Source of the DNA: Gammaproteobacteria bacterium
GTDB lineage: Bacteria > Pseudomonadota > Gammaproteobacteria > Eutrophobiales > Eutrophobiaceae
Direction of reading: 5' to 3'
Length of the DNA: 64,000 nucleotides
NCBI GenBank assembly: GCA_965240365.1
Contig: OZ251218.1
Coordinates: forward strand, 2,648,922 to 2,712,921
In this document: one piece after another, positions 1-64,000 of the stretch
How the letters are laid out: every line of letters begins with the position of its first letter
Position numbering within the stretch: position 1 is the first letter of the stretch
Program-made: the position numbers and the translations under genes
The notes under the pieces: model-generated
Told to the model about the DNA's origin: nothing
Seen by the model: the letters and a program-made list of their open reading frames with translations, nothing else
The model's database searches: none

Positions 1-46
1 GCATGATGTCACCATTACCAAGGAACCGCCCAATTACCGGGTGTGA
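1..46 (+). CDS. guaB: 3' end of IMP dehydrogenase (partial)
   Basis: Bases 2-46 read HDVTITKEPPNYRV*, the conserved GuaB C-terminus; lies directly upstream of guaA. Confidence 0.8.
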   Translation, partial: HDVTITKEPPNYRV

Positions 47-52
47 CGCTTG

Positions 53-81
53 AGGAAACTCTGATTTAATCAGAGTTTCCT
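53..81. repeat. 29-bp palindrome AGGAAACTCTGATT-T-AATCAGAGTTTCCT
   Basis: 14-bp perfect arms with 1-nt spacer; near-identical copy at 52862-52900. Confidence 0.8.
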
Positions 82-151
82 GCCTGCCGCGGGCAGCGGT
101 GGATTATCCCGACAGACTTGCCAGGGTTTCCCTGAACATTCAAACAGACCC

Positions 152-1726
152 ATGACCGATATACATTCTGAACGCATCCTGATCCTGGATTTCGGATCAC
201 AATACACGCAACTCATCGCCCGCCGCGTGCGCGAGGCCGGGGTTTACTGTGAAATTCATGCCTTTGATATGCCTGAACAGGCGCTCAGGGACTTCAGGCC
301 CAATGCCATTATTCTCTCCGGCGGGCCGGAGTCCGCGGCCGGGCACAATGGATATCGCGCGCCGGATGGCGTGTTTGACCTGGGCCTGCCCGTGCTGGGT
401 ATCTGCTACGGCATGCAGATCATGGCGGCGCAACTGGGCGGACAGGTGAACCAGTCCGGGCTGCGCGAGTTTGGTTATGCAAAGATCAGGGCGCGCGGTC
501 ATTCCGGCCTGCTCAAGAATATACAGGACGAGCGCAATGCCGAGGGACATGGCTTGCTGGATGTCTGGATGAGTCATGGCGATCGGGTCGAAGCCCTGCC
601 GCCCGGCTTTAAAGTCATTGCCTCAAGCGCTAACGCGCCGATCGCCGGCATGGCCGATGAGGCGCGCAAACTTTACGGGCTGCAATTTCACCCCGAAGTC
701 ACCCATACCCGCCAGGGCCAGGCTATCCTGCAACGCTTTCTGTACGACCTCGCCGGCTGTCATGCGCTCTGGACCACCAAAAATATTGCCACGGACGCCA
801 TAGCGCGGCTTAAACGGCAGATCGGCGCCGACAAGGTATTGCTGGCCTTGTCCGGCGGGGTCGATTCCTCGGTGGTGGCTGCCCTGTTGCATGAGGCGAT
901 AGGGGATCAACTGACCTGCGTCTTCGTCGATAATGGCCTGCTGCGTTTGCATGAAGGCGATCAAGTCATGCAGACCTTTGCCGAACACATGGGCATTGAG
1001 GTTATTCGGATCAACGCCGGGCCGCGTTTTCTTGCCAGGTTAAAAGGCATTACAGAGCCGGAAGAAAAACGCGGGATCATCGGCCGTGAATTCATTCATA
1101 TCTTTGAAGAACACGCGGATGACTTTGCCGGGATAAAATGGCTGGCGCAGGGCACGATTTATCCCGATGTGATCGAATCGGCCGCAGCCGGGACCCAAAA
1201 GGCCGCGGTGATTAAATCCCATCATAATGTCGGCGGCCTGCCCGCCACAATGAAGATGGCGCTCATTGAACCCCTGCGCGAACTCTTTAAAGACGAGGTC
1301 CGCAAGCTCGGCCTCGAACTCGGTTTGCCGAAAACAATGGTCTATCGCCACCCTTTCCCGGGGCCGGGCCTCGGCGTAAGAATCCTTGGCGAAGTCAAAC
1401 AGGAATATCTGGATCTGCTCCGCCAGGCGGATCATATCTTCATTGAAGAACTGCGCAAACACAAGCTGTACGATGAAGTCAGCCAGGCCTTCTGCGTCTT
1501 TCTGCCGGTCAAGTCAGTCGGCGTGATGGGCGACGCGCGTCAATACGATTACGTGGTTGCGCTCCGCGCCGTCATCACCGTCGATTTTATGACCGCCCAC
1601 TGGGCCGAACTCCCCCATGACTTCCTCGGAAAAGTCTCCGCCCGCATCATCAATGAAGTCGATGGCATCGCGCGCGTGACCTACGATATATCCGGCAAGC
1701 CGCCGGCGACGATTGAGTGGGAGTAA
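152..1726 (+). CDS. guaA: GMP synthase (glutamine-hydrolysing)
   Basis: [51 protein letters not shown] and terminal KPPATIEWE motifs. Confidence 0.99.
1709..1726 (+). repeat. attL-like direct repeat (guaA 3' end) ACGATTGAGTGGGAGTAA
   Basis: 16/18 identical to 20756-20773; contains the GAGTGGGA core known from guaA-targeting islands. Confidence 0.8.
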
Positions 1727-1749
1727 GCGGAATTCCTAACACATGAATA

Positions 1750-2019
1750 TCACAAAGCGACAACAAGATAACCGATTCCTTGCCCCATGAGTTCGTTGCT
1801 TTCGATGAAGCGCAACGCCTCCGTGGGTGAAACGACCGGCGACTGCGGAATATCATTGAGCAATTTGAGTACTTCGTCGCGTTTGCGTAAATTTCCGCAT
1901 GCCAGTTCACCAGTGACAAAGGGGTGTGCCAACACCTGACTACGGTCAAGCAAATCAACAAGCCGGGTATCCCCGTAACGCAGATGATCGATCCAGATCG
2001 AGGTATCGACCAGGATCAT
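1750..2019 (-). pseudogene. VapC/PIN-domain toxin, C-terminally truncated
   Basis: MILVDTSIWIDHLR...GELACG...GIGY then stops at 89 aa; PIN toxins of this type continue GIGYxDxHLLAS to ~125 aa. Confidence 0.75.
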
Positions 2020-2144
2020 TTTGCAGGATCGGGCCGGTGTCGAGGTATTGGTTTCAGTTGTGGCTCACTGCCTCCCAGTCGCGCCAATCGGCGCGCGATC
2101 TCTCGCTCGATCAGGGCGCGCAACCCCTCTTGAACGTCAGTCAT
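2016..2144 (-). pseudogene. VapB-type antitoxin, C-terminal half only (MTDVQEGLRALIEREIARRLARLGGSEPQLKPIPRHRPDPAK)
   Basis: Not in the ORF track; ALIERExARRLARLGGSEPQL motif; stop overlaps the vapC start (ATGA); N-terminal DNA-binding half absent. Confidence 0.7.
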
Positions 2145-2442
2145 TCCTTCCATCAAAAGGCATAATTAATAGCGTTATATGATGCTATATTGGCTGTGCT
2201 GATTGTGCAAGGGTCGTTTAATAGCGCCTGAGTTGCTTGTGTATAGAGCAATACGGGAACCTGTTACTTTCCGCTTTAGTCGGATCATACTCGACAAACA
2301 CGGTGTCATTTAAAAATGAAGGAAAAAATATACCAACTGACTCATCGATCCTACGGTAGTTAAATTAAGAAAAAAGGCTCTTTTGAGTTCCGAGTGGTTT
2401 AAGCCGCATGTGGATTGAGTGTGCAGAAAATGGCATGAGTCT

Positions 2443-2720
2443 GTCTGCGGCAGGCAGGCCGGAATGACGTAAAGCCGGAACAACACCCCATCGTCATTCC
2501 AGCGAAAGCTGGAATCCAGTGGTTGATACAATACATTCCCGCATAAGCGGGAATGACCATCTGAATGCATCATGCCAACCGACCCCGCTGAGTTACCTGC
2601 CTCCCCGCTACCTGCCTGCAGCAGGCAGGCCTGCCTCCGGCAGGCGTGGATTCCAGCTTTCGCTGGAATGACGAAACTGTTGTCATTTTGGCCTACCTGC
2701 TGCCCGCAGGCCGTCTTCGT
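2443..2720. repeat. REP-like palindrome cluster (GTCATTCC-N-GGAATCCA type plus CCTGCCTG..CAGGCAGG type)
   Basis: GTCATTCCAGCGAAAGCTGGAATCCA at 2493-2518, ATTCCCGCATAAGCGGGAATGAC at 2535-2557, inverted copy near 2648-2672. Confidence 0.85.
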
Positions 2721-2865
2721 TCTGTCCTGGTCATCAATTAAGCCAGAATTATTGCATTACCCACTCAGATTTTAAAAGAGGCAGAAAAAAGAACAAGATT
2801 ATTATGACTGAAAGCGCATTGGAAAACCTGAGCAAAATAGATGCAGATAAGAAATGAGGGCCTAA

Positions 2866-4071
2866 TCATACGCTCATAACAATCGACTCGGAATCCATTT
2901 CACACCAGGGCAAAACAGAGACATCGGAACGTGTTTGGCGCGTGCCACCGCCATAAATCAGCCATGCCTGGCCGGTGGTTTCACCGGCCAGTTTTCGCCA
3001 GAAATCCAGCCCCTTGAAGTAATCCCTGTTAATAGTTTGCCCGGATTTGATCTCCAGCGGCGACAAATGGGCGCCCTGGTCAATGAGCAGGTCTATCTCG
3101 TGTCCCGAGCGATCACGCCAGAAGTAAAGGTTCGAGCTTTCACCGGCGTTATAGCGGGCCTTGAGCAATTCGCCTATCACCCAGGTTTCGAATAATGCGC
3201 CGCGTTGAACGTGAGTAGTCAATTGTGCGTTGTTCTGGATGCCGAGTAGCCAGGCCGCGAGACCGGTATCCAGAAAATACAGTTTGGGGGTTTTGACCAG
3301 CCGCTTGTTAAAATTCCGGTGATGCGGTGGCAGCAGATGCACGATATAACTCGCTTCCAATACGGATATCCAGGCTTTGGCCGTGTTATGCGTAATACCG
3401 CAGTCGCCTGCCAGCGAAGAAAGATTGAGCAGTTGTCCGGTCCGGCCCGCGCACAATTTTAAGAAGCGTTGAAAGGCTCGCAAGTCCTGTACTTTGATCA
3501 ATTGACGCACGTCTCGTTCCAGGTAAGTGCGCACATAGTTTCCATACCACAGATGCGGTTCAAGTCCGCGGTCGAAGATGGGCGGAAAGGCGCCATCAAA
3601 AAGTACCTTATCGAGGCTGCGGCCCACTTTTTCAGCGCGCCGTAACTCATCGTAGGTCATGGGTAACAGGGTCAGTAATGCCGCCCGGCCGGCCAGGCTC
3701 TGTGTGATACCCGATAACAGGCCGAACTGCTGGGAGCCCGTGAGGATAAATTCGCCGGGGCGTTGCCTTTCATCGACATGTGTCTGAAGGTAGGAAAACA
3801 ACTCGGGACAACGCTGCGCCTCATCCAGGATGGCGCCCTCGCTGAACCGGCGCAAAAAGCCGCGCGGGTCCGTTTGCGCAAATTCCCTCTGGTCGAGGTC
3901 TTCAAGCGATACATAAGGATGATCGGGAAAGGCATGACGTACCAGGGTGGACTTGCCGGATTGACGCGGACCCGTGACCACCAGCACCGGGTAGCCGCGG
4001 GCGAAATGTTTCAGTCTGGATTCCGCGTTGCGGGGGATGTAGGTCACGGTGGATTTCTGCTGGCTTGCCAT
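2866..4071 (-). CDS. AAA+ ATP-binding protein with DUF4143-type C-terminus (COG1373-like)
   Basis: VVTGPRQSGKST Walker A, ILDEAQ Walker B, ILTGSQ, KTPKLYFLDTGL, YFWRD...EIDLL...EIKS. Confidence 0.9.
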   Translation of the reverse strand: MASQQKSTVTYIPRNAESRLKHFARGYPVLVVTGPRQSGKSTLVRHAFPDHPYVSLEDLDQREFAQTDPRGFLRRFSEGAILDEAQRCPELFSYLQTHVDERQRPGEFILTGSQQFGLLSGITQSLAGRAALLTLLPMTYDELRRAEKVGRSLDKVLFDGAFPPIFDRGLEPHLWYGNYVRTYLERDVRQLIKVQDLRAFQRFLKLCAGRTGQLLNLSSLAGDCGITHNTAKAWISVLEASYIVHLLPPHHRNFNKRLVKTPKLYFLDTGLAAWLLGIQNNAQLTTHVQRGALFETWVIGELLKARYNAGESSNLYFWRDRSGHEIDLLIDQGAHLSPLEIKSGQTINRDYFKGLDFWRKLAGETTGQAWLIYGGGTRQTRSDVSVLPWCEMDSESIVMSV

Positions 4072-4113
4072 GACTGTATTATGGGATTTTTCGGCTAATT
4101 GTCAATGTGATTC

Positions 4114-4269
4114 TCAATTAGCCGATAAGCTCTTTGCCATTAGTTTTAGCAATAATGCTTCGAAAAAGGCACGATGTTCGGCTTTAGCACTTCAACCATG
4201 CAGAGCCGTGCATTGTTTAAGCGCATCGACGATAGGCTTTGCCAGATTTCTAATTACGAGATTCATCAT
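4114..4269 (-). pseudogene. FitA-like ribbon-helix-helix antitoxin remnant
   Basis: Reads MMNLVIRNLAKPIVDALKQCTALHG*SAKAEHRAFFEALL; in-frame TGA at 4192-4194; matches the FitA pattern NLxIRNL...LKxRAxxHGRSxEAEHR. Confidence 0.65.
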
Positions 4270-4540
4270 ACTATTATCCTCAATTTATTCAGGATACGTG
4301 TATTTCTTCTTAGGTATCAAAATATTTTCCTATTTGTTACAGTGTCAGCCGATTTTTTTAGCTTATTAAGCCGGCAATTAAATACAGTGGATTTAATAGC
4401 TCAGCATAGGGATGTACTGCCATAGATGTAGTTCATGAATCTTAAAAAAAGCAAGCAATTCCAAGCAATTACTAAATTAATAGCTTTTGCTTAATAAGCA
4501 TGAGTTTGTGAACATCCTAATTGCTGTATTTGTTAAATAT

Positions 4541-5148
4541 CTATTGTAATGGGGTATTTTTTGGAAGACGCAAATAATTTTTTTCTGCGATCGTAATTAA
4601 ATTTTTATTAAAAGCATTATAATCTTCGGTATTTCTGATCTGATAGAAATTAGAAACGAGTTTGTTATACTCATTGCTAGATAAATATGGCTTAACAATA
4701 TCTAATGATCTCATAGAGTATGTAATAACTCTATTAGTATAACTAATCTTTGATATTATAAACAAGCATGAAATCGTAACTATTAGAGTTAAAATTTTAA
4801 GAAAAATGATACTGTTTTTTTTTGCTATAAGAATATCAGTTTTCTTATCAATTTTAGTTTTATCTATTTTTTCTCTGAATATTTTTTGAGGATTAATAAA
4901 TAAAGAAACGGTAGTGTTATTACAAAGATGATATATAACTGGAGAGAGTAGATATCATGAAAACCTAATGATGCAGTTTCATATATTCTATCCTTGTATG
5001 ATTTAAAGATTAAATTTACGAATTCGACTGAAAGATCAATGAGAGAATCCATGAATTTAGATAAAAACCTTTCCCAAAGACCGCTGCCAATAGCGCCAAG
5101 AAAAATAGTTCCAAGGACGCCTAGTAACATTTTTACCCAGTTTTTCAT
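4541..5148 (-). pseudogene. Low-GC membrane protein of unknown function, split by a frameshift at a poly-A run (~4866-4872)
   Basis: ORF 4864-5148 continues in another frame (KIDKTKIDKK...CLFIISK) into ORF 4541-4765; hydrophobic segments; very AT-rich. Confidence 0.55.
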
Positions 5149-5796
5149 ACTTGCTCCTCTTGCATTTAATAGATATTCGACCTTTTTGAAAGTATTAAAA
5201 GATGATCTTCTAATTTTTTTCTTTGATAAAAGGCCGATATAGATATTTGAAATAATTGTGAAAATGGATTCATTTTTTTATGCTCCGAGTTAGCAGACAA
5301 TTAGCCTGAAGTACGGGCTGTAGAATCATCACAACTTAGGCGGAGCGTCAACAACTTTTTAATAAAGAATTTTAAAACAGATAAATCTTTCTTCTTCAAT
5401 GAAATCTCAGCGTTTATGGCGGTTCGCTGCTATAGCAAGTGTACTATCCGTGTGTCTATTTGCTGGATTAAGTGCTACCCGTGGCAGTAACATAGCAAGT
5501 GGCGGCAGGCACGCCTTCCTCATAGAACAAACCCGAAATCTCCGCTGTTACAATGCTTAAATTAGCATCGAAACACCGATTTTAGCACTTTTATACCGGG
5601 AAAAATCACCACGATCCGGCTCGTTCCCGCGCCCAAGCTGACGAAAACAGGCAACGCCTGCACGGCAATCGATATTTCCCAAATCCGACCGTGCAAACCC
5701 GTAATCTACACCACAGCCACAAATTATACAAATACCCCAAAGTCAGTAATAATACCCCGTTCAACTCAATCGACAAGCAGGGAGTGACAACAAGCG

Positions 5797-6858
5797 ATGA
5801 ATCATGCGGCCCATAGCGGCATCGTAAATTTTATCTGGGGTATCGCGGATGATGTGCTGCGCGATGTCTATGTGCGCGGCAAGTACCGCGATGTGATTTT
5901 GCCGATGACGGTGATTCGCCGGCTCGATGCCTTGCTGGAGCCGGGCAAGCAAGACGTTCTGGCGATGCGGGATCAACTGGACCAAGCGGGCGTTACACAC
6001 CAGCACGCGATGCTCTGCCGGGCCGCGGGTCAGGCGTTTTACAACGTCTCGCCCTTTACCCTGCGCGACCTGAGAAGCCGCGCCAGGCAGCAGCAACTCA
6101 AGGCGGATTTTGAAGCCTATCTGGACGGCTTCTCGTCCAATGTTCAGGAGATTCTCGACAAGTTTAAATTCCGCAACCAGATCCCGACGTTGATCGAGGC
6201 CGACATCTTCGGCCATCTGATTGAAAAGTTCCTCGACAGCCGCGTCAATCTCAGCCCCAGGCCCGTTCGGGACGCGGACGGCAATGAGTTGCTCCCGGCG
6301 CTCGACAATCATTCAATGGGCACCATCTTCGAGGAACTGATCCGCCGCTTTAACGAAGAAAACAACGAAGAGGCCGGCGAGCATTTCACGCCGCGGGATG
6401 TGGTGAAACTTATGGCCGACCTGATCTTTCTGCCGGTGGCCGACGACATCGAATTGGGCACGTACCTTGTTTACGACGGGGCCTGCGGCACGGGCGGCAT
6501 GCTGACCGTGGCCGAGGAACGCCTGGCCGCTCTCGCCCGCGTTCATGGCAAAGAGGTTTCCATTCATCTCTACGGCCAGGAGGTGCAGCCGGAAACCTTT
6601 GCCATCGCCACGGCCGACCTGCTGCTCAAGGGCGAGGGGGCCGAGGCCGAGAACATGAAGTACGGTTCCACGCTCTCCGGCGATGCCTTTCCGGCGCAGG
6701 AGTTTGACTTTATGCTCTCCAACCCGCCCTACGGCAAAAGCTGGAAGACCGACCTGGAACGCCTGGGCGGCAAGGACGACATCACGGACCCGCGCTTTGT
6801 CACCCGGCACGCCGGCGACCCGGACTACAAGATGATCACCCGCTCCTCGGACAGATAG
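5797..6858 (+). pseudogene. hsdM: Type I RM modification subunit, N-terminal part only
   Basis: IVNFIWGIADDVLRD, GEHFTPRDVV, YDGACGTGGML, SNPPYG; premature TAG where homologues read RSSDGQLMFLVNKLAKMK; C-terminal part missing. Confidence 0.9.
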
Positions 6859-6888
6859 CTTATGTTCCTGGTCAACAAACTCGCCAAG

Positions 6889-7068
6889 ATGAAAGACTCA
6901 GGACTGCGCATCAGGGTCGCGCGTCAACTCCGCGAGAAGTTCTTCGAACTCTGCCGCGAGCAGGACAGGCCCGCTTCCCAGGTAATCCGGGAGTTCATGC
7001 GTGAATATATCGAGCGCAACGAACAGATCATAGCCAACGACAAAGGACGAAACCTTGAACGCCGTTGA
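6889..7068 (+). CDS. Small ribbon-helix-helix (CopG-like) regulator, joined in frame to the hsdM remnant
   Basis: MKDSGLRIRVARQLREKFFELCREQDRPASQVIREFMREYI; overlaps the start of the downstream methyltransferase. Confidence 0.7.
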   Translation: MKDSGLRIRVARQLREKFFELCREQDRPASQVIREFMREYIERNEQIIANDKGRNLERR

Positions 7069-9814
7069 GATCGAAGAGGCCATATCCAAACTTGCCGGGC
7101 AGCCGTTCGACGCAGAAGCCTTTCCCTTCGCGTTCCTGGAGGCGTTCGGCAACAAGGCCACGACGATTAAACGCCTGCGTTCCGGCGCGTCCAACAGATC
7201 GGATGTTGGCGGCGTGCTTCAGACCAACAATATCCACGTCAAGGTCGCCGAAGACGGCGCGGTCGCAGCGGCCCTTACGGCAATGAAGACCAGCCCCGCC
7301 ACCGCCAAGGCGCGCGCAAAATTCATCCTTGCCACCGATGGGAAGGAGTTTCACGCCGAAGACCTGAAAAGTGGCGAGGTTATCGTTTGCGACTACCCGG
7401 ATTTCCCCAACCACTTCGGTTTCTTTCTGCCACTCGCGGGCATCAGCACGGTCAAGCAAATCCGCGAAAGCGCCTTCGATATCAAGGCGACAGGACGCCT
7501 GAACCGTCTCTATGTCGAACTGTTGAAAGACAACCCCGAGTGGGACACGGCGGAACGTCGCCATGATATGAATCACTTTATGGCGAGGCTGATCTTCTGC
7601 TTTTTTGCCGAAGACACCGATATCTTTCACGGCGCAGGTCTGTTCACCGAGACTATCGACCAGATGAGCGCGCGGGACTCGTCAAACACCCATAAGGTGA
7701 TATCGGAACTGTTTCGCGCTATGGACACGGCCATCCAGAAGCGCGCAAGCGCGAAGCTGCCGCGATGGGCGGATGTGTTCCCCTACGTGAACGGGCATCT
7801 CTTTTCCGGTTCCGTGGACGTGCCGCGTTTTTCGAGGATCGCGCGATCCTACCTTCTGCACATCGGCAATCTCGACTGGACGAAGATCAACCCCGACATT
7901 TTCGGATCGATGATTCAGGCCGTGGCGGATGATGAAGAGCGCGGCGCGCTCGGTATGCACTACACATCCGTGCCGAACATCCTCAAAGTGCTCAATCCGC
8001 TTTTTCTGGATGATCTGCGTGGCAAACTCGACGAGGCGGGCGACAACACGCGCAAGCTTCGCAATCTGCGCAACCGCATGGTGAAAATCCGGGTGTTCGA
8101 TCCGGCTTGCGGGTCGGGCAACTTCCTTGTTATCGCCTACAAGGAAATGCGCGCCATCGAGGCCGAGATCAATCGGCGATGGGGCGAAGACAATCGCAAG
8201 ACCGATATTCCGCTGACCAATTTCCGCGGAATTGAGCTGCGTGACTTCCCCGCGGAGATCGCGCGGCTGGCGCTTATCATCGCCGAGTATCAGTGCGACG
8301 TAACCTACCGCGGTCAAAAGGAAGCGCTGGTTGAATTCCTGCCGCTGAATGCGCAGAACTGGATTACCTGCGGCAACGCCCTGCGGCTCGACTGGCTAAG
8401 CGTCTGCCCGCCCACGGGGACGGGCGTGAAATTGCATGGAGATGATCTTTTCAGCACACCTCTTGATCAAGCTGAAATGGATTTTGAGAACGAGGGTGGC
8501 GAGACCTATATTTGCGGGAATCCACCTTATCGGGGGTCGAAATGGCAAAGTACAGAACAAAAAGAAGATCTTCGCTGCATATTCGATGGAAGAACTAGAA
8601 GCTGGAAGTCCCTCGACTATGTGGCGGGATGGTTCATGAAAGCTGCGGACTATGGCCTTCACACGTCAACAGTTTCAGCACTGGTGTCCACAAACTCGAT
8701 TTGTCAGGGGCAGCAAGTTTCGATCCTTTGGCCGTTGATTTTCAAGGATAGGCACGAAATTGCCTTTGCACATATCAGCTTCAAATGGGCAAACCTCGCT
8801 AGTCACAATGCGGGCGTAACTGTTGTGATTGTCGGCATATCCAATCATGCCGGAGCAGCGCGCATGCTCTTCGCTCAGTCCGATGACGGTGGTACCGTGT
8901 TGCGCGAGGCCGACAATATCAATGCTTACTTGGTTGCTGCACCCAACGTTTCAGTTTCACCTCACGGTAAACCCGTAGATGATCGGGCGATAATGCAATT
9001 TGGCAATCACCCATATTACGGGGCATCGCTGATCTTTTCGCGCCAAGAGGCGCAAGAAATGGTGGCCATGTATCCCGCGGCTTCCAAATTTGTTCGACCA
9101 CTTTACGGTTCGAAAGAGTTTATTACCGCAGTTCCACGTGCGTGCTTGTGGATCAAGGAGCAAGACTTGCAAAATGCAATCCAAATCTCCCCAATTGCGA
9201 AACGGATCGAGGAAGTTGTCAATTCGCGTAGGGGTGCAAAGCAGGATAAAACAGCGCAGAAACTTGCAGAGACACCGTATCGGTTTCGAGATCAAGTGAC
9301 GGCAGAAAAATCAGTAATAGTGGTTCCACGTGTTAGCTCAGAGAGCCGGCCTTACCTTCCCGTTGGTATTTTACCCCCTGAGAGCATCATTCAAGAAAAG
9401 TCATTCGCACTCTACGACGCGCCTCTCTGGAACATGGCATTGATCGCATCGCGCGTGCATCTCGTCTGGGTGGCGACGGTTTGTGGAAAGCTCAAAACAG
9501 ATTTCTCTTATTCGAACACGCTCGGCTGGAACACTTTCCCAGTACCCAGGCTGACCGAGAAGAACAAGATTGACCTGACCCGCTGCGCCGAAGACATCCT
9601 GCTCGCGCGCGAGGCGCATTTCCCCGCGACCATCGCTGATCTTTATGACCCCAGGAAAATGCCCGCTGACCTGCGCGCCGCGCATGATCGAAACGACGAA
9701 ATACTGGAACGTATCTATATCGGCCGCCGTTTCAAGAACGATACCGAACGCCTTGAAAAGCTTTTCGAGTTGTACACCAAGATGACGGCCTCCAAAGCCA
9801 AGGGGGCGATGTGA
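7055..9814 (+). CDS. MmeI-like (type IIL, YeeA/DnmA-like) N6-adenine DNA methyltransferase
   Basis: IFGSMIQAV, GMHYTSVPNILKV, VFDPACGSGNFL (motif I), GNPPY (motif IV), C-terminal YSNTLGWNTFPVP and LRAAHDRND; TTG start with AAAGGA upstream. Confidence 0.9.
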   Translation: MNAVEIEEAISKLAGQPFDAEAFPFAFLEAFGNKATTIKRLRSGASNRSDVGGVLQTNNIHVKVAEDGAVAAALTAMKTSPATAKARAKFILATDGKEFHAEDLKSGEVIVCDYPDFPNHFGFFLPLAGISTVKQIRESAFDIKATGRLNRLYVELLKDNPEWDTAERRHDMNHFMARLIFCFFAEDTDIFHGAGLFTETIDQMSARDSSNTHKVISELFRAMDTAIQKRASAKLPRWADVFPYVNGHLFSGSVDVPRFSRIARSYLLHIGNLDWTKINPDIFGSMIQAVADDEERGALGMHYTSVPNILKVLNPLFLDDLRGKLDEAGDNTRKLRNLRNRMVKIRVFDPACGSGNFLVIAYKEMRAIEAEINRRWGEDNRKTDIPLTNFRGIELRDFPAEIARLALIIAEYQCDVTYRGQKEALVEFLPLNAQNWITCGNALRLDWLSVCPPTGTGVKLHGDDLFSTPLDQAEMDFENEGGETYICGNPPYRGSKWQSTEQKEDLRCIFDGRTRSWKSLDYVAGWFMKAADYGLHTSTVSALVSTNSICQGQQVSILWPLIFKDRHEIAFAHISFKWANLASHNAGVTVVIVGISNHAGAARMLFAQSDDGGTVLREADNINAYLVAAPNVSVSPHGKPVDDRAIMQFGNHPYYGASLIFSRQEAQEMVAMYPAASKFVRPLYGSKEFITAVPRACLWIKEQDLQNAIQISPIAKRIEEVVNSRRGAKQDKTAQKLAETPYRFRDQVTAEKSVIVVPRVSSESRPYLPVGILPPESIIQEKSFALYDAPLWNMALIASRVHLVWVATVCGKLKTDFSYSNTLGWNTFPVPRLTEKNKIDLTRCAEDILLAREAHFPATIADLYDPRKMPADLRAAHDRNDEILERIYIGRRFKNDTERLEKLFELYTKMTASKAKGAM

Positions 9815-9972
9815 TGGATCGGCAACCGGGTTGGGACCAACAGGAGATCAAACGTGTTGTCGATCAGTATTTTGGCGGAGTTCGCATAAATCTGGCGAAC
9901 TCCATCGGAGCTAATATCACCGAACGGAACTGGCAGTTGAGTATCTCTGAATTGAAACCGCTTGGCAGTTAG
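9814..9972 (+). CDS. 52-aa ORF translationally coupled to the methyltransferase; possible internally deleted nuclease remnant
   Basis: TGATG overlap; MDRQPGWDQQEIKRVVDQYFGG...NWQLSISELKPLGS; below the ORF-track cut-off. Confidence 0.4.
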   Translation: MDRQPGWDQQEIKRVVDQYFGGVRINLANSIGANITERNWQLSISELKPLGS

Positions 9973-10006
9973 GTTGTCAGACTGCGACAGATGCAAAATT
10001 AAATAT

Positions 10007-12055
10007 ATGAAAGAAAAAACTATCCCCTCCGTGTCCGTGACCTACGCCCAAACCGGCAGTTCGACCAGGTCGAACGAACTGGGCATGCACCCGATGCAGG
10101 AGCGCGCTTACGAAAAACGGGGCGAGCAATACCTGCTGATCAAGTCGCCGCCGGCTTCGGGCAAGAGCCGGGCGCTGATGTTTATCGCCCTCGACAAGCT
10201 GCACAACCAGGGGATCAAGCAGGCCATCATCGCCGTGCCGGAAAAATCCATCGGCGCGAGCTTTCACGATGCGCCGCTTTCGGATTTCGGCTTTTGGGCG
10301 GACTGGCGCGTCGAGCCGAAATGGAACCTGTGCAATGCGCCGGGCGGCGAGGGCGGCAAGGTCAATTCGGTTGGCGCCTTCCTCAAAGGCGATGCCAGAG
10401 TGCTTGTTTGCACCCACGCCACGTTCCGCTTCGCCGTCGATAAGTTCGGCGTTTCGGTGTTCGATGACCGGCTGATCGTGGTGGACGAATTCCACCATGT
10501 CTCGGCCAACCCGGACAACAGGCTCGGCGCGCATCTCGGCGACTTTATCGCCCGCGACAGAGCGCATGTCGTGGCGATGACGGGATCGTATTTTCGGGGT
10601 GATGCCAATCCCGTGCTGATGCCGCATGACGAGGACAGGTTCGATAAGGTCACCTACACCTATTACGAGCAACTCAACGGCTACAAATATCTCAAGCAGC
10701 TTGACATCGGCTACTATTTCTATTCGGGCGCGTATGCGGACGACTTATTGAAGGTCCTCGATCCGACTGAAAAGACCATTATTCACATTCCGTCGGTCAA
10801 TTCGCGCGAGAGCACCAGGGACAAGCACCGCGAAGTCGAGCATATCATCGACGCGCTGGGTAACTGGCAGAGAACCGACGAGAAGACCGGCTTCCAGCTT
10901 GTCAAGACGCCCGCTGGCCGCGTATTGCGGATCGCCGATCTTGTCGATGACGATCCGGCGAAGCGCGACAGGGTTTCGGCGGCGCTGAAAGACCCGGCGG
11001 AGAAAAGCAACCGCGATCATGTGGACATCATTATTGCCCTTGGCATGGCCAAGGAGGGTTTTGACTGGATTTGGTGCGAACACGCATTGACGGTCGGTTA
11101 TCGCTCCAGCCTTACGGAAATCGTGCAGATCATCGGACGCGCGACGCGCGATGCCGAGGGCAAGACTCACGCGCGGTTTACCAATCTGATCGCCGAGCCC
11201 GATGCCTCCGAAGGCGCTGTGACCGAGGCGGTCAACGACACGCTGAAAGCGATTGCGGCCAGCTTGCTCATGGAACAGGTGCTCGCGCCGCGCTTCAATT
11301 TCACACCGAAGAAAACGGATAGCGGGCCGGTCGAAGGGTTCGACTATGGCGAAGGCGGATACGATCCCAATGGCTGCAATGTCGGCGTCCACGAAGAGAG
11401 CGGCCAATTCCAGATCGAGATTAAGGGTTTGACCGAGCCGGAGAGCGAGGAAGCCAGGCGCATCTGTCAGGAAGACCTGAACGAGGTGATCGCCGCTTTC
11501 GTGCAGGACAAGCCGACTGTCGAGCGGGGGATGTTCGATGAGGAACTTGTGCCCGAGGAACTGACACAGGCCCGCATGGGCAAGATCGTCAAGGACAGGT
11601 ATCCCAAACTGGATGACAAAGACCGGGAGGCTGTCCGCCAGCATGCCATCGCCGCCCTGCATCTGACCCAGAAGGCAAAAGAAGCCGCGCTGGAAGAGGG
11701 TGACGGTGAGAAAAACGCCAACACCGCCCTGATTGACGGTGTACGGAAGCTTGCAATGAATGTGCGCGATCTGGATATCGACCTGATCGACCGTATCAAT
11801 CCGTTCAGTGAAGCCTACGCGATCCTCGCCAAGACCATGAGCGAGGCAAGCCTCAAGCAGGTCGCGACCATCATATCCGCGAAGAATGCGCGGCTTACGC
11901 TCGAAGAGGCGCGCGAACTGGCCCGGCGGGCTGTGAAATTCATGCAGGAGCGCGGCAGGCTGCCCTCTATCACTTCGCCCGACGCCTGGGAAAAGCGTAT
12001 GGCCGAGGGCGTCGCCTGTCTGGCCCGCATGAGGGCGGAGGCCGCCGATGGCTAA
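10007..12055 (+). CDS. SF2 DEAD/DEAH-box helicase, YeeB-like
   Basis: SPPASGKS, VVDEFHH, AMTGSYFRGD, MAKEGFDW, QIIGRATRD; ATG at 10007 preferred over the TTG at 9962. Confidence 0.88.
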   Translation: MKEKTIPSVSVTYAQTGSSTRSNELGMHPMQERAYEKRGEQYLLIKSPPASGKSRALMFIALDKLHNQGIKQAIIAVPEKSIGASFHDAPLSDFGFWADWRVEPKWNLCNAPGGEGGKVNSVGAFLKGDARVLVCTHATFRFAVDKFGVSVFDDRLIVVDEFHHVSANPDNRLGAHLGDFIARDRAHVVAMTGSYFRGDANPVLMPHDEDRFDKVTYTYYEQLNGYKYLKQLDIGYYFYSGAYADDLLKVLDPTEKTIIHIPSVNSRESTRDKHREVEHIIDALGNWQRTDEKTGFQLVKTPAGRVLRIADLVDDDPAKRDRVSAALKDPAEKSNRDHVDIIIALGMAKEGFDWIWCEHALTVGYRSSLTEIVQIIGRATRDAEGKTHARFTNLIAEPDASEGAVTEAVNDTLKAIAASLLMEQVLAPRFNFTPKKTDSGPVEGFDYGEGGYDPNGCNVGVHEESGQFQIEIKGLTEPESEEARRICQEDLNEVIAAFVQDKPTVERGMFDEELVPEELTQARMGKIVKDRYPKLDDKDREAVRQHAIAALHLTQKAKEAALEEGDGEKNANTALIDGVRKLAMNVRDLDIDLIDRINPFSEAYAILAKTMSEASLKQVATIISAKNARLTLEEARELARRAVKFMQERGRLPSITSPDAWEKRMAEGVACLARMRAEAADG

Positions 12056-13244
12056 GCAATTCACCGATAAGGACGATGCGCTGCTGGCCGAACTCGGGGT
12101 TGAAGTCGAGGCCAGAAAGACCGCCGCGAGAACGCCGCAAGAAGAACGGGTGATCGCGGGTTTCGAGGAGATTCAGCGCTTCGTCGAGGAGCATGGACAT
12201 CCGCCGCAACACGGCGAGGACAAGGACATCTTTGAACGTCTCTATGCCGTTCGTCTTGACCGGTTGAGGGAACTCGCCGAGTTCAGGCCGCTGCTTGAGC
12301 GCATCGATCAAGACGGGTTGCTCGCCGCCAGCGGTCCCGTTGCCGCGAAGGCTGATGACGATATGGACGATGATGCGCTTCTGGCCGAGCTTGGCGTCGA
12401 AGCGGAAACCGCCGATATCACCGAACTTCGCCATGTGCGGTCCAGGACTGAAAAGAAAGCGGCGGACAAGATTGCCAATCGGCAGAAGTGTGAGGATTTC
12501 GAACACTTTAAACCCTTGTTCGAACAGGTCCAGAATGAACTTGATACGGGGATAAGGGCCACGCGGCCCTTCGAGCGCAAGGCAGAGATTGACTCGGGCC
12601 GTTTTTTTATAGTGAACGGACAGAAGGCTTATGTCGCGGAAATGGACGAGGCTTTCCTGACAGCGCAGGGCATGACGGACGCCCGTCTGCGCGTGATCTT
12701 CGACAACGGCACCGAGAGCAACATGCTGATGCGTTCTCTTCAGAGAGCGCTTCACAAGGACGCCGCCGGCCGTCGGATCACCGAAGCTTCAGCCGGACCG
12801 TTATTCGAAGACCACACCACCGATGAGGACGAGGCGAGCGGCACGATCTATGTGCTGCGAAGCCAATCCGATTTGCCGATAGTGAAGGAGCATCGCAATG
12901 TGCTCCACAAAATTGGCGTGACGAGCGGCAAGGTAGAACGTCGCATCGCCAACGCAAAGATCGACGCGACATTCTTGCTGGCGGATGTCGAGGTCGTCGC
13001 GACCTATGAACTCTACAACATCAACCGCACGAAGCTCGAAAATCTGATCCATCGCATCTTTGATCCGGCCCGCCTCGATATCGAGATCAAAGACCGCTTC
13101 GGAAACCCTGTTGTCCCGCGCGAGTGGTTTCTTGTGCCACTTGCTGTTGTTGATGAGGCGGTCGAACGGATCAAGGATGGGAGTATTAAAAGCTATGTGT
13201 ATAATCCGCAAGAAGCCCGCCTTGTAGAGAAGAACGCGGAATGA
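12048..13244 (+). CDS. GIY-YIG/T5orf172-type nuclease, YeeC-like
   Basis: C-terminal GTIYVLRS...HKIGVT...RRIANA...LENLIHRIF...PREWFLVP; overlaps the helicase stop. Confidence 0.85.
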   Translation: MAKQFTDKDDALLAELGVEVEARKTAARTPQEERVIAGFEEIQRFVEEHGHPPQHGEDKDIFERLYAVRLDRLRELAEFRPLLERIDQDGLLAASGPVAAKADDDMDDDALLAELGVEAETADITELRHVRSRTEKKAADKIANRQKCEDFEHFKPLFEQVQNELDTGIRATRPFERKAEIDSGRFFIVNGQKAYVAEMDEAFLTAQGMTDARLRVIFDNGTESNMLMRSLQRALHKDAAGRRITEASAGPLFEDHTTDEDEASGTIYVLRSQSDLPIVKEHRNVLHKIGVTSGKVERRIANAKIDATFLLADVEVVATYELYNINRTKLENLIHRIFDPARLDIEIKDRFGNPVVPREWFLVPLAVVDEAVERIKDGSIKSYVYNPQEARLVEKNAE

Positions 13245-13357
13245 CTGACGCTTCGACAGAGGAGTTTGAACTTGCTACGCGGGATATTCCCGAACCGTCA
13301 CAGCAAGGTGGTGTGTCGTCCGGGAAGGTTGTCCAATGCAAATGATGGAGAATCATT

Positions 13358-13940
13358 ATGCTAACTGTTGAAAGAGATCATTTTAGACGAGCGGCTCTGG
13401 AGATTGGTCAGAGCGGCGAGAACGATACGCTTCCATATGATATTGACGCAAGTTTTATCCGGGATAAGGCTGATGTGCTGTCACAGATATGTTTCAGCTT
13501 ATATGAAAGCGTCAATAGTAAATCTGTAGAAGACGCAAGAATCTTTATGAGTGGACTAAAGATTGAGTCCGAGCGTCCACTTGTTCCCGCCGGTTCTCAT
13601 GGATTTCGTATCACGACAAAGATTCACCCGTTCTGAAACTTGTATTTAAATGGTATTGGCTTTGCGATTGCCGCCGCGAATGAAGTTAATCGTAGCGAGA
13701 TGATTTCACATTGATCTGTGCTTCCCCAAAAGACGCATATACAGCGCTTTCCACTTTATCAAACTCACTGGCAGATTACGGCCTTTCGCTGAATCGCACA
13801 AAGACCGCAACACTTAGCGCCAAGCATTATTCGGAATATGTTGCAGTTCAACTAGGGCATGGCGACGAAACAAGCATTGCTCTGCGGGAGCTTGATCTTC
13901 ACTTTGATCCGTATTCAAACGCAGCTCAGGCTCAGGAGGA
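13358..13940 (+). pseudogene. Reverse transcriptase remnant of UG/Abi (DRT-like) type
   Basis: NDTLPYD...GFRITTKIHPF*NLYLNG (W codon turned TGA); deletion jump to DDFTLIC (catalytic DD, 13699-13704); YGLSLNRTKT motif 7; truncated against hsdR. Confidence 0.7.
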
Positions 13941-15043
13941 ACGGTTTTCCCGGCAGCCAGATTGCGGACAAGGTGCGGCAGGACCCGTACCGTTTTCTGA
14001 TCGTCGCCGACAAGTTTCAGACCGGCTACGACGAACCGTTGCTGCACAGCATGTATGTGGACAAGACGCTCTCCGGTATTAAAGCGGTGCAGACGCTTTC
14101 ACGCCTCAATCGCGCCCATCCGAAAAAGCGCGACACCTTTGTGCTCGATTTTTGCAACGACTCCGAAACTATCCAGCAGTCGTTCGAACCCTATTACCGC
14201 ACTACCCTGCTCAGCGACGAAACCGACCCCAACAAGCTGCACAATCTGAAATCTGATTTAGACGGCTGCCAGGTTTATTCGCGGGCGCAAATCGACGATC
14301 TGGTGGAACGCTATCTAAGCGGCGCGGAACGCGACCGGCTTGATCCGATTCTGGATGCCTGTGTGATGGCCTATAAAGACGATCTCGATGAAGACGGCCA
14401 GGTGGATTTCAAGAGTAATGCCAAGGTGTTCGTGCGCACCTACGGTTTCCTGGCGGCCATCCTGCCGTACTCGAATGCCGACTGGGAAAAGCTGTCGATC
14501 TTCCTGAACTTTCTGATCCCAAAACTCCCCGCGCCCAGGGAAGACGATCTCTCCCGCGGCATCCTGGAAGCCATCGACATGGACAGCTACCGTGTCGAGG
14601 TCAAAGCCAGCCTGGCGATCGGCCTTGCGGATCAGGACGCCGAAATCGAGCCGGTTCCGACCAGCGGCGGCGGCCACAAGCCGGAACCGGAACTGGACCA
14701 ACTGAGCAGGATTATCGAGGCGTTCAACGACCAGTTCGGCAATATCGACTGGAAGGACGGCGACAAAATCCGCAGGGTCATCGCCGAAGAAATCCCGGCC
14801 AGGGTCGCGGCGGACACGGCCTACCAGAACGCCATGCAAAACAACGACAGGGAAAACGCCCGCATCGAGCACGATGCCGCGCTGCAACGGGTCATAACCG
14901 ACCTGTTTGCCGATCACGCCGAGCTATTCAAGCAATTCAGCGATAATCGATCGTTTGAGAAATGGCTGGGTGACACTATTTTTGGTGTGACCTATCGAGA
15001 GCAAAGCAGAGAATCCGCAGCGGGAGAGCGTTATGGACGTTAA
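13940..15043 (+). pseudogene. hsdR: Type I RM restriction subunit, C-terminal fragment
   Basis: YRFLIVADKFQTGYDEPLLHSMYVDK, AVQTLSRLNRAHP, TFVLDF; N-terminal nuclease and helicase motifs absent. Confidence 0.88.
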
Positions 15044-15051
15044 GGCCGCTG
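14851..15051 (+). repeat. ~200-bp diverged direct repeat, copy 1 (hsdR 3' end plus first codons of the mrr-like gene)
   Basis: Aligns with 18148-18349, including AAATGGCTGGGTGACACTAT and TTATGGACGTTAAGGCCGCTG. Confidence 0.85.
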
Positions 15052-15134
15052 GCATAACATAAAGCAATCACCGGGAAGTCGGGTTCTTTCGCGGTGACTT
15101 CAATTGTGCAAAACGCCTATATCGCAGGCCATAT

Positions 15135-17717
15135 TCACGGTCGCTTTGCGAGGAATGTCTCCAGATTACGGCGCAGTTTCACTGAATCTGGATGGTCTGG
15201 GAACGCGCGCTCCATGATTTCCACCGCTTTGCGGTAAAGCGGCTCGGCCTCGTCGTAGCGCCCCTGCGCATTCAGGTTGTAGGCGACATTGTTGTAGCTC
15301 CACGCCGTGTCGGGATGCGTCTCGCCGAGCGCCTGCTTGCGTATCTCAAGTCCCTTGCGGAAAAGCGGCTCGGCCTCCGCGTAGTGCCCCTGCGCATTGA
15401 GATTGCCGGCGACATTGTTGTAGCTTGCCGCCGTGTCGGGATGCGTCTTGCCGAGCATCTGCCTGCGTATCTCAAGTCCCTTGCGGAAAAGCGGCTCGGC
15501 CTCCGTGTAGTGTCCCTGTGCATCGAGGTTGCCGGCGACATTATTGTAGCTCGTCGCCGTGTCGGGATGTGCCTCACCGAGCGTCTGCTTGCGTATCTCA
15601 AGCCCCTTTCGGGAAAGCGTCTCGGCCTCCGCGTAGCGCCTCTGCGCATTCAAGTTGTAAGCGACATTGTTGTAGCTCGTCGCCGTGTCAGGGTGCGCCT
15701 CACCGAGCGCCTGCTTACTTATCTCAAGCCCCTTACGGTAAAGCGGCTCGGCCTCCACGTAGCGCCCCTGCGCATCAAGGTTGCAGGCAATGTTGTTGTA
15801 ACTTGCCGCCGTGTCGTGATGCGTATCGCCGAGCGTCTGCTTGCGTATCTCAAGCCCATTGCGGTGAAGCGGCTCCGCCTCCTTGTAGCGCCCCTGCGCA
15901 TCGAGGTTTAAGGCAATATTGTTGTAGCTCGCCGCCGTGTTGGGATGCGTATCGCCGAGCGCCTGTTTGATTATCTCAAGCCCCTTGCGGTAAAGCCGCT
16001 CGGCCTCCGCGTAGCGCCCCTGCGCATTGAGGTTTAAGGCAAGGTCGTTGTAGCTCGCCGCCGTGTCGGGATGTTCCTCGCCTAAATTCTCCTCAATAAA
16101 ACCCAATGTATCACGCCAGATCAGTTCACCCATGCGCGCCCAGGCCGCAACTCGAAACGGCTCCATTAACCGAGAAAGCCAGGACACAAAATCTTCCGCG
16201 CCCAACTGTTGACGCAAGGCCACCGCTTCAAACAGGGCAAGGCGATGGATTTCATGGATGTCTTTGGGTGAGGGTGGTGTTGCGCGCGGTTCGTAATGCG
16301 CCAATAACCCGGCCGCGGTTTCCCGGTGGCGGTCTGCCTCAAGACTTGACCGCAGCACATCACGGATCGCCCGGTGCAGCGTCAGAAAACCCGCTTCACC
16401 CGCGCTGACAAAAGACAGGCCCGCAAGCCGGTCGAAGGCATCCTTCGCCAGGCCCGTGCCAAATTTGTCGATCACGTAACCGAAGGTCAACTTATCAAAC
16501 CGGTCGGCAACGCACAGCCGTTTCAGTGTGTATTCCCATGCCTCGCCATAATCGCGCAACAGCCGGTCCAGAATCTTTTGACAACGTGCTCTGAAATCCG
16601 GGTCCGTGACTTTGAAGTCCTCGGGCTTCGGCGTGTCATTCCGCTTTGTCATTTCCCCCCAATGCGCGATCTGAAGGTCCAGAAACAGCGGATAGGCCAG
16701 GGCGTCCGCGTGCAGGCTATCCCGCGCCCCGTCGATCATCGCGGCGCGCAGGGCGGCATCCGTGACACCGGCCTTTTTCAGCCATTGTTCGGCATCCGGG
16801 TCTTGCAGACCCTCCAGCGCGTGCTGGCAACTCGCCAGATCGGCCCGCCAATCCGGGTCGTCTTCCCATGGCAGGGGCTCGCGGGTAAAAAAGACCGCTA
16901 ACAGGCCGTTTGTCTCCGCCACAACCCTACGCATCAAGCGGTCGAAGGGGTTCTCCTCCCAACACTTGCCGGCGCCGCCCTGGTCGAAAACCCGCTCATA
17001 TTCATCGACCAGCAGCACGAAGCGATCCCCTGTATGCTTTGACAGATGATAGTTCAGGTCTTGCGCCAACATCCAGGGCATGAGGTCCGACAGTTCATAC
17101 GGCTTTTTAAGCCGGCCTTTGGAATAAAGTTCAGCCAGATAGTCGCGTGTATGATGAAGCCATGCCGATTTGGAGCGATCCATAAACCAGTTCGCGCCGC
17201 GTGTTATCAATGGCCCCAGCAGCGGAATGGTTTCAACCGTCTCTTCCGCCATTTCCCGAACCGCCGTTACGCCATCGCCGGCGCCATCACCGATAAGCTC
17301 CTGTGTTTTCGCCAGCCACGCATTTTCAATTTTGGGGAAGGGCTCTTCGGGGCGATATTCCTGCCACGCAATGTCAAATGCCAGATCGAAGGCCGGGCAA
17401 CTTACACCGGCGCGAACAAACCCGTTGCGTATCCGGGCCAGCAATAAATCCGGATCCGATTTGTCACGCCCGTGCAGGTCAAGCTCGGCAACACGAGGCT
17501 TTGCGCGATTTTCAGCCTTGGCCGCCGCAGACAGACGTCGCGCTATATGCCGGCATAATGCGGTCTTGCCCTGGCCACCGGGGCCATAAAACACCAGCAC
17601 TTTGCTGTCCGCGTTGCCAAGCTCAGACACGGCGCGCTCGATCATGCCAATCGGCCCATCACGATTTACGAAAATATCGCGGGTGGTTTTCAATATATCC
17701 CTGCGCGGTCCGGCCAT
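15135..17717 (-). CDS. P-loop NTPase (STAND-like) with seven 42-aa TPR repeats
   Basis: VFYGPGGQGKTAL, VLLVDEYE; C-terminal HPDTAxSYNNxAxNLxAQGxYxEAEPLxRKGLEI repeats (126-bp period). Confidence 0.85.
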   Translation of the reverse strand: MAGPRRDILKTTRDIFVNRDGPIGMIERAVSELGNADSKVLVFYGPGGQGKTALCRHIARRLSAAAKAENRAKPRVAELDLHGRDKSDPDLLLARIRNGFVRAGVSCPAFDLAFDIAWQEYRPEEPFPKIENAWLAKTQELIGDGAGDGVTAVREMAEETVETIPLLGPLITRGANWFMDRSKSAWLHHTRDYLAELYSKGRLKKPYELSDLMPWMLAQDLNYHLSKHTGDRFVLLVDEYERVFDQGGAGKCWEENPFDRLMRRVVAETNGLLAVFFTREPLPWEDDPDWRADLASCQHALEGLQDPDAEQWLKKAGVTDAALRAAMIDGARDSLHADALAYPLFLDLQIAHWGEMTKRNDTPKPEDFKVTDPDFRARCQKILDRLLRDYGEAWEYTLKRLCVADRFDKLTFGYVIDKFGTGLAKDAFDRLAGLSFVSAGEAGFLTLHRAIRDVLRSSLEADRHRETAAGLLAHYEPRATPPSPKDIHEIHRLALFEAVALRQQLGAEDFVSWLSRLMEPFRVAAWARMGELIWRDTLGFIEENLGEEHPDTAASYNDLALNLNAQGRYAEAERLYRKGLEIIKQALGDTHPNTAASYNNIALNLDAQGRYKEAEPLHRNGLEIRKQTLGDTHHDTAASYNNIACNLDAQGRYVEAEPLYRKGLEISKQALGEAHPDTATSYNNVAYNLNAQRRYAEAETLSRKGLEIRKQTLGEAHPDTATSYNNVAGNLDAQGHYTEAEPLFRKGLEIRRQMLGKTHPDTAASYNNVAGNLNAQGHYAEAEPLFRKGLEIRKQALGETHPDTAWSYNNVAYNLNAQGRYDEAEPLYRKAVEIMERAFPDHPDSVKLRRNLETFLAKRP

Positions 17718-17839
17718 AATCGGTATTCCTGGATTCGGTTAAGCGATAAACAATTATAACGGGGTCACGCCAGAACTTTAAGGTTTTCGCGCATTATGAC
17801 CGGCGCGTTGCGTTCAACGACCCGTTCGGCAATATCGAC

Positions 17840-18148
17840 TTTTAGATGAGGTGACCCTGCATTCCTGCTAAAGCCCTGTCCGCAGCAGGCAGACAGGATA
17901 ACGGAAAGCTAAAACAACACCCCGTCGTCATTCCGGCGAAGGCCGGAATCCAGGAGGGCGGGCCGGGATGTGAAATCAGCGCCAGTCCTGTCTAATTGTC
18001 ATTCCCGCCCGGGCGGGAATGTATGGCATAAACCACTGGATTCCGGCCTTCGCCGGAATGACGGCGGGGGCGATAGGCGCATTATGAGCAATACTAACGA
18101 TACCGTGGCCAGGATAGCTGGCACCTTATTTTAGATGAGGTGACCCTG
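17840..18148. repeat. REP-palindrome block flanked by a 20-bp perfect direct repeat TTTTAGATGAGGTGACCCTG
   Basis: DR at 17840-17859 and 18129-18148; REP hairpins at 17927-17952, ~17999-18021 and ~18037-18063. Confidence 0.75.
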
Positions 18149-18349
18149 GAAAAACGCCCGAATCGGGCACGATGCCGCGCTGAAACGGGTTATAATCGAC
18201 CCGTTCGCGGATCACGCCGAGTTATTAAAGCAATTCAGCGACAATCGATCATTCGAAAAATGGCTGGGTGACACTATCTTTGGTGTGACCTATCAACAAC
18301 AGGGTGGATAACCCGCAACGGGAGAGCATTATGGACGTTAAGGCCGCTG
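18148..18349 (+). repeat. ~200-bp diverged direct repeat, copy 2
   Basis: See 14851-15051; this copy supplies the start of the mrr-like gene. Confidence 0.85.
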
Positions 18350-19356
18350 CCATTCGGGTCTTGCGGCAGGCGGGAACGGCATTGCACGCCAGGGACATTG
18401 CCGCGCGGATGATGGCCGCCGGTCTCTGGCAATCGCGGGGCAAGACCCCGGCTGCCACGGTCGCCGCCCGGCTTTATTCTGACATCAAGCAGGCGGGGAA
18501 CCGATCGCCCTTCATCAAGGCGGGCGCCCAGACCTTCGCCCTGCGGGATTCTGCTGAAATGCCGAGCGGCGGCGGGCCGGCTGCCACGGCCGTTGAAAAA
18601 TTACCAAAACCCTCCGCCGCGAACGCGGGCTTTTCCTTTTCCGATTGCGCCGAGAAGGTGCTTGAAGCGTTCGGCGACAAGCAGCCGATGCACTACAAAA
18701 GGATCACCGAGAAGGCTTTGCAGGAAGGCTGGCTGATTACGGGCGGCAAGACGCCGGAAGCCACGATGTACGCCCAGATAATCAGCGAGACCAGGCGCCG
18801 GCAGAGACGCGGCGAGCGCCCCCGCTTTGTCCGACACGGCCGTGGCTATGTGGGCCTGAGCCAATGGCAGGGGCGCGGGCTGACGTTCGAGATCGAACAG
18901 CACAACCTCCGGGTCGGGGAGGCGCTGCGCGAGAAATTACGGGCCATGAAGCCCGATAAGTTTGAAGAACTCATCGAGCAGTTATTGCCGGAGATGGGTT
19001 TTGAGAAGGTCGAGTTGACCAGATTCAGAGGCGACGGCGGCATTGATGTCCGGGGCGACCTGGTGATAAGCGATGTGATCCGCATCAGGATGGCCGTTCA
19101 GGTCAAGCGATGGGGGAAGAAAAACATCCAGGCCCCGGTAGTGCAGCAAGTGCGCGGCAGCCTGGGCGTGCACGAGCAGGGTATGATCATCACCACCAGC
19201 GATTTCAGCCCGGGCGCCGTCAGGGAAGCCGCCCAGCCAGACAAGAACCCCATCGCCCTGATGAACGGGCAACAACTTGTCATGCTGCTCATGGAACACG
19301 GTATCGGCGTCCACCGCTCAAGGCCGGATTTATTTGAGATCGATGAAGAATTCTGA
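18331..19356 (+). CDS. Mrr-family restriction endonuclease with two N-terminal HARE-HTH domains
   Basis: Two GKTPxAT-containing winged-helix units; DGGIDV...VQVKRW...GMIITTSDFS Mrr catalytic domain. Confidence 0.85.
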   Translation: MDVKAAAIRVLRQAGTALHARDIAARMMAAGLWQSRGKTPAATVAARLYSDIKQAGNRSPFIKAGAQTFALRDSAEMPSGGGPAATAVEKLPKPSAANAGFSFSDCAEKVLEAFGDKQPMHYKRITEKALQEGWLITGGKTPEATMYAQIISETRRRQRRGERPRFVRHGRGYVGLSQWQGRGLTFEIEQHNLRVGEALREKLRAMKPDKFEELIEQLLPEMGFEKVELTRFRGDGGIDVRGDLVISDVIRIRMAVQVKRWGKKNIQAPVVQQVRGSLGVHEQGMIITTSDFSPGAVREAAQPDKNPIALMNGQQLVMLLMEHGIGVHRSRPDLFEIDEEF

Positions 19357-19576
19357 CCGCCTGATAATGCAAACAGGATCAGCATTGTTTCTGGCAGGCA
19401 TGGCTGTGGCAGGCGTAGAATGTGGAGGGTGGTTGGACAATATTTAGCGTTACCGTGCCGGGTTAAATCAGTCCGGCCGCTCGCGGACGCTTGAGCGCGG
19501 TCCGGCGAGAGAAACCGGAAGCGGCCCTTAAAATCCGGGCAGCGGTATTGTTGGACGGGATAGAAGCGCAGGATTA

Positions 19577-19860
19577 ATGTTCATTAAAGCTCGAAAGCAA
19601 CTGATCGACTGGGTGCAGAAGCAACTCATCGGCCCGCCCGAGCCGGCGGCCGGGGGGTCGCGCCTGCGTGGTGTGCTGCCCACCGAGCGTTTCCCCTCGC
19701 CGCGCCATCGGCTTTGCGCAGATTAGCGATTTCAAGGGGCTTGAGAGCGAAGTCGTTATCCTGGTCGATATGCCCGGCCCCGGCCACAGTGAATCCGTGC
19801 GCCCGCTGCATTATGTCGGCATGAGCAGGGCGCGCGCTGTTGAGCATGATCTATCGCTGA
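19577..19860 (+). pseudogene. Chimeric remnant: N-terminus of a DrmA-like helicase joined to the C-terminus of a UvrD-like helicase
   Basis: MFIKARKQLIDWVQKQLIGP...LRGVLPTERFP, then out of frame FKGLESEVVILVD...LHYVGMSRAR (SF1 motifs V/VI). Confidence 0.5.
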
Positions 19861-20074
19861 CGCCGAGCAGGGCGAATCTCCCGAACAGAGTGGCCCCGCT
19901 ATGGCCCGTGAGTGGCGGCAGAAAAGGCCGGGCTGCGGATTACTGAGGCAAAAAACATTGGCAGAGCCGCTCAGGCTAAGGTAAAGCGGCATTCAAGCAA
20001 TAATTAATGCGCAGGTTTGTTACTTACAAGATTAACCAAGTGTGCTACCGTATCTCTATGGGAAGAGATAGCAA

Positions 20075-20371
20075 TTGATTCGGACTTTTCGGGACCGCTG
20101 GCTAAGAGAGTTTTATCTGCAAGATAAAACCAGCAAGAAGATACCCGCTGAAGTCGAAGGCCGATTGTTCCGCAAGCTACAGTTAATTGATGACGCGACC
20201 TCTGATCTTGACTTGCGGTCGCCTCCCGGTAATCATTTTGAAAAGTTGAGAGGAAATCTGGCCGGTAAGTGCTCAATTCGCGTCAACAGACAGTGGCGAT
20301 TGATCTTTACCTGGTCGGGCGAACGTGGTGAGGCCCGGGATATCTATCTGGATAACCACGATTATCATTGA
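20075..20371 (+). CDS. higB: HigB/RelE-family toxin
   Basis: MIRTFRD...DLRSPPGNHFEKLRG...SIRVNRQWRLIF. Confidence 0.88.
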   Translation: MIRTFRDRWLREFYLQDKTSKKIPAEVEGRLFRKLQLIDDATSDLDLRSPPGNHFEKLRGNLAGKCSIRVNRQWRLIFTWSGERGEARDIYLDNHDYH

Positions 20372-20379
20372 GGCAGGCG

Positions 20380-20682
20380 ATGAATATCACAAAACGAAAA
20401 CCCGTGAGTGTCGGTGAAATGCTGACTGAGGAATTCCTCGCGCCCATGGCGCTGAGCCGGGCGCAACTGGCCGGGGCGATGGGCGTCAGTCAAAAAATCG
20501 TCAATGAATTGTGTGCTAATCGCCGCGCCATCACAGCCGACACGGCGCTAATGCTGGCCAGGGTATTTGGTAACAGCGCTGATTTCTGGTTGAATTTGCA
20601 ACAACGTAACGAGCTCTGGAAGGCGCTTAACACACCAGAGCGGCGGGCCCGGATCGACAAGGCCAAACCGATTGCCGCCTGA
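20380..20682 (+). CDS. higA: HigA antitoxin (HTH)
   Basis: GEMLTEEFLAPM...RAITADTALMLARVFGNSADFWLNLQ; toxin-first gene order. Confidence 0.9.
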   Translation: MNITKRKPVSVGEMLTEEFLAPMALSRAQLAGAMGVSQKIVNELCANRRAITADTALMLARVFGNSADFWLNLQQRNELWKALNTPERRARIDKAKPIAA

Positions 20683-20755
20683 GTCAGATTGAGCATGATA
20701 TTTAGCATGGTATTGCTGTCTGCCATTGAAATTAAATAGAAAAAATGGCTCGTTT

Positions 20756-20773
20756 ACAATTGAGTGGGAGTGA
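20756..20773 (+). repeat. attR-like direct repeat ACAATTGAGTGGGAGTGA
   Basis: Encodes TIEWE*, duplicating the guaA terminus. Confidence 0.8.
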
Positions 20774-21225
20774 TTTTAGCGGACGTAGTCCACGCGAACA
20801 CCTCTCTATACTGCATCGGCTAACCCGCTTTATATGTTCGTCAATTTAATAGCAATGCCAGAGTGCCATAATAAGCAAGGTGTTTTTTCTACAGCGGCTT
20901 CAATGACAAGCTCTTATACGGGCCTAATGCTGGCCCCGGCCTTAAGCGCAAGGATCTAGCGCCAGCCCTTTCTCTTTTCTCAGACTGACATTCGCGGATT
21001 TGCCGAAGATCGGGATCCCCGTTACAGTCAGCTACTGGTCCGTCAATTGATCCCGAATCCGGACCAGATGGCCCATGCTTTGGCGCGCAAAATCAACTGG
21101 CGCATTCAGCCCTTCGGTAGTCCAGGCAGTGAGTGCGAAATAAGGGACTATTCCCTTACAAAGCGGCGCGCTCGGATCGGGAAGGGCAAACCGATTGCCG
21201 TGTGACAGCGGCGGGAGTATCTGCA

Positions 21226-21795
21226 ATGAAGATGATGATTCTACATGCCGGTCTGATTTTATTTGCCCTCAGCCTCGGCCTGACAGGTTTTGCTGACGCC
21301 AGGGCAGATTTTACCGCATTGCGGGCGGAGGTTGAGCAGCAGGCCCGGGAGGGGCAGGTCGAGGCGCAGTATGATCTGGGCGTGATGCACTATCGCGGCG
21401 ATGGCGTGCCGAGGGATTTTAAGCAGGCCGCGGACTGGTTTCTAAAGGCGGCGCAACAGGACTTTGCCGCCGCGCAGCATAATCTGGCCGTGATGTATTA
21501 CCACGGCCAGGGTTTCCCCAGGGATTATGGTCAGGCCGCAAAATGGCTGCGCAAAGCGGCAGAGCAGGGCAAGGCCGATTCACAGGCGATCCTCGGTCTT
21601 ATGTATCTCAAGGGGCAGGGCTTACCGAAGGATTATGTCCGTGGCCATGTATGGCTCAGCCTCGCCGAGGCAAACGGCATGGCCGGCGCGTTTGAAAATT
21701 CAGGCGCTATAGAGGCACTGATGACCGCCGATCAGATCGCGGAGGCAAAGCGGTTGGCGGAGGCATGTCAGCGACAGCGCTATAAGGGCTGTTAA
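21226..21795 (+). CDS. Secreted Sel1-like repeat protein
   Basis: Signal peptide from ATG 21226; AQYDLGVMHYRGDGVPRD, AQHNLAVMYYHGQG and SQAILGLMYLKGQG repeats. Confidence 0.9.
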   Translation: MKMMILHAGLILFALSLGLTGFADARADFTALRAEVEQQAREGQVEAQYDLGVMHYRGDGVPRDFKQAADWFLKAAQQDFAAAQHNLAVMYYHGQGFPRDYGQAAKWLRKAAEQGKADSQAILGLMYLKGQGLPKDYVRGHVWLSLAEANGMAGAFENSGAIEALMTADQIAEAKRLAEACQRQRYKGC

Positions 21796-21871
21796 AGTGC
21801 CGCATGTCAATTCGGCCTGTCCGCCAGAGCCGCTCATTGCTGTCAGGCCCTAAGGCAGGAATGGCGATCTC

Positions 21872-22330
21872 ATGCAGGATCCTGCTTACTGGATGCGGCG
21901 CGCCCTGGAGTTGGCAAGGCAGGCCGAGCGCTCGGGCGAGGTCCCGGTGGGCGCCGTTATTGTGTTTGAAGACAAGCTGATCGGCGAAGGCTGGAACCGG
22001 CCTGTCGCCAGCCATGACCCGTCCGCCCATGCCGAGATTATGGCCTTGCGTCAGGCCGGCGCAACGATGAAGAATTACCGTCTGCCCGGCGCAAGCATGT
22101 ATGTCAGCCTGGAGCCGTGCGCCATGTGCGCCGGCGCGTTGATCCATGCGCGTCTGTCCAGGCTGGTGTATGCCATTGCCGACCCAAAGTCCGGCGCCTG
22201 TGGCAGCGTCTTTAATCTCCTGCAAGGCAAGGAATTGAATCACCGGGTGCAAATAGAGCAAGGCGTGCTGGCCGAACCATGCCGGGCCGTGTTGCAGGCT
22301 TTTTTCAGGGCAAAAAGAGGCCGTCAATGA
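21872..22330 (+). CDS. tadA: tRNA adenosine(34) deaminase
   Basis: EVPVGAV, HDPSAHAEIMALR, SLEPCAMCAGA. Confidence 0.95.
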   Translation: MQDPAYWMRRALELARQAERSGEVPVGAVIVFEDKLIGEGWNRPVASHDPSAHAEIMALRQAGATMKNYRLPGASMYVSLEPCAMCAGALIHARLSRLVYAIADPKSGACGSVFNLLQGKELNHRVQIEQGVLAEPCRAVLQAFFRAKRGRQ

Positions 22331-22818
22331 ATACCGCGGAAAGTCAGGCCGGGCGGCTTGCGCGGCTGTTGCTTAAATGTTCAGGGCAACTGGTCACGGC
22401 CGAGTCCTGCACGGGGGGCGGTCTGGCAGAGATTTTGACGCGCCTGCCCGGCAGTTCGAACTGGTTTGAGCGTGGCTATGTCACTTATTCCAACGAGGCC
22501 AAGATGGAACTGCTGGATGTCCGCCGCGAGACGCTGGCGCGCTATGGCGCGGTCAGCGAGCAAACGGCAAGAGAGATGGTCATCGGCGCCGTTAAGCACA
22601 GTCATGCGCGGCTTGGCGTTGCTATCACCGGCATCGCCGGCCCCGGCGGCGGCGCGCCCGAAAAACCGGTCGGCACGGTCTGCCTGGGCTGGTATCTGCC
22701 GGAGGCGGAGGTCAGGACCAGGCGCGTTGTGTTTGAAGGCGATCGGCGGACGGTCAGGGAACAGTCCTGTTTATGCGCATTGCAGGGCCTGCTGGCCGGC
22801 CTGGAGCGTGGCGACTGA
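22327..22818 (+). CDS. cinA: CinA-family nicotinamide-nucleotide amidohydrolase (PncC-like)
   Basis: TAESCTGG, YSNEAK, GAVSE, ITGIAGPGGG...KPVGTV; upstream of recA. Confidence 0.92.
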   Translation: MNTAESQAGRLARLLLKCSGQLVTAESCTGGGLAEILTRLPGSSNWFERGYVTYSNEAKMELLDVRRETLARYGAVSEQTAREMVIGAVKHSHARLGVAITGIAGPGGGAPEKPVGTVCLGWYLPEAEVRTRRVVFEGDRRTVREQSCLCALQGLLAGLERGD

Positions 22819-23005
22819 TTTTGCCGGCGACGGGCAGGCCCGGAACAGGCCGCCGGGGACGCCCGCGCCGCCGTCCCGCGCCGCTCAGGGATAAAGCAGG
22901 GACACAAAACCAAAGACATCTAAAAGAATATAAACTATCCTTGTCATTCCCGGCCGTTGCAACTCACGGCGCGGCATTCGGCAATTTGAAGCGGAGATAA
23001 AGATA

Positions 23006-24085
23006 ATGGGTGCAGCAAGTATGGAAGATGACAAGAAGCGGGCGCTGTCGATGGCGCTCGGCCAGATTGAAAAACAATTTGGCAAGGGATCCGTGATGAA
23101 GATGGGCGACCGGCCCGTGGTCGGGATCCCGACCGTGAGCACCGGTTCCCTCGGGCTCGACATTGCCCTGGGCGCGGGCGGCCTGCCTTATGGCCGCATC
23201 GTTGAAATCTACGGGCCGGAATCCTCCGGCAAAACCACCCTGACCCTGTCCGCGATTGCCGAGGCGCAAAAACAGGGCAAGACCTGCGCCTTTATAGACG
23301 CCGAGCACGCGCTTGACCCGGTTTATGCGGAAAAGCTCGGCGTGAATATTGATGATCTGCTGGTCTCGCAGCCGGACACGGGCGAGCAGGCCCTTGAAAT
23401 CTGCGACATGCTGGTGCGCAGCGGCGCGGTCGAACTGGTGGTGATCGACTCGGTCGCGGCGCTCGTGCCCAGGGCCGAGATAGAGGGCGAGATGGGCGAT
23501 TCCCACATGGGCCTCGCGGCCCGTTTGATGTCTCAGGCGCTGCGAAAACTCACCGGCAATATCAAGCGCGCGAATTGCTGTGTCATCTTTATCAACCAGA
23601 TCCGCATGAAGATCGGCGTTATGTTCGGCAATCCCGAGACCACGACCGGCGGCAATGCCCTCAAATTTTACGCCTCCGTGCGGCTGGATATCCGCCGTAT
23701 CGGCGCCATCAAGAAGGCCGACGAAGTGGTCGGCAATGAGACCCGGGTCAAGGTGGTCAAGAACAAGATCGCGCCGCCCTTCAAGCAGGCCGAGTTTGAT
23801 ATTTTATACGGCGAGGGTATCTCGCGTCTGGGTGAAATTATCGAACTCGGCGTGAAACAGGGCCTGATTGACAAGGCCGGCGCCTGGTACAGCTATGGCG
23901 ATGAACGTATCGGGCAGGGCAAGGACAATGTCCGCAATTACCTGAAAGAAAACCCGGAGATTGCCGAACGGCTCGAAAAGGCGCTGCGCGAGAAATTACT
24001 GCCCGGCGCGGCCGCGGAACAGGCCGGCCCGGACTCCGGCCCTGGCGCCGGCAAGGCCGCGAAAAAAGCCGGGGCGGCCCCCTGA
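23006..24085 (+). CDS. recA: Recombinase A
   Basis: [45 protein letters not shown]. Confidence 0.99.
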
Positions 24086-24096
24086 GCGGCGATTTA

Positions 24097-24513
24097 TTGC
24101 AAAGGGCCTGTGATCTGCTCGCAAGGCGCGAGCACACCCGCGCGGAACTGCGCCACAAGCTCGCGCGCGGCGGCGCGGCCGCGGCCCGGATCGAGGCCGT
24201 GCTGGCGCAACTCGCGGCCGAAGGTTTGCAAAGCGATGCGCGTTTTGCCGAACACTTTGTCCAGCAGCGGGTCAATAAGGGGCAGGGCCCCATGAAGATT
24301 CGCCAGGCATTGCAGCAGCGCGGGGTTGAGCCGGAGTTGATATTGCAATATCTGGATGCCGGGCAGATCGACTGGCTGACGCTTGCCCGCCGGGTGCGGG
24401 CCGGGAAGTTTGGCGAGACGCCCCCGGCCGATGATCAAAACAGGGCAAGACAGGCGCGCTTCCTGTACAGTCGCGGCTTTGGCGGCGATGTTATTAACAG
24501 GGCGATTAAATAG
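24097..24513 (+). CDS. recX: RecA regulator RecX (start uncertain)
   Basis: LLARREH..ELR.KL, SDARFAE, GP.KIRQAL, ARFLYSRGF; directly after recA. Confidence 0.9.
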   Translation: MQRACDLLARREHTRAELRHKLARGGAAAARIEAVLAQLAAEGLQSDARFAEHFVQQRVNKGQGPMKIRQALQQRGVEPELILQYLDAGQIDWLTLARRVRAGKFGETPPADDQNRARQARFLYSRGFGGDVINRAIK

Positions 24514-24551
24514 GTTTGCCTGTGGTAGGCAGGCTGGAACAAGGCCTTATC

Positions 24552-24615
24552 GTCATTCCCGCTGCGCGGGAATGTATAGTAAAAACCACTGGATTCCGGC
24601 CTGCGCCGGAATGAC
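24552..24615. repeat. REP-like palindrome pair between recX and alaS
   Basis: GTCATTCCCGCTGCGCGGGAAT and TGGATTCCGGCCTGCGCCGGAATGAC. Confidence 0.8.
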
Positions 24616-24657
24616 GTTAATCAGATTCCAAACTGAACGATTAATACTTAAACAGCA

Positions 24658-27261
24658 ATGAAAACCGCTAACGAGATTCGCCGCTCATTCCTGGACTTTT
24701 TCAAGTCCCGGGGGCATGAAATCGTGCCGAGTAGTTCGCTTGTGCCGGCCAATGACCCGACCCTGTTATTCACCAATGCCGGCATGGTGCAATTCAAGGA
24801 GCTGTTTCTGGGGCAGGAGCAACGCGCCTATAAACGGGCCGCCTCGGCCCAGCGCTGTGTGCGGGCCGGCGGCAAGCATAATGATCTGGAAAACGTGGGC
24901 TATACCGCGCGGCATCACACCTTCTTTGAGATGCTCGGCAATTTCAGCTTCGGCGATTACTTCAAGCAGGAAGCCATCGCCTTTGCCTGGGAATACCTGA
25001 CCGGGGTGTTAAAGCTGCCCGCGGAGCGGCTCTGGATCACCGTGTTTGAAGACGATGACGAAGCCGCGGCCATCTGGCTGAACGAGATCGGCGTTGACCC
25101 GCAAAGATTCAGCTATTGCGGCGCAAAAGAGAACTTCTGGGCCATGGGCGACACCGGCCCCTGCGGCCCGTGCAGCGAGATCTTCTATGACCACGGCGCG
25201 CAAATCCCGGGCGGCCCGCCCGGCAGCGAAACGGCCGAACTGGACCGTTACATCGAGATCTGGAACCTGGTCTTTACCCAGTACAACCGGGATCCGGACG
25301 GCAATCTGCGGCCCATCCCCAGCCCCTCGGTCGATACCGGCATGGGCCTTGAGCGCATCACGGCCGTGTTGCAGGGCGTCCACAACAACTACGAAACCGA
25401 ACTTTTCCAGCGCATCATCCAGGGCATACAAGACTTGCGCGGCGCTGACGAACTCGAACTCACCTCCAGCCGCGTGGTGGCCGATCATATCCGCTCCTGC
25501 GCCTTCCTGATTACCGACGGCGTCCTGCCCTCCAACGAAAGGCGCGGTTATGTGCTGCGCCGCATTATCCGCCGGGCGATACGGCATGGCGACAAGCTCG
25601 GCTTCAAGGAACCGTTCTTTTACAAACTGGTCGGCGTGCTGGCCGAAGTCATGGGCGCGGCCTATCCCGAACTGCCCGCGGCCAGGGGCCATGTCGAGAA
25701 GGTATTGCTGAATGAAGAACAGCGCTTTGCCGAAACCCTGGAACAGGGGCTTAAGCTGCTGGATGAACTCATCCACGGGCTGGACGGCGCCGTTATCGGC
25801 GGCGAGGCCGTGTTCCGTCTGTATGACACCTACGGTTTCCCGGTGGACCTGACGGCCGATATTGCCCGTGAACGGGGCCTCGCAATCGACCTGGAAGGCT
25901 TCAACCAGGCCATGACAAAACAGCGCCAGCGCGCGCGCAAGGCCAGCCGCTTCGCCGAAACCAGCGTTGCCGGGGCCGCTGACCGGCCCACCCGCTTTAC
26001 CGGTTATGAGCACATGCGGCAAACAACCGGCGTGACCGCCATATACCGGGACGGGCGCTCCGTGCAATCTCTGCAAGAGGGCGAGAGCGGCGGCGTTATC
26101 CTGGCAGAGACGCCCTTTTATGCGGAGGGAGGCGGCCAGATCGGGGATCAGGGCGAATTGCAGATCGGCGCGGCCCTGTTTGAAGTCGAAGACACCAAAA
26201 AACAGGGCCAGTCGTATATTCATCTTGGTCTCATGCAGGCCGGTTCGATCCAAGTCGGTGACACCGTCGATGCGGCCGTGGATCAATCGCGCCGCGCCCA
26301 TGTCATGCGCAATCACTCGGCCACCCATCTGCTAAACGCGACCCTCAGAAAAGTCCTGGGCGATCATGTCTTGCAGAAAGGCTCGCTGGTGGCGGCCGAT
26401 CGGCTGCGCTTTGACTTCTCGCACGGCGAGCCGTTGACACGCGCTGAAATCACACAAATCGAACAGCGCGTCAATGCCCAGATCCTGGCCAATGCAGCGA
26501 CCCGCATCCGGGTCATGCCGCTGGCCGAGGCCAGGGCCGCCGGGGCCCTGTCGCTGTCTGGCGAGAAATACGAAGATCCCGTGCGGGTGCTGAATATCGG
26601 CGGTGAATTTTCCTGTGAGCTTTGCGGCGGCACCCATGTCGAGCGGGCCGGCGACATCGGCTTATTCAAGATCACCTCGGAATCGGGGATCGCCTCGGGC
26701 ATTCGCCGGATTGAGGCCGTGACCGGGGCCGGCGCATTACGCTGGGTGGAAGACGCCGATGCGAAGTTGCAGCAGATGTCCGAACTGCTGAAAACAGACG
26801 TGGAATCGGTCGCCGCCCGCCTGAATCTGCACATCGAAAAGTCGCGCCGGCTGGAAAAGGAACTGGCGCAACTCAAGGGCCGGCTGGCCAGCAGCGCCGG
26901 CTCTGATATGGCCGCCGAGGCCAGCACCATTGAAGGCGTCAAGGTGATCGCCCGCACCCTGGACGGGGTTGACGCCAGGACCCTGCGCGATACCGTTGAC
27001 CAGCTTAAAAACAAACTCGGCACGGCCGCGCTGGTGCTGGCCAGCGTGGCCGATTCCCGGGTCAGCCTGGTGGCCGGCGTGACCCCGGACAATATTGACC
27101 GCATCAAGGCCGGCGATCTGGTCAATTTTGTCGCCCGTCAGGTCGGCGGCCGCGGCGGCGGCCGGCCCGATATGGCCCAGGCCGGCGGCAATGACCCGGC
27201 CGCGCTCCCCGGCGCCCTGGAAAAAGTGCCGGACTGGGTCCGCGCGCGGCTCAGCGCCTGA
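24658..27261 (+). CDS. alaS: Alanine--tRNA ligase
   Basis: [60 protein letters not shown]. Confidence 0.99.
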
Positions 27262-27325
27262 ATGCCTGCTTTCCGTATTTCCCGCTGCCGTTAAAATCCC
27301 CCGTTTTTCTTGTTAATAAGGCGAT

Positions 27326-28576
27326 ATGGCGCTGATAGTGCAAAAATATGGCGGCACCTCGGTCGGCACGATTGAGCGGATCCAGGCCGTGGCGGACAGG
27401 GTTATCGAGGCCAAAAAGGCCGGCAATCAGGTCGTGGTGGTGGTGTCGGCCATGAGCGGCGAGACCGACCGCCTGCTCTCGCTGGCCAACCGGCTGTCGC
27501 ACACGCCCACGCCGCGGGAACTGGACGTGCTGCTGGCGACCGGCGAACAGGTGACGATCGCGCTGTTGAGCATGGCGCTGGCGGAGAAGGGCTGCCCGGC
27601 CGTCTCCTACACCGGCGGACAGGTTCATATCCGCACCGACAACCGGCACAACAAGGCCCGCATCGTCGATATCGAGTCGGCCCGGGTGCACAAGGCCCTG
27701 GGACAGGGCAAGATCGTGGTGGTCGCGGGTTTTCAGGGCATCGACGAAGACGGCAATATCACCACCCTGGGGCGGGGCGGATCCGACACCACCGCGGTCG
27801 CCATGGCGACCGCGCTCTCGGCCGACGAATGCCGCATCTTCACCGATGTCGATGGCGTTTATACCGCAGATCCGCGCATCGTCGATGACGCCCGCCGTAT
27901 CCCCGTCATCAGTTACGAAGAAATGCTGGAGATGGCCAGCCTGGGCTCCAGGGTGTTGCAGATTCGGGCCGTCGAATTTGCGCGCAAATACAACATCAAC
28001 CTGCGCGTGCTGTCCAGCTTTGAAGACGGTCCGGGCACCTTGATCACGCATGAGGACAACAATATGGAAAAGCCCCTGATATCCGGCGTTACCCACAACA
28101 AGGACGAGGCCAAACTGACCCTGATCGGCGTCGCCGACCGGCCGGGCATCGCCTCGCAAATACTAGGGCCGATCGCGGACGCCAACATTGAAGTGGATAT
28201 GATCGTGCAAAATGTCGTGGTGCAGGACAACACCACCGACTTCACCTTCACCGTGCATCGCGATGAGTACCAAAAGGCCCTGTCGATCCTCAAACAGAAC
28301 TCGGCCGAGATCGGCGCGAAAGACGTGACGGGCGATAACAGGATTGTCAAGCTCTCCGTGGTGGGGGTGGGCATGCGCTCGCACGCGGGCATCGCCAGCC
28401 GCATGTTCAGGGCGCTGGCGGGGGAAGGGATCAACATCCAGATGATCTCGACCTCGGAAATCAAGATCTCCGTGGTGGTGGCCGAAAAATACCTGGAACT
28501 GGGCGTGCGCTGCCTGCATTCGGCCTTCGGCCTCGAAAATGGCGCCGTTTCGGCGGAACGTGTCGATGAATCTTGA
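27326..28576 (+). CDS. lysC: Aspartate kinase
   Basis: VQKYGGTSVG, VVSAM, TLGRGGSDTTAV, DVDGVYTADPR, two ACT domains. Confidence 0.97.
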   Translation: MALIVQKYGGTSVGTIERIQAVADRVIEAKKAGNQVVVVVSAMSGETDRLLSLANRLSHTPTPRELDVLLATGEQVTIALLSMALAEKGCPAVSYTGGQVHIRTDNRHNKARIVDIESARVHKALGQGKIVVVAGFQGIDEDGNITTLGRGGSDTTAVAMATALSADECRIFTDVDGVYTADPRIVDDARRIPVISYEEMLEMASLGSRVLQIRAVEFARKYNINLRVLSSFEDGPGTLITHEDNNMEKPLISGVTHNKDEAKLTLIGVADRPGIASQILGPIADANIEVDMIVQNVVVQDNTTDFTFTVHRDEYQKALSILKQNSAEIGAKDVTGDNRIVKLSVVGVGMRSHAGIASRMFRALAGEGINIQMISTSEIKISVVVAEKYLELGVRCLHSAFGLENGAVSAERVDES

Positions 28577-28693
28577 TAAGACAGCCGTATAATTTATCGG
28601 ACAAGACAGGAAAGCGACATTATCCCCGCGTTTAAGGGCTATAATAGAAGAGGGAGAAAAAAACCGATTGAAAGAAGGATCAGGAGATTACAA

Positions 28694-28900
28694 ATGTTGA
28701 TATTGACCCGGCGGGTAGGTGAGTCATTGATGATAGGCGATGAAATCAACGTGACCGTACTTGGGATTCGCGGCAATCAAGTGCGTATTGGTGTAAATGC
28801 GCCCAAAGATGTCGCCGTGCATCGTGAAGAAATATATGACCGGATAAAACAGGAAAAAACGGATGAAGCGCCATCATCCGGGCTGCAAGGCAGCGGCTGA
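28694..28900 (+). CDS. csrA: Carbon storage regulator
   Basis: [18 protein letters not shown]...[20 protein letters not shown]. Confidence 0.98.
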
Positions 28901-28981
28901 TCGCGGGCAGGGCCTGCCGGGCCGGGCTGGTTGGAGCCGGCCGGATTGCGCCCTGTCCGTGGCGGCAATAAAACAGTAATT

Positions 28982-30622
28982 TCACCCCGTGGAGAGGTGG
29001 CCGAGTGGCTGAAGGCGCTCCCCTGCTAAGGGAGTATACGGTTTATCCCGTATCGAGGGTTCGAATCCCTCTCTCTCCGCCATTTTGAAATTCGAGTTCC
29101 TGAAATCACCTAAGAGCTTGAAAGGTAAGGTGGTTTTGGGTGTTCGAAACCCGTGAAATCGCTGATAGACAAGATGTTCCCCAAACGTCAGTTTGAGGAA
29201 TGCTCTTTTGTCCTCTAATGCGTCTGAAACCCATAGTACAAGGGGGTTTTTCAAAAACCGCATGAGTGTTCGAACAGTTTCATCAAAACCGCGTCTGATC
29301 TGCCCCTCGGATTGCATTTTTTCGCTCAGCAATAGTTTTTCTTCTTCTAATGATTTGATCTTTTTCTCATAGGCCGCGATCACCGATGGCGTATCAGCCT
29401 CGACGATGTGATCCAGCAACTGATCTGTTTTTTGTTCGATGGTTGCTATCTGCGACTTAAAATGCTGCATACGCGCCTGTTTGTTTTGTATCTCCCTGTC
29501 CCAAAGGTTCCTGAACAGCTTTTGCGCCATGGACGCGGCCCCTTTGGACGGCACTATTTTTTTGATCAAAGTGTGGAATTCACCTTCCATCCGGTCGCGC
29601 TTGATAGACTTGCGATAGCTTTCGCAGCCCTTTTTGAAGCACAAATAATAGGGGTGCTTTTTGCCGCTTTTGCTGGTTGACCAGCAAGCCGTTAAGGCTT
29701 CGCCGCAATCACCGCACAGCACCGCTCCGCGCAGCGGGAAATCTGCCTGAAGATTCTTGCGGGTTGGGGCATAGGCTTTTTCTTGCAGGCGCTCCTGAAT
29801 ACGCTTATAGGTCGCAAAAGTAATCAATCCTTCATGCAGACCTTCCCGAAGCGCAATGCCTCGCTGGGGAAATTCGACATAGCCTGTATAGATCACGCGG
29901 GTCAGGATGTCATTGACAAGCTGATTACGCACCTTGCCGTGTCCGTCTTTGGGGAAATCCGGCTGACTTTCCAGATACCGGGCGACTTCGGCCTGCGTTC
30001 TGAGTTGTCCATACGCGTATCTATTAAGGGCATTGGCAATAATACTGGCGACAGGTTCAGCGCGTACCAAAATATTGGTCTGGCCTTTGCCGGGGTTCAG
30101 GCGTTTGTAACCCATAGGTTCAGAAAACGGCCAGTGCCCTCGCAATAAGCAGCCGGTTTGACGATTGATCACCTGCTCGGAATATTTGCGTGACGTGTGA
30201 TGCGCAAACAGCGCCGCCATATTCTCACTCATTTCAGAGTCGGCGTCATCGCCAAATTGCTGGTTTGGCGACATCAATATGCCGCCGGCTTTGGTAATGG
30301 CTTTGCGTAATGACCTATGCGCGTCAATATCCCGCGCCAGACGGCTGATGTCGTCAATTAAAACAATTTGCGGTGTCTTGCGGTGTTTGCGCAAATAGGC
30401 CAGCATCGCTTTCATGCCGGGGCGATCTTCCGTGCGCCCGGTGATATTGTCCTTGAAGATTTCCACCACCTCGGCGTTAAGATAATTCTCCGCATAATCA
30501 CTCAGCCGCATCACCTGTGAAGCGAGCGATTGACTTTGCTCAGCCTGCCGGAGCGTGGATACCCTCGCGTAAATAACAGCATGTCCTGGCTTACTCATTC
30601 TGCTCTGCCTTTCCCGCCTCAT
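28982..30622 (-). CDS. Large serine recombinase (integrase); ORF reads through the tRNA on the antisense strand
   Basis: AVIYARVST, DDISRLARD, recombinase domain, zinc ribbon CGDCG...YYLC; last ~33 codons are antisense tRNA. Confidence 0.92.
   Translation of the reverse strand: MRRERQSRMSKPGHAVIYARVSTLRQAEQSQSLASQVMRLSDYAENYLNAEVVEIFKDNITGRTEDRPGMKAMLAYLRKHRKTPQIVLIDDISRLARDIDAHRSLRKAITKAGGILMSPNQQFGDDADSEMSENMAALFAHHTSRKYSEQVINRQTGCLLRGHWPFSEPMGYKRLNPGKGQTNILVRAEPVASIIANALNRYAYGQLRTQAEVARYLESQPDFPKDGHGKVRNQLVNDILTRVIYTGYVEFPQRGIALREGLHEGLITFATYKRIQERLQEKAYAPTRKNLQADFPLRGAVLCGDCGEALTACWSTSKSGKKHPYYLCFKKGCESYRKSIKRDRMEGEFHTLIKKIVPSKGAASMAQKLFRNLWDREIQNKQARMQHFKSQIATIEQKTDQLLDHIVEADTPSVIAAYEKKIKSLEEEKLLLSEKMQSEGQIRRGFDETVRTLMRFLKNPLVLWVSDALEDKRAFLKLTFGEHLVYQRFHGFRTPKTTLPFKLLGDFRNSNFKMAEREGFEPSIRDKPYTPLAGERLQPLGHLSTG
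28991..29082 (+). tRNA. tRNA-Ser(GCT)
   Basis: GGAGAGGTGGCCGAGTGG...CTGCTAA anticodon loop, long variable arm, GGTTCGAATCC, terminal CCA; usual position after csrA. Confidence 0.97.
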
Positions 30623-30974
30623 CAGAGGCCGATTGATTAAAGTGTCCCATGTTCCTTTGTTCTAACACATTTCCAGAATCCAGAGGTGTCTCTATGGAAT
30701 CCGGTGTGGATTTATCCACAAAATTCCGGGCCAGCAAAGCCTGTACCGTATCCTGCCCGACGCCCCAATCAACAAAGCCTTTGATAATATGGGCCAACTC
30801 AACCAGCCATGCCGCTTTTTGTTGGTCGCTTATATCCCAGTCATCCATAAAATGCCAATACTCCTGCGCTTTAAGACCATAAGGCAATTCTATACCTGTT
30901 GGACTTTCTGTTTCTGCAATTTCTGAAGCGTCTGCCGCTCGTAGTGTATGGCCGTCTGGCGCAATCTCATTCAT
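30591..30974 (-). CDS. Hypothetical protein upstream of the integrase
   Basis: 127-aa ORF co-oriented with and overlapping the integrase start. Confidence 0.55.
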   Translation of the reverse strand: MNEIAPDGHTLRAADASEIAETESPTGIELPYGLKAQEYWHFMDDWDISDQQKAAWLVELAHIIKGFVDWGVGQDTVQALLARNFVDKSTPDSIETPLDSGNVLEQRNMGHFNQSASDEAGKAEQNE

Positions 30975-31108
30975 GGGCTTATCCTTTGTATGTTTCGGCT
31001 TGTTCCTCCTCTTTCGCTTTTAAGAACAAAGAAAGAACGTATGACTCGTTTTTTCAATCTTGGCAAGATATAAAATCCTGTTTGCTGACAAAAATTATGC
31101 GGTTTTTA

Positions 31109-31534
31109 TCAACCTGCCGGTTCCAGGCCGGTTGCACACACACCATGGCATGCCTCGCGCTGGCGCTGCTGTTGCGCTTTGTCGATAGCGTCAAAGGCGT
31201 CTGCGGCGCGGGCTGGTGTTTGAGCGTTCTGAAGGCCACGCCGCGCCCGCTGTATCTCCTGCTCCCAACGCCGGTTAAAGTGTTCTCGGATCACAGCATG
31301 CGCTTTTTGCGGCTTTAGCCGCGGGAAAGGCTTGTCCGTTTTCACCATCAGCGCGCCTTGCCCTTGCTCACCCTGGCGCTCTGCTTCCGTCTGGCGCGTC
31401 GCTTCACGTTCGATACGCCCAAACGGGCCGGACGCCTCGGTAAATTCCCCTTGCGGGCTTTCCCGCTTGCCCAGCGAATCCGGCAGGCCGTCACGCCCCT
31501 GTGACGACACACCGCCATAGCGTGGCCGCTTCAC
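31109..31534 (-). CDS. Hypothetical protein
   Basis: GTG start overlapping the coupling-protein stop (GTGA); charged, helical. Confidence 0.45.
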   Translation of the reverse strand: MKRPRYGGVSSQGRDGLPDSLGKRESPQGEFTEASGPFGRIEREATRQTEAERQGEQGQGALMVKTDKPFPRLKPQKAHAVIREHFNRRWEQEIQRARRGLQNAQTPARAADAFDAIDKAQQQRQREACHGVCATGLEPAG

Positions 31535-33144
31535 CACGTCCTGTACCCCTGCACATAGGCGACCTGGCCATTGGCGTGATTGGGCCAATGCGCCAGATGC
31601 CTGGGCACGTCCTCGCGGATAAAGCGCCGCGTCCGCTGGAAGAAACGGCCCTGAACGCCGAGGCGATCCAAAGGTGGAAACAGCGGGTCTGGCCCGTAGC
31701 GGCCCGCCATGGCCGGATTAGTCCAGTAGGCTGGCAGCTTGTTGGCCAGCACCGGCGGCAGGCCCGAACCCGGCGATATCACCAGCACTTCATCCTTGAG
31801 TCCCAGAATTTCAGCCGGATCAAGCGCATAGCGCCCGCTCCTGCGCCGCTGCCCGCTTTGAGCGCCTTCGTGCCCGGCGATATGAGCGGCTTTCAGCGGG
31901 TCGGCACCCTCCAGCAGGGCGGCGAGCCGGGCCTGCTCCGAGCGCAGGCGGTGATTGCCCTGCGCCATCGGATCATCAAGCTGAATAGTGACCTTGCCGA
32001 CGGTATCGGCCAGCCTTCTGGCCGAAGAGATTTCCCGGATACCGCCTCCCATATACAGTTGCATGCCGCAACTATCAATAATCTCCTCCGCTCCGGCTTT
32101 GCCCATCAGATGCACAAGCTGCCCGTGACTCTGATAAACCAGCAGCGTGCGAAAGAACTTCCGAAACTCCGATACGGCGGATTTAATAAAATCCGCACCG
32201 CCGCAGCTAACCGCTTCCTCGATAAAGAAGAGCGGCCTTGCGCCCCGCCCCGCGCGAACGCAGTGAAGCTGGGCGATACCCACCACCATCCGCGTCAGGC
32301 TTTCATTGAACGTCCCGCTGCCGCTGGGCTGGGCATAATACACACCGATCTTTTTGCCGGGATCGGCAAGCTCAGGCAGATAATCCGCATCGCCGCTCAC
32401 CGCCGCGGCGGCCTTGGGCGAAGACAGCCAGTCAAAACTGTCTTTCAGACAGCCGATGATCGCGCCCCATTCCTTCTCGGAATTATGTTTTTTGGCGTAC
32501 ATCTCCACCAAGGTCGAGTAGATATTGTAAGGCATGCCCTCAGAACTGCGGCCTATGGCTTTCAAGAACGCATCGTCAGTGTCAATGCGGTTGAGCGTTT
32601 CCCAAAAGCCCCGCGGTGTAACCCGACCTTCCAGCAGAACCTTTTGCATGGCGATACGGCTCCCCCAGCGTTTGGCCGACTGGCCCACCCAGGCGTTCTC
32701 GCCCTTGCTGTCCTGATTCACAACACCCATTGCGATGATGCGTTTGGCGTTATCGAACAGATCATCATCGGCTTGCAGAATACTCCACAGATCAACCGGA
32801 TGATTGATGTCCGGGTAGGCGCTCACGCCAAACGGATTGACGGCGTAGGCGTCGCGTCCCGCGGCGAGATTCCAGTGCCAGCTTGTGCTCATATACTGCC
32901 CGCCGACATCCAGCATGAAAAAACTGCCCGTCGAAGGGTGAACCAACTGATAGGCGCCCAGACATGAAAACTTGGCGCTGCCCGCGCCGCCGATGATGAT
33001 GCCGGGTTCCTGATCTGGCAGCCGCAGACAAGTATTGCCGATCACGGCCACGGGGCCGTTGGGATTACCCAGCCGCCGCGCGTCATCCTGCGTTCCCAGC
33101 CGGGCAGACCCGTAAGGATTCTCGCGGTAGAACCGTCCGTCCAT
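31531..33144 (-). CDS. Type IV coupling protein (VirD4/TraG-like)
   Basis: IIIGGAGSAKFS Walker A-like, FMLDVGGQ, PLFFIEEA Walker B-like, LVYQSHGQL; start MDGRFY at 33144. Confidence 0.8.
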   Translation of the reverse strand: MDGRFYRENPYGSARLGTQDDARRLGNPNGPVAVIGNTCLRLPDQEPGIIIGGAGSAKFSCLGAYQLVHPSTGSFFMLDVGGQYMSTSWHWNLAAGRDAYAVNPFGVSAYPDINHPVDLWSILQADDDLFDNAKRIIAMGVVNQDSKGENAWVGQSAKRWGSRIAMQKVLLEGRVTPRGFWETLNRIDTDDAFLKAIGRSSEGMPYNIYSTLVEMYAKKHNSEKEWGAIIGCLKDSFDWLSSPKAAAAVSGDADYLPELADPGKKIGVYYAQPSGSGTFNESLTRMVVGIAQLHCVRAGRGARPLFFIEEAVSCGGADFIKSAVSEFRKFFRTLLVYQSHGQLVHLMGKAGAEEIIDSCGMQLYMGGGIREISSARRLADTVGKVTIQLDDPMAQGNHRLRSEQARLAALLEGADPLKAAHIAGHEGAQSGQRRRSGRYALDPAEILGLKDEVLVISPGSGLPPVLANKLPAYWTNPAMAGRYGPDPLFPPLDRLGVQGRFFQRTRRFIREDVPRHLAHWPNHANGQVAYVQGYRTW

Positions 33145-33146
33145 GT

Positions 33147-33437
33147 TCAAAACAGACCCCGGCGCGAACCGCCCCGTATAAACCCCTGAACAAACAGTTG
33201 CAACAGCACCGACACACCAAAAAAACAGGCCAGCACCACGATGCCCACAAACGCCCAGCTTCCCCAAACCGCCAGTTCGCGGCCGAACTCAGCGGCCAGA
33301 TAATGAAACATCTCTACCCGCACCGTTCTGGCGATGACCGGCGCCAGGAAGAATGCGCCCAGCGCCGCCAGCGCATGACTGAAACGCGCGATATTCTTGA
33401 CGAGGCTGGATGCGGGAGCCGGATTGAAATCTCTCAT
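33147..33437 (-). CDS. Small membrane protein (2-3 TM)
   Basis: 96 aa, hydrophobic; start overlaps the upstream stop (ATGA) and the gene abuts the T4CP start. Confidence 0.65.
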   Translation of the reverse strand: MRDFNPAPASSLVKNIARFSHALAALGAFFLAPVIARTVRVEMFHYLAAEFGRELAVWGSWAFVGIVVLACFFGVSVLLQLFVQGFIRGGSRRGLF

Positions 33438-34768
33438 GGCGATTCCCCCCGCGCCGTCTGTATCGGTGCGGCGCGCACGATGGCCGCCACATCCACCAAA
33501 ATCGTCCCGCCGTGGTCACGCCTGCTGTCAGCCTGGCGCAGCAGCGCTTTGACCGCGGGCTTGTTGGGAGCGCCGGTTTCCGCCGCCAGATGAAACGGCG
33601 CGGAATAAGTGCGATGATTGGCCGTAATGCGAAGCTCACCGGCCACGCCGCCGGGCATGCGGCCACTGTAAAAATTAATCACCACAACCACCGCGCTTAA
33701 ATCCAGCGGCCCGAAAAAAGAGATAGTTTCATAGCCGTTGAGCGTTTGCGGCGACCGGCGGAAATCCTTCCAGTAGCGCCCGTCGGCGGATTTAGTATTG
33801 CCGAAATACAGCGCCTCGCCCCCCGGACGCGGGGCCGCGTGCAGGTCGATATCGCAATGCTCGCACAGCCATGAAATGCCAATCTCCAGATTGTCCGCCC
33901 GGCGGATATCCCGTTCGGCCAGCGGGCGGCGGCTTAGGCGGCGCTCAAAGATCGATGGCGCCGCGGACGGCGGCGTGAGTTGCACCATCTCCACCTTGGC
34001 CGTGTCGCCGTGCGTTGCAAAGCCGTGTGCATTGCCCGCCGCGCCGTTCCTGATCCGCGCAAGAATACTGGTGGCGTCGCTGCCATACGACACCATCTCA
34101 CCGCTCAGCGCCTCAACGTAAAGCGTCCAGAAACGCCGCGTGTAATAGCGCAGGCGATCCTGCTGAAAGGGATCATGATGGATAATGTGAACGCGCGCAC
34201 CGTCGAGCAGCTTCGGGTTGTCCGCCGCGCCGTAGGGCGTTTGCCCGCGCGAGGCGCTTAAATGCCCGTCGGCCGGGAACGCCCCGTCCTTCATGGAAAA
34301 GGCCGGTTCCTGCGGATCATCGTAGCGCGCCGAACCGAAGACCAGCACATCCAGACCATCGCCGGACCTGAAGTGCTCACCGGCAAAGCGGAGCAGTTGC
34401 GGCAACTTCACCGCGCCCCGAACAGACGGATGCCCCGGCGTGCCGACAGCCTGCGCATTGGCCTTAAATTGCAGCAACGCGCCCACGGTCTGCCGATTCA
34501 GCGCCATGCGGGCCTTGGGATGGCGGTATTTGAGATCACTCGGCACGGTGAAGACGCCGAGCGTTTGCAGCGCGTAGCCGTCAATGAACACGGCGGTGTC
34601 ACCGGCTTCAAGGTTGGCGGCCAGATTCAGGGCGGTTCTGATTTGTGTGGCCAGAACCTCCGGCGTTTCATAGGGCGAAAAGGCAATCACCCGTTCCCTT
34701 GCCGCCGCCGGGTGAGCGGCGGCCAGCAGAGAGAAGATCAAGACCATTACAGATATTAGCGTTTTCAT
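33434..34768 (-). CDS. Secreted protein with C-terminal YfaP/DUF2135-like domain
   Basis: Signal peptide (...AHPAAA); C-terminal LEIGISW..CDIDLHA.P..GEALYFGN...YETI...VINFYSG. Confidence 0.65.
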   Translation of the reverse strand: MKTLISVMVLIFSLLAAAHPAAARERVIAFSPYETPEVLATQIRTALNLAANLEAGDTAVFIDGYALQTLGVFTVPSDLKYRHPKARMALNRQTVGALLQFKANAQAVGTPGHPSVRGAVKLPQLLRFAGEHFRSGDGLDVLVFGSARYDDPQEPAFSMKDGAFPADGHLSASRGQTPYGAADNPKLLDGARVHIIHHDPFQQDRLRYYTRRFWTLYVEALSGEMVSYGSDATSILARIRNGAAGNAHGFATHGDTAKVEMVQLTPPSAAPSIFERRLSRRPLAERDIRRADNLEIGISWLCEHCDIDLHAAPRPGGEALYFGNTKSADGRYWKDFRRSPQTLNGYETISFFGPLDLSAVVVVINFYSGRMPGGVAGELRITANHRTYSAPFHLAAETGAPNKPAVKALLRQADSRRDHGGTILVDVAAIVRAAPIQTARGESP

Positions 34769-34810
34769 AGCGTTACCTCGCTTATGGTTTATCGGATTAA
34801 ATACATGCGC

Positions 34811-35740
34811 CTACATATAGCGGCGCAGCGCTGCCAGCCGGATGCAGCGCTTGTTGATATAAAGATCACGTTGTGCTTCCAGTCTGGCGACCTTGCCCCG
34901 GCAGATGCCATAGGCGTCGCTGAGTTCTTTCACCAAACCCCGCTGCGCCTTGACAGTCCTTGTCAGCGCGATGTATTGCGGGTTATCATCAAGCATGTCC
35001 GGCTGATATCGACGATAGATACCGGAAGCCGCGATCCACAACGAGCTTCCCGTCAGAAGCTCCACCAGTAACTGCGTCAACACCAGCGAAGAACCCCCAT
35101 GCGAACCCGACAGCAGAACGTCGAATTCGATCTGGACTGCAACCCCAGGATAAGCCTGTGCGAACAGATAAGCCCACACGCCCAGCGCGCCGCCATTTAT
35201 CAAAAAGACACTCAACTCATAGCGCCTGCGGCTGCTATTGGTTGGTAAATAATCCGAGGCAAACTTTAAGGCGAGCGACCCAAGCGGCAAGAGCATCGCC
35301 AGACCCCACGCCAAAAAGGGAGATTCAATAAAAATCGGAGAAAACGAAGTGCGCATCGCAAAATTCAGATTTAATGCGCCCATGCCCACGGCGGCGATAC
35401 CGCCAAAAATGGCCACCCAAAACTGCCAGAAATCATAATGCTTCCACCGTTCCGGCTCCGCGTCTTCTGACGTTTCAGGTTTTCTGGAAGGAACAAGCTG
35501 ATCCGTGTTGCGCAGGCGCTTTTCCAGCTTGCTCAAATCATCGTTACCCGACGTGAACCTTGCCTCCGTGTGCGCAAAGGCTTGCTTTGCGGCAATGAGA
35601 TCGGCGCCGAATTCAACATCGCATTCGCGTGCAGCATGCGCTTTCATCAAAGCCATTGCCTGTTTTTCGTTTGGCAATAAAGCCAGTTCGTGCAAGATGT
35701 AATCGTTCGGCTTTCTGCCGTCTTTGGAATTTGCGCTCAT
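34811..35740 (-). CDS. Four-TM membrane protein flanked by coiled coils
   Basis: Four hydrophobic spans around aa 105-240; charged helical termini. Confidence 0.65.
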   Translation of the reverse strand: MSANSKDGRKPNDYILHELALLPNEKQAMALMKAHAARECDVEFGADLIAAKQAFAHTEARFTSGNDDLSKLEKRLRNTDQLVPSRKPETSEDAEPERWKHYDFWQFWVAIFGGIAAVGMGALNLNFAMRTSFSPIFIESPFLAWGLAMLLPLGSLALKFASDYLPTNSSRRRYELSVFLINGGALGVWAYLFAQAYPGVAVQIEFDVLLSGSHGGSSLVLTQLLVELLTGSSLWIAASGIYRRYQPDMLDDNPQYIALTRTVKAQRGLVKELSDAYGICRGKVARLEAQRDLYINKRCIRLAALRRYM

Positions 35741-35743
35741 GGT

Positions 35744-36124
35744 TCAGTCCTCTCCGGCGTAACCGTGCATCGGCTTGTGAGATGCCGTGATGTCTTCAGC
35801 GTAAGCGAGCAGCGTTTCTTCCCAATCCCCGGTTCGATGAGTGTCAACTATGAAGTCGCCAGGAGCTTCTTCTAAAACCAAAAACTGAATATCATCATCA
35901 GAATCAACTTCGATAGTCGTATCCCCAAAGTTCCCGTAGACTCTCAAGGTGGTATGCGCGTCGAGAATCACGATTTGGGAAGATAGGAGGCCTGACTCGG
36001 CTTCACCGTCCGTTTCAATAATGGCAACAGCGGCTTTGATTAAGGCGTTTACCGCTCCACGAGAAGCGGAACTGGATTGGCGTGTATGAGGGTGCAGCAT
36101 TGTTCTTTCCTCTATGTTGGACAA
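35744..36124 (-). CDS. Hypothetical protein, first gene of the T4CP operon
   Basis: 126-aa acidic ORF 3 nt upstream of the next gene. Confidence 0.55.
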   Translation of the reverse strand: MSNIEERTMLHPHTRQSSSASRGAVNALIKAAVAIIETDGEAESGLLSSQIVILDAHTTLRVYGNFGDTTIEVDSDDDIQFLVLEEAPGDFIVDTHRTGDWEETLLAYAEDITASHKPMHGYAGED

Positions 36125-36353
36125 TGCTGTCTTATTATCGCCATCGAAAATCAGATAGAAACAGGAAAAAATCTGATTGAAGTAGAAAAAAATCTTATTT
36201 CATCAGAATCTATCCGATTCATGAAAAAAGACAGCGTTTGCCAGCCCCGGTCAGGCGGCGATGACTGCGCGATCAATCATGCGGCAATAATTTTATATTG
36301 ACATAAGGAATATTGATATGATATTTATATTCCCAAAAGTTATATGAGGAACA

Positions 36354-36698
36354 ATGTCCCTATCAGAAGTAGACTTGGAATACGACACCGGCACCCACCC
36401 GCCAGACGTGCCGGCAAAATGGCTGACAGCGGTAGCCAACCGCACATTCTTTCTTTGCTACGACCTTGCACGCACCAAGTACGATGATGAATACGGTGAA
36501 TACGGTGCCTTTGAAAAGCTCCCGCCCGAGCAGCAAGGCGCTCTATGCGCTAAAGCGATGGATGAATTAGTGCGTGAAGGCTATACTGCGGTCTATAGCA
36601 AGGAAATCCTTGATGGAACTATTAAGATGCAACTACGTTACGATGCATGCGACAAATTGCGGCACTTCTGGTCCTATGATGGGCCTGAGCAGCGTTGA
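36354..36698 (+). CDS. Hypothetical protein
   Basis: 114-aa ORF with GAGGA RBS, divergent from the T4CP operon. Confidence 0.55.
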   Translation: MSLSEVDLEYDTGTHPPDVPAKWLTAVANRTFFLCYDLARTKYDDEYGEYGAFEKLPPEQQGALCAKAMDELVREGYTAVYSKEILDGTIKMQLRYDACDKLRHFWSYDGPEQR

Positions 36699-36768
36699 CG
36701 CCTCTTTGATCTTGCAATCCGTTCAGTAACCAACTGATTCCCGTTTCTTTAAATAAGCCGCCGCCCGC

Positions 36769-39700
36769 GTGAAATTGAATCTGGCAGTTTCTGAAAAATT
36801 TATCGGCTATTACGAAAAAGTAATAGTTGCGGCATCTTCTGATGGGAGGGATGACGCAGAACTCAAATTCTCCCGATTTAAACCGGGTAAGACAGGGCGG
36901 AAAGCATTTGGAGATTGCTGGGTTGCATTTTTTTTGTGTGATTTTTTGCGTGACAAGAAAGATCAGGCAAATGGCGCTGATGAGATTAAGAAGATCAAAG
37001 CGGTTGTAGAAGACGATGGCTTGTACAAATGGGAACAGCTTAAAGCATATATTACCTCGAATTTACACGGGTTCACTACAAAAAAAGCGGACTGTATTTT
37101 TGTTAGGCTGTCCGCGACACTGGCGCAAGACCCAGACGAGACTTTCCTTGAATTTCTGAAATTCTGCAAAGGAAAACCGCTGGCCTGCTTTTACGAATTG
37201 CCAGAATCAGCAGAAAAATTGGCGCATAGGGCGGGCGAGTCGTTAACTATGCAAGAAATATCTCTGCATAAAAACCTGCAAAAGAAAGCAATAGAAACCT
37301 TAAACCAACTTATTTCCAATCTTGATAACCACATAAAATCAAAGTCAAACGAGAATAAAAAAGAAGCGTCAGCAACTCAGGCCGCTTCACCTCGGCAATC
37401 TGATCGCCTGTTGCGCTTAATCACAAAAGATAAAATCTGGCATGAAGACCACGAATCATTATCTCTCAGCCCCTACAATCATCATGGCAAGCTGCATGGC
37501 CGGGACAATGAAATTGGAGCGCTGAATGCCTTTCTTGGCGACCCTTCGCCGTTTGAGTTTCTCTTTATCATTGGCCCGTCCGGCGCTGGCAAGACACGGC
37601 TCGTTACCGAGTGGTTTCGAAAACATGCCACGATTGATAACTGGCAAGCCGGGTTTGTAGAAGATGACAGCCTGTCAGAGTCCTGGCGCGCATGGAACGC
37701 CGAGCCTGTTCAGGTCGATACGCTTATCATTGTTGATTACATCTATCGCTTCCGTGATGTGATAACGCATATTGTCAACAAAGGCAATCATCATGCGCAG
37801 GCGCATGCGACAACAGACCGGCCCTTGAGCGAACCGTCGCCGTCCACGGACGCGCCGATTGTTCCAAAGCTCAGGTTGATTGTTCTGGATCATGTGTTTC
37901 CCGACAAGGCGACATTCGATGATCTGGACGCTCACAAAATTGAAGCGATGGGCGAAACACAAGCCAATGTGGTCAACAATCTGAGCGCCATGCAAAAGAA
38001 ATATCCCCCGATGGTGCTTCAACAATCAAAGAAGATGCTTAAGGCCATTATCGCGGAATCCTACGGCAACCTCGATGATGAAGACAGCGTTGAATGGGCG
38101 TATCAAACGCTACAGCGCATTGATGGCGAGGTAGAAGCGAGCGTTGATACAGACCATGCGGATACCCCTGCCAAAGACAGCCCTGAAGCCACCATCCGCT
38201 ATGCCAGTCAGCCATTGTTCGCAAAACTCATCGGCGAGGCGCTCAAAAAACACCCGCCGGGAGAGTCGATTAAGAACGAAAAGCTTGCACCGTGGAGTCG
38301 CCGCGACTTGGTTGCCAGGTATTTTTTTAACAATAGAAACCGGCTGCCGTGGTACTTTGACGATAAGTACGGCCAATGGATTGGCGCGGCCATTGCCGCC
38401 GCTACGGTGATTCAGGGCTTGCGGTTTGATGATCTATTCCAGTGTCTCAATGACATTGGCGTGAAGCTGGAGAGAAAAGACAGAGATCACCTGAAATCAA
38501 CCTGCAACAATATCGTTTCGTCAAGAGACTCAGAGGAGTTGAAAAGATACGAACCTGACATACTGGGCGAGAACTTTGTTTTTACATTTCTTGATAACTT
38601 TCGGTATTTTGCCCCTTGTGAAAACAGCGAGCCAAAAAATGATGTCCGTAAGTTTTTTTTCAGGCTTTTACTTTTCACCGATGTGAACCAGAAACCATTT
38701 CCGACCCCGAATGAACGTTTCATTGAATTTATCAAGCGCGCTATGCGCAACCTCCTGCTGGATGATCAAAGCGTCCATAGTGTAGGTGATGGATGGAAAG
38801 CACTGGCGGGGCTTTTGCAACCCGGTCAATATAAATCTGAAGATATGTACTTTTCGTCCATACTGGCCAGCGTTAATACGATTTCCGATATTGGAAACAG
38901 CAGCGCTCATGGGAGTAGAGCATTACAGGCTTTATTCGGGGAAAATCTGGGAATTGAGCAGGCATCCTACCTCGCTAACACCTTTGATAAATCAAGTCGA
39001 GATAAGAATCATGCAAGAAAATTAGATTCTGTATGGGGCTTATGTTTGTCCGCATTAACGCGGTATGTCGATTGGCTTTTAGAGAATGGAAACCTGTCGA
39101 AGGAAATTGAAGAGATATTCGAAAATAGCGCTGAAGTTTATGAACAAACCGCAAAGTTTGGTGGAAAGCGGATTTTTATACCATGTTTATACGATGCGAG
39201 GAACGTCCTGAAGTGGTTGATTGAAAACTATCGAGAAATCGACATCAATTACCAAAGTGACAAGAAATGGTCACCTTTGCATTGTGCTTGTTTCTCTGGC
39301 AGTACAAAGGTGGCGCTATGGCTGGTTGATAAAGACGCCAATCTTGAAGCGCAGACCAAGGAGGATAAGTGGACGGCATTGATGTTTGCCTGCCGTTCCG
39401 GATCGGAAAAGGTGGCACTACGGCTGGTTGCCAAAGACGCCAATCTTGAGGCGCAGAACAAGGATAAGTGGACGGCATTGATGGTCGCTTGTAGGGAAGG
39501 CTTGGAAAAGGTGGCGCTACGGCTGGTTGCTAAAAACGCCAATCTTGAAGCGCAGACCAAGGAGGATAAGTGGACGGCATTGATGTTCGCTTGTGAGAGC
39601 GGCTTGGAAAAGGTAGCGCTAGGGCTGGTTGCCAAAGACACCAATCTTGAGGCGCAGACCAAGGATAAGTGGACGGCATTGATGGTCGCTTGTAGGGAAG

Positions 39701-40677
39701 GCTTGGAACAGGTGGCGCTACGGCTGGTTGCTAAAAACGCCAATCTTGAAGCGCAGACCAAGGAGGATAAGTGGACGGCATTGATGGTTGCCTGCCGTTA
39801 CGGCTTGGAAAAGGTGGCGCTGCGGCTGGTTGCCAAAGACGCCAATCTTGAGGCGCAGGAGAGGGAAAAGTGGACGGCATTGATGTTTGCATGCCGTTAC
39901 GGCTTGGAAAAGGTGGCGCTACGGCTGGTTGCCAAAGACGCTAATCTTGAGGCGCAGGACAAGGATAAGTGGACGGCATTGATGTTCGCCTGTCGTTATG
40001 GCTTGGAAAAGGTAGCGCTAGGGCTGGTTGCCAAAGACGCTAATCTTGAGGCGCAGGACAAGGATAAGTGGACGGCATTGATGTTCGCTTGTGGGAATGG
40101 CTTGGAAAAGGTGGCGCTAGGGCTGGTTGCCAAAGACGCCAATCTTGGGGCGCAGGACAAGGATAAGTGGACGGCATTGATGTTCGCTTGTGAGAGCGGC
40201 TTGGAAAAGGTAGCGCTAGGGCTGGTTGCCAAAGACGCCAATCTTGAGGCGCAGGACAAGGATAAGTGGACGGCATTGATGTTCGCTTGTGAGAGCGGCT
40301 TGGAAAAGGTAGCGCTAGGGCTGGTTGCCAAAGACGCCAATCTTGAGGCGCAGAACAAGGATAAGGAGACGGCATTGATGTTTGCTTGTGAGAGCGGCTT
40401 GGAAAAGGTGGCGCTAGAGCTGATTGCCAAAGACGCCAATCTCGAAGCCGTTGACCCGGAGGGAAGGACAGCGCTCATGTGGGCTGCTCTCCGCTGTTCC
40501 AGCCGCGTCGTGGGCGCGTTGCTAGATAAGCAGGTAAGCACTGACGGGATATGGCAAGGCAGAAAATTCCGCGCTACCGCGCTTGGTCTGGCAAGAGTAC
40601 GCGGAGACAAAGAAATTATTCGATTGCTTGAAAAGAAAGGCGCACTCGAAATCCCGCCTTACACGCCACCCGCATAA
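36769..40677 (+). CDS. NLR-like protein: unknown N-terminal domain, STAND-like NTPase, ~14 ankyrin repeats
   Basis: LHGRDNEI...IIGPSGAGKTRL, TLIIVDY; repeats KWTALMxACxxGLEKVALxLVAKDANLEAQ. Confidence 0.85.
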   Translation: MKLNLAVSEKFIGYYEKVIVAASSDGRDDAELKFSRFKPGKTGRKAFGDCWVAFFLCDFLRDKKDQANGADEIKKIKAVVEDDGLYKWEQLKAYITSNLHGFTTKKADCIFVRLSATLAQDPDETFLEFLKFCKGKPLACFYELPESAEKLAHRAGESLTMQEISLHKNLQKKAIETLNQLISNLDNHIKSKSNENKKEASATQAASPRQSDRLLRLITKDKIWHEDHESLSLSPYNHHGKLHGRDNEIGALNAFLGDPSPFEFLFIIGPSGAGKTRLVTEWFRKHATIDNWQAGFVEDDSLSESWRAWNAEPVQVDTLIIVDYIYRFRDVITHIVNKGNHHAQAHATTDRPLSEPSPSTDAPIVPKLRLIVLDHVFPDKATFDDLDAHKIEAMGETQANVVNNLSAMQKKYPPMVLQQSKKMLKAIIAESYGNLDDEDSVEWAYQTLQRIDGEVEASVDTDHADTPAKDSPEATIRYASQPLFAKLIGEALKKHPPGESIKNEKLAPWSRRDLVARYFFNNRNRLPWYFDDKYGQWIGAAIAAATVIQGLRFDDLFQCLNDIGVKLERKDRDHLKSTCNNIVSSRDSEELKRYEPDILGENFVFTFLDNFRYFAPCENSEPKNDVRKFFFRLLLFTDVNQKPFPTPNERFIEFIKRAMRNLLLDDQSVHSVGDGWKALAGLLQPGQYKSEDMYFSSILASVNTISDIGNSSAHGSRALQALFGENLGIEQASYLANTFDKSSRDKNHARKLDSVWGLCLSALTRYVDWLLENGNLSKEIEEIFENSAEVYEQTAKFGGKRIFIPCLYDARNVLKWLIENYREIDINYQSDKKWSPLHCACFSGSTKVALWLVDKDANLEAQTKEDKWTALMFACRSGSEKVALRLVAKDANLEAQNKDKWTALMVACREGLEKVALRLVAKNANLEAQTKEDKWTALMFACESGLEKVALGLVAKDTNLEAQTKDKWTALMVACREGLEQVALRLVAKNANLEAQTKEDKWTALMVACRYGLEKVALRLVAKDANLEAQEREKWTALMFACRYGLEKVALRLVAKDANLEAQDKDKWTALMFACRYGLEKVALGLVAKDANLEAQDKDKWTALMFACGNGLEKVALGLVAKDANLGAQDKDKWTALMFACESGLEKVALGLVAKDANLEAQDKDKWTALMFACESGLEKVALGLVAKDANLEAQNKDKETALMFACESGLEKVALELIAKDANLEAVDPEGRTALMWAALRCSSRVVGALLDKQVSTDGIWQGRKFRATALGLARVRGDKEIIRLLEKKGALEIPPYTPPA

Positions 40678-41373
40678 ACCTCTCTGGAACGTTAACCCCT
40701 TACCGGAACCGGCAGGGTTTGTTTCCGTCCTACAGGCTTCGCCTGTTTTCCGCAAGCTGTCCTTGTATTACCACCTGCGGCGGCACTCCAAAGGGCTTGG
40801 CAAGGAAAACCCCTTCGGTTTTCCGTTGCATCCTATCCCGCTTTGGCGCGGCGCAGGCATTGAGCCTGTGCCGCGCCAGCGAACCGTATCGCCGGTTCAT
40901 CACTCGCAGGGGCCTGGAGATATGCCTCTCCACCCTGCACCCGCACCATGCATGAGCAAGCGCCTGCTCAACCAGCGCCAACCCTTATGCCGGGTTCGAT
41001 ACGGCGTAAACCGAATCCGCGGTTTAATCGCGGGTACTGCAAGGCAAAGTGACACGCCTGAGGTTCGCAGTCGTGATTCGTTCCATCCCGTTACGGCGCG
41101 TCCGGCGCGGGCGCGGCGCTATGCCGCTCAGCGGGCGGCGTAAGCGGCACGCGCTCAGGCTGGGCTATTTCGTGCCCAGCCTGTATTAAGACCTTTTTAA
41201 CCTCTTTTGCGTAGTATTGTAAGCACTATGAAAACGAGACAATACAGGGCTGGCGGGACACAGGGGCGCGGTGCGTGCAAACAGAATATGACGATGGCCG
41301 GGTTTAACTTTGTTAAACCCGGCCGCCGGTTATCGTTAGATAACCGGGGCGCCGCCATGAAAGGCGGCGCGTA

Positions 41374-42129
41374 ATGGGCTTTCCACCGCTATATCATCAC
41401 TTTGTCGCCGCCGTTTACGGCAAAGAGCAGGACGCGGTTTTTGACCAGCAGATGCAGGCCGCGTCGGCAGGCATGGGGACGCTGGATGAAAGCCAGTTAT
41501 CAGGGCTATTGGCGTTGACGCTGGCGCGGATTAAATCCCAAAATAAGGCAGAGACCAGGCACAAACAGTCCGTCCGTGAAATTCTGCACTACGTGTTGCT
41601 TGAATATATCGACAATCTCAATCGTGATATTTCAAAGCTGGAAGCCGGGTTTGAAGCGCAGTTCGGCGATGCCTGGCGCGAAGAAATCGCCCTGCGGGTG
41701 TTTGGCCCGGATGCGGTGCCCGCACAACGCCCCGGCGAGCGTATCAAAGACTACCGCACGCGCCTTGAACGCGCGCTAAGGGAAGAAATGCTGAATCCTG
41801 ACGGCAGCATCAAGGATCAGTACAAAGACGATCCCGAACTGGAAAAATACGCTGAATGGGCGCAGAAAATCTATAACCGGGAGGTTGCCAGAGCCATTGC
41901 CAATGATCTTAAGAACCCAGCCAGCACCCATGCGCAGACGCATCAGCTTTTGCAGGGGCTGGAAGAAGCGCAAAATGCTGAGCAAAACACCTATGCCGCT
42001 CGTGAGCTTCTAGGGAATGAAGAACATAGGAACGCAATTTTGACTATTGATGATAATGCCGATGATCGCGTAGGCTTGCAAAATCAATCAGACTTTACTC
42101 TCGATTTCTTGAAATTTCCCGGTCAGTAA
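41374..42129 (+). CDS. Hypothetical helical protein
   Basis: 251-aa ORF, no family recognised. Confidence 0.6.
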   Translation: MGFPPLYHHFVAAVYGKEQDAVFDQQMQAASAGMGTLDESQLSGLLALTLARIKSQNKAETRHKQSVREILHYVLLEYIDNLNRDISKLEAGFEAQFGDAWREEIALRVFGPDAVPAQRPGERIKDYRTRLERALREEMLNPDGSIKDQYKDDPELEKYAEWAQKIYNREVARAIANDLKNPASTHAQTHQLLQGLEEAQNAEQNTYAARELLGNEEHRNAILTIDDNADDRVGLQNQSDFTLDFLKFPGQ

Positions 42130-42744
42130 CAAGCGCTGGATTCCTGTTCTTTGCCCTTTCTGCGACACCTGAAATTTTCTCACGTACATTGCTAATGAGA
42201 AACGGGCCTTCCGTCCCGCCCCTAACATGCAGTGCTATTACAGAGGCAGGAACATCGTTTTTTTCATAGAAGAATCTGATTTGGTCAATACCATGACGCT
42301 TGAAATCGCGAGTCAACACCATCTTGATCTGATCGTCAGTAACGGCAGGTCGGGTACCCATACGCACGGATACCGCCACACCGAACGGGTTTTTCTCCGA
42401 CCATTCACTACCCAGAACCTTAACACAGGTTGCGTATTTGCAGTCCGTGATGTAATCGCCTGAGGCGTCAAAGCCGCCCGCGTCCTGTGACGTATCCGCC
42501 CGCGCCGCGCCGACAAAAGCACTTGCCGCCGCGCAGAGAATCAGACACAGATAAAACGTTCGTTTTTGCTAGTGTTCGAGATATGGGCCATGTGCAGGGC
42601 CAGAAAATTCGTAAGTGATTGAAATTTATAGGAATGGGAGTGCAGCTATGCGAAAAAAACCGAGTCCGGGAAAACGAACGTTTTTGTATATCATTAATAC
42701 ACTGAAATCATTGACTCTTTTAGCTATCTCAGGAGGATAAAAAC

Positions 42745-43212
42745 GTGCGCTACGGCTATGTCAGAACATCCAGAAACTGCCAGCACACCGACCGGCAGGT
42801 CAACGAACTGGCGCAACACTGCGATGTGGTGCGCATAGAAAACGGGGTCTCGGCCAGAAAGAAAGAGCGCCCGGTGTTTCGCCAGCTTCTGTCTGAGGTG
42901 GGCAAGGGCGATGTCTTGGTGGTCACGTCCTATGACCGGGCCTTTCGCAACGTGGTCGAGGGCTTAACGGCGCTCGATGCGCTGAGCGCGCGCCAGGTGC
43001 GGTTTGAATCCGTCTGGCAGAAATTCGACCCCACCACGCCCGACGGACGGCTGTTCTACACCATCACACTGGCCATGGCCGAATGGGAAGTCGGCAATCT
43101 GGCGCTGCGCACCATCGACGGCCTCAAAGCCGCCGTACAACGCGGGGCCACCCTCGGACGCCCCAAAAAAGGCCGGGCCGGACGCAGAGTGAACATGGCG
43201 CAATGCGCCTGA
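42745..43212 (+). CDS. Small serine recombinase (resolvase/invertase); C-terminal HTH apparently missing
   Basis: RYGYVRTS...RQ, RPVF, GDVLVVTSYDRAFR, GATLGRP; 155 aa. Confidence 0.85.
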   Translation: MRYGYVRTSRNCQHTDRQVNELAQHCDVVRIENGVSARKKERPVFRQLLSEVGKGDVLVVTSYDRAFRNVVEGLTALDALSARQVRFESVWQKFDPTTPDGRLFYTITLAMAEWEVGNLALRTIDGLKAAVQRGATLGRPKKGRAGRRVNMAQCA

Positions 43213-43400
43213 TATGGCTACCTGGGCACGCGCATTGAGGGTGAGGGGTTTTACCACTGAGAACGCGCCGTTTGGGAGCAGATTGAACGCGCGCCTGCCT
43301 AAATTCTAAATGTGCCGGGGTCGTTGTTGTGGTAGAGGTACATTATTCTCGACAAAACTGCTAATATTTGGTAGTTTAGGAATAGAGAGAGGATAAAATC

Positions 43401-43667
43401 ATGCCGACAACCAGTATCGACCTTGGCGAACACTTCACCGGCTTTGTCGCCGCCATGAAAGAAACGGGCCGCTACCGCAACGCCAGTGAAGTGGTTCGGG
43501 CGGGCCTGCGCCTGCTTCAGGAACAGGAAGCCGAATACCAGACCAAACTCGAAGCGCTGCGCCAGGCGCTGGAAGAGGGCGAGCAAAGCGGCGAGAGCGC
43601 CAAAACACATGCGCAGATCATCGCCGAGGCGAAAACGGAAATGAATGGCCGGATGAATGGCCAATAG
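43401..43667 (+). CDS. parD: ParD-family antitoxin
   Basis: TSIDLGEHF...GRYRNASEVVRAGLRLLQEQE...LRQALEEGEQSG. Confidence 0.9.
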   Translation: MPTTSIDLGEHFTGFVAAMKETGRYRNASEVVRAGLRLLQEQEAEYQTKLEALRQALEEGEQSGESAKTHAQIIAEAKTEMNGRMNGQ

Positions 43668-43950
43668 ATACGTCTATTCAAAACGGGCGGCGCGTGACCT
43701 CAAAAAAATCTATATCGACACCGCAAGGGAATGGGGTGTCGCACAAGCTGACAAATACGCCGCCGGACTTGAGAATGCGCTCACGTTGCTGGCTGAAAAC
43801 CCGAATTTGGGCCGCCGCTGCGATGAGATACGGGCCGGGTATCGGCGCTTTGAGCATGCGCGTCACATCATTTTTTACCGCGGACGCAAAGCCGATATTT
43901 TCATTGTTCGTATCTTGCATGACCGGATGGATAGTGAGCGGCATTTCTAA
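43657..43950 (+). CDS. parE: ParE-family toxin
   Basis: SKRAARDL..IY..T...WG..QAD.Y...NPNLGR...HIIFYR...IVRILHDRMD. Confidence 0.9.
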   Translation: MANRYVYSKRAARDLKKIYIDTAREWGVAQADKYAAGLENALTLLAENPNLGRRCDEIRAGYRRFEHARHIIFYRGRKADIFIVRILHDRMDSERHF

Positions 43951-44075
43951 GAAGACGGCAAAAGGCTTAAAAACAAGGCGGCAGGTCAGCGAGTGGCGGC
44001 AAGCGCCACCCGCACTGGTGGGAGACAGAGGTATCTGACTCCCGCTTTTTTGTCTATAAATCAATCTATCTGCTT

Positions 44076-45518
44076 TTATAGATTCATGCCGGGCGTATAG
44101 ATTCCTTGCTGCGCGGTCCGGTTATCATAGGTGTGTGCTATTTCAGGCGGCGATGGATTGTCAGCCATATATTTTGCCACTGCCTCCAAACCGCCCTGCG
44201 CTTTCAAATCCTCATACTGTCTCGCAAACAGCTTTGCGTTGGCCTTGACCTCGATGAGCGATTGCACTTCGAGCGGCATGTCATCGGTGAGGGTGTTCGG
44301 CAGTTTATTAAATACGGCGGTTAAATGCATGGACGGCTTATCATGGCCCGTTACCCAATCCCAGGTATCACCGAAGACGCTTTTTGCCGCCGCGCTCAAT
44401 GTGTGCATGGCGTCTTGCGAAACCTCGATTACGCCGCCTTTTATGGCTGCAAAATTGGCATAGACTTTTTCTGTGATATAGCCCGCGCCGACGCCTCCGC
44501 CTATAGCGCCCGCAACGCCGCCAACCACGCCGCCTATGGTCGTTCCCACGACAGGCACAACCGAGCCGATAGCCGCCCCGGTTGCGGCCCCGGCAACGGC
44601 GCCGCCTAAAGAACCCAGATTAGAGGCGGTTTCGATGGTGGCAGACCGGGCGGTTGCTTCCATATCATTATCAAGGAGATCAGGACTGGTTTCACCATAA
44701 GGCACAGCCGCTTCATAGGTAACTTCGGCGGCTTCGGCTTTTGAACCGCCGGCGGCCAGTGTAAACACGCCGGATAATGTGCCAAAGGCGACACCAGCCA
44801 CAAAACCGCCACTTTTGCCCAGATTACTGAATGTTTCCGCCAAACTCTGCAAGCGGCTATCTCTATTGGCTTCCAACATGGCCGCGCCGTTTTCATTCAA
44901 TAATGAATCCAGATTGTTTTTCTGGGCCGGATCGTGAAAAATTGCTTGCTGTTGCTCTAAAAGGCGCTGCCATTTTTCTGTCTCTGCATCTGTAAGAGGA
45001 CGATTTTCTGCCTTTGCAGTCCGCTCTATTGCCTGAATTTCTTCGTATAATTTGTGCGCCTTTTCACCCGCTATGGCCATGTCGTGCTGATCTACACGAA
45101 ACTCTGCGACATGGCCGTTTGGCAGGCGCACCTGTGTGTTGAGTGTGCGAAAATGTGTTTCCAGAGGTTCCGCGTAAAAGTCTTTAACTTTAACGATACC
45201 TAAAGTTTCTTTTAGCGCGGCAATTTCATCACGAATAATTTGAATTTGTTCAGGCGTTTCCACGAGTAAACGGCCACGCACCATATCAGAAATTCTTGTA
45301 TGGCTGCCACCATAATCGCCTGTGATTTTATCCTGAATGCGCTCTAAATCTTTCAGAGGCGCACTTTGAAATTCAATGCCGGTAAACTGTTCAGGATATT
45401 TATCTTGAAGATATTGGAGAAAGTTCTGACCAAACTCTGCAAAATCAGGCATCGCCTCGCCGGCCTGGTCATAAAGCTGCTTTAAATTCAGATCAGGATT
45501 TTGCAATCCTTCTTCCAT
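44076..45518 (-). CDS. RelA/SpoT-family alarmone synthetase domain (Apk/Tas1-like) fused to a glycine-zipper C-terminal region
   Basis: APLKDLERIQDKITGDYGG, SDMVRGRLLV, KDFYAEP..HFRTLNTQVRLPNGHVAEFRV, AHKLYEEI; later GSLGGAVAGAATGAAIGSVVPVVGTTIGGVVGG. Confidence 0.78.
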   Translation of the reverse strand: MEEGLQNPDLNLKQLYDQAGEAMPDFAEFGQNFLQYLQDKYPEQFTGIEFQSAPLKDLERIQDKITGDYGGSHTRISDMVRGRLLVETPEQIQIIRDEIAALKETLGIVKVKDFYAEPLETHFRTLNTQVRLPNGHVAEFRVDQHDMAIAGEKAHKLYEEIQAIERTAKAENRPLTDAETEKWQRLLEQQQAIFHDPAQKNNLDSLLNENGAAMLEANRDSRLQSLAETFSNLGKSGGFVAGVAFGTLSGVFTLAAGGSKAEAAEVTYEAAVPYGETSPDLLDNDMEATARSATIETASNLGSLGGAVAGAATGAAIGSVVPVVGTTIGGVVGGVAGAIGGGVGAGYITEKVYANFAAIKGGVIEVSQDAMHTLSAAAKSVFGDTWDWVTGHDKPSMHLTAVFNKLPNTLTDDMPLEVQSLIEVKANAKLFARQYEDLKAQGGLEAVAKYMADNPSPPEIAHTYDNRTAQQGIYTPGMNL

Positions 45519-45585
45519 TCCACACTCCCTGTTCTAAAACTGCCTGTCCTTTTGTTTGTTATGAAAGCAGCTTTATATGTTTTAT

Positions 45586-46416
45586 TCATTCAAGGCTTTT
45601 GCCAAGCATAGCTTCCGCTTTCTCGCGGAATTGTTCTTCCGTAATTTCCTCAACTTCCATGCTATAAACCAAACGACTCAGATATGTTGCATCCTGCACC
45701 AATTCGCCTTTTTCACGATTTGGCACTTCTGCTCCCTTTCTTAAGCCTTTGTCATTAAAAGCCACACGCACAGGCACGCTTTCACCTAATAAAAAATACT
45801 GATATTTCACCTTACCTTTTCCCATTGTTGGCTCGGCATGACTTCCACTGCCCCTAATTTTTGGCGCGTCATTAATTAAACTATATACATTTTCTGTAGT
45901 GATGCGCAAAGCGGCGCATAGTTTTCCTATGGATGTATGATAACGCTTTCCTAAACGCTCGGCTTTTTCCGGATTTTTTTGTGTTAAATCCGCCACGCGC
46001 TCAGGGTGTAAATTGTCCATATTATCCGCGAGCTTCACCAGCATTGCGCCCCGGTTTCCGCTGGAAATAACATCATCAATAACCTGCGCATAACTGCGCC
46101 GGTCATTTTCCGGTTTCGTTACAATGCTTACAATGGCAATACACGCTGCGGAGTAGTCTTTCTGGCTCAGGTATTTTTCATCAATGCCACAATCTTCTAT
46201 CGTGTCGTGAAGCATAGCGGCCATAACCACATCATCACTGGCTTGCGGGTCCAGTGTTTTTACATTGCGCGCGACTCTGATAGGATGGGCAACATAGGAT
46301 TTGCCATTATGATCGGTCTGGCCAGCATGCAATTCGCGGATTAAACCCAGCGTATATTCAATGCCCGGATGCATTGCCTTGTTAAACCCTGTATTTGATG
46401 TGATTGATTTCATCAT
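45586..46416 (-). CDS. HD-domain small alarmone hydrolase (Mesh1/Aph1-like) with an extra ~75-aa C-terminal domain
   Basis: LHAGQTDHNGKSYVAHPIRVA, AAMLHDTIED, VKLADNMDN. Confidence 0.85.
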   Translation of the reverse strand: MMKSITSNTGFNKAMHPGIEYTLGLIRELHAGQTDHNGKSYVAHPIRVARNVKTLDPQASDDVVMAAMLHDTIEDCGIDEKYLSQKDYSAACIAIVSIVTKPENDRRSYAQVIDDVISSGNRGAMLVKLADNMDNLHPERVADLTQKNPEKAERLGKRYHTSIGKLCAALRITTENVYSLINDAPKIRGSGSHAEPTMGKGKVKYQYFLLGESVPVRVAFNDKGLRKGAEVPNREKGELVQDATYLSRLVYSMEVEEITEEQFREKAEAMLGKSLE

Positions 46417-46671
46417 ACTTTTCTACTTTAAATAATATAAAAATTTTAGACAATTATGATTAAAAAAACGTGAATGATTGCGCCTTATCCGTGCAATTTT
46501 CAACGATTTCAATATATTAAGGCTTAAAAAATGACTTTGGCAGCCGCTGTCGATGGCATTCAATGATGTAAAGCCGGGTGATTTTAACGAGATTAGCCGG
46601 ATTCTGATGATTTCCTGAGCATTCTGGGATTATACACCAGCTTGCCAGACAGAGGCCACTTCTGCAATTTG

Positions 46672-47961
46672 TTATCGCTCTAAAGAAACGCCGTTGGCGC
46701 GGCGCGGGCTGTCCGGGCTTGCGGCTTGATCAAACGCATCGCGCCGCCCTTCGCGGATATCCTGAAATTGCGCAATGTCGGCCCTGATGTGTTCTGTGCT
46801 GGCGTCCCTATATTGCGCCAGACGCTTTATCCGCCGCGCAAGCGCGCGGCGTTGCTCAAGCTGCCTGAAAACCAGCGTATCTTTTTCGCCGCGATCACGT
46901 TGCAAGGCGTATGCCGCGTCTTGCTCGTTTTGCTCCCGGATACGGCGGTGTCTGCCGGTAAAATGATCCAGCAGGCCGCGCAGCCCCTTGTTAAACCGTC
47001 GCTGCCGCGCCCTGGTTTCCCGGATTCTTCTCTGAGCATGATCAGAGTCCAGCGTCCCGCGCTCGGCTTTTTGTCGCTGAACGAGTTCGGCTAGCAGACG
47101 TTTGATGTCTTGCTGGCGGACTGCAATGGCCGATTGCTGCGCGCGGCCTAGCGTGTCCAGCCGCCTGGCAAGGGCCGCCGCCATTTCCGCCCTGGCCTCC
47201 CGCACACCGGGCAACCCCTCAGGCTCACCGAGCTTGGCGGCAACCTCTTTTTTGCCGGTTCCTTTTTTGAGTTGCCGGGCAACGGAATAGACCTCGCAGC
47301 GTTCATCAATGGCCACATAGCCGCGCCGACCGACGGCCAGCCTGTAACCGCGTTCATTCAGGGCGTGTCTGAAAGAGGCAAGGCTGTCGCTCACGGCCCA
47401 GCAGTCCTGAAAGGCCGCTTTCACCTCGCGGCTGTGCTTACCGGCCCGCCGCGCTTGCTGCCACTGGGCAAGCGTGTAATTTTTGGGGTCACGCTCGGCG
47501 GAACACATAAACCCGCGCGGCATTTTCCAGCCATGTTCTATATACAGATCGCGGGAAATAGCCATCAGCCTGCGCTTGTAAAAATCAATCTTGATGGCTT
47601 TCATATTCACCGCATCAATGCGCGACCAGACCACATGACAATGCCGCCGCCCCTTTTTCTCATGAAAGACAATCGCGCGCGGCTGGCCGGACAGCCCTAA
47701 ATCCTGCTCCGTGCGTTCGATGGCCCTCAGAAAGGCTTCAGTCGGAACCCGTGCCGTTTGTGGCGGGTTTATGCTGAGAGCAAACATAAACTTCTTCGCC
47801 TTCGTGCCCCGGCTGACGGCGTAAATCTCGTTCAGCGCAGGGGCCAGATCATCGGACATAAAGCCGCGCAACTCGTGCACGGTGACATGATCGTTTTCCT
47901 CTTTGAGCAGATGCAGCGCCAGATTTTTCGCGCCGCCGCGTTCATTGCCTTCCAGAATCAT
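46672..47961 (-). CDS. Relaxase/mobilisation nuclease (MOBP/VirD2-like)
   Basis: MILEGNERGG..LA.HLL, FALSINPP, HEKKGRRHCHVVWSRID (HxH motif). Confidence 0.88.
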   Translation of the reverse strand: MILEGNERGGAKNLALHLLKEENDHVTVHELRGFMSDDLAPALNEIYAVSRGTKAKKFMFALSINPPQTARVPTEAFLRAIERTEQDLGLSGQPRAIVFHEKKGRRHCHVVWSRIDAVNMKAIKIDFYKRRLMAISRDLYIEHGWKMPRGFMCSAERDPKNYTLAQWQQARRAGKHSREVKAAFQDCWAVSDSLASFRHALNERGYRLAVGRRGYVAIDERCEVYSVARQLKKGTGKKEVAAKLGEPEGLPGVREARAEMAAALARRLDTLGRAQQSAIAVRQQDIKRLLAELVQRQKAERGTLDSDHAQRRIRETRARQRRFNKGLRGLLDHFTGRHRRIREQNEQDAAYALQRDRGEKDTLVFRQLEQRRALARRIKRLAQYRDASTEHIRADIAQFQDIREGRRDAFDQAASPDSPRRANGVSLER

Positions 47962-48200
47962 GTATCGCCACCGCATCTTAGCCCCAAAGCGACAAACAGG
48001 GCTTCGCGCATGGCCAGCACCGCCGCGCAGGCTTCTTCAAGCTGCCGTTCCACATGCTCGCCGGTTTCCAGCGTCCCGCAGTGGGCCGCTTTCGCAAGCT
48101 GGTTAAGGTTATTGGGAATGCGCGACTGGCCCAGCCCGGCAAGCAGCGCGGCCACCTTAGCGCTCGCGCCCCCGGCCGCATGGCCCCCCGCCCGGGCTTC
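47958..48200 (-). pseudogene. MobC relaxosome accessory protein, C-terminal fragment
   Basis: LGQSRIPNNLNQLAKAAHCG; stop overlaps the relaxase ATG; N-terminal RHH part not found. Confidence 0.7.
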
Positions 48201-48227
48201 CTGAGCAATTTACCTCAATGCTGTCCT

Positions 48228-48690
48228 TTCCTGCCTGTAGCAGTCAGCAGGCAGGCCAGCTTCCGCCCTCGTTGTCATTCCGGCGAAAGCCGGAATCCAG
48301 GAAGGCGATCCGGGGTGTTAAAGAGATTCCGACTTTGCTGGCCTGCGCATAGCGGGCCGAAATGACTTTATTATTGTCATTCCCGCCTTGGCGGGAATGG
48401 CTTGTCTAAACCACTGGATTCCGGCTTTCGCCGGAATGACGATGGGTTTTTTTGGATGTTCTTTCGCCAACCTGCAAAGGGCAGGTTGGAATGACTTTGA
48501 AAGTTGCCGGGATGCCTCTCGTCTTTTCGTTGTCATTCCGGCGAAGGCCGGAATCCAGGAAGGCGATGCCGGGGTGTTAAAGAGATTCCGACTTTGCCGG
48601 TCTGCGCGTAGCGGGCCGCAATGACTTCATTATTGTCATTCCCGCCTTGGCCCTGCATGCAGCAGGCAGGCGAAAGCCGGAATCCACTTT
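48228..48690. repeat. Dense REP-like palindrome cluster containing a ~120-bp duplication
   Basis: Several GTCATTCCGGCGAAxGCCGGAATCCA units; ~48271-48390 repeated at ~48529-48650. Confidence 0.85.
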
Positions 48691-48800
48691 CAGGATGGCA
48701 TCACGGCCCGGTTAACCCCGGCGTTTGACCGGCAAGCGCCTCATTAGCCGGTTTTTTTGATTAATACGCCAATTTTCAGGCCGAATTAATAAAAAAGTAT

Positions 48801-48846
48801 TTGACAAGACCATTTCCCTTTTACAATAATAATGATTCTTATTATT
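48801..48846 (+). promoter_or_regulatory. Sigma70-like promoter with a Fur-box-like site
   Basis: TTGACA at 48801, TACAAT at 48822 (15-nt spacer, suboptimal); AATAATGATTCTTATTATT (48828-48846) matches the 19-bp Fur consensus at 14/19. Confidence 0.55.
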
Positions 48847-48901
48847 GCTAAAATAAGTCTTAGCAAAGATACGGCACACTACTTCAACCGCTCTGATTTG
48901 C

Positions 48902-49462
48902 ATGAGAAAAAAACTTCAGACACTTAAAAAAAACTACCTTATCAACTGGACTCCGGACGAAGTCTGCCGGCTGTTGCGGGAAAACGCGATCAAGGCCGAA
49001 GACATGGTCCAGTCCAGTCGATTTCAGACCCACAGACTGATCCGCGAACTCTATCTGCTCGCCTGCCAGGCCTGCCTGGCCGGTTCAGCCAGAACGGACG
49101 CGCAGGCCAGCCTGTTATGCAGATATGCCAGAGCCATCAAAAAAATCAGTCATGACTATGACAATCTATTCAGGAGAACCAGAATGATTGAGACCGCTAA
49201 TTCAGAACCACAGGATGCGTCATCATCGGTTGAAACCATCGATCGATTACAGGCCCGTCTGTTCTATTTAATGACACAATACAGCGTGCATCCGTGCCAA
49301 CACCTGGCCGGGCACATTGTCGATCAATTAAACTGCCTCTGCCGGCATCCACATATCGAACTCCTGCCGACCCAGCGCTACATCTACAGCCAGTCGCTCA
49401 ACTACTGGCGCTCGCGCGTGGTTGTTCAGGACAAGAACAGCCAGAGCATGGTCCTGCATTAG
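48902..49462 (+). CDS. Hypothetical protein, possibly iron-regulated
   Basis: 186-aa ORF; Cys/His-rich C-terminus LFYLMTQYSVHPCQHLA...CRHP. Confidence 0.65.
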   Translation: MRKKLQTLKKNYLINWTPDEVCRLLRENAIKAEDMVQSSRFQTHRLIRELYLLACQACLAGSARTDAQASLLCRYARAIKKISHDYDNLFRRTRMIETANSEPQDASSSVETIDRLQARLFYLMTQYSVHPCQHLAGHIVDQLNCLCRHPHIELLPTQRYIYSQSLNYWRSRVVVQDKNSQSMVLH

Positions 49463-49521
49463 AAGCGGGGAAGGAGGGTCAACCCGGCCTGCCACGGCTG
49501 GCCGGAATGCCCAAATTGTTG

Positions 49522-49623
49522 TCATTCCGGTTTGCCTGCCACAGGCGGGCCAATAACGCGGCTTTGATTCCTGGATTCCGGCTTTCGCCTGCTTGTCGCG
49601 GGCAGGGCCCAGGCGGGAATGAC
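49522..49623. repeat. REP-like palindromes with nested CCTG..CAGG units
   Basis: GTCATTCCGG interrupted by TTGCCTGCCACAGGCGGG; TGGATTCCGGCTTTCGCC...GGGAATGAC. Confidence 0.7.
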
Positions 49624-49734
49624 AACCAAATACACCATTTCGCCCGACCCGGCGCTGTCCCCCGGACCACGCCTGTCAAACCCCGTCGCCCTATAGTAAA
49701 ATGCGCTCTTTATTTACACAGGAGTAAAACAATC

Positions 49735-50833
49735 ATGTTCGAGATCAATCCGGCACTAGGCAAAATAACCGACATGCAGGCGCGGGTGGACGCGCTGAGG
49801 GGGTATCTTTGATTACGACCATAAATCGGAGCGGCTGGTAGAAGTACAGAGAGAGCTTGAGCAGCCCGATGTATGGCAAAACCCGCGGCGCGCGCAACAA
49901 CTCGGCAAAGAGCGCGCCGACCTGGAAAATATCGTTCAGACCATAAAGCAACTGGAACAATCACTCGGCGACGCCGTTGAACTCTTGAAACTGGCCGAGG
50001 AAGAGACCGACCAGGACACCTTTCAGTCCGTTCTGGAAGACCTTGACAACCTTGAACGGCAGCTTGCAACGCTTGAATTTCGCCGCATGTTCTCCGGTGA
50101 AATGGACGCCAACAACGCCTTCGTTGATATTCAGGCCGGCTCCGGCGGCACGGAGGCCCAGGACTGGGCCAACATGCTGCTGCGCATGTACCTGCGCTGG
50201 GGCGAGCAGAACGAATTCAAGACCGAATTGATCGAAGCCTCGCCGGGCGAGGTCGCCGGGATCAAAAGCGCGACCGTCCGTTATACCGGCGCCTATGCCT
50301 TTGGCTGGTTGCGCACCGAGACGGGCGTGCACCGGCTGGTCAGAAAATCGCCCTTTGACTCGGGCAACCGCCGCCATACCTCGTTTGCCTCCGTGTTCGT
50401 CTCCCCCGAGATCGACGACAGCATTGAAATAGAGATTAACCCGGCCGATGTGCGTATCGATACCTACCGCGCGAGCGGGGCGGGCGGCCAGCATGTCAAC
50501 AAAACAGATTCGGCGGTCAGACTGACGCACACCCCGACGGGTATCGTGGCGCAATGTCAAAACGACCGCTCGCAACACAAAAACAAAGAACAGGCCATGA
50601 AACAACTGCGCGCCAGGCTGTACGAACTTGAGATGCAAAAACGGAACTCCTCAAAGCAGGCGCTGGAAGAATCCAAGGCCGACATAGGCTGGGGCAGCCA
50701 GATACGCTCCTACGTGCTGGATCAATCGCGCGTCAAGGATCTAAGAACCGGCATCGAAACAAGCGACACGCGGGCCGTGCTGGACGGCGACCTGAACCGT
50801 TTTATCGAAGCCGGCCTCAAGAGCGGTTTGTGA
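49735..50833 (+). CDS. prfB: Peptide chain release factor 2 (programmed +1 frameshift)
   Basis: MFEINP...LRGYL* then +1 frame DYDHK...; [32 protein letters not shown]. Confidence 0.97.
49798..49813 (+). promoter_or_regulatory. prfB +1 frameshift site (internal SD AGGGGG, then TAT CTT TGA T)
   Basis: SD 3 nt upstream of CTT TGA, as in canonical RF2 recoding. Confidence 0.9.
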
Positions 50834-50982
50834 GCGAATCGTCAGGGAAACTTTAGATCATTAAAACCCGGCAAAAACAAAAACTTGAATTATGAACCGA
50901 CTCCCGGTAAATTCGGCGGAATAAATAAATAGACACGCCGCGCGCTAAAGACGCGCCCCATACCTGACCAAAGGAAAACGTT

Positions 50983-51486
50983 ATGGCCACAATGATCTCC
51001 GAAGTTTATCAAGCCTTTCTAAAAGGCGGCGCCCCCGAGCCCGCGGCGAGAGAAGCGGCCGAGGCGCTGTCGGAAGAGAATCTGAGCACGAAACGCGATG
51101 TTGATCAGGCAGAAAAGAGGTTAAGCCGTAAAATTGACGGGTCAAAAGAAGAACTGAACGCTAAAATTGACGCGGTCAGAGAAGAACTGACTGGCAAAAT
51201 TGACGGGGTTGAAAAAGAACTGAACGCTAAAATTGACGCGGTAAAAGAAGAACTGAACGCTAAAATTGACGCGGTCAGAGAAGAACTGAACGCTAAAATT
51301 GACGCTGTAAAAGAAGAACTGACCGCCAAAATTGACGGAGTAAAAGAAGAACTGACTGGTGAGATTAACGACATAAAGCGCAGCATGGCCGTGATGAAAT
51401 GGATGATGGGCACATGTATGGCGGGCATTGTCTCCCTTATGGCGGGTATGATTATTCTCCTGGTCAGGAGCTTCCTGTCGGTTTAG
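50983..51486 (+). CDS. Coiled-coil membrane-anchored protein with 11-aa KID repeats (DUF1640/CCDC90- or Bdr-like), copy 1
   Basis: Head MATMISEVYQAFLKGG..., LSTKRDV neck, ELNAKIDAVKE repeats (33-bp period), C-terminal TM. Confidence 0.75.
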   Translation: MATMISEVYQAFLKGGAPEPAAREAAEALSEENLSTKRDVDQAEKRLSRKIDGSKEELNAKIDAVREELTGKIDGVEKELNAKIDAVKEELNAKIDAVREELNAKIDAVKEELTAKIDGVKEELTGEINDIKRSMAVMKWMMGTCMAGIVSLMAGMIILLVRSFLSV

Positions 51487-51705
51487 AACCCCTGCCTGCC
51501 CGCGGCATACAGGAATAACGAAACGCCGAAAATGCCGTGTTCATTGCCATCCGCCGGCCTGTCAAAGCAACGTGCCAGAGACTCCAGGTCCCGCGCTGAA
51601 AAACATAACACTTGAATTATGAACCGACTCCCGGTAAATTCGGCACAATCAATGGACACGCCACACACAAAGACAAACGCCCTTACCTGACCAAAGGAAA
51701 AAATC

Positions 51706-52485
51706 ATGGCCACAATGATCTCCGAAGTATATCAAGCCTTTCTGAAAGGCGGCGCCCCCGAGCCCGCGGCGAGAGAAGCGGCCGAGGCGCTGTCGGAAGA
51801 AAATCTGAGCACGAAACGCGATGTTGACCAGGCAGAAAACAGGTTAAGTCGCAAAATTGACGGGGTCGAAAAAAAACTGACCGATAAAATTGACGGATCA
51901 AAAGAAGAATTGAACGCCAAAATTGACGAGTCAAAAGAAGAACTGAACGCCAAAATTGACGGGTCAAAAGAAGAACTGAACGCCAAAATTGACGGGTCAA
52001 AAGAAGAACTGAACGCCAAAATTGACGGGTCAAAAGAAGAACTGACCGGCAAAATTGACGCGGTCAGAGAAGAACTGACCACTAAAACTGACGGGGTTGA
52101 AAAAGCACTGAACGCCAGGATTGACGCGGTCAGAGAAGAACTGATCGCCAAAATTGACGGGGTTGAAAAAGCACTGAACGCCAGGATTGACGCGGTCAGA
52201 GAAGAACTGATCGCTAAAATTGACGGGGTTGAAAAAGCACTGAACGCCAAGATTGACGCGGTAAAAGAAGAACTGAACGCCAAAATTGACAGGGTAAAAG
52301 AAGAACTGAACACCAGAATTGACGCGGTCAGAGAAGAACTGATCGCCAAAATTGACGGGGTTGAAAAACGCCTCAGCGGCGAGATTAATGAAATCAAGCG
52401 TAGTATGGCCGTGACGCAATGGATGTTGGGCACAATCATGGTCGGTATTGCGTCCCTTCTGATCAAAAGTTTCTTTCCGGGATAA
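51706..52485 (+). CDS. Coiled-coil membrane-anchored protein with 11-aa KID repeats, copy 2 (longer stalk)
   Basis: First 44 aa identical to copy 1; more repeats; different TM tail. Confidence 0.75.
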   Translation: MATMISEVYQAFLKGGAPEPAAREAAEALSEENLSTKRDVDQAENRLSRKIDGVEKKLTDKIDGSKEELNAKIDESKEELNAKIDGSKEELNAKIDGSKEELNAKIDGSKEELTGKIDAVREELTTKTDGVEKALNARIDAVREELIAKIDGVEKALNARIDAVREELIAKIDGVEKALNAKIDAVKEELNAKIDRVKEELNTRIDAVREELIAKIDGVEKRLSGEINEIKRSMAVTQWMLGTIMVGIASLLIKSFFPG

Positions 52486-52861
52486 AAACCCGGCCTCCCG
52501 CCCTAGCTGGTTGCCCGCAGCACACGGGAACAACGCGTCGGCGAGAATGTCGCGTTCATTAGTCATCCGCTGGCTTGTCAAGACAGCGTGCCAACCGGGA
52601 CATAATAATCCTTGAACTGTGAACCGGTTCACAATAAATTCTGCAAAATCTGATAAATATTCCGCATAAACATCTATCCAAAATAAAGATCTAAGCGGAT
52701 AATGGTTCAAATCCTGCTCGCGCGGGTGATCGCCGTTTTCTGATGATGTTGAAAATATATTGGCACAGGGGCCTGCCTGCAGCAGGCAGGCCGGAATGAC
52801 GACAGGGTGAGAGTGGCGATGAGATGAGAACGATAATAATAGCCAAAATAACACAAAAAAG

Positions 52862-52900
52862 TTTTAAGGAAGCTCTGATTCAATCAGAGTTTCCTTAAAA
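52862..52900. repeat. 39-bp palindrome related to 53-81
   Basis: TTTTAAGGAAGCTCTGATT-C-AATCAGAGTTTCCTTAAAA. Confidence 0.8.
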
Positions 52901-52970
52901 TAACGGTAATGCGCCCGGCAACGGCGCGGACAAGACAGCAACGCAGCAAGCGGCAACCAGGACCACGGTC

Positions 52971-55900
52971 ATGACTATGAACAAGACAGCAACCGCAACG
53001 CACACCCAAACCCGCAGGCAACGCCGTTCGGCGACCCGCCGTTCCCGGCCCAAAGCCGCCTTTCCCGGCATCCCCCCGCACCCGCTCAAACCCCTGACGG
53101 CCCTCGTCCGGGCCACGCTCCCGGTTACCCTGCTTGGCCTGCCGGCCGTAAGTCTGGCCGGCCCCGAGGGCGGTGTGGTGACGGCCGGGTCGGGCATCAT
53201 CGCGCGGCCGGATGCGCGGACGACCAATATTCAGCAACACTCCCAAAACCTCATCCTCAACTGGGACAGCTACAACGTCCAGGCCAACGAGGCCGTCAAC
53301 TACCGTCAGCCCAACGCCAATGCGCAGGCGCTGAACCGCATCCTCGACCACAATCCGAGCCAGATCTTCGGTCAGATTAACGCCAACGGCAAAGTCCTGC
53401 TGGTGAATCCGAACGGAGTATTCTTCAAGCCGGGGGCGCGTGTGAACGTGGGGGGTCTGGTGGCCTCGGGTCTGAATATCAGTGACAAGGACTTTCTGGC
53501 GGGCAAGTATCACTTTGCCAACGCCGAAGGCAATCCGGGCGCGGTTATCAATCAGGGTTTGATTCAGGCGGCGACCGGCGGGGCGGTGTCGCTGATAGGC
53601 GGGGCGGTGAAGAACGAGGGGACGATCCTGGCCCATGCCGGTCAGGTGAATCTGGTTGCTGGCAGGGCGATGGCGATGGATTTTGACGGGGACGGTCTGA
53701 TTCAGTTTGCGGTGACCGAGGAACTGCTGGAACGGGCCGAGGGTCTGGAAGAAGCGGTGTCCAACACGGGCGTAATAAAGGCCGAGGGCGGGGCGGTATT
53801 GTTGAAGGGCCGTGCGGCGCGGGACGTGTTCACGCGGGTGGTGAACAACAGCGGCGTGATTGGCGCGGGCCGGGTGGAAAGCAACGGCGGGGTGATTCGG
53901 CTGGTGGCCGAAGGCGCCGGGAGTTCGTTGCTTAACACGGGCGTGTTGAACGCGGCCTCTGAAAAGGGCGCGGGCGGGGCGGTTAAGCTGGAAGCCGGGG
54001 GTAAGGTTGAGGTTTCGGGTAAGGCGCGGATTACGGCGGCCTCCGGGTCCGGCCAGGGTGGGCGGATTGATATTAGTGGTGCGGATGTGGCTGTTTCGGG
54101 TAGCGCCCTGATTACTGCCGCCTCGGGGACGGGTCAGGCCCGGGCCGGTGATGCCCTTCTCAACGTGGATTCCAGCTTTCGCCGGGCGGCTACGGGCGTC
54201 CTGCCCTCTCGCCGCATACAGGGCGTCCTGCCCATAAATGACGACGGGGGCGGGGCCAGGAATGGCGGCCAGAATAACGGCGAAGCCACAGGATCCAAAG
54301 GACTGGCAACAAATAAAAAACCCCGTCATTCCAGCGAAAGCTGGAATCCAGGAAAAACAACCCATTCCGGCGCAGGCCGGAATGACAACAGAGGGGGCAC
54401 AATCAGACTCCAGGCCCAAAACAAGGCCGTGGTCTCGGACAAGGCCCAAATTACCGTCGCCTCCGCAACCGGCAAGGGCGGCCACATTCAAATCACCGGT
54501 GACAAGGTCGGTATCCTGGGCCAGGCCCGGCTGGACGCCTCGGGCGCGGCCGGGGGCGGCGTGATTCTGCTTGGCGGCGATTATCAGGGCAAGAACCCAG
54601 CGGTCAGGAACGCCACGGTCACCTATATCGGCAAGGGCGCGCTGCTGAACACGGACGCCACCCAAAAAGGCAAGGGCGGCCGAATCATCGTCTGGGCAAA
54701 CGACACCACGCGCTATCACGGCCGGATTTCGGCCCGCGGCGGCGCAAAGGGCGGCGATGGCGGCTTTGTGGAGGTCTCGGGCAAGCGTTATCTGGCGTTT
54801 CGGGGCGAGGTGGATGTGGCCGCGCCCAGGGGCCGGGCCGGGACCCTGCTGCTGGACCCGAACGACCTTTGCATCGGCGGCACGGCCACCTCGAACAGTT
54901 GCGGCGGCACAGCCGCCAACCCCACGCCGGAAGACACCAGTAACCCCTTTAGCGCGGCCTCGGCCACGGCCAACTCCTGGGTCAGTCAGGCGACCCTGGA
55001 CGCCGTCGGCAATGCCAATATCATCCTCCAGGCCGATCAGGACATCTTCTTCGACAGCAACATCAGCCTCGGCACCCCCGGCAGACCCCCAACCCGCTCC
55101 GCCCGCGCGGTCCCCGCCGTCCCCTATCGCGGCGAGTTCCTCCTCATCGCCGGGCGCCATATCAACATGAACGGCTACAGCCTGACCCTCTACAACACGG
55201 TGGCCACCGACAACTCGGCCCGCTTTTACGCGGGCACGGCGACCCGGGCGGGCAACATCACGCTCGGCGGGGTCAATGCCGGCAAGGTGTACCTCTCGGC
55301 CACGGGCGCGGTCAGCCAGACCGCGGGCATCATCAACACCAACGATCTCCACCTCAACGAGAACCGTCCGCTTAATACCGGCACGGGGACCCTGGCCGCC
55401 GCCCAGACCTACAACGGCGCCTACACCCTCACCCGCGAAAACCAGCTCGCCCGCCTGTATATCGGCGGCGTCATGGGCGGCGATATCAACTTCCGGGGCA
55501 GGACGAACTTTAGTCTCGCCAGCGCCATCAACACCGGCGCGAGCACGACAGACCGCAAGACCCTCACCCTCTCCAGCAGCGGCCATATCACCCAGGCCGC
55601 GGGTTCGATCATCTCCGGCACGGGCCATCTGGTCAAGCGGGGCGAACGGCCCGCCGCCGGCGGGCGGGGCGCGCCGGGCATCCGCGCGGGCACGCTCACG
55701 CTGAGCCTGGCCAACACCTACAGCGGCAACACCACGGTCCGGCAGGGGATCCTGCGGGTCACCAACAGCAACGCGCTCGGCACGCCCGCCACGGGCATGA
55801 CCAACACCACGGTCGAACGCGGCGCGACCCTGCAACTCGCCGGCGGCCTCACCTTCAACCGCGAAACCCTGACCCTGAGCGGCCAGGGTTACCAGGGTAA

Positions 55901-58900
55901 TTCGCTCCAGTTCGCCGACCAGCCCCTGGGCGCGCTGCACAACGAGCAAGGCGCCAACACCTGGCTTGGCACGATTACCCTCGGCGCGGACGCCGCCATC
56001 AAGGCCATGTCCGTCAGCATCACCGACAGGGCGAGAGGCGGGGTAGTCCCGCCGGGCGCCCCCCTGACCCTCGGCGGTGAAATTCAGACCGCGGGCAATA
56101 ATCTGACCCTGCACGCCGCGGGCGCCATCACATCGAGCGGGATAATCGTGCGAGAAGGGCTCTTTGCGCGCGACCGCAGCGCCTCCTCCATCAAGGTCGA
56201 GCGGAACACGGCCGGCGCCAGTGCCATCACCGGCGCGGGCGGTCTGGTCAAGGCCGGGACCGGCCTGCTCACGCTGAGTTCGCCGAACAGCTACACGGGC
56301 GAGACCTTCGTCAGCAGGGGCGAACTGCGGGTGGAAAGCAGCGGCCAGGCTATCGGGGGCGCGCTGCGCCTGGCCAACGAGCCCGGGGCGAAGGTCGCGT
56401 TTCAATCGACCGGCAACCCCGCCATCGGCAGCCTCAGCGGCGGCGGCGCCCGGGGCGGCAATATCGAGCTTGTCAGGGGCCGTACCCTGACCATAAACCA
56501 GACCGTCGATGGCGCTTACAGCGGCGTCATCAGCGAGACCGGCACGCCCGCCACGGGCCGCGTCAGCCTCATCAAGACCGGCGCGGGCAGGCTCACGCTG
56601 GGCGGAAGCAACAGCTACACGGGCGCGACCACGGTCCGCAACGGCATCCTCGCCATCAGCAACAGCGGCGCGCTGGGCGCGGGCACGGGCGCGACCGCGC
56701 GCGTCACCGTAAACACCGGCGCCACGCTGGAACTCGAAGGCCCGACCAGCGGCGCCGGTCTCGGTCTCGGCAAGCTCCTGACCCTGAACGGGCGGGGCTT
56801 CAACAGCGGCACGGCGGCCACGCCGGATTATCGAGGCGCGCTGCGCAATGCCACGGGCGCCAACACCTGGTCCGGCGCGATCACGCTTGGCTCCACCGCC
56901 GCCATCCATAATGCCGATACCACCAATGCCCTGACGATCAGCGGCGTCATCAGCGGTACTAACTTCGGCCTGCGCAAGACCGGCCCCGGCGCGCTCACGC
57001 TCGGCGCGACCAACACCTACACGGGCGTCACCCGGGTGGAAGGCGGCACGCTGAAACTCGGCGGGAGCAACGCCATCAACAGCGGCGGCAGTCTGGTGGT
57101 CGCGGGCGGGACCTTCGACCTCGCGGGCTACGAAAACACCTTTAGCGGCGTGCAACTGCTCAGCGGCACGATTACCGACAGCGGCCGCCCGCCGCCGGTT
57201 GGCACTATCGGAATCCGTTACGGCGCGCTCACGCTGAACAATGTCGGCACGGCCGCCAGCGGCCGCCGCTACTTCGACCTGCGGGAGGGCACGGTCAGCG
57301 CCGGTCTCGCGGGCACGGCGGGCCTTAGAAAGACGGGCGCGGGCAGAGTGACCCTTGCCAGGGCCGTCACGGACAACACCTACGAAGGCGCCACCTTCAT
57401 CGACGAGGGCACGCTCACTATCGCCACCGGCGACGCCCTGGGCGGCGTCCTGGAAGAAGGCGAGCTAACCACCACCACCACCGTCGCCGCGGGCGCGACC
57501 CTGGAACTGGACCCCGGGGCGGGCGAGACGCTCAACATCGACGAAAACCTGATCCTGAACGGCACGGGCCATAACAACCGGGGCGCGCTGCGCAACGTCA
57601 GCGGGACCAACACCGTGGCCAGCCCGATCCGGCTGGCGAGCAACGCCACCATCCACAACGCCAGCGTCGCCACGGGCGCGGCGCCCACCCTGATCCTGAG
57701 TGGCGCCCTGACCCTGCAAAGCGCCGCGACCCCGGCCGTGGCCGCCGGCCTCACCCTCACGGGCGCGGGCAAGACCCGCATCACGGGCCGGATTACCGGC
57801 CTCGGCGGCCTGATCAAACAGGGCGCGGGTACGCTGGTGCTCAACCGAAGCGTGGCGGCCACGGCCAACAACTACCAGGGCGGCACGCGCATTGAAGCGG
57901 GCGAACTCGAACTTCAGGGCGGTCACGCCAGCCCCGATGACGGCGCGGCCGGGCGGGGCGTTACGCTGGCCAATACGGCCGGCGCGACGCTGCGCGTGAG
58001 CAACAGCGAGACCATCGCTTCGCTCACGGGCGGCGGCGACGCGGGCGGCAATGTCGAGCTTGCCAACGGCCAGACCCTGACCGTCAGCAACGCGAGAGGC
58101 AACACCACCACCTATTCCGGCCTTATCAGCGGCGTCAATGCCAACCTCGTCAAGACCGGCGCGGGCCGGCTCACGCTCGGCGGCGCCAACACCTACGCCG
58201 GAACCACCCTGGTCAACGGCGGCACGCTCGCCATCGCCAACAGCGCCGCGCTGGGCGCGGGCGCGGTCACGGTCAACACTGGCGGCGTGCTGGCGCTGAG
58301 TTCCGACCCGGGCGGCGCCGGCCTCACCCTGAGCCGGGACCTGACCCTGGCCGGCGGCGCGCTCGGCAATGTCCGGGGCAATAACACCTACAGCGGCGCG
58401 CTGACGTTCACCGCCGCCAGCATCATTCAGAGCGCGTCCGGCACGCTGACCGTCAGCCGCAACCTGAGCCTGCAAAGCACCGCGACCACCCCCGCGGCCC
58501 TTGACCTCACCATAAAAGGCGCGGGCGATGTCGTCCTCTCGGGCCGCATCAGCGGCCCTGGCGGCCTGATCAAGGGCGATACCCTCGCCCCCGACACGGG
58601 CCGGCTCAGGCTCACGGGCGACAACAGCTTCGCGGGCGCGGTGCGGGTCAACCAGGGCGCGCTCCGCGTCGAGCACAACAACGCGCTGGGCACGGCCCCT
58701 GAAAACGCGGCCAGCACGACCACCGTGGGCGCCAACGGCGCCCTGGAACTCGCGGGCGGCGCGGGCAACCTGAGCATCGCCGGCGCCGAAAGCCTGAGAC
58801 TGGACGGGCAGGGCGCCCTGGGGGACGCCGGCGCCAACCTCGGCGCGCTGCGCAATGTCAGCGGCGACAATACGATCAACGGCAATATCCTGCTTGAGGG

Positions 58901-61900
58901 CAACGCCACCATCCACGTCGTCGCGGGCGCGGGCCTCACGCTCGCGGGCGTCATCAGCGGCGTGGTCCTGGACACGCTGTCCTCGCCGGCCGGCCTGATC
59001 AAGGAAGGCGCGGGCAAGCTCACGCTCACGGGCGCGAACACCTACCAGGGCGACACCGACATCGCCGCGGGCGAACTGGAACTCAACAACAGCGCCGGCA
59101 ATGCCCTGCGCGACAGCGCCGCCGTCAAGCTGGCCAATACCGCCAGCGCCCAACTCACCGTCGTCAACAGCGAGACCATCGGCGCGCTCTCCGGCGGCGG
59201 CGCGCGCGGGCGGCAACATCACCATTGCAACAGCGGTCAAAGGCTGACCATAAACCAGACCGGCGACACGACTTACAACGGCCTCATCAGCGGCGCGGGC
59301 GGCGCGGGCGGCGGTCTCACCAAGACCGGCGCGGGCGCGCTCACGCTCGGCGGCGCGAACACCTACGCCGGGACCACCCTGGTCAACCAGGGCAAACTCG
59401 CCATTACGCACGACACCGCGCTCGGGGCCACGGGCAGCGGCAACGGGACCACCGTGGCCAGCGGCGCGACCCTGGAACTGCGGGGCAGGCTGACCCTGAA
59501 CGCGGCCGGCCAGGTCACGGCCTACGTGGGCCAAATCAGCGTGGCCGAAGACCTGACACTAAACGGCGGCACGCTGCGCAACCTGCACGGCTTCAATACG
59601 CTAAGCGGCGCGATCACGCTCGGGGCCGACAGCCTTATCGACAGCGCACCGCGACGAGACTCGCAAGGACATTCCTGGTCGGCGGCGAGACCATCCCCAG
59701 CACCGGCCTTCTGGGCCGCCTGACCCTCTCCGGCGTCATCCGCAGCGGGAGCAGCAATTACGGCCTGAGCAAGCTCGGCCAGAACAACCTGGTCCTCTCG
59801 GGCGCGAACACCTACCGCGGCGATACCGTCGTTGCCCGGGGCACGCTGACGGCCAGCCACAACAGCGCCCTCGGCGTCACGGCGGGCGGGACCATCGTCT
59901 ATAACAACGCGAACCTGAGCTTGCAGGGCAATATCGCCATCGGCAATGAAGCCCTGACGCTTGCCGGCGGCAGCCTCAACAGCGGCACGGGCAACAACAG
60001 TTGGGCCGGTGACATTGTCCTCGACGTCACCCGCGCCCGCACCAGCGCCGGCACGGTGACCCTCGGCACGGCCAGCGCCACCAGCGCCATCAACGCCCTG
60101 CGCGGCAATTTCCGCGTCACCGGCAACATCCGCCTCAGTGACCCGGCCAGCGCGGGCGCGGCGGCCCGCGCCCATACCCTCCAGGTCTCCACCGCCCCGG
60201 CCTTCGGCCGGACCCCGGCCAGCGCCGTAACCCTCGGCGGCAATATCAGCGGCGCGGATGGCGGGCTGACCAAGGCCGGCGCGGGCGATCTGCGGCTGAC
60301 CGGCACCAACACCTACACCGGCCCGACCACCATCAACGGCGGCAGCATCACGCTCACCGGAAACAACGACATCCCCACCGCCAGCCGCCTGATTATCAAC
60401 AACGGCGGGACCCTGGCGATGGGCGACTACAACCAGACCCTGAGGGGCCTGCGGCTGAACGATGGCAACATCACGGCCAACGCCCGGCTCGCCGCCGCCG
60501 GGGCCGCCGAACGGGGCGTGCTGACCGTGACCCCGCGCGCCGGCACGGAAACCGCCACCGAGGGCCTCGGCGAATTTGACGTGCGCAAGGGCCGCATTGA
60601 GGCCATCCTGCGCGGGACCAACATCAACCTCGTCAAGCGCTCGGACGGCACGACCACGGGCGCCGACATCGGCGGCGCCGTGCGCCTGAGCTTTACCGGC
60701 GCGCACCCGCTCACGGGCGATCTCACCATCGAGGCCGGGCGGCTGATTATTGACGGCGTGACCGCCGGCGGCGGCGCCCTGACCGTGCGCGGCGGCGACT
60801 ACGACCTGCGCGGCCGCGTCCGCACCTGGGCCAGCGTGACCCTGGTCTCGGGCAGCATCAGCGACAGCGGGCGGGAAGTGGCTGACGGCAGCGGCGGCAC
60901 GCGCCTCGAATACGGCGCGCTGACCGTCAGCGGGGCGGGGACCTTCAATCTGCAAAGCGGCGCGGTCAGCGCGAAGCTCTCCGGCGCCGGCGCGCTGGCC
61001 AAGAACGCCGCCACCGGGGACAATCCCAACACCGTCACCCTCGGCAACGCCAACAACGACTACAGCGGCCAGACCACCGTCAACAACGGCACGCTGGCCA
61101 TCACCGGCGCCGGCGCGCTGGGCGCGGGCGCGATCACGGTCAACAGCGGCGGCGTGCTGGCGCTGAGTTCCGACCCGGCCGGCGCCGGCTTCACGCTGAG
61201 CCGCGCCCTGAGCCTGGCCGGCGGCGCGCTCGGCAACGTCCGTGGCAACAACAGCTACAACGGCAACCTCAGCTTCACCGCGGCCGGCGGCATTCAGAGC
61301 GCGGCCGGCCGGCTGACCGTCAGCAGCGCCTTGCGCCTGCAAACCGCCGCCGGCGCGGCCTGGAACCTCACCGTAAAAGGCGCGGGCGATGTCGTCCTCT
61401 CCGGCCTCATCAGCGGCGCGGGCGGCCTGATCAAGGGCGAGTCCGGCGCGGCGGGCGCGGGCGACACGGGCCGCCTCACGCTCTCCGGCGCGAACACCTA
61501 CGCCGGCGCGACCGCCGTCAATCACGGCGTGCTGCGCATCCAGAACGCCGGCGCGCTGGGCGCGGCCACGAGCGCGGCCACGGACGACACCACCGTGGCC
61601 GGCGGCGGGACCCTGGAACTCGACCCCGCGACCGGCAACCTCGCCCTGGACGCCAACGAGGGCCTGAGCCTGGCCGGGCAGGGCGCGCTCGGCGACCCGA
61701 CGAACCCCGCCAGCGCCCGCCTCGGCGCGCTGCGCAGCGTCCGCGGCGCCAACACCGTCCGCGCCAATATCACGCTCACGGGCGACGCCGCCATCTACAG
61801 CGCCGCCGGCGCGGCTAACAGCCTCACGCTCCCGGGCGTCATCAGCCACGCCGCCGGCGCAGCCTTCGGTTTCAGCAAGACCGGCGCGGGCCGGCTCACG

Positions 61901-64000
61901 CTGAGCGCGGCCAACACCTACACGGGCGCGACCATCGTCAACAGCGGCACGCTGGCCATCCGCCACAACAGCGCGCTCGGGACCACGGCCGGCGGGACCA
62001 CCGTCAACAGGCCCGCGACCCTGGAACTCGACGGCGACGGCCTCAACGTGGGCGAGGCCCTGACGCTTTCCGGCGGCAGGCTGGCCAACCCGAGCGGCAA
62101 CAACACCTGGAGCGGCGCCATCCGCATCATCAACGTGCCGGGCGTCGCGCCCGGCCTGGTAGTCGGGTCCGGCCTGGTAAGCCGCACGGCCGGCGACACC
62201 CTGACCCTCACCGGCAACATCAACACCGGCGCCGGGACCGGTCTTGGTGAGCGGATGCTGTTGGGGATGGGTGGCGCGGGCAACATCACCATCAACACGG
62301 GCGTCATCAGCGGCACGGGCAATATCTACAAGGACGATCCCGGCGTCCTTGAACTCGGCGGCAACAACACCTTCACGGGCCGCCTCGAAGTCGACGGGGG
62401 CACGCTCCGCGTCACCCACAACAACGCGCTTGGCACGAACGCGGGATACACCTACCTCCGAAACAACGCCACCCTGGAATTACAGGCGGCCAGCGCCACC
62501 GGCAGCCTCACGATCGGCGACACCCTGTGGCTGGGGGCGAATATCACCCTGCGCAACCTCAGGGGCACAAACACATTGAGCGGCAGGATCAGATACATAT
62601 CAGCCGGGATGACACTGACTATCGACAACCAACAGGCCCCGGCCGCGGGCGTGACCACGCCGACCCTGAGCCTGTCGGGCAACTTCAGCAGACTTGTCAG
62701 CGACGCCACCCTCAACCTCTCCGTGCGCGGGGCGGGGAACACCCGGCTTTCCGGTTCCCTCAACCTGCAAGGCGGCAATCTGATCAAACAGGGCGCGGGC
62801 CGGCTGACCCTCGCCGGCAACGGCGCCGGCGTCGGCGCGGTCAGGCTCACGGCCGGGATCCTGCGGCTGGAAGGCGGCAACGCGCTGAATGACAACGCCG
62901 CCGTCAACCTGAACACCGCGCTCACGGGCAACACCGCGCGGCTGGAAATTGCCGGCGCCGTGGACGAAACCATCGGCGCGCTCTCGGGCCGTGGCACGGT
63001 CGTTATCGGGGCCGGCCGCAGGCTGACCATCAACAGCGGCGCCGACGACGACACGACTTACAACGGCGTCATCAGCGGGGCCACCGCGGCCGGCCTGAGC
63101 AAGACCGGCGCGGGCACGCTCACGCTCTCCGGCGGCAACACCTACGCCGGGACCACCCTGGTCAACGGCGGCACGCTGGCCGTTACCGCCAGCGGCGCGC
63201 TGGGCGCGGGCGCGGTTACGGTCAACAGCGGCGGCGTGCTGGCGCTGAGTTCCGACCCGGGCGGGACCGGCCTCGACCTGAGCCGGGCGCTGACCCTGAA
63301 CGGCGGCGCGCTGGGCAATGTCCGGGGCAACAACACCTACAGCGGCGCGCTGACGCTCACCGCCGACAGCATCATTCGCAGCACCTCCGGCACGCTGACC
63401 GTCAGCGGCGATCTGAAGCTGCAAACCGACGCCGAGGCCCCGGAGACCACGCCCACGCCCCACGACCTGAGCGTCGCCGGGGCCGGCGATGTCCTCCTGT
63501 CCGGCGTTATCAGCGGCGCGGGCGACCTGATCAAGGGCAATGCCGCGGCCGACAGCGGCCGGCTCACGCTCTCCGGTGTCAACACCTACACCGGCGCGAC
63601 CATCGTCAACCACGGCACGCTGGCCATCCGCCACAACAGCGCGCTGGGGACCACGGCCGGCGGGACCACCGTCAACAGGCGCGCGACCCTGGAACTCGAC
63701 GGCAACGGCCTCAGCGTGGGCGATGCCCTGACGCTTAACAGCGGCACGCTGGACAACCCGAGCGGCAACAACACCTGGAGCGGCGCCATCAGCGTCAGCA
63801 CCCCCGCCGTAGGGGGCGTCGTCGTTTTCGCCACTCTGTCAAGCGGCACGGCCGGCGACACCCTGACCATCACCGGCAACATCAACACCGGCGCCGCAAC
63901 CGCGACCAACCTTTTGCGCGCCTCTGGCGCGGGCAACGTCACCATCAACACGGGCGTCATCAGCGGCACGGGCGATATCTTCAAGTACGACGCCGGCGTG
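52971..64000 (+). CDS. Giant filamentous-haemagglutinin-like adhesin (TPS domain plus autotransporter-associated beta-strand repeats); frameshift near 59655; runs off the window
   Basis: Long signal region, NWDSYNV...NPNGVFF secretion domain, many GLxKxGAGxLTLSGANTYxGxT repeats; after 59669 the repeats continue in another frame, checked in frame at 62222 and 63962. Confidence 0.88.
54325..54386. repeat. REP-like palindrome pair inside the adhesin coding frame
   Basis: GTCATTCCAGCGAAAGCTGGAATCCA (identical to 2493-2518) and CATTCCGGCGCAGGCCGGAATGAC, translated as RHSSESWNP...HSGAGRND. Confidence 0.9.

Follow-up and report, generated by a model that had tools for sequence, protein, structure and literature searches.

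What is a bacterial NTPase that ends in a run of nearly identical ankyrin repeats built to recognise, and on whose behalf? We addressed this question for one gene in a 64,000-nucleotide stretch of gammaproteobacterial DNA, referred to here as the window. Its product of 1302 amino acids begins with a helical N-terminus, continues with a P-loop NTPase and a helical region, and ends in 11 ankyrin units with their caps. The protein is most likely a fast-evolving protein-recognition sensor, and by analogy with known receptors we lean towards an NLR-like conflict sensor, carried by an integrative mobilisable element (IME) and diversified by repeat shuffling. The parts named in a preliminary description (an unrecognised N-terminus of about 200 residues, P-loop NTPase, repeats, and caps) are all found in the open reading frame, arranged as follows in window coordinates.

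36298 to 36325, forward strand: promoter-like site TTGACA-16-GATATT preceding the 114-aa gene (10/12, consensus match only)
36354 to 36698, forward strand: gene for a 114-aa protein with no assigned function, co-oriented with the NTPase gene and ending 70 nt upstream of it
36769 to 40677, forward strand: NTPase-ankyrin open reading frame, GTG start, 1302 aa
36769 to 37368, forward strand: N-terminal domain, aa 1-200 (AF2 models)
37489 to 38148, forward strand: P-loop NTPase core, aa 241-460 (alignments A1, A2, and A5; AF2 strand order; weak AAA_16 match)
38206 to 39198, forward strand: helical and winged-helix-like region, aa 480-810 (AF2 pLDDT mostly 85-97; Foldseek)
39199 to 39369, forward strand: linker and N-terminal capping ankyrin repeat, aa 811-867, ...WSPLHCACFSGSTKVALWLVDKDANLEAQTKEDK
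39370 to 40464, forward strand: eleven high-identity ankyrin units of 33/34 aa each, aa 868-1232
40465 to 40677, forward strand: C-terminal capping repeat and tail, aa 1233-1302, and stop codon, conserved among alleles
41374 to 42129, forward strand: gene for a 251-aa protein with no assigned function, conserved in every close allele and at locus L005 of Burkholderiales

The array was detected by Tandem Repeats Finder as a 99-bp period in 11.4 copies (39306-40442, 89% matches), comprising 11 internal units of 33/34 amino acids, an N-cap (SPLHCAC...), and a C-cap. DNA identity between units ranges from 72 to 99%. The residue pairs following ALMxAC read RS, RE, ES, RE, RY, RY, RY, GN, ES, ES, and ES, exactly as first listed, and the hairpin variants QTKED, QNKD, QERE, and QDKD were likewise recovered. 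The described reuse of blocks between non-adjacent repeats is evident in units 2 and 4 (99% DNA identity) and in unit 3 compared with units 9 and 10 (97-98%). Variation had been proposed to concentrate at binding positions, and it does so beyond chance: with the six positions randomised in DARPins (2, 3, 5, 13, 14, and 33) fixed a priori as the surface set, across 41 units from four alleles, mean entropy is 1.59 bits at these positions and 0.49 bits at the others (exact P = 0.0018, computed from all 6-of-33 subsets). Nonsynonymous diversity is enriched at the same positions (P = 0.0013), with a pN of 0.33 and an omega of 0.9, compared with 0.09 and 0.32 elsewhere. In canonical ankyrin numbering, the hypervariable positions are 5, 10, 13, 14, and 1-3, with peaks at 13, 14, 5, and 3. 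Variation extends to positions 1, 10, 16, and 22 but barely affects position 33, which is almost always Q. Omega is 1.1 for the empirical hypervariable set and 0.13-0.26 for the framework; overall, dN/dS by repeat position is ~0.9-1.1 at the ligand surface and 0.13-0.3 in the framework. As read from the repeat sequences, amino-acid change is concentrated in the β-hairpin and inner-helix residues of the ligand surface, whereas purifying selection acts on the framework; the concave-face placement follows canonical ankyrin numbering and not a model of this array. The traits of shuffling-repeat NLRs, namely unit identity, repeat-number polymorphism, and binding-face hypervariability (PMC4986451), are all present.

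Four close alleles were found in two metagenome assemblies, all on the same IME and with a backbone 97-99% identical to that of the window. The array is not invariant among them: the five alleles contain 11, 9, 10, 11, and 12 units in differing orders. Between copies of the element that otherwise share 97-99% identity, units have been added, deleted, duplicated, and moved to new positions. Compared with the allele at locus L004, window units 1, 2, 4, 5, 6, 7, and 8 correspond to L004 units 4, 3, 5, 6, 7, 8, and 9, respectively, and window units 9 and 10 both resemble L004 unit 10; the window array contains an additional ES unit, and the AN and AK units are missing from it. Across alleles, only one codon pair is used for any given residue pair (GAGAGC for ES in 6/6, GAGAAC for EN in 6/6, AGGGAA for RE in 4/4), and a PHI-like test gave p = 0.03 for the window units and p = 0.0005 for all units. 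The unit mapping, the codon pairs, and this test support the earlier proposal of diversification by recombination. Along the element, identity falls in just three places: the N-terminal region together with the upstream gene, the array, and one other site.

Instability of this kind could also characterise a neutral or structural repeat protein with a housekeeping or regulatory role for the element (a scaffold, chaperone, or partition-like switch), whose 99-bp repeats recombine easily and whose variable positions are no more than those surface residues under the least constraint. Tandem arrays of such identity are inherently unstable, and an omega of ~1 at the variable sites, not clearly above 1, fits relaxed constraint and counts against a conflict sensor. 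Furthermore, two of the five alleles carry a frameshift or nonsense codon, representing read errors or real decay, and the comparison alleles lie on metagenomic contigs built from long reads at 3-5x, which we count as a caveat. We nevertheless regard this explanation as quite improbable. Conservation of the framework is strong (omega 0.13) and extends to exposed residues of the outer helix, and distinct residue pairs persist as discrete cassettes common to alleles. High-identity arrays (mean unit identity >0.6) occur in 13 of 99 members of the wider protein family, about one in eight, and arose independently in members less than 50% identical to one another, with the same positions variable. 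Relaxed constraint leaves unexplained both this recurrence of homogenised arrays and a second divergence hotspot in the N-terminal domain, beside an NTPase core that stays 98% identical.

The core itself had been taken for an NLR-like, STAND-type NTPase, a class defined here in the sense of Leipe et al. 2004. The Walker A motif GPSGAGKT (aa 269-276, nt 37573-37596) fits GxxxxGK[ST], and S271, G272, G274, K275, and T276 are invariant in alignments of 78 and 133 sequences. It is preceded by the hhGR motif LHGRDNE (KLHGRDNEIGALNAF), with R245 invariant and E248 and L252 nearly so. The hhGR[ED]xE pre-P-loop helix, a STAND trait, is present, and AAA_16 positions 2-49 align to this part of the protein (aa 242-287), with a score of 31.7 bits that falls just short of the 32.6 cut-off; Pfam otherwise assigned Ank families and recognised no family in aa 1-240. 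Walker B reads TLIIVDY (aa 318-324), with D323-Y324 unchanged throughout the family. The second acidic residue (D/E) of the STAND Walker B is absent, TLIIVDYIY having no acidic residue after DY, and hydrolysis may therefore be slow or absent. On the strand after Walker B, R369 is invariant and D374-H375 nearly invariant; this latter pair might stand in for the missing acidic residue. Between alleles, the core shows a dS of 0.04-0.10 and an omega of ~0.2, from which we conclude that the gene is functional. Family-invariant motifs also mark aa 480-810 (HPLFAxLxG, RRDL, RLPW, EPDILGE, and RNLxNDDQ).

The AF2 model of the protein (pLDDT 78.5, pTM 0.70) follows the STAND layout of NBD, helical, and winged-helix domains, with a fold near those of NLRs, Apaf-1, and Cdc6. 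Foldseek searches of the PDB with the whole model placed SAMD9 first (E 1.7e-4), then the wheat CC-NLR resistosome (3.3e-4), with further matches to Cdc6, EfAvs5, NRC4, Apaf-1, and RPP1; the E values are moderate (2e-4 to 4e-2) at probabilities of 0.97-1.0. A first AF2 model had EfAvs5 and the wheat NLR as its top matches. A variable N-terminal module and fusion to superstructure-forming repeats, also STAND traits, are observed, with Ank families in 39/40 sampled members. On the basis of its predicted fold and the GR motif, the NTPase is STAND-like with a non-canonical Walker B. The earlier assignment is thus upheld for fold and pre-P-loop motif, but not for the second acidic residue of Walker B or for NACHT and NB-ARC signatures, which are absent.

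Membership of two specific classes was ruled out. NACHT proteins have D[GAS]hDE (10.1101/2022.07.19.500537) where this protein has VDYIYRF, and there is no Pfam NACHT match. For NB-ARC/AP-ATPases, the Walker B reads DY and not hhhhDD, and no NB-ARC match was obtained with the query and 40 relatives. No PADLOC-DB v2 model (Avs1-5, bNACHT, and others) matches the NTPase or N-terminal parts. The full protein matches PDC-M72A and 'Ankyrin' at the level of the repeats, both at aa 936-1255, and aa 1-810 match solely PDC-M01A (E = 0.0066), with no stretch passing. The protein belongs to a family of ~500 clusters at 50% identity that is without a name. In 40 sampled members, Pfam detected AAA_16 in 14, with NPHP3_N (in just 3), nSTAND5, and nSTAND3 also reached. 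No recognised effector domain was found in these 40 members, which is unusual for Avs and bNACHT proteins.

The N-terminal domain (aa 1-200), for which structure prediction had been proposed, is predicted by AF2 to be an all-helical bundle, free of low complexity, that ends in a long helix (aa 161-198) joined by a disordered linker to about residue 240; a second model reached a pLDDT of 65-85 over aa 50-190. No recognisable catalytic family emerged, and a search against 1.84 billion representatives gave no match beyond two partial ones. The domain diverges between alleles (dN up to 0.13, omega 0.4-0.55), and across the NTPase-ankyrin family the N-terminal 125-300 aa are not conserved. The 114-aa gene, called in 4/4 related contigs, tracks the divergence of the N-terminal domain, and its product has no Pfam or PADLOC match. 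An AT-rich palindrome (GGAATAT...ATATTCC) overlaps the promoter-like site in front of it. As the 70-nt gap between the two genes contains no terminator-like site, they likely form one operon. Nine distant family loci carry a small co-oriented ORF in the same place, unrelated to the 114-aa gene.

The gene lies on a mobile element composed of the following parts.

28990 to 48160, no strand: IME around the NTPase-ankyrin gene (Pfam; colinear homology; gene tables of related contigs)
28982 to 30622, reverse strand: large serine recombinase of the IME (Pfam)
31109 to 36124, reverse strand: coupling-protein operon of the IME, VirD4/TraG-type (Pfam)
42745 to 43212, forward strand: resolvase of the IME (Pfam)
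44076 to 46416, reverse strand: toxin/HD pair of the IME (alarmone-toxin/HD)
46672 to 47976, reverse strand: relaxase of the IME (Pfam)

The element is colinear with L002, L003, and L004 from 28990 to about 48160 and encodes ParDE and HigBA in addition to the alarmone-toxin/HD pair. It contains no mating-pore genes and must therefore use a helper conjugative element. The 251-aa downstream gene is part either of the system or of the element alone. The IME location of the gene and the tie of its family to such elements had been left out of the preliminary description. Among ten distant loci whose flanks allowed comparison, eight have homologues of the window's serine recombinase, coupling protein, and/or relaxase close to the family member. 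Wherever the retrieved sequence includes both transfer genes, coupling protein and relaxase, the family member is located between the two. Related serine-recombinase IMEs with a family member span Alpha-, Beta-, and Gammaproteobacteria, and family divergence (26-33%) is comparable to that of element core genes (24-49%). The family is a long-term resident of one serine-recombinase IME family, and given its fixed position and core-like divergence, the gene looks more like a core accessory function of the element than swappable defence cargo, a point against a conflict sensor.

This residence could mean that the target of the array is a protein from a conjugative element in the same cell, either a helper to hijack or a rival to exclude. 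The NTPase switch would couple recognition to excision, to transfer via the coupling-protein operon, or to exclusion, and array shuffling would follow helper diversity or helper escape. The linkage and core-like divergence described above favour such a role, as does the absence of the family from 72,556 plasmids and 50,697 phages searched. In addition, the gene is transcribed divergently from the coupling-protein operon, across a 230-bp region with 21-bp direct repeats, and the 40 sampled members lack a killing-type effector domain. However, the protein has no recognised DNA-binding or recombinase-interacting output domain, and the linkage could merely reflect long co-residence of a defence gene. 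Hypervariable surfaces typify antagonistic recognition, yet helper escape is also antagonistic. SGI1 and like cases rely on helper transcription factors, and we know of no precedent for protein-level helper sensing by an IME. On balance, we rate helper or competitor sensing as unlikely. A stronger form, in which the protein is the 'eye' of the IME family, sensing conjugative elements to switch on the coupling-protein/relaxase machinery or exclusion, with repeat shuffling setting and resetting helper range, appears to us slightly less likely still. If true, it would be the first NLR-type receptor by which one mobile element senses another, a conjugation analogue of phage-satellite helper recognition.

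The adjoining VirD4/TraG-type coupling-protein gene would also suit a type IV substrate, acting in a recipient bacterium (for instance against its defences) or, in the manner of Legionella and Coxiella ankyrin effectors, in a eukaryotic grazer or host. Hypervariable surfaces would suit variable recipient defences, and NCBIfam models of Dot/Icm ankyrin effectors match the repeats. These matches (AnkG, AnkY, AnkI, and others) cover repeats only, the best scoring 125 bits against an equivalog cut-off of 500, and known translocated ankyrin effectors lack a 1302-aa NTPase-switch architecture. The element itself lacks a secretion channel, and family hosts are free-living marine and soil Proteobacteria. 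We consider a transferred or secreted effector highly improbable. The host-interacting role offered earlier as one option is unlikely as well, since this is the sole ankyrin gene in the genome, without a paralogue, and the protein, an NTPase fusion, lacks a secretion signal.

We return to the NLR-like conflict sensor. By analogy with Avs, bNACHT, and plant and fungal NLR proteins, the concave ankyrin face would bind a foreign protein directly, from a phage or another conjugative element. Binding would free the NTPase from an ADP-locked state and allow oligomerisation, and the clustered N-terminal helical domains would deliver the output, in which the co-transcribed and co-diverging 114-aa protein may take part. 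Most likely, this output would either stop the growth of the invaded cell or kill it, or else block the invader. New specificities would arise faster by in-frame recombination of 99-bp units than by point mutation. If so, diversification would proceed by cassette recombination, and not by DGRs or gene turnover, and prokaryotic STAND immunity would gain an ankyrin sensor class and a non-canonical NTPase clade for which neither Pfam nor PADLOC has a model. The tie to one IME family raises the question whether such elements keep NLR-type receptors for their own conflicts with phages and conjugative elements.

Among known proteins, human SAMD9/SAMD9L, which are antiviral STAND-like NTPases, give the best structural match (SAMD9: probability 1.0, ~640 aligned columns), although at 8-9% sequence identity and low TM-scores the likeness is one of NTPase and helical-domain fold class. 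SAMD9 has no ankyrin sensor, and its effector modules are different. The DARPins of Binz et al. 2003 reportedly combine a near-identical consensus framework with diversity limited to positions 2, 3, 5, 13, 14, and 33. The natural array shares the framework design and the variation at 13, 14, 5, and 3, but varies also at 1, 10, 16, and 22, keeps position 33 as nearly invariant Q, and is fused to an NTPase switch; such arrays are ready-made DARPin-like libraries with matched frameworks.

Avs families and bNACHT proteins (10.1101/2022.07.19.500537, 10.64898/2026.01.04.697583) share with this protein the single-chain sensor, STAND switch, N-terminal module, and location on mobile DNA, and EfAvs5 is among its best PDB fold matches. 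In contrast, no PADLOC match falls outside the repeats here, and a nuclease, TIR, SIR2, or protease effector is lacking. Their sensors are mostly TPR-like helical repeats, also WD40 and FGE, with ankyrin unmentioned in the 2026 survey (10.64898/2026.01.04.697583), and are not reported to form homogenised arrays that shuffle. Actinobacterial and cyanobacterial NLR-like proteins resemble this protein in being prokaryotic NOD-repeat proteins with high identity among their internal repeats, and their internally conserved TPR or WD repeats were proposed to diversify rapidly (10.1101/2020.01.06.895854). The present protein has ankyrin repeats, an NTPase of a different clade without a name, proteobacterial hosts, and a link to an IME, and its unit gain, loss, and reordering are seen directly from allele to allele.

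Fungal NLRs, such as Podospora PNP_UDP/NACHT/ANK Pa_3_8560 and the het-e/het-d nwd family (PMC4986451, PMC12222747), share the N-terminal-NTPase-repeat layout, ankyrin units ~85-99% identical, and a hypervariable inner helix and β-hairpin. Their ankyrin arrays show unit reshuffling, allele-variable repeat number, and hypervariable concave-face sites (PMC4986451). The present protein differs in being bacterial and on a mobilisable element, in its hhhhDY Walker B (neither NACHT nor NB-ARC), in its unrecognised N-terminal domain, in having no meiotic or RIP context, and in an omega of ~1 rather than demonstrably >1. If the conflict-sensor reading is correct, it would be a bacterial counterpart of these shuffling-repeat NLRs caught mid-change, on near-identical elements from the same environment whose receptors differ almost solely in unit number, order, and ligand-facing residues.

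The NTPase-ankyrin gene encodes an N-terminal domain, a P-loop NTPase, a helical region and a capped ankyrin array.

36769-40677, + strand: NTPase-ankyrin ORF, GTG start, 1302 amino acids

Tandem Repeats Finder detects a 99-bp period in 11.4 copies, with 89% matches, at 39306-40442. Cutting the protein at xT[APV]LM delimits 11 internal ankyrin units of 33/34 amino acids (residues 868-1232) between an N-terminal and a C-terminal cap. This is the sole ankyrin-repeat gene of the 3.66-Mb genome. The residue pairs that the preliminary description had listed after ALMxAC (RS, RE, ES, RE, RY, RY, RY, GN, ES, ES, ES) are confirmed, and its hairpins QTKED, QNKD, QERE and QDKD are all found in the array. 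Its claim that blocks are reused between non-adjacent repeats is likewise upheld, as units 2 and 4 differ by 1 base in 99, and units 9 and 10 each share 97-98% identity with unit 3.

A word-indexed search with residues 1-790 recovered four proteins that are 89-95% identical over this part. They are encoded on contigs L002, L003, L004 and L021 of two ENA long-read metagenome assemblies (ERZ25067570 and ERZ25067561, 3-5x coverage), which hold the same element as the window with gene order unchanged. For L003, the gene caller had picked a late start; the true ORF start is the same GTG. The 3x long-read contig of L004 has one additional G in a GGG run within the array (about 8640), and that of L021 has TAA at codon 785 (8353-8355), which is GAA in all other alleles, so that the NTPase (784 aa) and the ankyrin part (462 aa) become separate ORFs. 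With 3x coverage, either defect could be a sequencing error or genuine decay, and the two were read through solely for the comparison of repeat units.

Comparing repeat number and order across relatives, as had been proposed, we counted 11 internal units in the window, 9 in L002, 10 in L003, 11 in L004 and 12 in L021, the contig counts coming from low-coverage assemblies; no two of the five arrays are alike. The window and L004 share 98-99% identity in the 5' part of the gene. Window unit 1 corresponds to L004 unit 4, unit 2 to 3, unit 4 to 5 (100%), unit 5 to 6, unit 6 to 7, unit 7 to 8 (100%) and unit 8 to 9 (100%), while units 9 and 10 both resemble L004 unit 10. Between RE and REQ, the window array carries one ES unit more, and L004's first two units (AN and AK) are missing from it. 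Read from the matched units, the pattern is one of duplication, deletion and reordering. Essentially one codon pair encodes each residue pair at positions 13-14 wherever it is found: ES is GAGAGC in 6/6 cases (three alleles), EN is GAGAAC in 6/6 and RE is AGGGAA in 4/4, and this fits the spread of existing cassettes, as opposed to repeated mutation. In a PHI-like test, permutation of the site incompatibilities gave p = 0.03 for the 11 units of the window and p = 0.0005 for 41 units. The unit map, the reuse of codon pairs and these p values back the earlier characterisation of the array as recombination-diversified.

Variation within the units was placed on canonical ankyrin numbering, with the residue before TALM as position 5, and entropy and pN were computed over the 41 pooled units. 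Six positions (2, 3, 5, 13, 14 and 33) were reportedly randomised in DARPins by Binz et al. in 2003, and this set was chosen ahead of seeing the data. Mean entropy is 1.59 at the DARPin positions versus 0.49 at the remainder (exact P = 0.0018), and pN is about 0.34 versus 0.09 (exact P = 0.0013), bearing out the proposal that variation concentrates at DARPin-type binding positions. Position 33 is almost invariant as Q; positions 10, 16 and 22 are variable though outside the DARPin set.

Entropy by ankyrin position (41 pooled units) and omega by position set (Nei-Gojobori)
Position 13: 2.56 bits
Position 14: 2.43 bits
Position 1: 2.13 bits
Position 10: 2.09 bits
Position 5: 1.54 bits
Position 22: 1.52 bits
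Position 3: 1.48 bits
DARPin positions: omega 0.90
All non-DARPin positions: omega 0.32
Empirical hypervariable set (1, 3, 5, 10, 13, 14): omega 1.11
Positions outside the empirical hypervariable set: omega 0.26
Outside the hypervariable set and minus the moderately variable positions 2, 16, 18, 22 and 27: omega 0.13

The analysis of dN/dS by repeat position, also suggested in the preliminary description, thus gave 0.90-1.11 at the ligand-side sets versus 0.13-0.32 elsewhere. On these codon comparisons, the framework of the array is under purifying selection, and the positions assigned to the ligand side by canonical numbering change at a rate equal to or a little above neutral expectation, which is compatible with diversifying selection and is no proof of it.

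In an exhaustive phmmer search with residues 1-810, 498 representatives, each standing for a 50%-identity cluster, scored E <= 1e-3, and 76 of them reached E <= 1e-30; their matches are restricted to residues 220-800 save for the close allele and two partial exceptions. Ankyrin repeats are present in 39/40 sampled family members. Across 99 members, the mean inter-unit ankyrin identity has a median of 0.36 and exceeds 0.6 in 13; members P0093 (0.88) and P0063 (0.74) have high-identity arrays. Such arrays, in members less than 50% identical as proteins, vary at the same positions (5, 10, 13, 14 and 1-4), so homogenised arrays with a variable face recur in the family. Neutral repeat instability could be held to account for the array variation, but it leaves unexplained both the conserved framework and the fact that independent arrays vary at the same positions, and we regard it as quite improbable. 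The family is rare. It was found in 3 of 400 genomes sampled from the phylum, none of the 125 further genomes from the host's taxonomic family has the gene, no homologue occurs in 72,556 plasmids or 50,697 phage genomes, and a JGI metagenome scan contained no close relatives.

Between alleles, the NTPase core (residues 231-470) shows dS of 0.04-0.10 and omega of about 0.2, and the C-terminal helical part omega of about 0.3. The N-terminal 230 residues reach dN of up to 0.13 at omega 0.4-0.55, and their very uneven dS (0.014-0.25) indicates mosaicism. The core carries a Walker A motif GPSGAGKT, a pre-P-loop motif LHGRDNExxxL with invariant R245, a Walker B motif TLIIVDY with invariant D323-Y324, and R369...D374-H375 on the next strand. 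Pfam finds Ank families and, as the only other match, a sub-threshold AAA_16 hit at residues 242-287; among 40 relatives, AAA_16 is touched by 14, NPHP3_N by 3, nSTAND5 by 3 and nSTAND3 by 2. The NACHT Walker B signature D[GAS]hDE (10.1101/2022.07.19.500537) is absent from the NTPase. Two AF2 models of residues 1-810 were compared as wholes with the PDB by Foldseek. The first, from 11 sequences, was poor (pLDDT 64), with EfAvs5 and a wheat NLR as top matches. With 78 family sequences as input, the second scored pLDDT 78.5 and pTM 0.70, and its strand order and helical domains match expectation for an AAA+/STAND module; its best matches were SAMD9, the wheat CC-NLR resistosome, Cdc6, EfAvs5, NRC4, Apaf-1 and RPP1 (E 2e-4 to 4e-2). 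A PDB sequence search of the protein returned P-loop noise only. The NLR-like or STAND-like assignment made earlier therefore stands on the GR motif, the AAA_16 match and the modelled fold; the Walker B motif, DY with its second acidic residue missing, is not STAND-type. We conclude that this STAND-like switch represents a clade that is unnamed and non-canonical, and that it belongs to no NACHT, NB-ARC or PADLOC family.

The structure of the N-terminus, whose prediction had likewise been suggested, is all-helical in the model: some eight short helices and a long one (residues 161-198) precede a disordered linker. Pfam finds nothing in residues 1-240, where the preliminary description had noted an unrecognised N-terminus of ~200 aa, and neither Pfam nor PADLOC gives the domain a family. 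Beyond two partial matches, it has no relative among 1.84 billion representatives, and no effector domain was recognised at the N-terminal end of 40 relatives. The domain is 'new' only in the sense of unrecognised, and may be a candidate effector. A tblastn search of the 3.66-Mb genome, in which an effector-associated-domain partner was sought, found no paralogue of the N-terminal domain, the NTPase or the array.

Several database matches were set aside. PADLOC PDC-M72A (2.6e-94) and 'Ankyrin', and the NCBIfam models for Dot/Icm Ank effectors and MzaA, match the repeats only and lie far below equivalog cut-offs, and neither set was accepted as evidence of membership. Pfam DDE_1, EAD7, PocR and TPR_TTI1_N scored below threshold, no stretch passing, and were taken as spurious. 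That the protein is a translocated ankyrin effector has repeat-level similarity as its sole support, and is very improbable.

The gene lies within an integrative mobilisable element (IME). Along the whole element, backbone identity is 97-99%, with only three troughs.

about 28990-48160, no strand: IME, with serine recombinase, coupling protein, resolvase, relaxase and other genes
36.0-37.5 kb: trough 1, 82-88% versus L002 and L003; 114-aa gene and N-terminal domain
39.0-40.5 kb: trough 2, 82-87%; ankyrin array
42.0-42.5 kb: trough 3, 71-75% versus L002, L003 and L004, flanks 97-99%; C-terminal tail of the 251-aa gene and a small antisense ORF

The conserved switch is thus flanked by a divergence hotspot at either end of the protein. 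The small antisense ORF (42095-42379, - strand) has a conserved N-terminal and a divergent C-terminal half, and the homologue in the Burkholderiales locus L005 is 62% identical. Besides a large serine recombinase, a resolvase and a relaxase, the IME encodes a ParDE-like pair, an HD protein with an alarmone-type toxin, and a coupling protein of VirD4/TraG type whose gene is the first in an operon of unknown genes; it contains no mating-pore genes. Homology with L003 starts at 28990, at the start of tRNA-Ser(GCT) (28991-29082), a gene into which the serine recombinase ORF of the opposite strand extends at its 3' end. The L002 chromosomal flank on the csrA side is 99% identical to that of the window, indicating the same insertion site; L003 is integrated elsewhere. 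Outside the IME, a second NTPase-repeat gene (15135-17717, - strand, 860 aa) has a faintly IetA-like P-loop region and a C-terminal TPR region matching PADLOC 'TPR' at 5e-11. The stretch 54000-64000 (GC 0.66-0.74, strong AT skew) probably encodes a giant repetitive surface protein, its ORFs being extremely long (one of 2250 aa, another of > 1592 aa cut off by the window edge). The ammonia monooxygenase family PF02461 went undetected in the genome and in the control genomes alike.

Upstream of the NTPase-ankyrin gene there is always a small ORF in the same orientation, whose family differs between lineages. The 114-aa gene of the window has a promoter-like site ahead of it and no terminator-like site in the 70-nt gap to the NTPase gene. 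Two features could be operator sites: imperfect 21-bp direct repeats (2.5 copies, AAAATCTGATTGAAGCAGAAA; 36147-36199) in the intergenic stretch from which the coupling-protein and NTPase operons diverge, and an AT-rich palindrome (GGAATAT...ATATTCC; 36298-36340) over the promoter-like -10 of the 114-aa gene. At the alphaproteobacterial loci L007-L014, the upstream ORFs (138-222 aa, about 100-600 nt upstream) consist of repeats of a short motif with the form HRxxGPAxxxxxxxxGxxxxExW. They form two homologous groups (L008/L010/L012 and L007/L009/L013/L014) with no Pfam match and are unrelated to the window's 114-aa protein. Co-variation of these small-ORF families with the N-terminal domains tracks overall relatedness at the distant loci and was discarded as uninformative. 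In phmmer searches of the distant loci with the 114-aa and 251-aa proteins, the sole match was the L005 homologue of the 251-aa gene; as L005 belongs to the same element lineage, this is not independent evidence of functional linkage.

Family members 26-33% identical to the window protein occur in a Burkholderiales MAG, Rhodobacteraceae, Roseobacter, Tropicibacter, Bosea, Kordiimonas, Pseudoalteromonas and the genome G519. The gene lies near homologues of the window's serine recombinase, coupling protein and/or relaxase in 8/10 loci with usable flanks, the two exceptions being contigs of <= 10 kb. Since the IME core genes of the distant loci are 24-49% identical to those of the window, the NTPase-ankyrin gene seems to have resided in the element for as long as the core has. 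This tight, ancient linkage to one IME family, and the lack of any recognised killing-type domain, would suit a receptor that senses other conjugative elements, helpers or rivals, on the element's behalf, a role we consider unlikely. We lean, with modest confidence, towards an NLR-like conflict receptor carried by the IME. By analogy with Avs, bNACHT, and plant and fungal NLRs, the ankyrin face of such a receptor would bind a foreign protein, and the STAND-like switch would then oligomerise. The N-terminal helical domains would give the output, possibly together with the co-diverging 114-aa protein, and in-frame cassette recombination would renew specificity.

A literature search found no published link of ankyrin NTPases to mobilisable elements. 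According to a 2026 survey, the STAND sensors of prokaryotes are mostly TPR-like, alongside WD40 and FGE types, and ankyrin is left unmentioned (10.64898/2026.01.04.697583); bacterial NB-ARC and NACHT proteins with internally conserved TPR and WD repeats have been noted (10.1101/2020.01.06.895854). New here are an unnamed STAND-like clade, ankyrin as the sensor of a STAND-like protein, linkage to one IME family and, as far as the compared alleles indicate, direct allele-level evidence of bacterial unit shuffling. The closest known behaviour to that of the window array is found in fungal NLRs, which combine internally conserved ANK, TPR or WD repeats with repeat-number polymorphism and variable concave-face positions (PMC4986451), the face of the present array being assigned by canonical numbering.

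Follow-up and report, generated by a model that had tools for sequence, protein, structure and literature searches.

A putative RSH synthetase toxin and its fused, probable double-immunity protein on a mobilisable element: a candidate polymorphic-toxin family of reversed polarity

The two genes at positions 44076-46416 of the window (the whole 64,000-nucleotide stretch of DNA that was analysed, from a genome that is probably Nitrosomonas-like) are best read, with a probability of about 0.55, as a toxin-immunity cassette from a polymorphic-toxin family that has reversed polarity and has not been described before, in which a toxin with an RSH synthetase head, countered by double immunity, would be exported through a helper T4SS. 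The layout, folds, motifs and glycine zipper of this locus, taken together, are far beyond chance.

The toxin and protector genes are co-oriented, separated by a gap of 67 nt (45519-45585), and the relaxase gene and a remnant of mobC lie 5' of them on the same strand (Table 1). The initial annotation had described two co-oriented genes 3' of a relaxase, with an HD hydrolase protector upstream of the toxin, on an element that carries a coupling protein and no T6SS or phage genes. The open reading frames and the Pfam Relaxase match agree with the gene order, the element is integrated at tRNA-Ser and encodes both a relaxase and a coupling protein, and neither T6SS nor phage genes were found on it. 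The ATG of the toxin is preceded at 8 nt by a GGGAG ribosome-binding site. The spacer between the relaxase and protector genes is likely the cassette's own promoter, as judged solely from matches to the sigma-70 consensus. Homology of the mobC remnant to an intact relative stops at 48158, and together with the 5' part of mobC the element has presumably also lost its oriT. The genes p251 and p94 and those of the coupling-protein operon gave no Pfam or NCBIfam match.

Table 1 Features of the toxin-immunity cassette and of the mobilisable element that carries it.
Feature	Positions	Strand	Description or evidence
Toxin gene	44076..45518	-	480 aa; N-terminal RSH synthetase domain and conserved C-terminal module
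RSH synthetase toxin domain, aa 1-215	44874..45518	-	pLDDT, Foldseek, phmmer, dN/dS
C-terminal module core, aa 226-360	44439..44843	-	Cluster matches, loop conservation, KD19
Helical tail, aa 395-480	44079..44336	-	pLDDT, motif in 69 proteins
Protector gene	45586..46416	-	276 aa
Aph1-like HD (p)ppApp-hydrolase domain, protector aa 1-190	45847..46416	-	Pfam HD_4, 7smg sequence and fold match
Small beta/alpha immunity domain, protector aa 198-276	45589..45825	-	Separate gene in most relatives; recurrent fusion
Spacer between relaxase and protector genes, 255 nt, AT-rich	46417..46671	-	Two sigma-70-like sites
Relaxase, MobA/VirD2-type	46672..47976	-	Pfam Relaxase 1.9e-14
MobC/NikA-like accessory gene, 5'-truncated	47958..48155	-	Last ~66 codons left
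TraG/VirD4-type coupling protein, divergent	31531..33267	-	Same element; 11 kb from cassette
Large serine recombinase, left end of element	28982..30622	-	Adjoins tRNA-Ser 28991-29082
Convergent pair p251 (+) / p94 (-)	41374..42379		Accompanies toxin cassette
Resolvase and ParD/ParE	42745..43950	+	Cassette neighbours in several loci

Residues 1-220 of the toxin were modelled by AlphaFold at pLDDT values above 90 and adopt a RelA/SpoT-type nucleotidyltransferase (SYNTH) fold. The top 50 Foldseek matches of the toxin model are all RSH synthetases, with Tas1 first (4e-7, TM 0.67), the exported synthetase SaEAS next and RelP after it. Tas1 is also the best match in a phmmer search of the toxin against solved structures (PDB accession number 6ox6, 8e-5). 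By sequence and by model, then, the head is best matched to a Tas1/Apk-like RSH synthetase, with Tas1 the closest among solved RSH enzymes, in line with the assignment made from the letters alone. The HMM and structure search that had been suggested for the head thus yielded the Tas1 match but no match of Pfam RelA_SpoT (PF04607) to the 480-residue protein at E ≤ 0.1; TIGR00691 matches the toxin at 1.8e-4, far below the cut-off of that profile. PF04607 does match homologues of the toxin (P0011, P0024 and P0027-P0036).

The RSH catalytic and ATP-binding motifs (the basic R/K cluster, DxxxxR, the catalytic Glu and HxxY) are present in the toxin as K56..R60..K64, D78xxRGR83, KDFYAEP..HFRTLN, AE139FRVDQ and H155KLYE. 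Residues K56, K64, D78, R81, G82, E139 and H155 are invariant among 28 homologues, at least 90% of which also keep R60 and R83, and the dN/dS of the synthetase domain (0.09-0.10) indicates strong purifying selection. The catalytic Glu motif reads EFRVDQ in the subclade of the toxin and EIQIQQ in sister clades, as against ExQxRT. The replacement of ExQxRT by EFRVDQ is a point against the reading proposed here. Two further matches were rejected: a PADLOC match to LeoB (1.5e-4), which spans 42 glycine-rich residues of low complexity, and OmpH, the sole Pfam match on the toxin, which is sub-threshold.

By sequence and predicted structure, the protector is a natural fusion of an Aph1-like hydrolase and a small immunity protein. 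Its N-terminal domain matches Pfam HD_4 (9e-10) and contains the HD motifs HP..V, LHDTIED and ADNMDN, which bears out the hydrolase named in the initial annotation. The best solved relative of this domain is the (p)ppApp hydrolase Aph1 (PDB accession number 7smg, 4e-12), which is also the best fold match of the protector model (TM 0.78-0.83). The published Aph1 signature consists of D24, R96, D116, R119, K133 and Y134, and mutating the D24 and R119 pair relaxes adenine specificity (PMC10083569). Alignment of the protector against this signature shows that the two specificity residues are kept as D35 and R140. Aph1 K133/Y134 probably corresponds to R158/Y159, a family-invariant RY pair that is offset by four residues; D116 is aligned to H137, and R96 is not kept. 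To judge from this Aph1-like partner, the product of the toxin would be (p)ppApp; it could alternatively be (p)ppGpp or pyrophosphorylated tRNA.

The small domain of the protector (residues 198-276, 79 aa) begins at an internal Met, is modelled at pLDDT values of 78-94 and has a dN/dS of 0.04-0.08. A separate gene of 79-97 codons encodes it in most relatives, and its fusion to an HD domain recurs in 5 diverged clusters. A sequence search of this domain against the PDB gave no match, to Tis1 or to any other protein.

The remainder of the toxin, from about residue 226 to residue 480, comprises a pair of hydrophobic stretches with glycine zippers, a loop with an invariant PYGE motif and a helical tail. 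Within the core, LGKxGG is followed by the first glycine-zipper hydrophobic helix, a loop with the motif AEAAExxYExAVPYGE..D..SATIETASN (the P, Y, G and E of PYGE are invariant) and a long second glycine-zipper stretch. The long glycine zipper that had been noted earlier corresponds to 15 GxxxG motifs within residues 230-350 and turns out to be part of a conserved module of 250 residues. The KD19 maxima of the two stretches are 1.68 and 1.71, by which both are predicted to be marginally hydrophobic; the glycine-zipper region is modelled at low confidence (pLDDT below 50). The tail carries the motif LPxxxxxDMPPEVxxLxEVK..LF..F..L..GgL.eV..Y, and its residues 400-455 are modelled at pLDDT values of 82-91. 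The C-terminal end is variable and disordered, its last few residues being hydrophobic, and the 480-residue toxin has no signal peptide or Sec signal.

The module matches 54 representative clusters at E ≤ 1e-10, and in all 51 that were checked the core lies behind diverse N-termini. These include RSH, Zeta_toxin, Fic/Doc, PP2C, DnaJ with PP2C, VRP3/SpvC-like and metalloprotease-like domains as well as others without assignment, and the multidomain N-termini reach about 1,170 residues. One homologue (P0018) places a Zeta domain ahead of a near-identical tail. A profile built from 20 tails gave no match to a BID or XVIPCD signal among all PDB sequences; designed PPR repeats in the PDB were scored by the same profile, a spurious result of a 16-residue FEELKEqG motif at ~3 bits per repeat. 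In the toxin itself, the tail has no Pfam match. The module has no match in PLSDB plasmids and only 4 loci in a scan of JGI metagenomes. It is also absent from IMG/VR viral contigs, which speaks against a connection with phages or MuF. A reading of the module as a pore-forming toxin that has a membrane immunity protein of its own was not adopted, as no gene conserved across all loci fits such immunity.

Immunity genes co-vary with the toxin type: each of three toxin types comes with a different small-gene family encoded upstream. Wherever the DNA ahead of an RSH-type toxin could be read, the adjacent upstream position is taken by a member of the small-protein family, and an HD is present in 9 of these cases. 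Tandem immunity paralogues occur at five loci (L008, L026, L011, L024 and L036), and orphan pairs of HD and small-protein genes lie upstream of Zeta-type toxins at two (L020 and L024). Variable toxin domains, a constant part, adjacent cognate immunity and orphan or tandem immunity genes, which together define polymorphic toxins, are thus all found here. As far as gene organisation tells, the family behaves as polymorphic toxins do with the polarity reversed, the toxin being N-terminal and the immunity upstream.

Much of this arrangement would also be expected of an intracellular toxin-antitoxin, addiction or abortive-infection module, that is, a toxSAS such as FaRel that is neutralised by a small alarmone hydrolase (SAH) as type IV antitoxin and by a binding antitoxin, with the module serving as an inner-membrane tether or trigger sensor. 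An RSH toxin with an adjacent SAH-type antitoxin, the two-gene operon by which toxSAS are recognised, is what the locus contains, and toxSAS with SAH antitoxins are already known, as far as they are cited in PMC10083569. The antitoxin-first order is normal in toxin-antitoxin modules too, the cassette probably has a promoter of its own, and the mobile element on which it resides carries ParDE adjacent to it, with HigBA and defence genes as neighbours in relatives; the surroundings yielded no export machinery. However, a 250-residue module shared by unrelated, multidomain N-termini of up to ~1,170 residues is not a feature of toxin-antitoxin toxins, and the distant members bear domains of the injected-effector type (Fic, PP2C, SpvC-like and DnaJ). 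The tandem and orphan immunity genes also speak against this explanation, since they make sense only if non-self toxins come from outside. Because the conserved module is common to unrelated toxins, each with its own upstream immunity family, an exported effector is favoured over a simple toxSAS, and we consider an intracellular module rather unlikely.

For an exported effector, the following mechanism is proposed. The synthetase would transfer pyrophosphate from ATP onto adenine nucleotides, with formation of (p)ppApp, drain of ATP and growth arrest. The producer would be doubly protected by one fused protein, in which the Aph1-like HD hydrolase would destroy the product and the small domain would bind and block the synthetase. 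The C-terminal ~250 residues would be the trafficking part and serve in exit from the producer, in insertion into the target membrane or in both, and membrane insertion would let the N-terminal enzyme reach the target cytoplasm. Because the toxin domain is N-terminal, the immunity gene lies upstream, and immunity gene and toxin head would be swapped together while the tail stays constant.

The route of export is suggested by the genomic linkage. In 10 other distinct loci, and so in 11 with the window, a relaxase of the family found in the window (41-99% identity) lies no more than 10 kb from the toxin. Three loci (L021, L034 and L035) are surrounded by housekeeping genes and have no relaxase in the vicinity. 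The neighbourhood survey called for by the initial annotation therefore upholds a recurrent linkage that is not universal, and this linkage may be only a trace of descent within one element family. The coupling protein is found in the window, L005 and L010; the p251/p94 pair accompanies the cassette in the window, L001, L002, L005, L014 and L023; and genes for ArdA, ParDE and resolvase recur near the toxin. None of about 25 loci examined, the window included, has type IV mating-pore genes nearby. The proposed reading is also weakened by the missing match in PLSDB plasmids, by the loss of the 5' part of mobC from the window's element and by the low model confidence of the glycine-zipper region. 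As the cassette is cargo of an element that itself encodes a relaxase and a coupling protein, a helper conjugative T4SS is the most likely export route, and delivery by this route is plausible by analogy. The least supported step is that the helper T4SS would read the C-terminal tail via the coupling protein. We regard as doubtful the stronger proposal that the module is a new portable translocation signal, by which pore-less mobilisable elements would load toxins onto a helper T4SS via their own coupling protein and the zippers would then carry the enzyme across the recipient inner membrane.

Export might instead proceed by a type I system that recognises a signal at the C-terminus, or by lysis or vesicle release followed by self-insertion into target membranes. 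The Cdz glycine-zipper bacteriocins of Caulobacter undergo type I export by a C-terminal signal. The conserved part of the present toxin is likewise C-terminal, its extreme C-terminus is disordered, a Sec signal is absent, marginally hydrophobic glycine-zipper helices are typical of self-inserting toxins, and some loci have no conjugation gene nearby. Such export is nevertheless improbable, given that no locus examined has genes for an ABC transporter or a membrane-fusion protein next to it and that the family is strongly enriched on relaxase-bearing elements. It is very improbable indeed that the proteins are effectors against eukaryotic grazers or hosts, anchored in host membranes by the module and with upstream genes that only guard the producer before export: the VRP3/SpvC-like, Fic, PP2C and DnaJ domains of distant members and the frequent ankyrin-repeat neighbours would fit, but the Nitrosomonas-type members bear toxins with bacterial targets (Zeta and RSH), arrays of tandem and orphan immunity genes are typically seen in conflict between bacteria, and the ankyrin neighbour, as an NLR-like NTPase, more probably serves in defence.

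So far, (p)ppApp synthetase toxins are known either as stand-alone toxin-antitoxin toxins or as warheads at the C-terminus of T6SS, T7SS and phage MuF proteins. The present locus appears to hold the same warhead and a two-layer immunity in mirror-image architecture, and it reveals a whole family, so far unannotated, whose many different enzymes share one membrane-type module at the C-terminus. If the module is a delivery device, it would represent a new export logic for inter-bacterial toxins and connect the delivery of toxins with mobilisable elements of nitrifiers and further environmental Proteobacteria. If it is a portable signal, it would join BID and XVIPCD as the third kind of signal on T4SS effectors, and the elements would be armed hitch-hikers that kill or condition recipients without the matching immunity. 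Were it only a membrane tether, the family would still constitute a novel class of toxin-antitoxin modules that are localised to the membrane and can swap their toxins. The fusion of a hydrolase to a putative binding immunity protein offers a compact reagent for studying the cooperation of two immunity modes.

Several known systems resemble the cassette in part. The toxSAS pair FaRel/ATfaRel, as far as the source cited describes it, also consists of a small RSH toxin neutralised by an adjacent small alarmone hydrolase; the toxins there are single-domain and cytoplasmic, whereas the present one has a 265-residue extension common to non-RSH toxins. A survey of EAS, RSH synthetases linked to export pathways (Ahmad et al. 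2025, PMC12691689), includes one Streptomyces clade that adjoins TrwB/TrwK/TrwI genes. The survey describes solely Sec signals and the N-terminal delivery domains LXG, XopAD, MuF, DUF4157 and PAAR/Rhs, and no synthetase placed at the N-terminus ahead of a C-terminal module is described in it.

The X-Tfe effectors of the Xanthomonadales X-T4SS combine many variable N-terminal toxins with one conserved C-terminal VirD4-binding domain, XVIPCD, of about 120 residues (PMC6536674). X-Tfe/X-Tfi pairs and the present family both have adjacent cognate immunity genes. In contrast to them, the present family has no sequence similarity to XVIPCD and no dedicated X-T4SS, its toxins would act in the cytoplasm, and its immunity proteins lack a lipoprotein signal. 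The layout is closer to that of VbhT/VbhA of Bartonella schoenbuchensis and of the FicT-BID and PezT-BID fusions of conjugative plasmids, in which the antitoxin is likewise upstream; VbhT/VbhA and the PezT-BID fusion are toxin-antitoxin toxins with a C-terminal T4SS signal that are encoded directly downstream of a relaxase (PMC5675462). Both have an N-terminal toxin domain with a C-terminal extension in a cassette right after the relaxase, and Fic and Zeta/PezT heads are common to the BID fusions and the present family. The extension here is not BID and holds hydrophobic glycine zippers, and the present element, unlike those plasmids, has no mating-pore genes of its own.

The toxin head itself is most like Tas1/Apk1 of the P. 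aeruginosa T6SS, its best sequence and fold match. The layout had been described as inverted relative to T6SS and MuF toxins, and it is: the toxin domain is N-terminal here and C-terminal there, the immunity is encoded upstream here and downstream there, and no PAAR, Rhs or MuF delivery domain is present. The catalytic motif EFRVDQ takes the place of EIQVNS or ExQxRT, and no sequence similarity to Tis1 could be detected in the small immunity protein. The closest parallel to the double immunity is Apk2-Tis1-Aph1, a MuF prophage toxin system of Bacteroides caccae in which an enzymatic part is likewise accompanied by a small protein; the two parts are fused in the window protein. Among Apk2 systems the Tis1-like genes are constant and the aph genes variable (PMC10083569), and the present family, too, combines a constant small protein with a variable hydrolase.

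The initial annotation described two co-oriented genes directly downstream of a mobC-relaxase, and both open reading frames indeed lie on the minus strand, separated by 67 nt, with the relaxase upstream. A Shine-Dalgarno sequence, GGGAG, is found 8 nt 5' of the toxin ATG. The 255-nt spacer 5' of the protector gene is AT-rich and contains two sigma-70-like sites (consensus matches only), because of which the gene pair is probably transcribed from its own promoter.

Coordinates of features in the window element and in related loci
Feature	Locus	Coordinates	Strand	Remarks
tRNA-Ser, element start	window	28991-29082		with large serine recombinase
Coupling-protein operon	window	30591-36124		five to six tightly packed genes
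TraG/VirD4 coupling protein	window	31531..33267	-	a divergent TraG/VirD4 type; carried by the element
NLR-like P-loop NTPase	window	36769-40677		1302 aa; near-identical ankyrin array
p251/p94 gene pair	window	41374-42379	+/-	convergent
Toxin ORF	window	44076..45518	-	480 aa
Protector ORF	window	45586..46416	-	276 aa
Relaxase, MobA/VirD2-type	window	46672..47976	-	5' of protector; Pfam 1.9e-14
MobC-like remnant	window		-	65 aa; beyond relaxase, farther 5'
Truncated mobC region	window	47958-48600
Insertions	L001	8326-9633; 11608-13648
NA37 and RelA_SpoT genes	L005	2809-4892
P0071 neighbourhood	L012	7665-10584
Orphan HD + small-immunity genes	L020	1413-4613
Orphan HD + small-immunity genes	L024	706-4735

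The toxin head can be assigned firmly to the RSH synthetase family. Pfam RelA_SpoT did not match the window toxin and TIGR00691 matched it weakly, while the proposed Tas1/Apk-type domain was recovered by both sequence and fold. Tas1 is the top match among all PDB sequences (6ox6, 8e-5, residues 50-152). Residues 1-220 were modelled at pLDDT above 90 (AlphaFold2, 28-sequence alignment), and Foldseek returned RSH synthetases only, with Tas1 on top (4e-7, TM 0.67), followed by an exported Streptomyces synthetase and RelP/RelQ. K56, K64, D78, R81, G82, E139 and H155 are invariant in the 28 sequences; R60 and R83 are kept in at least 90% of them. The catalytic strand reads AEFRVDQ in the window toxin, AEIQIQQ in sister clades and ExQxRT in housekeeping enzymes. 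The dN/dS of the head against relatives at 77-80% identity is 0.09-0.10, indicating strong purifying selection. No signal peptide was found in the toxin.

The long glycine zipper noted behind the synthetase domain (15 GxxxG motifs; KD19 maxima of its two stretches 1.68 and 1.71) belongs to a constant C-terminal module. A HMMER search with residues 225-480 against 1.84 billion representatives matched 54 clusters at E<=1e-10, and a common core was present in all 51 inspected. The core comprises LGKxGG, a first glycine-zipper helix, a loop in which P, Y, G and E do not vary (AEAAExxYExAVPYGE..D..A..SATIETASN) and a long second zipper. Many members keep a helical tail, LPxxxxxDMPPEVxxLxEVK..LF..F..L..GgL.eV..Y (69 proteins; pLDDT 82-91 in the model), and the extreme C-terminus is variable as well as disordered. 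Pfam assigned nothing to the module beyond generic glycine-zipper families. The preceding N-terminal parts span ~130 to ~1,170 residues and include RSH, Zeta, Fic/Doc, PP2C, DnaJ+PP2C and VRP3/SpvC-like heads, a recurrent HExxH-like domain of ~400 residues, a weak Osa/PFIN-like ParB domain and several without assignment. The gene for the protein with the ParB-type head (P0071, E 0.0017) adjoins those for the anti-restriction proteins ArdC and KlcB, and also an OLD/UvrD pair resembling Gabija. Seven distant members (P0072, P0073, P0104, P0113, P0115, P0134 and P0136) share an internal repeated domain of ~60 residues (..W..V.D..G..AKYLD...M...E...L...LKA.G..Y.I..S...GG..VIA..) between enzyme head and module.

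The first gene had been read as a hydrolase, which holds for residues 1-190 of the protector (Pfam HD_4); residues 198-276 form an additional compact beta/alpha domain (pLDDT 78-94) behind a disordered linker. The closest solved relative of the HD part is Aph1 of Bacteroides caccae (sequence 4e-12; TM 0.78-0.83, 30-32% identity), a (p)ppApp-specific hydrolase that also cleaves ppGpp upon double mutation of D24 and R119 (PMC10083569). In a sequence alignment compared with the published Aph1 signature (PMC10083569), D24, R119 and N114 are retained as D35, R140 and N135, and the family-invariant R158/Y159 are probably the counterparts of K133/Y134. D116 lies opposite H137 and is changed, as is R96. 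The alignment points, short of proof, to an adenine alarmone as the substrate. In relatives the small immunity domain is encoded by a gene of its own (79-97 codons) that separates HD gene and toxin. The HD-small-protein fusion is genuine rather than an error, since it recurs in five clusters (48-93% identity). In a metagenomic copy of the element (L001, ENA, 95-98% identical) an insertion sequence falls exactly in the linker and splits the two parts; the L001 copy also has a HigBA-like pair and IS1595 inserted between toxin and ParE.

Immunity genes were surveyed by BLAST of the reference parts against all ORFs of ~30 fetched loci and by inspection of upstream ORFs. Wherever the upstream DNA of an RSH-type toxin could be read, a member of the small-protein family lies directly 5' (two copies in L008 and L026, three in L011), and nine of these loci have an HD gene. 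A different small family lies 5' of Zeta-type toxins (L005, L020 and, in three copies, L024), and a third 5' of P0062-type toxins (L010, L027). Immunity co-varies with the toxin head and not with the tail. L020 and L024 retain an RSH-type HD and small-protein pair 5' of a Zeta-type toxin that has its own immunity genes, a footprint of warhead replacement. Exchange of heads on an unchanging tail, neighbouring immunity genes that match the head, tandem paralogues and orphaned immunity genes are characteristic of polymorphic toxin systems. The cassette family has this layout in mirror image, in keeping with the inverted architecture first proposed: with the warhead at the N-terminus, its immunity gene lies 5' of it, and the two can be swapped as one unit against the constant tail.

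The carrier has the described coupling protein, and no mating-pore, T6SS or phage genes were recognisable in the window element. The 5' two-thirds of mobC are gone; homology to L001, whose intact mobC/NikA-like protein has 147 residues, ends at 48158, where REP-like sequence starts. From this loss, the window copy has probably become immobilised, no longer mobilisable and without its oriT, although the toxin cassette is intact. Neither Pfam nor NCBIfam matched the packed genes of the coupling-protein operon; a comparable set lies 5' of the coupling protein in L010. The NLR-like ankyrin gene belongs to the element backbone, since relatives occupy the equivalent position in L001, L002, L014 and L023. 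The p251/p94 pair, without a Pfam or NCBIfam family, accompanies the cassette in these loci and L005; p251 carries the conserved motif DAWRE..LNPDGSIK..YA.WAQK, and full-length relatives of p94/p148 have a signal peptide.

The host organisms are Nitrosomonas spp., Burkholderiales and alphaproteobacterial MAGs, Micavibrio, Kordiimonadaceae and Candidatus Thiodiazotropha. The neighbourhood survey upheld the mobilisation link in part: one relaxase family (41-99% identity) lies <=10 kb from the toxin in eleven distinct loci, with coupling proteins in the window, L005 and L010, whereas housekeeping genes surround L021, L034 and L035. Resolvase, ParDE, ArdA, the ankyrin gene and p251/p94 recur as neighbours. 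Mating-pore genes were absent from all fetched loci, and the module had no matches in PLSDB plasmids or IMG/VR. In the Thiodiazotropha element (L005) the slot directly 3' of the relaxase is filled by a gene for the nucleoid-associated protein NA37 and by one for a separate 329-residue RelA_SpoT protein, a second, different RSH cargo of this element family.

The best-supported reading is a toxin-immunity cassette whose toxin would act as an alarmone synthetase. Its product is probably (p)ppApp, which would be neutralised by hydrolysis and by a bound inhibitor. The second-best support is for a trafficking role of the module in a toxin that acts between cells. One live rival is a TA or abortive-infection module tethered to the membrane. 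Spare immunity genes would be hard to account for unless toxins came in from other cells. The delivery route is least supported. A helper T4SS could read the tail through the coupling protein, which would fit the C-terminal constant part, the relaxase adjacency and precedents in the literature: the VbhT/VbhA and PezT-BID genes immediately follow relaxases (PMC5675462), the VirD4-binding domain of X-Tfe effectors is C-terminal (PMC6536674), and conjugation systems translocate many proteins via C-terminal or internal signals (PMC11288057). Against this route, no known signal domain is similar to the tail. The relaxase linkage may reflect inheritance within one element family, and export by a non-T4SS route is a live rival. 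It is a minority possibility that the module constitutes a new delivery signal linked to T4SSs.

Novelty lies in the reversed architecture, in the constant C-terminal module with its family, and in the fusion of both immunity parts into one protein. A 2025 survey of exported alarmone synthetases contains Sec signals and N-terminal delivery domains only (PMC12691689), and a full-text literature search combining glycine zipper and Zeta toxin gave no match. Both the warhead and the logic of its immunity are already known, and the proposed combination of synthetase, hydrolysis and inhibitor in the cassette parallels Apk2-Tis1-Aph1 (PMC10083569).
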